This document shows, piece by piece, positions 1 to 32,000 of a stretch of DNA of 32,000 nucleotides. The translations under genes were made by a program, and so were the position numbers. Under the pieces are notes generated by a model, which was given only the letters and a program-made list of their open reading frames with translations, searched no databases and was not told the DNA's origin. Origin of the DNA: an uncultured Bacilli bacterium (GTDB taxonomy: Bacteria > Bacillota_I > Bacilli_A > RF39 > UBA660). Location of the stretch: positions 6,887-38,886 of the forward strand of contig CAKPGT010000002.1 of assembly GCA_934155185.1 (NCBI GenBank), in the 5' to 3' direction. How positions within the stretch are numbered: the stretch's first letter is position 1; each line of letters starts with the position of its first letter.

Positions 1-460
1 AAATTTTTTAAAGTATTATTAAAATAAAAAAATTATAATGGTAATTACTACCGTATGCTGAAAATATATTTTAATAATTTTCATGTATAACCATTAATTT
101 TTTATGTGAAACTTGTTTTATTATAAAGGTGTTTAATATCAGATTATAAGAAGGTATATTATTTTAAAATTCAGTTAATATTTGATAAAATACATTTGAA
201 AAGTCATAATGCACATAAAATTAAAAAGCAGTTATTGTGTCACAAATATTGTGTAGATGCTACAAAAAGAATTTGTGACTAGATAATTATGTTAGAAAAA
301 TTGAAACTGCTTATGTGAAGTAATACTAGTGAAGTTGATAAACAAAGAAGTGCTGAAAAAGCATAGTCAACGAAACCTTTTGGATTTGATACAAAATTCA
401 TTATTTAAACTGAGCATTTTATGTTTGCTTTTATTAAAAATACTGTAGAATCTAAAAAGG

Positions 461-514
461 CTCAAAAAAAGAACTGCGAAAAATTACTTATTAAATTTTT
501 CACAGTTCTTTTAT
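461..514. terminator. Bidirectional rho-independent terminator downstream of agrD
   Basis: Arms 471-485 (GAACTGCGAAAAATT) and 494-508 (AATTTTTCACAGTTC) pair at 14 of 15 positions with an 8-nt loop. An A-run lies on the left and a T-run on the right, so either strand reads a hairpin followed by a U-tract. Confidence 0.7.
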
Positions 515-527
515 AATCTAAAATTTA

Positions 528-653
528 TTATCTTTCTATCATTGATTTTGGCATAGTAGGTTCATCTATGAATACTATTAAGCAACCACTTGTAGCACTA
601 GCAGCAACTAGAGCTCCTAATGCAGAAACAATTGAAACAAATAAAGCTTTCAT
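528..653 (-). CDS. agrD: AgrD-like autoinducing peptide precursor (41 aa)
   Basis: Not in the ORF track. Minus-strand ATG at 653-651, 10 nt after AAGGAGG (670-664); stop at 530-528. Translation is MKALFVSIVSALGALVAASATSGCLIVFIDEPTMPKSMIER: hydrophobic leader, a single Cys, then an acidic D-E-P and P-K tail typical of AgrD propeptides. Lies immediately downstream of agrB. Confidence 0.75.
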   Translation of the reverse strand: MKALFVSIVSALGALVAASATSGCLIVFIDEPTMPKSMIER

Positions 654-695
654 GTTTTTTAATCCTCCTTTACTATATTATTTAGACACCTATTT

Positions 696-1301
696 TTAAG
701 TGTTTAAACCATAATTTTTATAATTCATATAAGGTGTTTTAAATATTTTATAAGTTATGGGAATTATTAATAAACATTCAATTAGCAATCCTATTATTAG
801 GCTGTTTATTAATAAGTTATTTTTAATAAAGAATGATATTATGAAATATATTATAGTTACTGAAATAGATAGTGTTTTAAAAATTAATCTTTTCCTTTTT
901 TTTATTAGTGGTCTTTTTACTGTATCTGCAGGAGCATAAGCAGTAATTATTATTCCAGCTAGTATATAAAGAATATATAGTATTTCTCTTGGTATAGTAA
1001 CCACTTTACACAAATAAGCACATCCAAGGAATAGTATGCTGGAAGTAACTAAGCATATAGCACTATTAGGAGCATGCATTCCAAATGCAAACAGTCGTAT
1101 GAAATTAAATGCTAATAATAATATTAATAATTCTTTAAATATTCCTAGTATAAATGCTAATGTAAAAATAATAACTGCTTTAGTAATTGTTAGATATATC
1201 CCCTCAACTCCATACATTATTTCATCAAGCTTATCTTCAGAATATTTAGGATACTGATTTTTTATACTATCTCTTATTTTAGATAATATCAACTTTTTCA
1301 T
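696..1301 (-). CDS. agrB: AgrB-family accessory gene regulator protein B (AgrD-processing membrane peptidase)
   Basis: 201-aa polytopic membrane protein. The N-terminus (KYSEDKLDEIMYGVEGIYLTITK...) and the FNFIRLFAFGMHAP motif with conserved His match AgrB. agrD follows it. Confidence 0.88.
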   Translation of the reverse strand: MKKLILSKIRDSIKNQYPKYSEDKLDEIMYGVEGIYLTITKAVIIFTLAFILGIFKELLILLLAFNFIRLFAFGMHAPNSAICLVTSSILFLGCAYLCKVVTIPREILYILYILAGIIITAYAPADTVKRPLIKKRKRLIFKTLSISVTIIYFIISFFIKNNLLINSLIIGLLIECLLIIPITYKIFKTPYMNYKNYGLNT

Positions 1302-1603
1302 ATTGTACCTCTTAATTTCTAACTCGATTTTACAACATAAATTGATATTTTAAACAAAATAATATTAAGACGGCTAATAATGTTTTTAGGATAAAAATAT
1401 TATTATTTGCTTATTTAAAAATTACCTTTCGTATACAAAATATGACCTTTCACGACATAAAATTTAAAAACATAGTCACATTTTGGTACTATATGTGTGC
1501 TAGCCAACAAATTTGACGAAATTTGATTGGCGCAATAGCTTGATAAATAGTGCTTGCAGAGTTATATTAATGTTGTAAGCAATAAGGGAAGTGAGGTGTT
1601 GAC

Positions 1604-1828
1604 GTGATAAGAGTGGGTAAAATAAAGTGGTTTAATAACGAAAAAGGTTATGGCTTTATTGAAGGCGAAAATGGTGAAGATATATTTGTACATTACTCTG
1701 CTATTAAACAAGACGGGTATAAGTCTTTATGCGAGGATCAAATAGTTGAATATGAACTATTAGAAACCGAAAAAGGACTACAAGCTATCAATGTAAAAGA
1801 AGTATCAAATACTACTGTTAAACAGTAG
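1604..1828 (+). CDS. csp: Cold-shock protein (CspA family, S1-like CSD)
   Basis: [15 protein letters not shown] (RNP1) and DIFVHYSAI (RNP2) motifs; GTG start 5 nt after GAGGTG. A long upstream leader is typical of csp genes. Confidence 0.9.
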
Positions 1829-1842
1829 TATTTATTTTTTTT
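1811..1842 (+). terminator. Rho-independent terminator of csp
   Basis: ACTACTG / CAGTAGT 7-bp stem (1811-1829) overlapping the stop codon, followed by a T-run to 1842. Confidence 0.7.
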
Positions 1843-1845
1843 GTG

Positions 1846-1854
1846 TGATATAAT
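1846..1854 (+). promoter_or_regulatory. Extended -10 promoter element (TGATATAAT) for hpf
   Basis: Perfect TGnTATAAT about 20 nt upstream of the hpf start, directly after the csp terminator. Confidence 0.5.
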
Positions 1855-1874
1855 CAAGTTAGGAGGATGATAAT

Positions 1875-2408
1875 ATGAAATATAATATTCGCGGAGAAAA
1901 TGTTGAAATTACATCAGCAATAAAATCCTATATTGAAGATAAGATAGGAAAGTTGGATAAATATTTTGAGGAACCTGAAAATATTAAAGCAAATGTTGTC
2001 ATAAAGATAAGAGGTAAAAAGCAAAAAATAGAAATAACGGTACCTGCAGTACATTATACTTTGAGAAGTGAAGAAGCGCATGATGATTTATATGCAGCTA
2101 TTGACTTAACGGTAGATAAGCTTGAAAGACAGATAAGAAAAAATAAGACTAAAATCAATTCAAAAATTAAAAAGAATATTATTCAAAATTTTGAAATGGA
2201 TTTAGAAGATAATTTTGAAGAAGATTCTTTAAAAATTGTAAAGAGAAAAAGAATTGATATGAAGCCAATGAACGAAGAAGAAGCAATATTACAAATGAAT
2301 ATGCTAGATCATGAATTCTTTGTATTTAAAAATGCTGATACAGATAGTATTTGTGTTATATATAAAAGAAAAGATGATACTTATGGTATAATAGAAACAA
2401 ATAAATAA
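1875..2408 (+). CDS. hpf: Ribosome hibernation promoting factor, long form (HPF/YvyD)
   Basis: The N-terminal MKYNIRGENVEITSAIKSYIEDKIGKLDKYF is typical of sigma-54 modulation/S30EA family proteins. The C-terminal dimerisation domain (KPMNEEEAILQMNMLDHEFFVFKN) is present. Conserved position directly upstream of secA. Confidence 0.92.
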   Translation: MKYNIRGENVEITSAIKSYIEDKIGKLDKYFEEPENIKANVVIKIRGKKQKIEITVPAVHYTLRSEEAHDDLYAAIDLTVDKLERQIRKNKTKINSKIKKNIIQNFEMDLEDNFEEDSLKIVKRKRIDMKPMNEEEAILQMNMLDHEFFVFKNADTDSICVIYKRKDDTYGIIETNK

Positions 2409-2420
2409 TATATTTAACAT

Positions 2421-2459
2421 GAAAATAATTAATATCACTTTAATTATTTTCTTTTTTTT
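2421..2459 (+). terminator. Rho-independent terminator of hpf
   Basis: 12-bp perfect stem GAAAATAATTAA / TTAATTATTTTC (2421-2432, 2440-2451) followed by T8. Confidence 0.8.
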
Positions 2460-2490
2460 GTTACAATATCATATAAGGAGATGAAATGAT

Positions 2491-4986
2491 ATGTTAGGTA
2501 TTTTAAAGAAAATATTTGATAGTGAATATAAAGAATTAAAAAGATTTAGAATTATAGCTGATGAAGTTTTTTCACTTGATGAAAAATATAAGAAAATGAG
2601 CGATAAAAAACTTAAAGATACTACTAATGAATTAAAGAAAAGATTGGAAAACGGTGAAACACTAGATGATTTAATACCAGATGCGTTTGCTTTAGTAAGA
2701 GAAGCATCATTTCGTGTAATTGGTGAAAAACCATATTATGTTCAAGTATTAGGTGCACTAGCAATTCATTTTGGTAATATATCTGAAATGAAAACAGGTG
2801 AAGGTAAAACATTAACTTGTGTTATGCCTGCTTATTTAAATGCATTAACTGGTAAAGGTGTTCATGTTGTAACTGTTAATGAGTATCTAGCTGGACGTGA
2901 TGCAAACTGGATGGGTCAAATATTTGAATTTTTAGGTATGACTGTTGCAGTAAACTTAAGAGAAATGAGCCCAAAGGAAAAGAAAGAAGCATACTTATGT
3001 GATATTCTTTACTCAACAAATAATGAATTAGGCTTTGATTACTTAAGGGATAATATGGTTGTAAGAGCTGAAGATAGGGTACAAAGGCCGCTTAATTTTG
3101 CCATAATTGATGAGGTAGACTCAGTATTAATAGACGAGGCTAGAACTCCACTTATTATTTCTGGTGGTGTTATGAAGTCAGCTAATTTATATAAAGATGC
3201 AGATAGATTTGTAAAATCCCTAAAAGAAAATGAAGATTACACTATAGATGAGAAAACAAAAGACATTACTTTAACTGATGAGGGTACCGAAAAAGGGGAA
3301 AGATATTTTAGATTAGAAAATTTATATGATATTGAACACACTGCTTTAGTTCATCATATAAATCAGGCTTTAAAAGCAAACTATACTATGAAGAATGATG
3401 TTGATTACGTAGTTCAAGAAGGAAAAGTAGTAATAGTTGACCAATTTACTGGAAGACTTATGCCAGGACGTGCTTTTTCTGACGGACTTCATCAAGCAAT
3501 AGAAGCTAAAGAAAATGTTGAAATAGAAGAAGAAACAAAAACACTAGCTACTATAACATTTCAAAATTACTTTAGAATGTATGAAAAATTATCTGGTATG
3601 ACAGGAACTGCAAAAACAGAAGAAGAAGAATTTAGAAACATATATAACATGTTTGTTATTCAAATACCAACTAATTTACCAGTAATAAGAATAGATGCAG
3701 CTGATTTAATTTATTCTACTAAAGAAGAAAAATATAAAGCTATTATTAATGAAATTAAAAAAAGACATGAAACAGGTCAGCCAGTTTTAGTTGGCACTAT
3801 TGCTATAGAAACAAGTGAAATAGTAAGTGGACTTCTTAAAAAAGCTAAAATTAAGCATGAAATACTAAATGCTAAGAACCATGCAAGAGAAGCTGAAATT
3901 ATCGCAAAAGCAGGTGAAAAGGGTGCTGTTACAATTGCTACTAATATGGCTGGTCGTGGTACTGATATTAAATTAGGTGAAGGCGTTAAGGAACTTGGAG
4001 GTTTATGCGTAATTGGTACGGAAAGACATGAATCAAGACGTATCGATAATCAGTTAAGAGGACGTTCAGGACGTCAAGGAGATCCAGGATTTAGCCAATT
4101 CTTTGTATCGTTCGAAGATGATTTAATGGTTAGATTTGGAACAGATAGATTTAAATCAATACTTGAGATGGCTGGTTTAGATAGTGAAAGAAATATGCGT
4201 AGTAAGACAATTACTAGATCTGTTGAAACTGCTCAAAAAAGAGTAGAAGGTAATAACTTTGATGCTCGTAAACATTTATTACAATATGATGATGTAATGG
4301 GAAGACATCGTGAAATTATGTATGCTAAGAGAAATGAGATTTTAGATAAAGAAGACATACATGAAACAGTGATTAATACCATAAAGGAACATATAGAAGG
4401 TTTAATAAGAAGACACACCGACGAGCGTGGTGTAATAGTAGAAGATAATTGCGATGAAATTGTTGAATATGTTAATGAAAATTTATTAAGAAATTCTAAT
4501 CTAAAATTATCTGAAATATTAAATAAAGATATATCAGAAATAATAGATGTAATTGAAAATAAAGTAATTACTGAATATGAAAATAAGATAAAAGAATTAC
4601 CTGACGAGATTAGAAATGATTTTGAAAAAGCAATAAGCTTGCAAGTTATCGACCGTTACTGGATGGAACATATAAACACTATGGATCATTTAAGAGAAAG
4701 TGTTTCTCTAAGGGGTTATGCTAATGAAGACCCACTTCAAGCTTATGTAAGAGAAGGTTTTCAAATGTTTGACGCTATGCTAGATAGTATTAGCAAAGAT
4801 ATTACGTTATATTTACTAAAAGCAGAGATAAGACAGAATTTAGAAGTAAAGCAAGTTAAGGGAAGAACTAATGATTCAAAGGATGCTACGCCTAAAAAGA
4901 CTGTTAAAAATGGAAAAAAAGTGGGTCGTAATGATCCATGTCCTTGTGGCAGTGGCAAGAAGTATAAACAATGTTGTGGTAAATAG
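2491..4986 (+). CDS. secA: Preprotein translocase ATPase SecA
   Basis: 831 aa. Walker A MKTGEGKTL, DEAD-like DEVDSVLIDEARTPLIIS, TNMAGRGTDIKLG and the C-terminal SEC-C zinc motif CPCGSGKKYKQCCGK. Confidence 0.98.
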   Translation: MLGILKKIFDSEYKELKRFRIIADEVFSLDEKYKKMSDKKLKDTTNELKKRLENGETLDDLIPDAFALVREASFRVIGEKPYYVQVLGALAIHFGNISEMKTGEGKTLTCVMPAYLNALTGKGVHVVTVNEYLAGRDANWMGQIFEFLGMTVAVNLREMSPKEKKEAYLCDILYSTNNELGFDYLRDNMVVRAEDRVQRPLNFAIIDEVDSVLIDEARTPLIISGGVMKSANLYKDADRFVKSLKENEDYTIDEKTKDITLTDEGTEKGERYFRLENLYDIEHTALVHHINQALKANYTMKNDVDYVVQEGKVVIVDQFTGRLMPGRAFSDGLHQAIEAKENVEIEEETKTLATITFQNYFRMYEKLSGMTGTAKTEEEEFRNIYNMFVIQIPTNLPVIRIDAADLIYSTKEEKYKAIINEIKKRHETGQPVLVGTIAIETSEIVSGLLKKAKIKHEILNAKNHAREAEIIAKAGEKGAVTIATNMAGRGTDIKLGEGVKELGGLCVIGTERHESRRIDNQLRGRSGRQGDPGFSQFFVSFEDDLMVRFGTDRFKSILEMAGLDSERNMRSKTITRSVETAQKRVEGNNFDARKHLLQYDDVMGRHREIMYAKRNEILDKEDIHETVINTIKEHIEGLIRRHTDERGVIVEDNCDEIVEYVNENLLRNSNLKLSEILNKDISEIIDVIENKVITEYENKIKELPDEIRNDFEKAISLQVIDRYWMEHINTMDHLRESVSLRGYANEDPLQAYVREGFQMFDAMLDSISKDITLYLLKAEIRQNLEVKQVKGRTNDSKDATPKKTVKNGKKVGRNDPCPCGSGKKYKQCCGK
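4963..4986 (+). repeat. Direct repeat copy 1 (att-like core): the true 3' end of secA
   Basis: TATAAACAATGTTGTGGTAAATAG. The same 24 nt recur at 7465-7488 (1 mismatch) and 10241-10264 (identical, and the identity extends 3 nt further, CTT). Confidence 0.85.
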
Positions 4987-5037
4987 CTTGTTTTATAAGG
5001 GTTTGTGAGTTTGACAATAGTCAAAAAAGGCAAAAAA

Positions 5038-5110
5038 TTGTGCACATAACGCCATTTGTGCACAAATTAAAAAAATCCCCATATTATAAGGGAAAAATAT
5101 ATGTGCACAT
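5038..5110. repeat. Cluster of three TGTGCACA palindromic motifs (left arm of islet A)
   Basis: TTGTGCACA at 5038-5046 and 5056-5064, ATGTGCACAT at 5101-5110. The same motif recurs at 7291-7299. Confidence 0.6.
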
Positions 5111-5116
5111 TAATAG

Positions 5117-5149
5117 AAACTAGCGTTAAGCTAGTTTTTATTCTCTTTT
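5117..5149 (+). terminator. Hairpin and T-rich tract downstream of secA
   Basis: AAACTAGC / GCTAGTTT 8-bp stem with a 5-nt loop, then a T-rich run. A homologous hairpin sits at the equivalent place in islet B (about 7540-7566). Confidence 0.55.
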
Positions 5150-5174
5150 CTAAAGATTTTTAGAAGGAGGATTT

Positions 5175-5498
5175 ATGGCACAAGTACATGTGACAAAAAG
5201 AGGAAACCTATTTCAATATAGGTTTGAAATTGCTCCACAAGGTGGAACAAGAAAGTATATTAATAAGTCTGGATTTAAGACAAAGCAAGAAGCTTATGAA
5301 GCAGGAATGAAAGCGTATAACGAATATTTAAATGTTGGTCATTCTTTCAAACCTTCTACAATGTCATTTGCTGATTATTTAGATTATTGGATGAAAAATT
5401 ATTGTGGGGTTAATCTAAGGAATAATACAATGCAAGCATATATAAACATTATAAATAATTATCTAAAAATTAACATTAATTACATTCTAATGGAATAA
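5175..5498 (+). pseudogene. Tyrosine recombinase/integrase, N-terminal fragment only (arm-binding and start of SAM-like domain)
   Basis: 107 aa. KRGNLFQYRFEI...GFKTKQEAYEAG...FADYLDYWMKNY is typical of phage-integrase N-termini. No catalytic R-H-R-Y domain follows; the ORF stops where the cargo promoter begins. Confidence 0.72.
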
Positions 5499-5502
5499 GA
5501 TC

Positions 5503-5543
5503 CTAAGATTTATTCTTAGTCTTCATATAATTTATGATATAAT
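5503..5543 (+). promoter_or_regulatory. Inverted repeat and extended -10 promoter upstream of the WYL regulator
   Basis: CTAAGA-N5-TCTTAG at 5503-5519 overlaps the -35 position. TGATATAAT lies at 5535-5543, which places the transcript start after the track ATG at 5542. Confidence 0.45.
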
Positions 5544-5559
5544 GAACGTAGGTGGTTTT

Positions 5560-6162
5560 ATGTCTAAAGTTTCTAATGTTATAACTATGTTAGAGTTGCT
5601 ACAATCAGGAAGAAAATATAGTATTAATGAACTTTCTAATAAACTCGAAGTTTCAGAAAGAATGATTAGAGTATATAAAGAAGATTTGGAAAAATCTGGA
5701 ATATATATAGATACAATAATGGGTCCATATGGGGGTTATGTATTAAACCAATCGGTTCGTATGCCTATTAGAAAATTTAAAATGAAAGATGCAAAATTAT
5801 TAGATAAGTACATTGCAAATGAAAAAAATAAAGACATAAAAGAAGAACTTATATTACTTCAGGATAAAATTAAAGGTATATACATTGGAAGTAAGCAAGA
5901 AGAAAAAGAATTAAATTTAAAAGATGAAACCGGTAAGAAGTATAATTTATTAACAAGAGCTATAAAAGAAAAGAGAAAAGTTAAAATATTATATTATTCT
6001 TATGGTAAAGGTGAAAATGAAAGAATAATTGATCCAGCGGAAATGTTTTTATTTCAAGATGGTTGGTACTGCGCAGCTTTCTGTGAAAAGAAACAAGATA
6101 TTAGGCATTTTGAATTAAAAAGAATAATAAAGTACGAATTATTAAATGAAAAATATGAGTAG
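5560..6162 (+). CDS. HTH-WYL domain transcriptional regulator (short form, no WCX extension)
   Basis: N-terminal wHTH (ITMLELLQSGRKYSINELSNKLEVSERMIRVYKEDLEKSGIYIDTIMGPYGGYVL). C-terminal WYL domain (VKILYYSYGKGENERIIDPAEMFLFQDGWYCAAFCEKKQDIRHFELKRI). Start chosen at ATG 5560 after GGTGG; the track start 5542 lies inside the -10 box. Confidence 0.85.
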   Translation: MSKVSNVITMLELLQSGRKYSINELSNKLEVSERMIRVYKEDLEKSGIYIDTIMGPYGGYVLNQSVRMPIRKFKMKDAKLLDKYIANEKNKDIKEELILLQDKIKGIYIGSKQEEKELNLKDETGKKYNLLTRAIKEKRKVKILYYSYGKGENERIIDPAEMFLFQDGWYCAAFCEKKQDIRHFELKRIIKYELLNEKYE

Positions 6163-6213
6163 ACGAAATATTACCTCTTTTTGAGTTATATTGAACTTGA
6201 AAGGAGATTTTTT

Positions 6214-7137
6214 ATGGAAAAAAACATGAAAGTTAATTTTGATTTTTTAAAAGCAAGGGTGATAGATTCATTAGACAATACTGACTTAGAATTTATTAGA
6301 AATGAATTATCTAAATTAAGTGAACCAACATTATTTAGTGGTGTTGGAGGATCAAGTGTAGTTAGTGAATTTGGCGCTAAAGTTATTAATACTAAAAATG
6401 GTATAATTTCAGTAAATAGTGAACCAAGAGATTTTTTATACCGAAATAATGGTGTACTTAGAAATGTAGTAGCATGTAGTTATAGTGGAAATAATTATGG
6501 AGTAGAATTAGCCTTTTTAAAAGGCTTAAGAAAATACTTGTTATCAAACAATTCATTCGATGATAGTGATGTGACTTATTTAAAATATGGTACTACCATC
6601 GATAAAGAAAGAAGTTTTATATCACTTGGTGCAACATTGATTCCTATAAGTATATTAATGAACTATTATTTAGATGGAAAAAACAATCCAATGTTAGATT
6701 GCATAGGAGAATCATCGTTCAATTTTGATTTAGAAAGTGATGTCTATGAAATATTCAGTGGCTATGATACCAGTACCGCATCAAAGTACTTAGAATCTAC
6801 AATAGTTGAATCTGGTATTGGAATACCTATAGTTCATGATAAGTATTCTTATTGTCATGGAAGAAGTACACTTGGTATTAATTATAATGGTATAGCGATT
6901 TATTATAATAGGAATACTGAATTCGATCTAATGATATTGGAGGAACTTAAAAAGTATTATAGTATGATCATCATTATTGATTCTAAATTTAAAGATCAAA
7001 TACTAGATGATTTTCAGATGCTTATCCAAAGCATGTATCTAACAAAGTATATTGCAGAGAAAAAATTAAAAGATTTATCCAAAGTAGAATACTCACCGAT
7101 AGTAAAAAAATTGTATAAATATAGTGGACAAATTTAA
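6214..7137 (+). CDS. Hypothetical protein, possible degenerate double SIS-like (phosphosugar-binding Rossmannoid) fold
   Basis: Start ATG 6214, 7 nt after AAGGAG (6201-6206); the track start 6181 is TTG. Weak motif resemblance only: SGVGGSSVVSEFGAKV (G-x-G-x-S), ACSYSGNN (S-x-S-G) and YSYCHGRSTL (like K-H-G-P). No nuclease, ATPase, TIR or SIR2 motif is visible by eye. Confidence 0.65.
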   Translation: MEKNMKVNFDFLKARVIDSLDNTDLEFIRNELSKLSEPTLFSGVGGSSVVSEFGAKVINTKNGIISVNSEPRDFLYRNNGVLRNVVACSYSGNNYGVELAFLKGLRKYLLSNNSFDDSDVTYLKYGTTIDKERSFISLGATLIPISILMNYYLDGKNNPMLDCIGESSFNFDLESDVYEIFSGYDTSTASKYLESTIVESGIGIPIVHDKYSYCHGRSTLGINYNGIAIYYNRNTEFDLMILEELKKYYSMIIIIDSKFKDQILDDFQMLIQSMYLTKYIAEKKLKDLSKVEYSPIVKKLYKYSGQI

Positions 7138-7257
7138 GCACACTAATTTTTCTTTTTATGTTCAATTGCTTACTTTTTAAATTATAGTATAATTTATTTG
7201 GCAGTATATTTATAAATATACTATATTAAATAAAATTTTTAGGAAAGAAATTTATAT

Positions 7258-7310
7258 CTGCACACAACAGTTCCTATTAAAATGGGAACATTGTGCACAT
7301 TTTGTGCTCA
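7258..7310. repeat. TGTGCACA-type motifs and GTTCC/GGAAC inverted repeat (right arm of islet A)
   Basis: CTGCACACA at 7258-7266, GTTCC-N10-GGAAC at 7270-7289, TTGTGCACA at 7291-7299, and a degenerate TTTGTGCTCA at 7301-7310. Confidence 0.55.
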
Positions 7311-7464
7311 TTAACCTAAAAACATATAGTAAAAATAATACTATATGTACCATTTATACCGTATCTGTTTAGACCTTTTAAGCCTTGTAAAATCTATAAT
7401 ACTACATATATTTCATAGTGTTATATGTACAGGAAAAGGATGAACTTGTGGCTCAGGAAAAAAA

Positions 7465-7488
7465 TATAAACAATGCTGTGGTAAATAG
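7465..7488 (+). repeat. Direct repeat copy 2 (att-like core, secA 3' end copy)
   Basis: TATAAACAATGCTGTGGTAAATAG. The upstream frame reads C-G-S-G-K-K-Y-K-Q-C-C-G-K-stop but has a TGA 15 codons before the terminal TAG and no start codon, so it is not a gene. Confidence 0.85.
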
Positions 7489-7594
7489 TTTATAAAATAA
7501 GGAAAATAATTTACAAACATTTTTGAAAACATAAGAAATACTAGCGATTTGCTGGTATTTTTTCATTTGCTAAGTAATTAGTGGAGAAAAAAAT

Positions 7595-7867
7595 ATGAGA
7601 AATGTTTATGCGCAAAAAGAGGAAAGATATATCAATATCAATTTGCTATTGCATCTATTAATGGCAAAAGAAAAAAAGGTAAAAACAATTAAAACCAAAG
7701 CGGAGGCTATTGAGGCAGGAATAAAGACACTCAATGAATATATAAATGTTGGGCATTGTATGGAGTCAAGCAATGTGCCATATGGTGATTACTTAGATTA
7801 TTGGATAAAGGAACATTGTGAAATAAACTTAAAGTATCATACGATACAGACTTATAAAAAAAATTGA
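7595..7867 (+). pseudogene. Tyrosine integrase N-terminal fragment, frameshifted and truncated
   Basis: KAEAIEAGIKTLNEYINVGHCM...GDYLDYWIKEHCEINL parallels islet A (KQEAYEAGMKAYNEYLNVGHSF...ADYLDYWMKNYCGVNL). The AKRGKIYQYQFAIASINGKRKK segment homologous to TKRGNLFQYRFEIAPQGGTRKY is in another frame (about 7611-7676), with the shift back at a poly-A run. Confidence 0.7.
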
Positions 7868-8647
7868 TTTTGAAAGTGAAATAATTACAAAATATAAATA
7901 TGATAATGTTGGTAATATTGGTAACATGTTATACAAAAAAATTTATGTTCTTAATACGTATAACTTTATTACTAAAGATATATATATAATTATAATAATG
8001 AAAATAGGCAATATCAATTAACTAAATTTAACAATACTATTATTACTTATGATGAGATAGGTAATCCATTAACTATAGGGGATACAATCAACTTAACATG
8101 GATTAATGGTAGAGAACTGGAAACTTATAATGATGGTATTAACCTAATTTCATACAAATATAATTCTGATGGTATAAGAATAAGTAAAAAAGTAAATAAC
8201 AATGAAACGAAATATTACCTAGAGGATAATGACATAATATTTGAAAAAAAAGGTAATAATGTGTTATACTATTTACGTAATGATATAGATGATTTGTTTG
8301 GTTTTATGTATAATGATGATTTATATTATTATATAAAAAATAATACGAAAGATATTATAGGTATATTGGATAGTAGTCATAATATAGTTGCTAAATATAA
8401 ATATGATTCTTGGGGTAAAGTAATTTCTATAACAGATTGTAATGGTTATGATATATCAAATGATATTAATAATATAGCAAATATAAATCCATTTAGATAC
8501 AGGAGTTATTATTATGATTCAGAAACTAAATTATATTATTTGAATAGTAGATATTATAATCCAGAATGGAAAAGATTTATTAATCCGGATTCTTATGGGG
8601 AACAAATTGGTGGTAATATATTACTTCATAACATATATATTCTTTAA
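7868..8647 (+). pseudogene. Rhs/YD-repeat protein fragment (last YD repeats and Rhs-associated core), N-terminally truncated and frameshifted
   Basis: YD repeats: ITKYKYDNVGNI, ITYDEIGNPLTIGDTINLTWINGREL, YKYNSDGIRISK, YKYDSWGKV. Core end: FRYRSYYYDSETKLYYLNSRYYNPEWKRFINPDS...GGN. There is no upstream Rhs body; the fragment abuts the integrase fragment. A frame break occurs near 7975-7990. Confidence 0.8.
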
Positions 8648-9233
8648 ATAACCCTATTTTGTATAATGACGAAAGTGGTAATTTCCCAGGAGCTCTATCA
8701 TTAGCTACAGGTGTACTTTATGCTTTTGGGAAGGCTATGCTTAAGGCTGCTATATATGTAACTATTGGTGGTTTAGTTATAGGAGGATCTATTTCTGCTG
8801 GTAAAGCTATGGCAAATAGTAGAAGTAAATCAAAGACAAAAAAGAAAACGAAAAGTAAAACAAAAACAAAAACTGCTGTAGCTGCAAAAGTAAAAACTAG
8901 TACAAAAAATCTTCGTATAATAATAAACCATGTACAGAGGCCTATTTTACACAAGATATTAGAGATGTTGTACGCGGTGAAAGATTAACAATTGAAAAAA
9001 CAATTGCAAGAGTTAATGCTAAGGGAAATGTTATGTGTGACAGTTATTGGCCTGCCAAGAAAGTTGCTACTGATTTATCAACAAATCCAATGTGCGAAAT
9101 AAATAAAATTCAACGTAAAGGATATAAGTATTTCTATCATTTTCATCTAAATAGAGATACTTATAAGGATGTACATATATTCTTTGAAGGTGTACCATTA
9201 GATTTCTTTGAAGGAAAGGGGAATTGTAGATGA
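8647..9233 (+). pseudogene. Rhs C-terminal tip: junction motif, TM and K/T/S-rich linker, small toxin domain of unknown family (two frame breaks)
   Basis: NNPILYNDESGNF (degenerate N-P-x4-D-P-x-G junction) is read after a frame change in the (AT)4 run at 8633-8640. A second frame change lies between 8901 and 8988. The terminal domain reads ...RVNAKGNVMCDSYWPAKKVA...GYKYFYHFHLNRDTYKDVHIFFEG. Confidence 0.55.
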
Positions 9234-9958
9234 GAATAAGAGGTAAAGTGGATGGTGACTTATACAAGAAGTTAATGAGTTATATTGTTTCAAAAAGTGA
9301 TGTTTTGTCAGTATCAGTTAGACTTGATTATGATAGGAAAATTGCTAATAAAGTTATAAATATTATTATGTCTAGTAATGGATATACTGTTAATGATATT
9401 GTAAATAATTTTTCTAAAGAATATATAGAAAAAATAGCTGAAAAAAACAAGAAAAATAAATTAATTTTCGATGAAGAATATATTTGTAATGAAAAGCAAT
9501 GTGTAATAAAACATATTCAAAATTTTTCAGAGGAGTACAGGAAAAAACTTATATACGACAGAAGAAAAAATCATATAAAAAGTATAATTTATTGGATGGT
9601 TTATGAATATAAAACAACTAATTGGTTACACAAATTTAAAACCAATATCATTTATAAGTCGTGCAAGGATCCATCTTATACCACTTATTATCTTAATTTG
9701 ACAGTGGATTTAATAAACGATATTCTTAGTAGGAATTCATTTAATGATTGGAATTTTCCTTTTTCAGTCGAAGATATTGCACTTTTTAAAAATAAACAAT
9801 GTTTATTATGCTCTGAGACACATGAAAATGTATGGGATATATATTGCAAGGATGAAAATGAATATAAGTATTTTAAATCTATTGGTATTAAATTCAATGA
9901 CCCGAGATATATATTAGAAGGGAAAAAAGGATTACCTTACGATAATTATTATATCTAA
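9230..9958 (+). CDS. Putative cognate immunity protein (unknown family; paralogue at 22137-22784)
   Basis: ATGA start/stop overlap with the toxin tip ORF. No signal peptide or TM segment. The C-terminal FNDWNFPFSVEDIALF...YCKDENEYKYFKSIGIKFND matches FSDWKFPDSVENLFFY...FCKDEKEFRYLKSLGVRFND in the 22137 gene. Confidence 0.55.
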   Translation: MRIRGKVDGDLYKKLMSYIVSKSDVLSVSVRLDYDRKIANKVINIIMSSNGYTVNDIVNNFSKEYIEKIAEKNKKNKLIFDEEYICNEKQCVIKHIQNFSEEYRKKLIYDRRKNHIKSIIYWMVYEYKTTNWLHKFKTNIIYKSCKDPSYTTYYLNLTVDLINDILSRNSFNDWNFPFSVEDIALFKNKQCLLCSETHENVWDIYCKDENEYKYFKSIGIKFNDPRYILEGKKGLPYDNYYI

Positions 9959-10054
9959 TTATATTTCAGATTTGTTAGTTTTAGATTAATGCAAAAGATA
10001 TTTTGGTTTATTATCATTATGTCTTTTAATATTATTTGAGAAGGAGACTTTAAG

Positions 10055-10201
10055 ATAGATTTTATAGTAAAATATTGGATTAAAATACTATTAACATCCA
10101 TTACGTCAGGTATCTTGTATATTTTTAAACAATATATAGGATTAAAAAATGGAATGACCGCGCTTTTAAGAAATGAAATTATTAGAATATATGATAGGTA
10201 A
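10055..10201 (+). pseudogene. Small TM protein remnant, possibly phage holin-like (start codon lost)
   Basis: GAAGGAG followed by ATA instead of ATG. Reads IDFIVKYWIKILLTSITSGILYIFKQYIGLKNGMTALLRNEIIRIYDR: one TM helix followed by a G-x-x-ALLR-x-x-II-x-x-Y tail that I associate with small phage lysis-cassette proteins (from memory, unverified). Confidence 0.3.
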
Positions 10202-10240
10202 GAAGAGCTTGGGCTTTGTCCATGCGGTTCAGGATGTGAG

Positions 10241-10264
10241 TATAAACAATGTTGTGGTAAATAG
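10241..10264 (+). repeat. Direct repeat copy 3 (att-like core, secA 3' end copy)
   Basis: TATAAACAATGTTGTGGTAAATAG. The frame reads E-E-L-G-L-C-P-C-G-S-G-C-E-Y-K-Q-C-C-G-K-stop directly after an in-frame TAA (10199-10201) with no start codon. Confidence 0.85.
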
Positions 10265-10444
10265 CTTATAAAATAAGTAAATATTTAAGATCCAAAAATT
10301 ATTAAGTTGGTTCAGGTTTCAGAACTTATCTATAAAATAGTTAAAAATTGTTGTAAAATAAAGGCGTGAGCAAAAAATCATATGTTGACACCTTTTAAAA
10401 TTTAGTGGAAAATATGTACAATAAAGTTGTTACTAATTTTAAAA

Positions 10445-10595
10445 GATGTCTACTGAAAGATTAAAAGAATATATGATTAAAGATTTCACTATAGATGATG
10501 AAAGAATTAAAGCCAATGGTGGAGGTAATTGTTGGAAAGAATTGCTAGATAGAATTATTGATATAAGATCATTTGAAAAAGTATTATATAGGTAA
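10445..10595 (+). pseudogene. RhuM-family protein internal fragment, frameshifted
   Basis: MSTERLKEYMIKDFTIDDE, then a 1-nt shift in the A4 run at 10500-10503, then RIKANGGGNCWKELLDRIIDIRSFEKVLY. This resembles the RhuM core (L-K-E-x-L-x-K-G-F-x-x-D-D-E-R-L-K ... L-L-x-R-I-R-x-I-R-x-S-E-x-x-x-Y). Both protein ends are missing. Confidence 0.55.
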
Positions 10596-10733
10596 GCTTT
10601 TGATTTATACGTAAATATGAGTTACATACTGAGTAGTTTTGCGCTATATTTTCGTGAAACATTTTACTTTTTTCTCCAAAAATGGTATATTACTACTGCA
10701 GTAAATAAAATATCTATTTTTTAGGGGGAGAAT

Positions 10734-11723
10734 ATGGAAAAAGTAAAAGCTATGAGGTACTCAAATTTTAAAGAGGCAATTCATCCTTTATTATTAAGGG
10801 TTTTAACCGCTAAAGTAACAGGCAAATTAAATTTAGAAGGTAAATTTCCTAAAGATGGAAATTATTTAATTGTTGCAAACCATTTTTGTATTGAAGATAT
10901 TCCAACTTTAGGTCAAGCTGTAAATGAGCATTTTTACTTATTAGTTAGTGATGAAGATAAAAATACAATTGATGGTTTAGGCTTAACGCTAAATGGTACA
11001 GAATGGGTTCACAGATTAGATAAAAATAGTAGAAAGATTTCTAGTAATAATGCTGAAGCAATTTTAAAACAAAAAAAGAACTTTGCTATGTATCCAGAGG
11101 CTACTTGGAATTTATCGCCTAACTTACTTATGTTGCATATGAATTATGGATGTATTAGAATCGCTTTAAACTCTAATGTCCCAATCATTCCAGTTGTTAC
11201 ATTATTTAATAAAGAAAGTAGGCACACGATTATAGGCGAGCCTTTTTATCCAACCTCAAATTTAGTTGATTCTATAAATAAATTAAGAGATATTATGGCT
11301 TCTATGATATATGAGGAAATGCTTAAAGAAAATGAAATGGAATATAAAAAAGGAAATACAAATATACGTCATAAAGTAATAGATGGTAAAGATTATTACT
11401 ATGAAGAAAGAAAAACACTTGATTCAAATTATTGGAATAATAATATAGATTCAAGATATGAGGCTTATAAAAGAGCGCGAGAGGATAAAAGCGGAGTAAG
11501 GGAATTTGAATCACAATTTATCTTCACTCCAAAAACTGATGATTATAATTTCTTTCAAACATTTAACAGTGTGATAAGAAAAGATGGGGATAAAGTTTAT
11601 ATTAAAAGAATTTCATCTGAAAAAAATGGATACTACGAGCCTTTTACAAAGTATTCTGATTTTGATGAAATGTTTGGATATGGTTATAATGAAAAGGTTT
11701 TAAAAAACAATATAAGCAAATAA
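10734..11723 (+). CDS. Lysophospholipid/glycerolipid acyltransferase family protein (PlsC-like) with an uncharacterised C-terminal extension of about 130 aa
   Basis: H-x4-D motif in VANHFCIEDIP and a YPEATWN block (FPEGT-like). The C-terminal third has no motif I recognise. Confidence 0.7.
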   Translation: MEKVKAMRYSNFKEAIHPLLLRVLTAKVTGKLNLEGKFPKDGNYLIVANHFCIEDIPTLGQAVNEHFYLLVSDEDKNTIDGLGLTLNGTEWVHRLDKNSRKISSNNAEAILKQKKNFAMYPEATWNLSPNLLMLHMNYGCIRIALNSNVPIIPVVTLFNKESRHTIIGEPFYPTSNLVDSINKLRDIMASMIYEEMLKENEMEYKKGNTNIRHKVIDGKDYYYEERKTLDSNYWNNNIDSRYEAYKRAREDKSGVREFESQFIFTPKTDDYNFFQTFNSVIRKDGDKVYIKRISSEKNGYYEPFTKYSDFDEMFGYGYNEKVLKNNISK

Positions 11724-11797
11724 GGGTTATCGTTATTGATAACTTTTATTTTTTATGTTAATCTTATAGTAGTGTAGTAAATAGTAGTGGAGGAATT

Positions 11798-13600
11798 ATG
11801 AATCTTATTTTACCAACTTATTCTATATTTTTACTTATTATTTTAAATTTTGCTTTTTTTACCAAAAAAAGATTAAGAAGTGATGAAACAAAAACATACT
11901 CTATTCTTATAATTTTAAGTACTTTTAATATTATTTTTAATACAATTGGAATTTCATTAGGATATTTTGACGGCGTTTCTGATTTTTTATATGCTTTAAA
12001 TCATTTTGATTTACCACTTTACTTTTGGTGGTCTTCAATGATGTACGTATACTTATTGTATGTTTACATGAATACCGGTCAGAAAAGAAGATCATATTTT
12101 AAAATTAAAAAAATTATTTTAATCTTAAATATATTTATAACCATTTTAACGATTTTTTTACCATTTCAAATTGTTATAACGAAAAAAGCTGGTTATGCAA
12201 TCGGACCATGTGTAAATTTAGTATATTTAGTATCAGGAATTTACTTAGTACTATCCTTTATTACTTCTATTTTACTAATTACTAAAAAGCAGTTTAGAAA
12301 AATAATACCACTGTTTTCTTTGATAATTTTAGGCATGATAGCGACAGTAATTCAAAAGAGTATACCATCATTAATAATTATTCCATCAGTTGCAGTTTTA
12401 GTAGAGTTTATTATGTATTTTACAATAGAAAATCCGGATTTAAAAATGGTAAATGAATTATTAAGAAACAAGGAATTAGTTGAAAAACAGATGGAAGATA
12501 AATCTAGATTTTTATTTGAAGTAACTCAAGATATTAAAACTCCAACAAAAAATATTTTTACATTGTCAGACAATTTTGATGAATTCTATGAAAAAGATAA
12601 AAAGGATGCTATAAAAATTATTAGAAATAATGCAAATTCCGTATTATTTAAAATTAATAATATACTTGATATATCATCGATGGATGCTAGTAAAATAAAA
12701 ATATTTAATAATGAGTATAATGTTTATACTTTGTTTGAGACGGTAGAGAGTATTACAAAAAACTTAAATAAAAACAAAAATATAGATGTAAAATTTTTTA
12801 TAAACTCTAATATACCGACCATATTATATGGTGATGAAGTAAGACTAAAACAAATTTTAATATCGGTTTTGTCTAATAGTATAAGTAGTACTACAAAAGG
12901 ATTTATAATTGTAAGTGCTAGTGCAATAGTAAGATATGATGTTACAAGGCTGATTATAAAAATAGAAGATTCAGGATGTGGAATGAGTATAGATGAAGTA
13001 AACACTATTTTAGATGATAATAGAGAACTTACTAAGGAAGAAATACAAAAACTTGATGAACTTGATATGGATTTAGTAGCAACTATCAAATCAATAAAAT
13101 TATTGGGAGGGAGTTTTAATATAAGAAGTGAAGAAAATAAAGGCTCGACATTTACAATTGTAATAGATCAAAAGTGTAATATAGAAAAAAAATCAGATAT
13201 AATGCAGGATATTGAAAAATATTCATCAGATGTATTTGGAAGGAAAAGAGTACTTGTAGTTGATGATGATAAGGAAGAATTATTTAAAATTTCTGACATA
13301 TTATCAAATTATAACGTTGATATTAATACTACTATGTCTGGTAAAGACTGTGTATATAGAGTTCGAGCTGGAGAAATCTATAATTTAATAATAATAGATG
13401 ATGAACTTAAAAATGAGTCAGCATTAGGAACACTAGAAGAATTAACCAAAATTAAAAAGTTCAATTCTAAAGTTATTGTTATGTTGGCTAAAAATAAAGA
13501 ACATTTTAAAAAATATTACATAAAAGATGGGTTTACAGATGTAATATTAAAAGAAAATCTAATAGATGAATTAAAAGAAAAAGCAGACTTAAATTTATAA
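11798..13600 (+). CDS. Hybrid sensor histidine kinase-like protein (polytopic N-terminus, HisKA, HATPase_c, REC) with degenerate H-box
   Basis: About 6 N-terminal TM helices. The H-box KSRFLFEVTQDIKTPTKNI has Gln where the phospho-His is expected. N-box LKQILISVLSNS and G1 box IEDSGCGM are present; no clear G2 (G-x-G-L) box. The REC domain has VLVVDDD and LIIIDD. Confidence 0.8.
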   Translation: MNLILPTYSIFLLIILNFAFFTKKRLRSDETKTYSILIILSTFNIIFNTIGISLGYFDGVSDFLYALNHFDLPLYFWWSSMMYVYLLYVYMNTGQKRRSYFKIKKIILILNIFITILTIFLPFQIVITKKAGYAIGPCVNLVYLVSGIYLVLSFITSILLITKKQFRKIIPLFSLIILGMIATVIQKSIPSLIIIPSVAVLVEFIMYFTIENPDLKMVNELLRNKELVEKQMEDKSRFLFEVTQDIKTPTKNIFTLSDNFDEFYEKDKKDAIKIIRNNANSVLFKINNILDISSMDASKIKIFNNEYNVYTLFETVESITKNLNKNKNIDVKFFINSNIPTILYGDEVRLKQILISVLSNSISSTTKGFIIVSASAIVRYDVTRLIIKIEDSGCGMSIDEVNTILDDNRELTKEEIQKLDELDMDLVATIKSIKLLGGSFNIRSEENKGSTFTIVIDQKCNIEKKSDIMQDIEKYSSDVFGRKRVLVVDDDKEELFKISDILSNYNVDINTTMSGKDCVYRVRAGEIYNLIIIDDELKNESALGTLEELTKIKKFNSKVIVMLAKNKEHFKKYYIKDGFTDVILKENLIDELKEKADLNL

Positions 13601-13771
13601 AAATGCTTTAAATCACACGATATTTATGTTTATATTATAAGAACTCAAAAAGCGCATATAGGTGAAAAAGAATATCTTGCAGCTTTTTTATGTAATTACT
13701 TTAATTTAGTTTATGGCTAGGTGAAATATAAAGATATTAAAATTTTAGAAAGTGATGAAAAGAGGAATATA

Positions 13772-14254
13772 ATGAAAGATATTAAATTAAAAGATGAAAA
13801 TGGAAAATTTAGATTAAGAGTAAGTGGGATGCTAATAAAAAATAATAAACTTCTAGTACATGAGACACAAAAATTTAAAGGATATTGTTTGCCAGGCGGA
13901 CATGTTGAAGTAGGTGAAAGTACAAAGCAGGCTATATTAAGAGAAATGAAAGAAGAATTAAATATAGATGTAGAAATAATTGATTTATTTTGTATTAATG
14001 AAAATATATATAATGTTGATGAGACAACTAGTCAAGAAATCAATTATTATTATAATTTAAAATGTTTAACTCCTTTATCTGATGCACCTTTTTCTGTTAA
14101 GGAAATAGATAAAGGTATAGAAAAAGAACATAAATTTGATTGGATAGATATTAGTGAGTTATGTGATAAAAATTTTAAACCAGATCATATGGCAAAAATA
14201 ATTATGGAAAATACTGAGACTAAAAATAATGTAGTTTTATCCGATAATAGATAA
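13772..14254 (+). CDS. NUDIX hydrolase
   Basis: Nudix box GGHVEVGESTKQAILREMKEELNI. Start ATG 13772 after AAGAGG; the track start 13721 is GTG. Confidence 0.85.
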   Translation: MKDIKLKDENGKFRLRVSGMLIKNNKLLVHETQKFKGYCLPGGHVEVGESTKQAILREMKEELNIDVEIIDLFCINENIYNVDETTSQEINYYYNLKCLTPLSDAPFSVKEIDKGIEKEHKFDWIDISELCDKNFKPDHMAKIIMENTETKNNVVLSDNR

Positions 14255-14511
14255 TATGAAATATGTGGTATATTATTTTTAATAACGTCTCTTAGTAGTA
14301 CTAAGAGAAGCTAACTGAAAAACTATTAAAAATTTTGATTAAATAAGAAAAAAGAAAAACAATATAGTAAAATCATTGAAAAATAGAAATAAAACAAGTG
14401 ATAGTGCATAAAACATTGTATATTACCAGTGACTCAGAGAACTATTATTACGAAAATAATAATAAATACTATATTATATGTTATAATTAGCTTGTTTGAG
14501 TGAGGTAGTAT

Positions 14512-16299
14512 ATGGAAAAAGTAAAGTTAGAGCAAAAAGAATCAAAAACACCCAATAGAAGTGTTTGGAAAAATTTAAAAGCAACTTATAAATATGCTAA
14601 GAACGGTAAAAAATATTTAATATTATTCTTAGTAGGAAACATAATAATGACTATTATTTCAATTATTATACCTATCATTATTGCAAAGAGATTAGTATTA
14701 TTAACAAGCGGATTATTTCAGAAACTTTTGGGACTTGTAGTTTTAGTATTTGTTATAGAAATATTAAGAAACATAACTAGATATTTTTCAGTACATTCAT
14801 ATCATAAGTTTTATTATGATGTACGCCAAAATTTACAATTGGAACTAACGAGGGAAACATTAAAGATATCACAAAAGGATTTAAATACTAATTCTACAGG
14901 AATATTTATTGAAAGGATTAATAATGATACTGACAATTTAACTGATATTTTTGCAAATTTGATTGATTATATAACAAATATAATTGGTAGTTTAGGTATC
15001 TTAATAAGTATCTTTTTCATTAATATATATTTAGGTTTTTCTTATGTTTTATTAATTATAGTTATAGTTTTATATAATAAATTTGCAAGTAATATAAATT
15101 ACAAAAAAAGAAAAGAATGGAAAAAAAGCAGAGAAAAAACAGGTGGCTTTATTTCTGAAATTGTAAGAGGTGCTAAAGATATTAAAATATTAGATGCTGA
15201 AGAATCTTTTTTAAGTAAAGCCAATCTTTATATGGAAGAAACTAATGATATTTCCCGAAAATACCAACACTCTAGATTAATTTTACGATTGGCTGGAGGT
15301 TCTTTAAGAGATGTCTGTGATTTATTAATAAGCCTATTAACTTGTTTCTTTCTTATTTATAACTTATTATCTATAGAATTAGCATTAATAATTATGAATT
15401 ACCATTATAGAATTGTAGATACGGCTGATTGGATAGAACAGATATTTGAAATATTAAAACAATTTAATTTAGCTGCTAATCGTATTTTTGGTATATTAGA
15501 AGAAGGAGAATTTGAAAAAGAACACTTTGGTACACAAAAGCTTGAAAAATTTGAAGGAAATATTGAGTTTAAAAATGTTTGCTTTGAGTATGAAGAAAAT
15601 ATACCAATCATAAAAAATATGAATTTTAAAATAAATGCTAATGAAACCATTGGTTTTGTAGGACCATCTGGAGCAGGTAAAACAACTATTTTTAATTTAA
15701 TAAGCGCTCTAGAACTTGTTAACAAAGGAAGTATTGAATTTGATGGTATAGATATTAGTAAATTAGACAAATCAAGCATTCGTGGTAATTTGTCAGTAAT
15801 TAGTCAGAGTGCCTATATTTTTAATATGAGCATAATGGATAACTTAAAAGTGATAAAACAAAATGCTACAGAAAAAGAGATTAAAGAGGTTTGCCGCTTA
15901 GCGTGTCTAGATGAATTTATAGAAAGCTTGCCAAACAAATATAATACAATTGTTGGCGAAGGCGGAGTAACTTTATCAGGCGGTCAAAGGCAAAGATTAG
16001 CTATTGCTAGAGCCTTATTATTAAAAACTGAAATATTGCTTTTTGATGAAGCTACAAGTGCTTTAGATAATGAAACACAAACAAAAATTCAAGAAGCTAT
16101 TAGCAACTTAAAAGGTGAATATACGATTTTAATTATTGCTCATAGACTGTCAACTGTTATTGATGCGGATAGAATATTTGTTGTTAATGATGGTAAAATA
16201 GAAGCTTCTGGCAATCATAAAGAACTGTTAAAAAGTAGCAAAACATACAAAAAATTGTATGAAAAAGATATAAATGAAAATAATAAAATAAATATATAA
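14512..16299 (+). CDS. ABC exporter, fused permease/ATPase (type I, MsbA/LmrA-like)
   Basis: N-terminal 6-TM domain. Walker A GPSGAGKTT, signature LSGGQRQR, Walker B ILLFDEATSALD, H-loop IIAHR. Confidence 0.9.
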   Translation: MEKVKLEQKESKTPNRSVWKNLKATYKYAKNGKKYLILFLVGNIIMTIISIIIPIIIAKRLVLLTSGLFQKLLGLVVLVFVIEILRNITRYFSVHSYHKFYYDVRQNLQLELTRETLKISQKDLNTNSTGIFIERINNDTDNLTDIFANLIDYITNIIGSLGILISIFFINIYLGFSYVLLIIVIVLYNKFASNINYKKRKEWKKSREKTGGFISEIVRGAKDIKILDAEESFLSKANLYMEETNDISRKYQHSRLILRLAGGSLRDVCDLLISLLTCFFLIYNLLSIELALIIMNYHYRIVDTADWIEQIFEILKQFNLAANRIFGILEEGEFEKEHFGTQKLEKFEGNIEFKNVCFEYEENIPIIKNMNFKINANETIGFVGPSGAGKTTIFNLISALELVNKGSIEFDGIDISKLDKSSIRGNLSVISQSAYIFNMSIMDNLKVIKQNATEKEIKEVCRLACLDEFIESLPNKYNTIVGEGGVTLSGGQRQRLAIARALLLKTEILLFDEATSALDNETQTKIQEAISNLKGEYTILIIAHRLSTVIDADRIFVVNDGKIEASGNHKELLKSSKTYKKLYEKDINENNKINI

Positions 16300-16374
16300 C
16301 TAATCTATTTAATGATTTAAAATATTACTTAAAATGCTTTATTATTAGCTGCATAACTAGGAGGAATAAATGAC

Positions 16375-17182
16375 ATGAACTATATAATATGGGTTATAAT
16401 TTACTTAGTATTTGCAGTATTATTTGCTCAAGAATTTAAAAAAGTAAATAAAAACTCAAAAAACATATCAGCATTAACAGTCTTGTTAGAATTGATGAAC
16501 GGCTATCTTTGCACTTCTATTATCACCACTATTTAAATATAAATTCTCTACTAACATATATACATATGCCATAATATTCGTTGTTACTATACTGTATGCA
16601 TTCACTGATAGACTTAATATAGAAGCAAGGTATGGTCTTAATCCATCTGTTTTTAGTATGCTTAAACAATTATCAACAGTATTTATGGTTATTTTTGGGT
16701 TAGTATTCTTAAAAGAAAAATGGGTATTTAAAAAAATAATAGGTGCTATCTTGATATTATTTTCTAATATAATGCTATCAATAAATAAGGATGGAAAGTT
16801 TGAATTTAATAAATATTTTATAATGTCATTCATATCAAACTTTCTTTTTGCTGTTGCTATGCTTATAAATGTTAATATATCTAATGAATTTAATATAGGA
16901 ATCTATACGTTTTTAACAGTATTTGTTCCAGCAATGTTTATAAAGATAGGGACAAAACTTACTACAAAAGATCTTATTAATGAATTTAAAATTTATGATA
17001 AAAAAAGATTTTTATTAGTAGGATTTTCATGGTGTGTTATGCTTATATCATCTGTTAAGGCTTATGAATATGGAAGCATATCAGTTGTTGCACCCTTACT
17101 AACTTTGACCAGTATTTTAAATTCATTTTATGAATATTTCTTAGATAAAAACAAAAAAGATTTAATTTATAAACTAAAATAA
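16375..17182 (+). pseudogene. EamA/DMT-family transporter, interrupted by a frameshift near 16490-16500
   Basis: ATG 16375 after GGAGG gives MNYIIWVIIYLVFAVLFAQEF...ALTVLLELM and then stops. The next frame continues from 16499 as TAIFALLLSPLFKYKF...SMLKQLSTVFMVIFGLVFLKEKW into the track ORF 16658-17182. Together they would give about 269 aa of polytopic membrane protein. Confidence 0.6.
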
Positions 17183-17231
17183 GTGCTATTATAATGGCAG
17201 GAGTAATTTTAATAAAAATTTAGTAACTATA

Positions 17232-17266
17232 ATACTATCTATTATTGAATTAGATGGTATTTTTTA
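17232..17266 (+). terminator. Rho-independent terminator before prfB
   Basis: ATACTATCTA / TAGATGGTAT stem (one G-T pair), 9-nt loop, then T5. Confidence 0.6.
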
Positions 17267-17320
17267 TTGCCACTATAAATAATTCAAAATATGTGTTATA
17301 ATGTAACAATAGGAGGATAT

Positions 17321-18419
17321 ATGGAATTTACAATAAAAGATATAGAATCACTAGAAACAAAATTTAACGATATTTGGAGGTCTCTTTGACATACCAAACA
17401 AAGAAGATGAAATAAATATATTAAACAAGAAATTAGCAGAACCTAATATTTGGAGTAATCCAAAAAAAGCTGAAGAAATAAGCAAAAGAATAAGTAATTT
17501 AAAGGGAATAATTGATCCGATAAATACAATAAAAGAAAATATTCTTGCTTTAAAACAGATAGATGAATTTAGTGATGATGAATTAGATGAATTATTGCAA
17601 AAGGATTTTGAGGCGTTATATCAAAGTACCAAGGATATGTTAGAAAAAGAAGAAACCTTAACATATTTATCTGGAAAATTTGATGGTAATGCGGCAATTT
17701 TTGAAATACACGCCGGGGCAGGTGGTACAGAAAGCTGCGACTGGGCTTTGATGTTATCTAGAATGTATAGTAAGTATTTTGATAAGAAAAACTATGAATA
17801 TGAAATTATAGATGAACAAAAAGGAGAAGAAGCTGGAATAAAAAGCATAGTTTATTTAGTTAAAGGAAACTTTGCATATGGTTATCTAAAAAATGAAAAA
17901 GGAGTTCATAGATTAGTGCGCCTATCTCCGTTTGATGCCAATAATAGAAGACATACATCTTTTGCAGCAGTTGATGTAACTCCAGAGTTTGATGATGATA
18001 TAGATATTAAACTAGATGAAAAAGATATAAGAATTGATGTGTATAGAAGTAGTGGGGCAGGAGGTCAAGGTGTAAATACAACGGACTCTGCAGTTAGAGT
18101 AACGCACATACCAAGCGGAATAGTTGTTACATGCCAAAATGAGAGAAGTCAAATTAAAAATAAAGAAACAGCACTAAAGGTCTTAAAAAGCAAACTATAT
18201 CAGATAGAATTAAAATCAAGAAAAGAAAAGATAGACTCAATGAAAAGTGATCATAGCGGAATAGAATTCGGCTCGCAAATAAGAAGCTATGTGCTTCACC
18301 CATATTCGCTAATAAAAGATCATAGAACTGGTTTTGAGACTTCTAATGTAAGTAAAGTGCTTGATGGTGATATAGATGTATTTATAGAAAGCAATCTAAA
18401 AGGAGAAAAGGCAAGATGA
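17321..18419 (+). CDS. prfB: Peptide chain release factor 2 (requires programmed +1 frameshift at 17387)
   Basis: ORF0 MEFTIKDIESLETKFNDIWRSL ends at TGA 17387-17389. The +1 frame continues from 17388 as DIPNKEDEINILNKKLAEPNIWSNP... into track ORF 17595-18419. SPF (RLSPFD) and GGQ (SGAGGQGVN) motifs are present. Confidence 0.95.
17376..17390 (+). promoter_or_regulatory. prfB autoregulatory +1 frameshift site
   Basis: GGAGG TCT CTT TGA C: an internal Shine-Dalgarno-like element 3 nt before the canonical CUU UGA C slippery/stop context. Confidence 0.9.
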
Positions 18420-19330
18420 GATTATTTAAAAGACTAAGAAGCAAAAGAGATTTAAAAATATTAAAACTAGTAAAAAAGACCAATCTTTTTAAAAGATACT
18501 TCTTCTTGATAATTGGAACCATAATATATGCTTCATCATATAACCTATTTATGTTTAAAAATAATATAGTATATGGTGGTGCAAGTGGTATATCAATTAT
18601 TACACAAAAAGTAATTGATCCATCAATAATGATATTAATATTGAATGTGTTTTTCCTTACTCTAAGCTTAATATTTTTAGGAAAAAAGAAGACACTTGAC
18701 TCACTAGTAGGTTCTATTTTATTTCCATTATTTGTTAAGTTAACTTCAAATATAGGTAATTACATCAAAATAGATAATGATAATTTATTATTAATAGTTA
18801 TAATTGGTGGTGTCTGCATAGGAACTGCCGCAGGAATAATATTTAAAAGTGGCTTTACAACTGGAGGTACAGATATATTAAATCAGATAGTAGCTAAATA
18901 CTTTAGGTTATCAATTGGAACATCAATGCTTATGACAGATGGTATAATTGTTTTGGCAGGAGGATTTTTCTTTGGATGGACTAGAGTTCTTTATGCATTA
19001 ATAGTTTTATATATAATTAATATTATGGTTGATAAAGTAGTTTTAGGTATATCTAGCAGCAAAGCAGTTTATATAACTACTGATGAAGATGACCTTGTAT
19101 GTGATTATCTTCTTAATGAATTAAAGTTAGGGATAACACTTATAGAAACCAGAGGTGGATATACAAATAAAAAAGATCAAATAATAATGTGTGTTGTTCC
19201 AACTGGTGAGTATTTTGAAGTAAAAAATGGAATTAGTCAAATAGATCCTAAAGCGGTTATTTTAGTTACTGATGCATATCAAACGTCAGGAATATATACA
19301 GGCGGTGCTGGAAGTACAAGCATTATTTAA
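18416..19330 (+). CDS. YitT-family membrane protein (C-terminal DUF2179-like domain)
   Basis: Polytopic N-terminus with GGASGISII and GGTDIL motifs and a soluble C-terminal domain. ATGA overlap with the prfB stop. Confidence 0.7.
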   Translation: MRLFKRLRSKRDLKILKLVKKTNLFKRYFFLIIGTIIYASSYNLFMFKNNIVYGGASGISIITQKVIDPSIMILILNVFFLTLSLIFLGKKKTLDSLVGSILFPLFVKLTSNIGNYIKIDNDNLLLIVIIGGVCIGTAAGIIFKSGFTTGGTDILNQIVAKYFRLSIGTSMLMTDGIIVLAGGFFFGWTRVLYALIVLYIINIMVDKVVLGISSSKAVYITTDEDDLVCDYLLNELKLGITLIETRGGYTNKKDQIIMCVVPTGEYFEVKNGISQIDPKAVILVTDAYQTSGIYTGGAGSTSII

Positions 19331-19350
19331 TAAAAAGGAAGGTGTAGTAT

Positions 19351-20049
19351 ATGGAATTTATCAAATTTATTGATGTAGAAAAAACCTATAAAAACGGTGT
19401 TAATGCAGTATATAATATGAACCTTGGCATTAAAAAGGGTGAATTTGTATTTGTTATTGGTGCATCTGGTTCAGGTAAATCTACATTAATTAAAATGCTT
19501 TATCGTGAAGAAAAACCGACTCATGGTCAAATATACGTAGGTGGTATAAACGTAGCTAAGATTAAAAACAGTAAAGTATACAAATTAAGAAGAAAGATAG
19601 GTATAGTTTTCCAAGATTATAAGTTATTACCAAAATTAACAGTTTATGAAAACGTTGCTTTTGCACTAGAAATATATGGATTACCTAGTGATGAGGTAAA
19701 AAGGAAAACTCTAAAGGCACTAGATTTGGTTGGCTTAAAATCTAGAATAAAAAGTTATCCAACACAGTTATCTGGAGGAGAACAGCAAAGGGTTGCAATA
19801 GCAAGAGCTATAGTTAATTCTCCAAAACTACTTATATGTGATGAACCAACAGGTAATCTAGATCCTGATACTAGTTTAGAAATAATGAGAGTTATTGAAA
19901 AGATTAATGACCTTGGAACTACCATTGTTATGGCAACTCATGACAGGGAAATGGTTGATAAAATGAAGAAAAGAGTTGTTTTGCTAGATAATGGTAAGCT
20001 TGCTAAAGATTATGAGAAAGGAAGCTATAGTAATTATGAAAGCAATTAG
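19351..20049 (+). CDS. ftsE: Cell division ATP-binding protein FtsE
   Basis: Walker A GASGSGKST, signature LSGGEQQRV, Walker B LLICDEPTGNLD. Followed by ftsX. Confidence 0.92.
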   Translation: MEFIKFIDVEKTYKNGVNAVYNMNLGIKKGEFVFVIGASGSGKSTLIKMLYREEKPTHGQIYVGGINVAKIKNSKVYKLRRKIGIVFQDYKLLPKLTVYENVAFALEIYGLPSDEVKRKTLKALDLVGLKSRIKSYPTQLSGGEQQRVAIARAIVNSPKLLICDEPTGNLDPDTSLEIMRVIEKINDLGTTIVMATHDREMVDKMKKRVVLLDNGKLAKDYEKGSYSNYESN

Positions 20050-20935
20050 AATCGTATTAAGAAATATTAGAGATGGGTTTAAAAGTGTTGGCAGAAACCT
20101 AAGCCTATCAGTGGCATCAATATCATGTATAACAATAACTCTTTTAATAGTTGCTATAGCATTAATAGCATCATATAATGTTGAAAATATGACAAAGCTT
20201 GTTAAAGAAGACTTTACAATTGTAACTTTTGTAAAAACAGAGACAACAGAAGATCAGATAAAAGATTTAAAAACAAGTATAGAATCTTATGACAATGTAG
20301 AAAGCGTTACTCATCAAACAAAAAAAGACATTGCAAATGAAATGAAAGGTACATCTGATTCACTAGCATCAATAATAGATACTTGGACAGATGAAAATAA
20401 TCCTTTATATGATACACTTTTAGTAAAAGTAAAGAATACTGAAAATATATCAAAAACTGCTGATAAGCTAAAAGAATTAGAATTAGTTGCAGACGTTAAA
20501 TATGGTCAAGGAATGGTAGAAAGTTTACTTAAAGTATTTAAAGTAATAGAAAAAGCAATGATAATAGCAATGGCAGCTTTAGTATTTGTTACATTATTTT
20601 TGATAACAAATACAATTAAAATAACAATTTTCTCTAGAAAAAGAGAAATAGAAATAATGAGACTTGTTGGTGCTTCAAACTTTTCTATTAAACAACCATT
20701 TGTAATAGAAGGTTTTTGCTTAGGATTTATAGGTGCATTAATTCCAATAGGAGCAGTATTATATGGATATTCAGCACTATATAAACATTTTGGTGGGCAG
20801 CTATTTTCCCCATTCGTAAAATTAGTTCCTGCAGAACCATTCATTTATTATGTATCATTAATATTATTAGGTTTAGGCGTTGTAGTTGGTATGTTTGGTA
20901 GTTATAGAGCAGTAAGGAAGTATTTGAAAATCTAA
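20036..20935 (+). CDS. ftsX: Cell division permease-like protein FtsX
   Basis: Start ATG 20036 (MKAIRIVLRNIRDGFKSVGRN...) overlaps the ftsE end; the track start 19991 is inside ftsE. One TM, an extracellular domain, then 3 C-terminal TMs (FtsX topology). Confidence 0.88.
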   Translation: MKAIRIVLRNIRDGFKSVGRNLSLSVASISCITITLLIVAIALIASYNVENMTKLVKEDFTIVTFVKTETTEDQIKDLKTSIESYDNVESVTHQTKKDIANEMKGTSDSLASIIDTWTDENNPLYDTLLVKVKNTENISKTADKLKELELVADVKYGQGMVESLLKVFKVIEKAMIIAMAALVFVTLFLITNTIKITIFSRKREIEIMRLVGASNFSIKQPFVIEGFCLGFIGALIPIGAVLYGYSALYKHFGGQLFSPFVKLVPAEPFIYYVSLILLGLGVVVGMFGSYRAVRKYLKI

Positions 20936-22116
20936 TGAAAAAATTACTAAGATATTTAACAATAGCATTAATGTTAATGATAATACCATTTATAACGGTA
21001 AATGCCAAAACCTTAGCAGATATACAAAAAGAGCTTGATGCAGCTCAAAAAAAACTAAATGATACAAATGTAAAAAAAGCAATGAATAGTCAGGATATAA
21101 CTGAGACAAATAAAAAAATAAGTAATATAAAGGCTAGTATAAAACAGGTAGAAGAAAATATAGAAGCAAAGACAAAAGAGAGTGAAAGTCTTCAGCAAGA
21201 TATAGTTAAGAAAAACAATGAGATTAAAGACTTAATGAGATATTATCAGATTTCTTCATCAGGGTCTGCAATGCTGGAGTATGTTATGGGAGCTGAGAGT
21301 ATAACTGATTTGATATATAGACTATCAGTTACTGAACAAATATCATCTTATAATAAAAAAGCTATTAAAAAGATGAATGATATGATAGCAGAAAATGATA
21401 GAATCAAAAAGGAATTAGCTAATAAAAAACAAGAGTTAGCAAATTTAAACTCTGACTTAGAAACTCAAGTTGTAGTTTTAAATAAAAAGCAAAGTGAACT
21501 TGATGCAGAAGGCCAATCTGAAGAAGAAACAGTAAAAGGTATGCAAAAGCAAGTAAAATATTATAAGTCTATTGGTTGTAAGGATAGTGAATCTATTGAT
21601 GCATGTTACTCAAGAATATATGGTAGTAATTATTTGCCAGTAGGAACATCATTTAGAAGACCAACTACAAGCGGTAGAATATCAAGTGAATTTGGTAATA
21701 GAACATTAAATGGTAAACCAAATAAACACTTCGCTATAGATATAGCTATGCCTACTGGAACGCCAGTATATGCAACTGCTCCTGGTATTGTTGGTTATAC
21801 TGGTAATGTGTGCGGTATATCATTAGTTATATGGCATAACATAAATGGTAAGACTTATTCTTCAATATACTGTCATCTATCTAAGCAGTTAGTAAAAAAG
21901 GACCAGGTAGTAACCTCTGACACAATGATTGCAAAATCAGGATGTACAGGTCGGTGTTATGGAGCACATTTACATTTTGGTTTAGCAACAGGTAAATACT
22001 ATGGTGACTATAGAGCTTATTATGCTGGAAAATATGATAGCTTAGAAAATCACACTTTTAATCCTAGGGATGTTGTTGTATTTCCTGCAACAGGGAAGAG
22101 TTATAGCAATAGATAA
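20935..22116 (+). CDS. Secreted coiled-coil M23 peptidoglycan metalloendopeptidase (PcsB/EnvC-like FtsEX partner)
   Basis: Signal peptide, about 200 aa of coiled coil, then an M23 domain with HFAIDIAMPTGTPVYA (H-x3-D) and AHLHFGL (H-x-H). TAATG overlap with ftsX. Confidence 0.85.
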   Translation: MKKLLRYLTIALMLMIIPFITVNAKTLADIQKELDAAQKKLNDTNVKKAMNSQDITETNKKISNIKASIKQVEENIEAKTKESESLQQDIVKKNNEIKDLMRYYQISSSGSAMLEYVMGAESITDLIYRLSVTEQISSYNKKAIKKMNDMIAENDRIKKELANKKQELANLNSDLETQVVVLNKKQSELDAEGQSEEETVKGMQKQVKYYKSIGCKDSESIDACYSRIYGSNYLPVGTSFRRPTTSGRISSEFGNRTLNGKPNKHFAIDIAMPTGTPVYATAPGIVGYTGNVCGISLVIWHNINGKTYSSIYCHLSKQLVKKDQVVTSDTMIAKSGCTGRCYGAHLHFGLATGKYYGDYRAYYAGKYDSLENHTFNPRDVVVFPATGKSYSNR

Positions 22117-22136
22117 TATTTTTGGAGGTAAGTTAT

Positions 22137-22784
22137 ATGTTTGCAACGGTATTAACTGAAGAGGCTTATATAAAACTTATTGAATATGCAATCGAAAAAT
22201 GTAATGTTATCTCAGTTACAAAATATTTTGATCCATGCGAAGATGTTGCAAAAAACACTTTAAATATTATATTATCCGAGACTAATCAAACTGAAAGAGA
22301 TATTTTAAGAAAATGGTTAGAAAAAGATGATTATATAGATGAATTGTTTAACATGTTTAAAGATAACGATTTAATTTTTGATAGGAAATGTAAAAGGAGT
22401 TTTGGGGGCACATTAAAATCTTATAAAAAAAAGATGGTTATTGAAGACAGCATTGAACATATATTTTATGAATATAATATAAAAGATTGGCTTAGAAAAT
22501 ATAAAAGTAGGATGATTAAAAAAACTCAAGACGACAAAACCATCACATATTTTTTTAAGTTAAATGACGCTTTAAAATCTGATATTTTAAGTACATCCTC
22601 GTTTTCAGATTGGAAATTTCCAGATTCGGTAGAAAATTTATTTTTTTATGAAGATGAAAATTGCTGGCTTCACTCTACTTGGCGGGGTCACTTTGAAGTT
22701 TTCTGCAAAGATGAAAAAGAGTTTAGATATTTAAAATCTTTAGGTGTAAGATTTAATGATAAAAAATATATCAATAAAAAATAG
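22137..22784 (+). CDS. Paralogue of the islet B immunity-like protein (orphan immunity candidate)
   Basis: Start ATG 22137, 8 nt after GGAGG. Similar along its full length to the 9230-9958 product, strongest at the C-terminus (see that entry). Confidence 0.6.
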   Translation: MFATVLTEEAYIKLIEYAIEKCNVISVTKYFDPCEDVAKNTLNIILSETNQTERDILRKWLEKDDYIDELFNMFKDNDLIFDRKCKRSFGGTLKSYKKKMVIEDSIEHIFYEYNIKDWLRKYKSRMIKKTQDDKTITYFFKLNDALKSDILSTSSFSDWKFPDSVENLFFYEDENCWLHSTWRGHFEVFCKDEKEFRYLKSLGVRFNDKKYINKK

Positions 22785-22819
22785 ATTAAACATGGTTTTT
22801 AATACTATATTAAGAGATT

Positions 22820-22852
22820 CAAGAAAGCAACTTTAGCTTTCTTGTTTTCTTT
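22820..22852 (+). terminator. Rho-independent terminator
   Basis: CAAGAAAGC / GCTTTCTTG 9-bp stem, 7-nt loop, T-rich tail. Confidence 0.75.
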
Positions 22853-22948
22853 ATGAATTGATGATAGAATTAATGTGTAGATTTATATTGCTTAATAGGG
22901 ATATTAGATGTTTGATATTTAAACGTTTAATGAAAGTAGGAGAAATTT

Positions 22949-23623
22949 ATGATAGAATTAAAAGAAAAAAAAGACCGCCTTTTAAAACTTAATGAAAGCT
23001 ATAATAAAATGCAGAAAAAATATGGAGCTAAGGATTTAGATGCAATATGTAATGGTGGAAAAATAGAAAACCCCAATATATGTTTTGTATTTATGAATCC
23101 AACAGGAAGAAATATAGCTAGTCAAAACACCTGGAAAGGATTAAAGGCTCCGTGGATTGGTACTAAAAACATATGGAAATTATTTCATAATGTAGAACTC
23201 ATGAGTGATGATTTGTTTATAAGAATAATTCAAAAAAAGCCAGGAGACTGGGATTACTCTTTTGCGGAAGAAGTATATAAAGAAGTTGAAAGAAAAAATT
23301 ACTTTATAACTAATTTAGGAAAATGTACCCAAGTTGATGCAAGACCTCTATCAGACAAAGTTTTAGAAGGATATTTAAAATTATTATTAAAGGAAATTGA
23401 TATAGTAAAACCTAAAATAATTATTACATTTGGTAATCAAGTTAGTTCTATTATTTTAAATAAAAAAATTTCAGTATCAGAAACTAGAAAGAAATATTTT
23501 GAAAAAGAGATAAATGGTAATGTATATAAGATATTTCCAGTATATTATCCAGTTGGTAATGGTATTTTTAATATAGATAAATCAATAGAAGATATAAGAT
23601 GGATAATAAAAAATTATTTATAG
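22949..23623 (+). CDS. Uracil-DNA glycosylase superfamily protein (tentative)
   Basis: CFVFMNPTGRN resembles the UDG motif-A region (G-M-N-P-G type). The size, FITNLGKCT and the late YYPVGNG block fit the UDG fold. Assignment is from memory of motifs only. Confidence 0.45.
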   Translation: MIELKEKKDRLLKLNESYNKMQKKYGAKDLDAICNGGKIENPNICFVFMNPTGRNIASQNTWKGLKAPWIGTKNIWKLFHNVELMSDDLFIRIIQKKPGDWDYSFAEEVYKEVERKNYFITNLGKCTQVDARPLSDKVLEGYLKLLLKEIDIVKPKIIITFGNQVSSIILNKKISVSETRKKYFEKEINGNVYKIFPVYYPVGNGIFNIDKSIEDIRWIIKNYL

Positions 23624-23637
23624 GAGGGTAAATTTAT

Positions 23638-24837
23638 ATGAAAAAAGAAGAAAAATATATATATAAGACTGAAATTAATGCCGATGAATATGCAAAGATG
23701 ATTAGCTTTTTTCCAAAAATTGGATATTGGCAATTTATTAAAAGAGGCTGTATTATAAGCTTGATATTATCGTTTATTATAATGCTATTTTGCAATGATA
23801 GCCTTATAGCGCTTTCCTGGTTTATCATGCTTCAAATTGCTATTATGATAGTATATAAATTTAATTTAAAAGGAATTGTAAAAAAAGCATATAATAAATA
23901 TTTGGAAGATAAAATTATTTCTAAGAACAAAGTGACTGAATTCTATAACGATTATTTAATAAGCTCATCGGATTGTATAACATATAAGCTAAAATATTCT
24001 GAAATAGATAAATTTATAGAAACTGATACTAATTATTATATTGGCTGTGGTTTTAGAAAAATTATAGTTATAATAAGAAAAGATGACTGCTCAGTAGAAC
24101 TTTCAAATTTTATCAAGGAAAAGTTTTGTAATATAGAAAAAAAGAAATCACTAAGTTCACATAAAAATAAAAATACGGTTGAAACTTTTATGAATATCTT
24201 ATTTATTTTATCATTATTAATTTTATTTTATGTATTATATACATTAGAAGATGAAGGTTTTAAAGAAAAGTATTATATAGTTATTGCTAAAGTTCTGTTT
24301 GTAATTTTTTCATTAATACTTTCATTTCTGTTTAATAAGAAAGGTGTTAAATGTACTAAAAATATAGTTGCAAGTTTTGTACTATTATTCTTTGTAATAT
24401 TACAATCTATAGTACCGTTATCTTTAAACATTGAAACAGATTATTCTAAAATAAATGAATATAAAGAAATAGTAGATGCCAAACTTCCTCAAGATGGAAA
24501 ACTTAATATTATGGAATTTAATAATGTGTATGAGGATAAAAAAAATTATGTAATGCTAGAAGCATTTTACAGTAAAAATCAGTCCAAAATAATAGAAAAT
24601 AGTATTAAAGAAAGTAAAAATTGGATTTTGAAGAAAGACTTAAGTTCAAATTTAAAAATATTTTTTTCACAATCATTTATAAGTGGTGAAAATTCTTATT
24701 ATTCTGTTTACAATAAAACAAATAATGAATATAATAAGGTTCCAGATGAATCAGGTGAGTATGAAATTTATGCTATTAAATATGATTTTGATGATGATGT
24801 ACTAGAAATAGATAAGTTTAACTATTTTTATAAATAA
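23638..24837 (+). CDS. Membrane protein with YcxB-like N-terminal domain (function unknown)
   Basis: Two TM helices followed by a YKLKYSEIDKFIETDTNYYI... segment similar to YcxB-type domains. Then 3-4 more TM helices and a soluble Asn/Lys-rich C-terminus. Confidence 0.5.
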   Translation: MKKEEKYIYKTEINADEYAKMISFFPKIGYWQFIKRGCIISLILSFIIMLFCNDSLIALSWFIMLQIAIMIVYKFNLKGIVKKAYNKYLEDKIISKNKVTEFYNDYLISSSDCITYKLKYSEIDKFIETDTNYYIGCGFRKIIVIIRKDDCSVELSNFIKEKFCNIEKKKSLSSHKNKNTVETFMNILFILSLLILFYVLYTLEDEGFKEKYYIVIAKVLFVIFSLILSFLFNKKGVKCTKNIVASFVLLFFVILQSIVPLSLNIETDYSKINEYKEIVDAKLPQDGKLNIMEFNNVYEDKKNYVMLEAFYSKNQSKIIENSIKESKNWILKKDLSSNLKIFFSQSFISGENSYYSVYNKTNNEYNKVPDESGEYEIYAIKYDFDDDVLEIDKFNYFYK

Positions 24838-24886
24838 ACCAAAAAATAGTGATTACTAAAAAATGATAATCACAAGGGAGGATGCA

Positions 24887-26842
24887 ATGTTCGATTTAGT
24901 ATCAAAATTTAAGCCTTCAGGTGATCAACCAGAGGCTATAGAAAAACTTTCAGAAGGAATAAAAAATGGTGATAAATATCAGGTTTTGCTAGGTGCAACA
25001 GGAACAGGTAAGACATTTACAATAGCAAATGTAATTAAAGAGGTTAATAAACCTACATTAGTGCTTGCTCACAATAAAACGCTTGCAGGGCAGTTGTATT
25101 CCGAGCTTAAAGAAATTTTTCCAAATAATCAAGTTTGCTACTTTGTCTCATACTATGATTATTATCAACCAGAAGCATATGTGCCTTCTAGTGATACTTA
25201 TATTGAAAAAGATTCATCAATTAATGATGAAATAGATGAACTAAGGCACTATGCTACTTCATCACTTATAAATGCAAAAGATGTTATTGTAGTTGCATCT
25301 GTATCGTGCATTTATGGTATAGGTGATAAAGAAGAATATGAAAATCATATGCTAACTTTAAAAGTAGGTGATGAGATAAACCGAAACGAAGTATTATCAA
25401 AACTAGTTGATATGATGTATGAAAGAAATAATATAGACTTAGTTAGAGGTACATTTAGAGCTAAAGGTGATGTTATAGAAGTTATACCGGTTTACGAGAA
25501 AAGCCATGGAATTAGAATTGAATTATTTGGTGATGAGATAGATAGAATATCTGAGTTTGATGTATTAACTGGAGTGGTAGTAAGTGATAAAAAATTTGTT
25601 TCTATTATGCCAGCATCTCACTTTGTAACTAGTGAAAAAAAGCTTTCAAAAGCGATAGTTAATATAAAAGAAGAATTAGATGAAAGATTGAAGTATTTTA
25701 AAGAAAATGGAAAATTATTAGAGGCTGAACGCCTGGAACAGAGGTGTAAGTATGACTTGGAAATGCTAGCAGAAACGGGTTTTTGCTCGGGTGTTGAAAA
25801 TTATTCTAGACATTTAGCTTTAAAACCAGCAGGAGCAACACCAACCTGTCTTTTAGACTTTTTTCCAGATGATTATTTGATGGTAATTGATGAATCACAC
25901 GTAACATTACCGCAGGTTAAAGCTATGTATAATGGTGATAGAGCAAGAAAACAAATGTTAGTTGATTATGGATTTAGATTGCCGTCTGCACTTGATAACA
26001 GACCTCTAAAATATGAAGAGTTTGAGGAAAAGATAAATCAAGTTATTTATGTTTCTGCAACTCCAGGAGATGAGGAGTTAGCTAAAGTAAACAACAATGT
26101 AGTAGAACAAATAATAAGACCAACTGGTTTGTTAGATCCTTTAATAGAGGTAAGAAAACAAGAAAACCAAGTGGACGATTTAATAGAAGAAATTCAAAAG
26201 CAAATTGAAAAGGGCGATAGAACGCTAGTTACAACACTAACCATTAGAATGGCAGAAGAATTAACATCATATCTAAAAAACTTAAATATAAAAGTTGCAT
26301 ATCTTCATAGTGAAGTAAAAACGCTTGAAAGACTTAAAATTATTCATGATTTAAGAGAAGGCAAGTATGATGTACTTGTGGGCATTAACTTACTTAGAGA
26401 AGGTCTTGATATACCTGAGGTTAGTTTAGTTGCAATACTTGATGCTGATAAACAAGGATTTTTAAGAAGCCATAGAAGCCTTATACAAACCATTGGAAGA
26501 TGTGCAAGAAATGCTGATGGAAGAGTAATTATGTATGGTGATATAATTAGTGATGCTATGAAAACCGCGATAGATGAAACGAAAAGACGTAGGGAAATAC
26601 AAATTAAATATAACGATGCTCATGGTATTGTTCCAAAAACAATAAAGAAAAAGATAATGGACGTAGTAAGCGTAAGTGAGCAAACTGAAGAAAAATCTAA
26701 GAAACGTGGCAAGAAGAATATTGATAATAATGAAAGCATTATAAAACAATTAGAAGAAGAAATGCAAAAGGCTGCGAAAGATTTGGATTTTGAACGTGCT
26801 ATGGAACTTCGTGATATTATATTTGAAATGAAGGTAAATTAG
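24887..26842 (+). CDS. uvrB: Excinuclease ABC subunit B
   Basis: [18 protein letters not shown] start after GGGAGG. Walker [13 protein letters not shown] box (VIDESHVT) and the C-terminal UVR domain ([13 protein letters not shown]). Confidence 0.97.
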
Positions 26843-26904
26843 TATAAATAAGAAAATAGAAGGTGGTTATGTTTTGCATAGCCATTTTTAATGCAATAAT
26901 TTAC

Positions 26905-26933
26905 TTGTAATATGTACAAATGTTTGATATAAT
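26905..26933 (+). promoter_or_regulatory. Putative uvrA promoter with a degenerate LexA (Cheo-type) box in the spacer
   Basis: TTGTAA (26905-26910), 17 nt, TATAAT (26928-26933). The spacer contains GTACAAATGTTT (26914-26925) versus GAAC-N4-GTTC, two core mismatches. Confidence 0.4.
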
Positions 26934-26987
26934 TGTTGTATAAATTTCATAATTTTATGATAGAATATTAAACTGAAGGTGATTTAA

Positions 26988-29801
26988 GTGGATAAAATTA
27001 TAGTAAAAGGTGCTAGAGAAAATAATTTAAAAAACGTAGATATAGAAATACCAAAAAATAAATTAACGGTTATGACAGGTGTATCTGGAAGTGGTAAGTC
27101 TTCCCTTGCATTTGATACAATATACGCAGAAGGGCAAAGAAGATATGTAGAAAGCTTATCTTCTTATGCTAGACAATTTTTAGGTGGAACTTCAAAACCA
27201 GATGTGGATTCTATAGAAGGACTTTCTCCTTCTATATCAATAGATCAGAAAACAACTAACAACAACCCAAGATCAACAGTTGGTACTGTAACTGAAATAT
27301 ATGATTATTTTAGACTTTTATTTGCACGTATTGGTGTGCCTTATTGTCCTAACCATGGCATTCCAATATCAAGTCAGTCTATTGAAGAAATGACAACACA
27401 GATAATGAATGAAGAAGATAAAACAAAGCTAATTATTATGTCTCCTGTAGCTTACGGTGAAAAAGGAACGTTTAAAGATTTACTAGATTCTTTAAGAAGG
27501 GACGGATATGTTCGTGTCAAAATAGATGGAGAAGCAAGAGATTTAAGTGAAGAAATTATACTTGATAAAAATAAGAAACATAATATTTTAGTTGTTATAG
27601 ATAGAATTATAAAGAAAGATGAAGCTAGAAGCAGAATATATGAAGCTATTGAACTAGCTTGCAAGTTATCTAAGGGTAAAGCTGTAGTAGAAATCCCTGG
27701 AAGAGATGAAATAGTTATGAGTGAGTCATTTGCATGTCCGCACTGTGATTTTTCGCTAGAGGAATTAGAGCCTAGAATGTTTTCTTTTAATGCTCCGTAT
27801 GGTTCTTGCCCAGATTGCAAGGGACTTGGCTTTAAACAAAAAATAAGTGAGTTATTAATAATTCCTGATAAAGAAAAAACATTAGCAAGAGGCGGAATAG
27901 AACCTCTTTCAGGTATGGATGATCAAAACATATATATAAAAAAATTAGAAATAGTTTGTAATAAATATGGTATAGATATGAATAAGAAAATGAAGGATTT
28001 AACTAAGAAAGAATTAGATATTATTCTTCGTGGTACAAAAGAACCTATAGAATTTAATTTTAAAACAAGAAGTGGAAATGTGATGAATAGCTATGAACCA
28101 TATGAGGGTGTTTTAAATAATTTAGAAAGAAGATATTTTGAAACAAATAGCGAATTTATAAGAGATTGGTTAGGCAAATATATGGTGGAGTTAACTTGCC
28201 CGACTTGTCATGGTAAAAGATTAAAAGAAAGCGTGTTATCTGTACTTATAAACAAGAAAAATATAATTGATTTAACGGATATGAATATAGATAAACTATA
28301 TGACTTTTTTGACAAGCTTAAATTAAGTAAGGAAAAGGAAGAAATAGCAAGACTATTAATTAAGGAAATAAAGTCAAGATTAGAGTTTTTACATAATGTA
28401 GGACTTGGATATTTAACTTTATCTCGCGGTGCTGGAACTTTATCTGGTGGTGAGGCTCAAAGAATAAGATTAGCAACGCAAATAGGTTCTCAGCTAACGG
28501 GTGTACTATACGTTCTTGATGAACCAAGTATTGGTCTTCACCAAAGAGATAATCAAAGATTAATCGACTCACTATTAAAAATGAGAGACTTAGGAAACAC
28601 TTTAATAGTAGTAGAACATGACACTGATACGATGCTTCAGTCTGACTATTTAGTTGATGTTGGCCCTGGAGCAGGAGAGCATGGTGGGAGGATAGTAGCT
28701 TGCGGAACGCCAGAAGAAGTTATGCAAAATACCAATAGTTTAACAGGGGATTATCTAAGCGGTAGAAAAAAGATAGAAGTGCCTAAAACAAGAAGAAAAG
28801 GAAACGGAAAATTTATTGAAATAAAAGGAGCCAAGGAAAACAATTTAAAGAATATAAATGTTAAAATTCCACTAGGCAAACTTGTATTAGTAACTGGAGT
28901 ATCTGGCTCAGGTAAAAGTAGTTTAGTTAACCAGATATTATATAAAGCTTTAGCATTGAATGTGTATGGAAGTAAAGTTATACCTGGAAAACATAGAAGT
29001 ATTAAAGGTATAGAAAACGTAGATAAGGTAATAGATATAACTCAAGACCCAATTGGTAGAACGCCTCGTAGTAATCCTGCAACATATGTCGGTGTATTTG
29101 ATGATATAAGAGATGTCTTTGCACAAACTCGTGAAGCAAAAATAAGAGGTTATGAAAAAGGAAGATTTTCATTTAATGTAAAAGGTGGAAGATGTGAAGC
29201 ATGCTGGGGAGACGGTGTTAAAAAAATATCAATGAATTTCTTGCCTGATGTTTATGTGCCTTGCGAAGTATGTGGTGGAACAAGATTTAATAAAGAAACA
29301 TTAGAGGTTAAATATAAGGGTAAAACCATATATGATGTACTTCAAATGAGGGTTGAAGAAGCAACAGAATTCTTCGAAAATCACCCAAAAATTAAAAGAA
29401 AATTGCAAGTTTTAATGGATGTCGGATTAGGTTATATAAAACTTGGTCAAAGCGCCCCAACTTTATCTGGTGGTGAGGCATCAAGAGTAAAACTTGCAAA
29501 GGAACTACAAAAAAAGCCTACTGGTAAAAGCGTATTTATATTAGATGAGCCAACGACAGGATTACATAGTCACGATATTAAAAAATTGCTAGTAATTTTA
29601 AATAGAATTGTTGATAATGGGGATACTGTAATAGTTATTGAACATAATTTAGATGTTATAAAAGTAGCAGACCATATTATTGATTTAGGACCAGAGGGTG
29701 GAGATTTAGGAGGCACTATCGTATGTGAAGGAACTCCTGAAAAAGTAGCAAAATGTAAAGAATCATATACAGGAATGTATTTAAAAAATGTTTTAAATTA
29801 A
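26988..29801 (+). CDS. uvrA: Excinuclease ABC subunit A
   Basis: 937 aa. Two ABC modules (GVSGSGKSS twice, LSGGEAQR and LSGGEASR) and zinc-finger Cys clusters (CPHC...CPDC, CEAC...CEVC). GTG start. Confidence 0.98.
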   Translation: MDKIIVKGARENNLKNVDIEIPKNKLTVMTGVSGSGKSSLAFDTIYAEGQRRYVESLSSYARQFLGGTSKPDVDSIEGLSPSISIDQKTTNNNPRSTVGTVTEIYDYFRLLFARIGVPYCPNHGIPISSQSIEEMTTQIMNEEDKTKLIIMSPVAYGEKGTFKDLLDSLRRDGYVRVKIDGEARDLSEEIILDKNKKHNILVVIDRIIKKDEARSRIYEAIELACKLSKGKAVVEIPGRDEIVMSESFACPHCDFSLEELEPRMFSFNAPYGSCPDCKGLGFKQKISELLIIPDKEKTLARGGIEPLSGMDDQNIYIKKLEIVCNKYGIDMNKKMKDLTKKELDIILRGTKEPIEFNFKTRSGNVMNSYEPYEGVLNNLERRYFETNSEFIRDWLGKYMVELTCPTCHGKRLKESVLSVLINKKNIIDLTDMNIDKLYDFFDKLKLSKEKEEIARLLIKEIKSRLEFLHNVGLGYLTLSRGAGTLSGGEAQRIRLATQIGSQLTGVLYVLDEPSIGLHQRDNQRLIDSLLKMRDLGNTLIVVEHDTDTMLQSDYLVDVGPGAGEHGGRIVACGTPEEVMQNTNSLTGDYLSGRKKIEVPKTRRKGNGKFIEIKGAKENNLKNINVKIPLGKLVLVTGVSGSGKSSLVNQILYKALALNVYGSKVIPGKHRSIKGIENVDKVIDITQDPIGRTPRSNPATYVGVFDDIRDVFAQTREAKIRGYEKGRFSFNVKGGRCEACWGDGVKKISMNFLPDVYVPCEVCGGTRFNKETLEVKYKGKTIYDVLQMRVEEATEFFENHPKIKRKLQVLMDVGLGYIKLGQSAPTLSGGEASRVKLAKELQKKPTGKSVFILDEPTTGLHSHDIKKLLVILNRIVDNGDTVIVIEHNLDVIKVADHIIDLGPEGGDLGGTIVCEGTPEKVAKCKESYTGMYLKNVLN

Positions 29802-29839
29802 TGCAAAAACGAGGGAAAAAGGAAAAAGTATATAATAAT

Positions 29840-29877
29840 AAAGTAGAGATATAGATTATTTCTACTTTATTTTTTTA
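29840..29877 (+). terminator. Rho-independent terminator of uvrA
   Basis: AAAGTAGA / TCTACTTT stem followed by a T-run of 7 after one A. Confidence 0.65.
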
Positions 29878-29954
29878 TGATTTATTAGTTATTTATGCAT
29901 TAACTTTTATAATTATAGAAATGATAAAATATATACCGAAAGGAGCTGTTATTT

Positions 29955-30368
29955 ATGGTACTTCCAGCTAACATATCATGGACAAAAACTAAGAAAAACG
30001 TTGAAGAAATAATAACTAAGTATGTTTATTATATCCTATCCGTAGATGATAGCTCATCTAATAGTGCAAGTGATAATTTCTTATTAGAAAACATGGAATT
30101 TAAAAGGCCAGATAATCCGTATTATAAAATAGAAATAGATGAGTTAAAAGAAAGAATAGAATTTATTAACTATTTTAGAACAGCATTTAATAGACTTACA
30201 ACTGATGAAAGGAAGATAATATACTGGACATATATAGATAAAGAAAATAATTATGATGATAGATATATTGCTAATAATTTAGGCTTCTCACTTGGATATT
30301 ATTATATTAAAAAGAAAGAAACATTAATAAGATTTTCATACTGTTTAGGTGTAGAAGAAATTGAATGA
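29955..30368 (+). CDS. ArpU-family (sigma-70 region-4-like) phage-type transcriptional regulator
   Basis: 137 aa. The C-terminal LTTDERKIIYWTYID...YIANNLGFSLGYYYIKKKETLIRFSYCLG resembles the ArpU/RinA-type late regulator HTH. Confidence 0.55.
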   Translation: MVLPANISWTKTKKNVEEIITKYVYYILSVDDSSSNSASDNFLLENMEFKRPDNPYYKIEIDELKERIEFINYFRTAFNRLTTDERKIIYWTYIDKENNYDDRYIANNLGFSLGYYYIKKKETLIRFSYCLGVEEIE

Positions 30369-30436
30369 TGAAATGCGACATGCTTCGGCAAAATAAATGA
30401 TTAAAATAATTACAATAATATATAGAGGAGGAAAGT

Positions 30437-30901
30437 ATGAATTTTAAAGTTATAAAATGTAACTATGAAGACGCGTTATCCGCAAATTTACTTTTAACGA
30501 AATTAATATTGGATGAAAAACAATATGATGAAAATATTAATGAGATGTGTGTTGTAAAATCATTATATGAAAAATTTTATGATAATGAAGATATTTGTTT
30601 ATATGCTGCGAAGTATCAGAATAAAATAATAGGGTATATCTATGGATACATACAAAATAATGGTGATGCAAAAAAGAACATTGTATGCACACTTGATGCA
30701 CTATATGTTTTAGAAGAGTATAGAAATAAAGGTGTAGCTACTGAATTAGTTAATACTTTTATAAAATGGTCAAGAAATAAAGGGGCACATTATATAGATT
30801 TGAAAGTGTGCAACTTAAACAAGGAGGCAATAAATCTTTATAAGAAATTTGATTTTCTTGAAACAAAAACAATAATGACTAGAAATATGGAGGAATTATA
30901 A
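30437..30901 (+). CDS. GNAT-family N-acetyltransferase
   Basis: LYVLEEYRNKGVATELV (R/Q-x-x-G-x-A acetyl-CoA site) and NKEAINLYKKFDF are typical of GNAT motifs A and B. Confidence 0.85.
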   Translation: MNFKVIKCNYEDALSANLLLTKLILDEKQYDENINEMCVVKSLYEKFYDNEDICLYAAKYQNKIIGYIYGYIQNNGDAKKNIVCTLDALYVLEEYRNKGVATELVNTFIKWSRNKGAHYIDLKVCNLNKEAINLYKKFDFLETKTIMTRNMEEL

Positions 30902-32000
30902 TGATTTTATCAAAATTTTTTCATTCTAAACAAATAGATGACGATTTATATGCAATATATAATTCACTTGTAATGGACGTAATATATTTAAATAAAAAGC
31001 AATTAGATAACGTGAAAAAGTATAATGTGAAAGAAGAGAATATTGAGCTTTTACAAAATGCAGGTATATATGTTGAAAACTCAAATAAGGATAAAGAAGC
31101 ATTAAGCGTAGTCAAAAAAAGATATGATAACGTTTGCGGAAAAGTAAATATAATGTATTTGATAATGAGCACATCTTGCAATTTGGGATGTAAGTACTGC
31201 TTTATAGAAAACTGTCAGTTTAATAATAAAAAAGAAGCTAATATGAGTGAAAAGACAGCTTTAACAGCTTTGAAAAAATATGATGATTATCTAAAAAAGA
31301 ACAATATCAGAGGCTCCATTATTTTTTATGGTGGAGAGCCCTTGGTAAACTGGAAAGCTATTCAGAAGGTATTGTTAGAAGCTAAAGCAATGAAAAGCCC
31401 CATAGATTTTTCTATGGTTACTAATGCAACTTTGCTAGATGAAGAAAAAATTAAGTTTTTAGCTGCTAATGGGGTGGAAATTGGGATATCAATAGATGGA
31501 CCTAAATCTTTGAATGATAAAAATAGAGTTTATAGAAATAGTAAAAAAAGCGTATATGACGAAGTTATAGAAAAATTTCCTATGCTTAAAGCACATGAAA
31601 CAAAATTTGGACTTTCTATTACAGTTTCTAATGATTTTTTAGATAATCAAGATGAGGTTTTGGACTGGCTTTTAAAGTTGAATGTGAAAAGTGTATTCTA
31701 TAATTTATATCATTACACTAGTTATGATGATAATTGGGAGGACTATTATAAAAGGGCGTGTGACTTTCTTATAAAATCTTACAAAAAATTATCAAAGAAA
31801 AACATATATGATGGACGTTTAATTAGAAAAATTGAAAGTTTCTATGATAATGAATTTAAGTTTTCAGATTGCGGTGCAATAGGTGCAAATCAGCTTGCTA
31901 TAAAGCCAAGCGGTGACGTATGTATTTGTCATGGATATTTGAAAACTGATAAGTATGTTATTGGAAATATAAATAACGTTTCTATAGAAACAATAATGAG
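30901..32000 (+). CDS. Radical SAM/SPASM-domain peptide-modifying maturase (3' end beyond window)
   Basis: Not in the ORF track because no stop is reached. ATG 30901 (TAATG overlap with the GNAT stop) after GGAGG. CNLGCKYC (C-x3-C-x2-C), GGEPL, and the start of a SPASM region (FSDCGAIGANQLAIKPSGDVCICHG). The first roughly 90 aa could be a peptide-recognition (RRE-like) domain. Confidence 0.85.
   Translation, partial: MILSKFFHSKQIDDDLYAIYNSLVMDVIYLNKKQLDNVKKYNVKEENIELLQNAGIYVENSNKDKEALSVVKKRYDNVCGKVNIMYLIMSTSCNLGCKYCFIENCQFNNKKEANMSEKTALTALKKYDDYLKKNNIRGSIIFYGGEPLVNWKAIQKVLLEAKAMKSPIDFSMVTNATLLDEEKIKFLAANGVEIGISIDGPKSLNDKNRVYRNSKKSVYDEVIEKFPMLKAHETKFGLSITVSNDFLDNQDEVLDWLLKLNVKSVFYNLYHYTSYDDNWEDYYKRACDFLIKSYKKLSKKNIYDGRLIRKIESFYDNEFKFSDCGAIGANQLAIKPSGDVCICHGYLKTDKYVIGNINNVSIETIM

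Follow-up and report, generated by a model that had tools for sequence, protein, structure and literature searches.

A probable landing site of integrase-driven mobile elements at the 3' end of secA in an uncultured gut bacterium: two decayed elements and a scrap of a third

In streptococci, ICESt1/ICESt3 and related IMEs are known to accrete in tandem at the 3'-termini of the genes fda, rpsI, rpmG, rplL and tRNA-Lys, and cis-mobilizable elements (CIMEs and microCIMEs) have been described there too (PMC5704250, PMC7563491). In such arrays, it is the elements at the greatest distance from the target gene that show the most decay (PMC7563491). Gene 3' ends are also hit by the islands in guaA and in tRNA and tmRNA genes (SaPIbov1; Islander and TIGER collections), where the displaced end forms a direct repeat and arrays arise; in TIGER, 43.4% of islands are in protein-coding genes (PMC12424338). 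The locus described here shares these traits with the islands, the differences being another target gene and another integrase lineage. With the streptococcal CIMEs it has in common a tyrosine integrase at the 3' end of a conserved gene, restoration of that end, direct att repeats and tandem stacking, as well as the decay of integrase and transfer genes with persistence of att sites, the most decayed elements being the furthest, and the existence of gene-free mini units (here a 215-nt unit in L100). In contrast to the streptococcal elements, the target is secA, which is absent from the target genes in PMC5704250 and PMC7563491, and its hosts belong to uncultured Bacilli of the gut and rumen. 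The type of event, tandem integration at a gene 3' end, is already known. As to the target gene, none of the literature searched mentioned attachment sites in secA, in line with an initial annotation of this DNA, whose author was not aware of secA as a commonly cited target.

The window, i.e. the whole stretch of 32,000 nucleotides analyzed here, comes from an uncultured gut Bacilli bacterium and lies on a metagenome contig (ERZ27287456 k141_225109). All features described below are on its plus strand, and related loci and contigs are denoted by L numbers. The target, the essential gene secA (2491..4986), is intact and encodes a full-length protein of 831 aa with all domains present (Pfam SecA_DEAD, SecA_PP_bind, P-loop_SecA, SecA_SW and a scoring SEC-C motif at residues 813–831). 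Its immediate neighbor in most Bacillota sampled is prfB, at a distance of 0.3–0.9 kb; hence uninterrupted secA-prfB junctions, whose lack would have spoken against integration according to the initial annotation, do exist. In the window prfB is found at 17322..18419 (Pfam PCRF and RF-1, with a programmed +1 frameshift site, GGAGGTCTCTTTGAC, at 17376–17390). The gap between the two genes equals 12.3 kb here; in the clade of the window it measures at least 3.6 kb and can exceed 10 kb.

Three copies of the secA 3'-terminus were observed in the window. A 24-nt core, TATAAACAATG(T/C)TGTGGTAAATAG, occurs at 4963–4986, 7465–7488 (one mismatch) and 10241–10264, the number of matches expected by chance being 0 (dinucleotide-preserving shuffles of the window); no fourth copy was found in the window even when 7 mismatches were allowed or the core was searched as a peptide motif. 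The initial annotation had listed these three copies correctly, but the repeat extends beyond the 24 nt it gave. Similarity among the copies extends over 63 nt at 73–78% identity, and judged against relatives the repeat comprises the 42 nt that begin with TGTGG and end with TAG, corresponding to the last 14 codons (CGSGKKYKQCCGK-stop), plus a conserved segment of about 14 nt beyond the stop codon, of the form CTTATAAAATAAGG. As in integrative elements, the 42-nt copies, starting at 4945, 7447 and 10223, form direct att repeats. Copy 1 (4945..4986, attL-type) is the functional secA end and terminates the intact gene. Copy 2 (7447..7488) separates islet 1 from islet 2 and is an orphan; it reads G-K-G-stop-T-CGSGKKYKQCCGK-stop, with an in-frame TGA two codons upstream. 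Copy 3 (10223..10264), also an orphan, reads R-stop-EELGLCPCGSGCEYKQCCGK-stop and retains the CPC codons; its junction is seen again in an independent contig (L151, 99.3% identity). Both orphan copies are thus preceded by in-frame stops, in agreement with the initial annotation. In 74 metagenome contigs we counted 117 repeat copies, 82 of them orphans diverging exactly at TGTGG, so that the block is sharply delimited on its left side. On the other side, a segment of the repeat comprising at least its final 15 nt is always co-inherited with the right-hand flank, as the initial annotation had supposed in proposing that the element supplies a replacement gene end. In another species SecA ends in KNCCGRNQ-stop, and it is this different ending that is repeated there.

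Islet 1 (4987–7446) follows copy 1. Its left arm (P', 4987..5174) contains three TGTGCAC(A) sites (5036–5049, 5054–5066 and 5098–5112) and a terminator-like hairpin (5112–5142; 13-bp stem followed by a T run, z = −3.8); the segment 4987–5064 is 90–94% identical to the DNA directly after secA in L013 and L014. Strand-matches to TGTGCAC number 8, against 1.2 expected, and all of them lie inside the islet 1 arms. At 189 nt after copy 1 starts int1 (5175..5498; 107 aa), the N-terminal part of a tyrosine integrase gene, still in frame, which covers the arm-binding and part of the SAM-like domain (Pfam PF14657 Arm-DNA-bind_4 and PF14659 Phage_int_SAM_3). Identity amounts to 68% with P0010 and to 61% with the intact 426-aa integrase of L004, and its DNA homology to full-length integrase genes stops at about 5468. 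The cargo consists of an HTH-WYL regulator gene (5542..6162; Pfam WYL 6e-18 and HTH_11, PADLOC WYL 6e-29) and a gene, always paired with it, for a 318-aa protein of unknown function (6181..7137) without significant matches in Pfam, NCBIfam, PADLOC or PDB; the pair is also present in L148 (80% and 66% identity), L013 (45% and 32%) and L167. The right arm (P, 7282..7446) carries a tandem pair, ATTGTGCACAT and TTTGTGCTCAT, at 7290–7311 and shares four 9-mers with the left arm. It is 97% identical to L148 (1291–1454), 84% to L014, and 77% to L002 (15453–15581); in L137, the spacer that follows the intact integrase matches it at approximately 73–76%. Given this resemblance to the spacer behind the other integrase type (L002, L137), islet 1 could itself be a hybrid.

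Islet 2 (7489–10222) is organized in the same order. Its left arm (P', 7489..7594) is 73% identical to the DNA that precedes the integrase gene of L107 and of L012 and contains a hairpin (7533–7563; 13-bp stem followed by a T run, z = −4.8) homologous to that of islet 1; both hairpins may act as terminators for secA. At 107 nt after copy 2 starts int2 (7595..7867), an integrase pseudogene truncated after about residue 89. It has two compensating frameshifts, overlooked by the initial annotation: the arm-binding motif AKRGKIYQYQFAIASINGKRKKG is read in the frame starting at 7597, not in the ATG frame, and the only Pfam match of int2 is a weak one to Phage_int_SAM_3. The cargo includes an N-terminally truncated fragment from the C-terminal part (toxin tip) of an Rhs protein (8003..8647; NCBIfam Rhs_assc_core 1.7e-12), with YD-type repeats in a frame that is open starting at about 8003, and three ORFs of unknown function (8659–8988, 9033–9233 and 9230–9958) with no significant family matches; the last one has a paralogue (34%) at 22161–22760. 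No motif common to both arms of islet 2 was found, and the islet may be a fusion of two elements. The homologous hairpins and integrase fragments after copies 1 and 2 had both been recognized in the initial annotation, together with the occurrence of at least two tandem events. The latter claim is supported by the identity between int1 and int2, which is just 54% over 56 aa; the second islet is thus not a duplication of the first.

Copy 3 is followed by the remains of a third element (10265..10609, its left end), in which decay has gone further, likewise absent from the initial annotation. It holds a fragment of a RhuM gene (10446–10595; 49 aa, Pfam Virulence_RhuM 5e-13, profile positions 48–96 of 252), and the whole segment is 78–86% identical to a stretch composed of att, arm and RhuM in L041, L156 and L011. 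This remnant has no right-hand repeat, and no further att copy is present in 10734..17182. Mobile elements driven by integrases have very probably landed repeatedly at the secA 3' end, and the window holds two decayed elements and a scrap of a third. The decay gradient agrees with the published rule (PMC7563491), and the pattern as a whole matches published tandem accretion followed by decay into cis-mobilizable elements.

An integrase catalytic domain is absent from the entire window (tblastn with three catalytic-domain queries), in accordance with the claim that both integrases have lost theirs, and no relaxase or coupling-protein gene is present between 4987 and 10222, which sets the islets apart from the streptococcal elements, as does the location of the integrase at the secA-proximal end, reading inward. 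Mob_Pre is encoded, along with an excisionase-like gene and an integrase, in loci related to that of the window, e.g. L008. Both islets are att-flanked and lack working integrase and transfer genes, as CIMEs do. The pseudogenes show descent from an integrase-bearing element; traces of conjugation or mobilization genes are absent from the islets, and their parents may have been integrase-only islands similar to the one in L132. Neither islet can move by itself. In this respect the description of the islets as immobilized with fixed cargo stands, but it is too strong for islet 1, which has matching arm motifs, as do most integrase-less units of related contigs, and was found again in L167 at another array position, at 97.6% identity, exactly from repeat to repeat, with other DNA on both sides. 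The array containing islet 1 is therefore still being rearranged, and a related integrase acting in trans could plausibly move this islet. As for other types of elements, prophages were considered and rejected: the tested cargo ORFs had no phage-function match in PHROGs, a phage DNA search returned nothing relevant, and a suspected holin fragment (10055–10201) had no match.

Intact relatives of the integrases were observed in the same interval. Full-length homologues had been suggested as a subject for search, and some of them lie directly after secA: genes encoding 423–437 aa occur 110–240 nt downstream of it in L115, L119, L127, L132 and L166, at the position that the fragments occupy in the window. 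Others (424–426 aa) are located about 300 nt before a repeat (L004 and L137). The clearest case is L132, with a clean 8.3-kb element in the order secA, repeat, intact integrase, restriction-modification genes, repeat, prfB. Site-specific integration at the secA 3' end, as proposed in the initial annotation, is borne out by these full-length relatives in the secA-prfB interval and by the precision of insertion. On the right of the repeat, L002 and L004 are nearly the same, with 5 mismatches in 10,612 nt; they diverge 2 nt left of TGTGG, and at this breakpoint L004 has an element with the intact 426-aa integrase. A second near-identical pair, L009 and L011, shows the same insertion pattern. Such presence/absence polymorphism with a breakpoint at att was observed in relatives (the two pairs above, and islet 1 in L167 as compared to the window). 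Neither an excised circle nor an empty site was seen in the species of the window itself, and all evidence of activity comes from relatives.

The order of domains in these integrases (arm-binding, SAM-like core-binding, catalytic; PF14657, PF14659, PF00589) is that of the lambda, Tn916 and Tn1549 integrases, and the best match among solved structures is Tn1549 Int (6emy, 1e-11). Sequence identity to characterized integrases is low. Short direct repeats flank the core on either side at fixed spacing; they resemble the arm sites of lambda, Tn916 and Tn1549 Int and are putative binding sites of the integrases. Here, however, there are several variants of the repeat motif, differing between neighboring units: the arm motifs of a unit match each other and not those of the adjacent units (5.59 shared 9-mers vs 1.26), which supports the attachment-site reading given below.

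We consider it very probable that the secA end is the attachment site of a tandemly accreting family of integrative elements and that the window contains stacked, decayed members of this family. The last 42 nt of secA, encoding the zinc-binding tail CGSGKKYKQCCGK, would be the chromosomal attachment site, recombination presumably being performed by tyrosine integrases with an N-terminal arm-binding domain. Each element would bring its own 42-nt copy, and recombination inside this segment would join the element-borne copy to secA, so that the gene end is replaced, secA stays intact, and the previous copy is displaced downstream as an orphan. Newcomers using the secA-attached copy would produce a stack with the oldest element furthest from the gene. 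Under this order of arrival, the step nearest to secA would be islet 1, with an integrase cut off yet in frame and TGTGCAC sites matching in both arms; the next, islet 2, with a frameshifted and truncated integrase and unmatched arms; and the furthest, the RhuM scrap after copy 3.

One alternative is that the locus is a gene-cassette system and not a graveyard. Short integrase-less units bounded by repeats would then be the normal mobile form; a few integrases, whose genes are located next to secA or arrive with visiting elements, would capture and shuffle them at the secA end, and the arm-binding fragment int1 would regulate the traffic. We regard this as unlikely, although several observations fit it. 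In related contigs, no trace of either integrase type was detected in 47 of 56 repeat-bounded units, and 39 of these 47 retain matched arm motifs. The units are compact (median 1.3 kb, 1–3 ORFs, with a constant gap of about 140–200 nt from the last ORF to the repeat), have tandem TTTTAGATAC-type repeats at fixed distances (−132/−120 and +78/+89), and carry very diverse cargo (54 families among 63 ORFs); the intact integrases are often found directly after secA. Moreover, all database homologues of int1 are at most 184 aa long (52 of 52), in a word-limited search that missed known full-length relatives. However, the islets of the window carry integrase pseudogenes, and so these two decayed from self-sufficient elements; att-bounded units without integrase, including gene-free ones of 130–220 bp, have already been described as CIMEs and microCIMEs (PMC7563491); the dN/dS of int1 (0.26–0.40) is based on 11–13 differences and proves nothing; and movement of a single unit was not observed. 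Accordingly low is the probability we assign to the broader notion of the secA end as a gene-capture platform, where units having complete unit-specific arm pairs are shuffled in trans and truncated integrases such as int1 are kept as regulators. If true, it would mean integron-like shuffling with double-stranded sites copied from a gene end.

The units do resemble integron cassettes, being short, mostly single-gene and uniformly oriented, with a conserved recombination site at the end, very diverse cargo and, in most cases, no recombinase. An integron was nevertheless rejected. The integrases contain Arm-DNA-bind_4 and SAM_3 domains, and their best solved matches are Tn1549 Int and XerD, IntI4 being weaker than either. 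The repeat copies the coding end of secA, is conserved in sequence and has arm repeats on its flanks, in contrast to the variable, folded attC palindromes; the hairpins with their T runs are terminator-like; several units have their own integrase; and there is no attI, Pc or divergent intI platform.

That the tandem structure is an artefact of metagenome assembly, strains or species having been joined at a common repeat, appears highly improbable. The contig does come from a metagenome, and the repeat is common to several species, but its length (24 nt for the exact repeat, 42 nt if mismatches are allowed) is far below the k-mer of 141, and the same SecA in the same context is found in three contigs. 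Independent assemblies reproduce parts of the structure: L167 has islet 1 from repeat to repeat, L168 the junction of int1 with the WYL gene, and L151 copy 3 together with the DNA on its right. Such short repeats and recurring junctions make misassembly unlikely. Least credible of all is that no mobile element was involved and copies 2 and 3 are the C-termini of unrelated small SEC-C genes or were left by a local duplication of the secA terminus, which our data contradict. Although such tails are known on unrelated proteins (MT835470.1, for instance, has one on a phage ORF), the first cysteine codon of copies 2 and 3 is preceded by an in-frame stop at a distance of 2 and 8 codons, respectively, the short frames after these stops have no start codon, the core is identical at 24/24 and 23/24 positions including synonymous sites, and integrase fragments follow copies 1 and 2 at the very spot where relatives have intact integrases and insertion polymorphisms.

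The remainder of the interval up to prfB (10734..17182), which may be either native or accessory, encodes an acyltransferase, a hybrid histidine kinase, a NUDIX hydrolase, an ABC exporter and an EamA fragment (Pfam). The ABC gene is located in the same interval in L041 (78% identity).

The 24-nt core of the secA 3'-terminus occurs at positions 4963, 7465 (with one mismatch) and 10241 of the window, always on the plus strand, and shuffled sequence yielded no matches, so that the three copies listed in the initial annotation are real. Similarity around the core extends over 63 nt at 73–78% identity. Comparison with relatives delimits the repeat as a 42-nt block that begins with TGTGG and ends with the stop codon (4945–4986, 7447–7488 and 10223–10264, plus strand), directly followed by about 14 conserved bases. 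No fourth copy was found in the window, including the region from 10.3 to 17.3 kb. Only the first copy belongs to an intact gene, being the end of an 831-aa SecA with a scoring SEC-C motif; the other two are, as had been claimed, preceded by in-frame stops. Copies 1 and 2 are followed by mutually homologous hairpins with a 13-bp stem and a T run (5112–5142 and 7533–7563) and then each by an N-terminal integrase fragment (5175–5498 and 7595–7867, further referred to as int1 and int2), in agreement with the initial annotation. The hairpins probably terminate secA transcription before the genes of the element itself. The window originates from a gut metagenome contig (ERZ27287456 k141_225109); its junctions are reproduced in three independent contigs (L151, L167 and L168), and the repeats do not reach the length of the k-mer used in assembly.

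Ordinary site-specific integration by tyrosine integrases is the best explanation of this arrangement. The proposed integration into the secA 3'-end is supported by insertion polymorphisms and by an intact element among the related contigs. To the right of the repeat, contigs L002 and L004 agree over 10,612 nt except for 5 mismatches, and the similarity between them is lost 2 nt left of TGTGG. At this breakpoint, L002 has secA and L004 has an element with a PemK toxin gene, an excisionase-like gene and a gene for an intact 426-aa integrase. The same pattern is seen between L009 and L011 from another species, whose SecA ends with KNCCGRNQ; the same ending is repeated downstream, and the repeat follows the host's own secA ending. 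The order in L132 is secA, repeat, the gene for a 423-aa integrase with all three domains, restriction-modification genes, an HTH regulator, repeat, and prfB. Intact integrase genes, the full-length relatives whose search next to secA had been proposed, directly follow it also in L115, L119, L127 and L166. Islet 1 of the window (4987–7446) recurs in L167 with 97.6% identity over window positions 4941–7487, that is, exactly from repeat to repeat, with differing DNA on both sides. Empty sites exist as well: in most sampled Bacillota genomes where prfB was found downstream of secA, the two genes are separated by 0.3–0.9 kb and the secA end is single. The gap varies from 3.6 kb to more than 10 kb in the clade of the window (uncultured gut Bacilli with 64–74% identical SecA) and equals 12.3 kb in the window itself, from the secA end at 4986 to the prfB start at 17322.

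The 107-aa int1 is in frame and retains the arm-binding domain, its homology to full-length genes stopping at about 5468. The int2 pseudogene has two compensating frameshifts, with the arm-binding motif in the frame starting at 7597, and is cut after approximately residue 89. Neither fragment has a catalytic domain, as had been stated, and no integrase catalytic domain was found elsewhere in the window; the further claim that the cargo is fixed was overstated for islet 1, given the matched arms (DNA between the repeat and the genes of the unit) and the recurrence of the unit in L167. As int1 and int2 are only 54% identical, they represent separate arrivals rather than a duplication, which upholds at least two tandem events. 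The dN/dS ratio of int1 (0.26–0.40, window versus L167 and L168) is derived from 11–13 differences, too few to decide on selection. In L168, which comes from another sample and whose homology to the window begins at 5115, a transposase-like gene encoding at least 392 aa (1–1176, minus strand; the contig ends within it) is situated between the repeat and int1.

Two integrase lineages use the secA-end site in the relatives. In the lineage of int1 and int2 the gene starts 110–240 nt after a repeat. In the other, formed by 424–426-aa integrases, the end of the gene lies about 300 nt ahead of a repeat; in the two contigs with an annotated gene upstream of it (L004 and L008), its partner is an HTH_17 excisionase-like gene. 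Between the lineages, the N-terminal domains are 53–61% identical, whereas the catalytic domains are only 35–37% identical. Both match integrase families (phrog_1), and the best solved match of the L132 integrase, the one tested, is the Tn1549 integrase. A protein database search with int1 returned 52 homologues, all of them short (58–184 aa), although full-length relatives are present in the fetched contigs. Their shortness may stem from numerous independent truncations or from the limited reach of a word-based search.

According to the proposed mechanism, tyrosine integrases would insert elements site-specifically into the secA 3'-end, each element bringing a copy of the last 14 codons, so that the zinc-binding tail of SecA would be retained. 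Repeat positions 28–42 always travel together with the right flank; hence at least the final five codons and the stop come from the right-hand element, which bears out the suggestion that the element provides the gene end. Positions 6–27 are not consistently associated with either flank, so that the exchange could not be mapped to one point; the cutting positions of the two integrase types may differ. One orphan, that is, a repeat copy not attached to secA, in a related genome contains 57 codons of the SecA C-terminus instead of the usual 14 (L013 14175–14345, 53% identity). In some events, the displaced or carried part of secA may be longer. The array would grow by repeated integration beside secA, and the integrase genes would later be lost through deletions.

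An exact-core scan of metagenomes yielded 117 repeat copies in 74 contigs, 33 of them attached to secA and 82 orphans. The 33 secA genes carrying the repeat are only 46–73% identical to that of the window, and every orphan departs from secA exactly at the TGTGG edge. Two or more copies are present in 33 of the 74 contigs, with a median spacing of about 1.5 kb. The units contain from one to three ORFs, nearly all on the secA strand, and their cargo is highly diverse. Many arms contain a tandem pair of an 11–12-nt direct repeat of the TTTTAGATAC type, located at −132/−120 relative to the repeat on the left side and at +78/+89 on the right side; examples among contigs L093–L166 are L096 9422–12856, L146 1564–3722 and L156 544–5536. 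The motif has several variants, which are alike at both ends of one unit and differ between neighbouring units. Among 56 units, the mean number of shared 9-mers is 5.59 between the arms of one unit, 1.26 across a repeat and 1.27 in random pairs. Judged from sequence, this matched layout would be that expected of arm-type integrase binding sites. In islet 1 the motif is TGTGCAC, unlike the TTTTAGATAC type; all four TGTGCAC sites of the 32-kb window fall within its two arms, the right-arm pair being tandem. No shared motif was found in the arms of islet 2 (7489–10222).

No trace of either integrase type is present in 47 of the 56 bounded units, and 39 of these 47 still have matched arms. It seems improbable to us that the repeat-bounded units are cassettes of a system in which integrases act in trans. 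The array is not an integron, since it fails both on integrase type and on site type. Phage origin was rejected: the phage DNA search gave trivial matches only, comprising two "Listeria phage" records that are bacterial hpf-secA-prfB fragments with an empty site (GenBank OR846975.1, "Listeria phage LM 4-11-1", UNVERIFIED_ORG, our L169, where the secA-prfB junction is uninterrupted, and the similar OR848568.1, presumably of the same kind), and a phage ORF that ends in a SEC-C tail but is otherwise unrelated. A suspected holin fragment at 10055–10201, upstream of copy 3, would have hinted at a prophage right end; as it had no match in Pfam or PHROGs, this possibility was rejected too.

Integration by tyrosine integrases followed by decay has close parallels. 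The secA array shows the same pattern as the tandem accretion and decay into cis-mobilizable elements described at the streptococcal 3'-ends of fda, rpsI, rpmG, rplL and tRNA-Lys, a series that includes gene-free mini units (PMC5704250, PMC7563491). By structure, the islets fall under the definition of cis-mobilizable elements; their parents may have been transferable elements or integrase-only islands. The integrase fragment of islet 1 is still in frame and its arms match, that of islet 2 is frameshifted and its arms do not match, and the third remnant comes down to a scrap of a gene without a repeat on its right; this order agrees with the published rule that decay is greatest in the elements furthest from the target gene (PMC7563491). 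The third remnant consists of a 49-aa piece of a RhuM gene after copy 3. A repeat followed by a RhuM gene or its fragment is found also in L041, L156 and L011 (full length in L011), and thus copy 3 also forms the left boundary of a third element, decayed further than the other two.

The cargo of islet 1 comprises an HTH-WYL regulator and a 318-aa protein, and that of islet 2, an N-terminally truncated Rhs tip and three ORFs without assigned function. The 318-aa and a 242-aa cargo protein had no match in Pfam, NCBIfam, PADLOC, PHROGs or PDB sequences. The regulator is paired with a partner of about 310 aa without a recognisable family in four loci: window 5542–7137, L148 10017–11592 (80% and 66% identity to the window regulator and partner, respectively), L013 17288–18859 (45% and 32%) and L167 1181–2758 (about 99% at the DNA level). 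The pair may be a two-gene accessory or defence module. Elsewhere the cargo at the site includes restriction-modification genes, Abi and OLD-like ATPases, as well as an additional methionyl-tRNA synthetase and an ABC-F-like protein. The latter two are single-gene units at the secA end of other metagenome contigs: a second methionyl-tRNA synthetase (L096 11012–12646; Pfam tRNA-synt_1g, 7e-131) and a 533-aa ABC ATPase (L094 2149–3750, equal to L161 1255–2856; Pfam ABC_tran, 8e-47) that looks ABC-F-like by sequence. Gene types of both kinds can provide drug tolerance in other bacteria. Given these cargo types, the site is relevant to phage defence and possibly to drug tolerance.

In the literature searched, we found no paper naming secA as an attachment site; it may already be listed in the TIGER island tables. 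The integration mechanism itself is textbook; new here are the target gene, the integrase lineages and the unusually rich set of integrase-less units, and the surprise lies in the target, the wide spread of the site and how well the arm architecture is kept in units lacking an integrase. Thus secA, essential and widely conserved, joins the genes whose 3'-ends serve as landing sites of mobile elements, and the secA-prfB interval is an accessory-gene hotspot in gut and rumen Bacilli of a group about which little is known. The 42-nt site with its orphans provides a simple marker for islands in fragmented metagenome assemblies, and integrases recognising a site present in many Bacillota could be of use in engineering the genomes of uncultured-type hosts.

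The rest of the interval after the third remnant encodes an acyltransferase, a hybrid kinase, a NUDIX hydrolase, an ABC exporter and an EamA fragment, which may be either native or imported. The prfB gene has the classic programmed +1 frameshift site GGAGG TCT CTT TGA C (17376–17390); hence the organism retains RF2 autoregulation and reads UGA as a stop. Upstream of secA lie an agr-type quorum-sensing locus (window 279–1301, minus strand, and L001 4927–8251), a cold-shock gene and hpf. The locus, situated just upstream of hpf and secA, includes AgrB (696–1301) with adjoining small ORFs of 40–41 aa, and a LytTR regulator and a kinase are located further upstream. Well outside the secA-prfB interval, the ORF at 22122–22784 is a paralogue (34% identical) of the last ORF of islet 2 (9230–9958).

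Follow-up and report, generated by a model that had tools for sequence, protein, structure and literature searches.

A WYL regulator, a conserved RNA hairpin leader and a predicted double-SIS phosphosugar enzyme on a decayed integrative islet of an uncultured Bacilli bacterium

The window analysed here, a stretch of 32,000 nucleotides on a contig of an uncultured Bacilli bacterium, carries an islet of ~2.5 kb whose borders are copies of the 3' end of the secA gene. Within it, a gene encoding an HTH-WYL transcription factor (gene 1) is followed by a conserved leader and by a gene encoding a predicted, divergent double-SIS phosphosugar enzyme (gene 2). The features of the locus are listed in Table 1.

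Table 1. Features of the islet and its surroundings, in window positions.
Feature	Position	Strand	Evidence or remark
secA ORF	2491-4986		stop codon 4984-4986
Genuine secA 3' end	4938..5000	+	att-like left border of islet 1; direct-repeat family D1, reference copy
Tyrosine integrase remnant, N-terminal, 107 aa	5175..5498	+	Pfam Arm-DNA-bind_4 1.1e-7 and Phage_int_SAM_3 4.6e-6 only
Inverted repeat CTAAGA-N5-TCTTAG	5503..5519	.	upstream of the WYL promoter; read from sequence
Putative extended -10-like box TGATATAAT	5535..5543	+	for the WYL gene; read from sequence
Gene 1, HTH-WYL transcription factor, 200 aa	5560..6162	+	Pfam WYL E 5.6e-18, HTH_11 E 6.7e-8
Gene 2 leader, conserved, 54-55 nt	6162..6216	+	motif, hairpin, U-run, ATG
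Gene 2, divergent double-SIS phosphosugar enzyme (predicted), 307 aa	6214..7137	+	AF2, Foldseek, residue conservation
Imperfect hairpin, then TTTTG	7260..7300	+	downstream of gene 2; fold of 7250-7315 -15.5 kcal/mol, z -2.76
Diverged secA 3' end copy (...CGSGKKYKQCCGK*)	7440..7502	+	D1, 78% identity to 4938-5000
Second integrase remnant, N-terminal, 90 aa	7595..7867	+	Pfam Phage_int_SAM_3 0.002, under the curated cut-off; PHROG integrase
Third secA 3' end copy	10216..10278	+	closes islet 2; D1, 73% identity to the reference

Flanking direct repeats that duplicate the end of the target gene are characteristic of site-specific integrative islets, and three copies of the secA 3' end are found here. 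The middle one, whose core is TATAAACAATGCTGTGGTAAATAG, serves both as the right border of islet 1 and as the left border of the neighbouring islet 2. The same arrangement recurs in related loci, with up to five copies in one of them (L010). The first integrase fragment matches PHROG integrase families, and relatives of the locus retain varying lengths of the same gene; the second fragment is paralogous to the first (repeats D2-D4) and is part of islet 2, not of the WYL-SIS unit. A Pfam scan found the catalytic domain in neither fragment; an intact integrase is lacking, and only these two N-terminal pieces are present. The first-pass annotation had called the pair integrase-flanked, which is an overstatement because both integrase genes are dead remnants; what carries the locus is a decayed integrative islet, located at the secA 3' end. 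Horizontal movement of this islet is supported by a related locus (L001) in which gene 2 is 98% identical and SecA 65% identical. Regulator and enzyme also form mosaics, as in L069, where the WYL protein is 91% and gene 2 58% identical, and in several lineages the pair sits stably beside core genes such as rpsL-rpsG-fusA, ileS/atp or prfB. Regulator, leader and enzyme are inherited and exchanged together in gut and rumen Bacilli and in more distant uncultured Firmicutes. The islet hotspot also gathers RHS toxin fragments, Fic proteins and a retron.

Gene 1 had been read as a winged-HTH plus WYL protein, and Pfam confirms this: the HTH occupies approximately residues 9-60 and the WYL domain residues 128-192, so that the protein has the N-terminal winged HTH and the WYL domain that define an HTH-WYL transcription factor. 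It ends eight residues past the WYL domain and lacks a C-terminal WCX domain. Its sequence matches in the PDB are PafBC, PafC and BrxR-type WYL domains, its best PADLOC match is the CRISPR-associated WYL model (5e-29), and its dN/dS of 0.03-0.17 indicates purifying selection. The upstream signals described earlier, namely the inverted repeat, the extended -10 box and both ribosome-binding sites, were found by eye where they had been placed. The extended -10 box is retained in many close loci, even where the DNA further upstream differs. A simple sigma-70 scan did not list it and found promoter-like sites in the window no more frequently than in shuffles, such a generic scan being uninformative in DNA this AT-rich. 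Only some loci (the window, L003, L018, L020, L021 and L024) retain the inverted repeat, and the region 5495-5562 folds no better than its shuffles (z -0.86); on these two grounds the repeat was rejected as a general WYL operator, and it is at most a possible operator of limited occurrence.

The leader of gene 2 is an RNA hairpin that buries the ribosome-binding site of the gene. Behind the motif GACGAAATA at 6162-6170 stands a hairpin of 13 bp (6175-6206) with the Shine-Dalgarno sequence AAAGGAG in its 3' arm, followed by a U-run and then by the ATG. The leader folds with a dG of -13.1 kcal/mol (z -4.13), which none of 200 shuffles equalled, and a sequence scan flagged it as terminator-like. 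RNAalifold on a plain MAFFT alignment gave no structure because the arms were misaligned; the analysis was carried out with single-sequence folds and a covariance-model alignment. All 45 distinct versions of the leader share one fold, and wherever the covariance model matched a locus, the match lies on the + strand and immediately precedes the start of gene 2. Of the cells, 94.8% are paired, and compensatory changes occur at 11 of the 13 pairs, with 0 of 500 shuffles equalling this; such changes, which include G-U pairs, argue for selection on the leader at the RNA level. The only conserved single-stranded part is the GAC...ATA motif of 9-12 nt. A second copy of this motif was not found above chance in the window, a GAC-like stretch at 8204-8220 being discounted as it lies inside an RHS coding sequence, and Rfam 15 covariance models gave no match at E <= 1 between positions 4900 and 7700. 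The leader is present in nearly every locus that carries the WYL gene (L097 was not scored) and absent from the seven WYL-less loci inspected. At the other end of the unit, the imperfect hairpin behind gene 2 is a possible operon terminator.

The 307-aa product of gene 2 had been reported to belong to no nameable family, in agreement with direct scans against Pfam, PADLOC, PHROGs, NCBIfam and, by sequence, the PDB, none of which returned anything significant; the protein also fails the curated sequence models (Pfam SIS PF01380 and the NCBIfam equivalogs). A faint NCBIfam match pointed to SIS-type PGI/PMI (residues 36-93, E 0.002; 17 bits against TIGR02128, where the cut-off is 214 bits). A specific kinship with archaeal PGI/PMI was not upheld, 1tzb being a weak profile match (E 0.33). 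The fold was reached only through distant homologues, profiles and AF2/Foldseek. The AF2 model (pLDDT 94.2) has two alternating beta-alpha units, and the Foldseek search that the first-pass annotation had proposed led to double-SIS enzymes with probability 1.00, TM ~0.6-0.75 and E from 1e-9 to 8e-13, all at 12-16% identity; the top matches are 2aml, NagB-II (8fdb/8eym), the GlmS isomerase domain (1mos/1moq), FrlB-like 3eua and AgaS (3c3j). The profile-PDB matches (5uqi, 3eua and 2aml) are likewise SIS proteins. Model and Foldseek search agree on the two tandem alpha/beta/alpha SIS subdomains of the superfamily. The PF01380 cut-off is passed by the distant PfkB-fused homologues P0224, P0225, P0227 and P0231, plus P0249; P0202 falls under it, and P0265 has no SIS match.

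The motifs that had been picked out by eye are real SIS motifs (GVGGSS 43-48, CSYSGNN 88-94 and YCHGRS 213-218), and profile, Foldseek and residue conservation together support the suggestion of a phosphosugar-binding, Rossmann-like protein. Both phosphate-binding motifs of the superfamily are present, G-x-G-x-S as GVGGS (43-47) and S-x-S-G-x-T/N as SYSGNN (89-94). Among 57 homologues, S47, H215 and G216 are invariant, S91 is conserved in 46, position 89 holds S in 46 and T in 10, and position 94 holds N in 32 and T in 18. The catalytic Glu and His, the latter followed by Gly, lie exactly 16 residues apart (E199 in 56/57, H215-G216 in 57/57). The C-terminal tail is also conserved (Y301, Y/F303 and G305), as are the family-specific motifs E132-x-SFIS-x3-T-x2-P and HxKYxYCHGRS. 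The latter contains His-Gly-Arg where His-Gly-Pro is usual; as a consequence of this "HGR-type" motif, the chemistry may differ from that of known members. With a dN/dS of 0.09-0.25, gene 2 is under purifying selection. As modelled, it has the fold of the GlmS-isomerase/NagB-II/AgaS/FrlB superfamily together with its complete active-site constellation, and a sequence with such a complete isomerase/deglycase site suggests an enzyme more than a typical toxic effector or a pure sensor. It founds an unannotated branch of the SIS superfamily; clustering at 50% identity divides this branch into ~244 clusters, every one of them from uncultured Firmicutes.

The coupling of gene 2 to a WYL gene is both tight and widespread. 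The WYL gene lies directly upstream in 72/77 evaluable related loci and in 7/10 distant contexts, among them homologues with PfkB kinases or Ham1 NTP pyrophosphatases as fusion partners or neighbours, and the upstream WYL genes are orthologous even where the gene-2 homologues, PfkB and Ham1 fusions among them, have fallen to 26-48% identity. A WYL-BtpA-SIS variant also occurs among the distant homologues. The three distant homologues without a WYL gene are found beside restriction-modification genes or in an integrase/HTH prophage-like module. PfkB and Ham1, each fused or adjacent in distant members, are joined as neighbours by NUDIX, nucleoside deoxyribosyltransferase and ASCH proteins; some of the Ham1/NUDIX adjacency may reflect housekeeping gene order in small genomes. 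The neighbours form 148 distinct clusters, in which GNAT, HAD, NUDIX, HD, PNP, Ham1 and Maf-type enzymes are the commonest families; no sugar transporter or PTS family was found among the 25 commonest Pfam families of these clusters or in those cluster representatives that were inspected. The window islet itself holds no kinase, Ham1 or transporter, so that the pathway cannot be reconstructed locally. Searches of the literature for WYL with SIS, SIS with anti-phage function, and WYL with phosphosugar, PfkB or Ham1 returned nothing relevant, which is consistent with the first-pass impression that no system of this architecture has been described. A degenerate E-x-G...HxK..Y.HGR DNA motif run against metagenome contigs gave three chance matches and no homology.

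The best reading of these observations, which we regard as moderately probable, is a three-part unit of HTH-WYL regulator, leader hairpin and double-SIS enzyme that works as a default-OFF, WYL-switched phosphosugar isomerase/deglycase. The product of gene 2 would be catalytically active, as an aldose-ketose isomerase, a deaminase or a deglycase, with a phosphorylated sugar or sugar adduct as its substrate, and expression of the gene would be kept off by termination and/or occlusion of the ribosome-binding site until ligand sensing by the WYL protein switches it on. The ligand might be a small molecule related to the substrate or, as for PafBC and DriD, a single-stranded nucleic acid. A possible site of action for the WYL protein is the GAC...ATA motif adjoining the hairpin, either as DNA, where the protein would activate a weak promoter with a -10-like box in the hairpin loop, or as RNA, where it would work by antitermination. 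The repeated fusion or adjacency of PfkB, a kinase-plus-deglycase logic shared with FrlD/FrlB and FraD/FraB, and of Ham1, together with the NUDIX, nucleoside deoxyribosyltransferase and ASCH neighbours, makes a sugar adduct in phosphorylated form, perhaps one derived from a nucleotide, the most likely substrate. In that case the unit would serve conditional clean-up or salvage, and neither immunity nor the bulk catabolism of sugars.

An ordinary catabolic role, in which gene 2 is a fructosamine-6-phosphate (Amadori) deglycase or an aminosugar-6-phosphate deaminase/isomerase of the FrlB/FraB/AgaS/NagB-II kind, the WYL protein responds to the substrate and the host feeds on glycated amino acids or aminosugars in the gut, is in our judgement unlikely. 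The closest structures are exactly such enzymes, the catalytic residues match those of FrlB and FraB, one fusion is named "fructoselysine-6-P-deglycase FrlB-like" by JGI, and the PfkB fusions and neighbours mirror the kinase-plus-deglycase pathways FrlD/FrlB and FraD/FraB. However, known pathways for Amadori compounds and aminosugars use GntR, DeoR or RpiR regulators, not WYL, and identity to the characterised enzymes is as low as 12-16%, with HGR replacing HGP. The habitat, gut and rumen, is rich in Amadori compounds (PMC10285752); yet no co-oriented PTS, ABC or MFS sugar or amino-acid transporter was found in ~95 loci, neither kinase nor transporter lies in the islet or beside the pair in 80 close loci, and links to Ham1, NUDIX, nucleoside deoxyribosyltransferase and ASCH are unexpected for amino-sugar catabolism. 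The homologues of gene 2 sit outside the sugar-utilisation operons in which the first-pass annotation would have expected an ordinary metabolic SIS enzyme, and their co-occurrence with WYL genes is strong.

Defence systems and DNA-damage regulons are the settings in which WYL regulators are best known, and BREX, CBASS and CRISPR loci are among those they control. Another alternative is an anti-phage or abortive-infection module, in which the WYL protein senses infection (e.g. through single-stranded DNA or a nucleotide signal) and releases a default-OFF SIS enzyme. The target of this enzyme would be an essential metabolite, phosphosugar or nucleotide-derived, that it depletes or converts, or else a sugar donor required by the phage, which it destroys. 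The CRISPR-associated PADLOC match of gene 1 fits such a module, as do the mobility, patchiness and mosaic structure of the pair (L001 and L069), the RHS fragments, Fic and retron RT of the hotspot, and the distant homologues that lie beside NgoMIV and LlaJI restriction-modification genes, a TCAD9-like giant protein or a prophage-like integrase/HTH module; a tight default-OFF control, as the leader suggests, would suit a costly effector. Nevertheless, a WYL gene next to an unknown gene on an islet is by itself no evidence of phage defence. The PADLOC run that had been proposed recognised no defence system (BREX, CBASS, CRISPR or others) beside gene 1 in the window and has no model for gene 2, no copies of gene 2 were found by tblastn in phage and plasmid collections or in IMG/VR, and we found no literature linking SIS domains to anti-phage function. 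Defence models account for only a handful of the 148 neighbour clusters, namely a retron-type RT, a single Fic protein (SoFic), a type I S subunit and some candidate (PDC) families of PADLOC, while house-cleaning and GNAT enzymes dominate. Furthermore, several lineages keep the pair beside the core genes named above, both genes are under ordinary purifying selection, and the recurrent PfkB/Ham1 fusion looks like a metabolic pathway. The defence or anti-defence role offered by the first-pass annotation has gained no positive evidence, and we consider the module as just described improbable.

Equally doubtful, in our estimation, is a bolder proposal: a novel kind of conditional switch, built from the WYL protein, the leader with its GAC...ATA motif and hairpin, and the "HGR-type" double-SIS protein. 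In this scheme, a signal that is nucleotide-derived or reports damage or infection would be perceived by the WYL protein, whose direct target would be the leader, either in its RNA form or as a promoter of unusual type. The enzyme thereby released would cleave or isomerise a non-canonical nucleoside or a sugar adduct in phosphorylated form, made available by PfkB from the nucleoside and by Ham1 from the triphosphate, and the role would be sanitation of the nucleotide pool or destruction of an immune signal or phage metabolite. If this were true, WYL control would for the first time be tied to a defined small-molecule pathway, and a new SIS-enzyme chemistry would be added. Very improbable is a split analogue of RpiR/MurR, in which the SIS protein mainly binds a phosphosugar and modulates the WYL protein by protein-protein contact: SIS is the sensing module of RpiR/MurR, MurR SIS domains are among the weak PDB matches of gene 2, and the strict pairing and the hairpin coupling both genes would suit a complex of fixed stoichiometry, but the nearly invariant catalytic Glu/His, phosphate loop and C-terminal tail would be unnecessary for a pure sensor, the kinase and pyrophosphatase fusions indicate substrate channelling, and the enzyme occurs without the WYL gene in several loci.

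Few WYL proteins have a known ligand, as PafBC and DriD do with single-stranded DNA, and the widespread WYL regulators are usually discussed together with defence. A compact WYL subfamily locked to one enzyme with a readable active site offers a tractable route to a WYL ligand via the substrates and products of that enzyme. With the conserved leader, a further candidate is added to the known cis-regulatory elements, one that is accessible to simple reporters, and the PfkB/Ham1 fusions hint at a clean-up route for sugar adducts or non-canonical nucleotides in gut bacteria with reduced genomes.

Each part of the unit may be compared with known systems. Like the attenuators that combine an intrinsic terminator with sequestration of the Shine-Dalgarno sequence, the leader has a hairpin and U-run before the start codon and the Shine-Dalgarno sequence in the 3' arm; unlike riboswitch and antitermination platforms, it has no recognisable aptamer or Rfam family, and it co-occurs with a WYL protein instead of a known RNA-binding antiterminator. 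Gene 1 shares the N-terminal winged HTH and the WYL domain with PafBC, DriD, BrxR, CapW and the CRISPR-associated WYL proteins and, like known HTH-WYL regulators, lies immediately upstream of its presumed target. It differs from this group in its length of 200 aa and the absence of WCX, BrxR and CapW being ~290-300 aa long with a C-terminal WCX dimerisation domain. It further differs from known HTH-WYL regulators in that the presumed target is neither a defence system nor an SOS-like regulon but a phosphosugar enzyme, and that a conserved RNA hairpin leader accompanies it. RpiR/MurR, in which HTH_6 is fused to an SIS sensor, also combine an HTH and an SIS phosphosugar module in one functional unit, whereas here the genes are separate, the HTH partner carries WYL, and the SIS partner is a full double-SIS enzyme with catalytic residues.

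With regard to gene 2, the best structural matches come from the GlmS isomerase domain, NagB-II and AgaS, which have the catalytic dyad and SIS motifs in common with it, the Glu-His spacing of 16 residues in GlmS (E488/H504) being that of E199/H215. It differs from them in its identity of only 12-14%, in having no glutaminase domain, in a different C-terminal tail and in a location outside aga/nag operons, and there is no clear conservation of Lys at the positions equivalent to K485 and K603 of GlmS. From FrlB/FraB gene 2 differs in its identity of ~15% with no Pfam or NCBIfam match above threshold, in HGR instead of HGP and its family-specific motifs, and in its setting, with no transporter or kinase in the window, a WYL in place of a GntR regulator, and the Ham1/NUDIX associations. 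On the other hand, the rule of a 16-residue Glu/His spacing, given in PMC10285752, is embodied in FrlB by E224/H240 (PMC10285752) and in FraB by the catalytic pair E214/H230 (PMC12359202), and by residue match gene 2 would likewise pair a Glu general base with a His general acid within the double-SIS fold. The phosphate-binding residues S46, S91, S93 and T96 of FrlB (PMC10285752) correspond to S47, S89, S91 and N/T94 of gene 2, the C-terminal tail, functional in FrlB/FraB, is conserved, and, as the PfkB kinases FrlD and FraD accompany FrlB and FraB, PfkB partners distant members of the gene-2 family.

Direct scans of gene 2, the 307-aa product encoded downstream of the HTH-WYL gene (gene 1), gave no match in Pfam, PADLOC or the PDB; the sole signal was a faint one in NCBIfam, to SIS-type PGI/PMI. 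A profile built from 57 full-length homologues matched the SIS protein 5uqi (4.5e-6), the B. subtilis FrlB-like protein 3eua (4e-5, spanning both halves) and also 2aml in the PDB. The AlphaFold2 model on the 57-homologue alignment (pLDDT 94.2) was placed by Foldseek among double-SIS enzymes at 12-16% identity, the best structures being Lmo0035/AgaS-like (2aml, E 8e-13, TM 0.74), with further matches to NagB-II (8fdb/8eym), the GlmS isomerase domain (1mos/1moq), 3eua and AgaS (3c3j). The phosphate-binding residues of FrlB are S46, S91, S93 and T96 (PMC10285752), to which S47, S89, S91 and N94 of gene 2 correspond; among the 57 homologues S47 is invariant, position 89 is S in 46 and T in 10, S91 is kept in 46, and position 94 is N in 32 and T in 18. 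E199 is kept in 56 of the 57 and H215-G216 in all of them, and E199 and H215 are exactly 16 residues apart, the Glu-His spacing reported for GlmS (E488/H504), FrlB (E224/H240) and FraB (E214/H230) (PMC10285752; PMC12359202). The family has HGR where HGP is usual, carries its own motif E132-x-SFIS-x3-T-x2-P, and keeps a family-specific C-terminal tail (Y301, Y/F303, G305). Judged by residue conservation the active site is intact, and this, together with the double-SIS fold and the family-specific features, leads us to read gene 2 as a predicted active enzyme from a branch of the double-SIS superfamily that is new and has no annotation. Fold and active-site residues thus bear out the faint SIS fingerprints recorded in the first-pass annotation.

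A large protein database contains 1,531 relatives, and HMMER, run exhaustively on representatives at 50% identity, gave only 244 clusters. In five of the distant members tested the gene-2 domain scores above the Pfam SIS threshold; several distant members have an N-terminal PfkB kinase fused to it, and others an N-terminal Ham1 (ITPase-family) domain. In one clade the protein is longer by an N-terminal domain of ~105-125 aa to which Pfam has no match (proteins P0121, P0122, P0124, P0126, P0128); in its loci (L015, L018, L020-L026, L028-L032, L044) gene 2 starts ~350 nt earlier, and the leader hairpin described below precedes the longer ORF.

Gene 1 combines HTH_11 (6.7e-8, residues 9-60) and WYL (5.6e-18, residues 128-192) domains in Pfam, and matches a CRISPR-associated WYL model of PADLOC at 5e-29; its WYL domain shows sequence matches to PafBC, PafC and BrxR-type structures. 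Since the protein stops eight residues past the WYL domain, it lacks a WCX domain, unlike BrxR-/CapW-type regulators. Many relatives keep both the extended -10 box TGATATAAT of gene 1 and its ribosome-binding site GGTGG, even where the upstream DNA is different. An inverted repeat further upstream is kept in some relatives only, and its folding is no better than that of shuffled sequence.

The association of the two genes, raised in the first-pass annotation, holds widely. Scanning a single genome of each species gave 80 close loci (gene-2 identity 53-98%), nearly all from uncultured gut and rumen Bacilli (e.g. CAG:594, CAG:877, CAG:460, "Tenericutes"). A WYL orthologue lies directly upstream of gene 2 in 72 of them, is reduced to a remnant in one, displaced by 4.7 kb in one and absent from three, the last three being not evaluable at contig ends. 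In seven of ten distant contexts obtained by exact-protein look-up, a gene-2 homologue of only 26-48% identity is again immediately preceded by the WYL orthologue (41-62% identical). The distant arrangements are WYL-BtpA-SIS, WYL ahead of a Ham1-SIS or of a PfkB-SIS fusion, WYL-SIS-Ham1, WYL-SIS-Ham1-NUDIX-nucleoside deoxyribosyltransferase-ASCH, and WYL-SIS-PfkB. The WYL gene is missing in the other three, i.e. L083 635-7412, where a PfkB-SIS fusion follows an 824-aa HAD-domain protein and adjoins an NgoMIV restriction-modification system, L104 667-11338, where the homologue lies between a TCAD9-like 1,273-aa protein and an LlaJI-type restriction-modification system, and L106 954-3876, a prophage-like module with an integrase, HTH_26 and HTH_3. 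These most distant homologues have neither WYL nor leader and stand in conflict-type contexts.

Both genes are under purifying selection, and the pair evidently moves horizontally; in L001, a related locus, gene 2 has 98% identity against 65% for SecA, and the same discordance is found in several other loci. In L069 the WYL protein is 91% identical and gene 2 is 58% identical. Such regulator-enzyme mosaicism suggests that the two genes have been recombined, plausibly at a point within the near-invariant leader. Across L069, L070, L064, L067, L079 and L080, WYL is 77-91% identical to that of the window, and gene 2 only 53-58%. In L001 (7782-8921) the WYL gene is cut to its last 55 codons, with the leader and gene 2 intact; this natural "regulator-less" variant could show if the hairpin keeps gene 2 silent by itself.

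Features of the window around the WYL-SIS pair
Feature	Position	Remarks
AgrB-family gene	696-1301	- strand; beside LytTR response regulator and histidine kinase
csp	1604-1828	conserved backbone
hpf	1875-2408	conserved backbone
secA	2491-4986	conserved backbone
secA 3' end, last 63 nt	4938-5000	reference copy
Islet 1	5001-7502	integrase remnant, gene 1, gene 2
Integrase N-terminal remnant, 107 aa	5175-5498	islet 1; Arm-DNA-binding and SAM-like parts only
Inverted repeat	5503-5519
Extended -10 box	5535-5543
Gene 1	5560-6162	200-aa HTH-WYL protein
Leader	6162-6216	conserved hairpin element
Hairpin loop	6188-6197	in leader
Gene 2	6214-7137	double-SIS protein
Diverged secA-end copy	7440-7502	78% identical to 4938-5000
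Islet 2	7503-10278	opens with integrase remnant, then RHS core fragments and small ORFs
Integrase remnant, 90 aa	from 7595	islet 2
RHS-associated core domain	8261-8647	islet 2
Diverged secA-end copy	10216-10278	73% identical to 4938-5000
prfB	17595-18419	backbone, beyond variable DNA
yitT, ftsE, ftsX, M23/PcsB-like peptidase, UDG-family gene, uvrB		backbone further on, after prfB
Long ORF	26988-29801	probably uvrA; next after the uvrB end of the backbone

In the window the secA-prfB interval is filled by variable DNA, and the recurrence of diverged secA-end copies within it is taken as the signature of repeated site-specific integration at the secA 3' end. The first-pass annotation had described the pair as the sole cargo of an integrase-flanked islet; the unit is confirmed and islet 1 carries no other cargo, but both integrases are dead remnants, of which the second lies outside this islet. 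The remnant in islet 2 runs into RHS/YD-repeat coding fragments; beyond these come a membrane-like ORF of 109 aa, one of 66 aa and one of 242 aa without a family, and islet 2 looks like an orphan RHS toxin-tip or immunity-type remnant. The secA 3' end is an integration hotspot where small islets accumulate in tandem, a diverged copy of the secA terminus closing each of them: L010 has five secA-end copies (at 2181, 3574, 6104, 9086 and 12111), and in L009 the copies at 249 and 2193 enclose the WYL-SIS pair alone (~1.9 kb), without an integrase. In L020 (4010-5256) and L023 (1905-3169), the longer integrase of a neighbouring islet is present as two ORFs (~170 + 229 aa) with the same split point. 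An agr-like quorum-sensing locus lies just upstream of csp-hpf-secA, as it also does in L081. The prfB ORF has a late start (274 aa) and is matched by the PCRF model from position 77 only, consistent with the programmed +1 frameshift usual for release factor 2 rather than with truncation.

A conserved element that the first-pass annotation did not include lies between the two genes. The 52-nt spacer is almost invariant across loci with near-saturated synonymous sites, and consists of a motif GAC-GAAATA overlapping the stop codon of the WYL gene, a hairpin of 13-16 bp with the Shine-Dalgarno sequence of gene 2 as its 3' arm, and five to seven U residues, at 6208-6213 in the window, followed by AUG. 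The window hairpin (-13.1 kcal/mol, z -4.13) is equalled by none of 200 shuffles and was flagged as terminator-like by a simple scan, and all 45 distinct leader versions fold to the same hairpin (-12 to -22 kcal/mol). In a model-based alignment of these 45, 94.8% of cells pair and both-sided changes occur in 11 of 13 pairs, a level reached by 0 of 500 shuffles, while slid controls pair at 47-61%; this alignment is biased towards the covariance model's structure, and independent single-sequence folds agree with it. The high frequency of G-U pairs points to selection acting on the RNA. In every matched locus the covariance model places the leader immediately before the start of gene 2, on the + strand, including the PfkB fusions, the Ham1 fusions, the locus with WYL 4.7 kb away, and the WYL-BtpA-SIS variant, where it separates BtpA from the SIS gene; the palindromic stem also gives weaker matches on the reverse strand. 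L097 has no covariance-model score for the leader, with a similar motif by eye only, and the leader was not found in seven inspected WYL-less loci. It has no Rfam match.

Such a leader is expected to hold gene 2 OFF by default, by terminating transcription and/or by masking the ribosome-binding site. We infer two ways in which the hairpin might be opened. First, the WYL protein, or ribosomes terminating on the WYL gene, could counteract it at the RNA level. Second, the hairpin could shield gene 2 from transcription of the WYL gene; a weak internal promoter would then be activated by the WYL protein, loosely as PafBC acts next to a -10 box. The loop in the window and its equivalents in relatives nearly always contain a -10-like box (TATATT, TATAAT, TGnTATAAA-type), with a -35-like TAGACG/GTGACA ~21 nt before it; these elements could form an internal promoter of gene 2 that depends on an activator.

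In a survey of 148 distinct gene clusters lying no more than three genes from the WYL-SIS pair, the commonest Pfam families were GNAT acetyltransferases (8), HAD and NUDIX (3 each), PNP and HD (2 each), and Ham1, Maf, NTPase and adenosine deaminase (1 each); further neighbours were identified as NTPase_I-T, UDG-family, NUDIX, Fic and ASCH-kinase genes. The PfkB link recurs and resembles the pairing of a kinase with a deglycase in Amadori-compound pathways (PMC10285752), and one gene-2 fusion has been named FrlB-like by JGI. The Ham1 link is also recurrent (two fusion architectures, two adjacencies), and together with the NUDIX, deoxyribosyltransferase and ASCH neighbours it points instead towards nucleotide-derived substrates. 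We modestly favour a default-OFF, WYL-switched phosphosugar isomerase or deglycase serving conditional clean-up or salvage. That gene 2 is instead an ordinary Amadori or aminosugar catabolic enzyme, as its fold and the kinase link would allow, is unlikely: no sugar PTS or ABC system stands beside the pair in the examined loci, and neither the WYL regulator nor the Ham1 link fits. A defence or abortive-infection effector, defence being among the roles proposed in the first-pass annotation, accords with the mobility, the hotspot location and the tight control, and with the restriction-modification and integrase/HTH surroundings of the three WYL-less distant contexts; yet PADLOC finds little among the neighbours (a single retron-type RT, SoFic, a single type I S subunit, some candidate families), gene 2 itself has no match, and no copies occur in phage, plasmid or IMG/VR collections. 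We hold this role to be quite improbable. A non-catalytic sensor role of the SIS protein is very doubtful indeed, being disfavoured by the invariant catalytic residues.

Literature searches gave nothing relevant on WYL with SIS, phosphosugar, PfkB or Ham1, or on SIS with an anti-phage role. WYL regulators, SIS enzymes and terminator-like leaders are all known kinds of component; their combination here, the enzyme subfamily and this particular leader appear to be undescribed so far.
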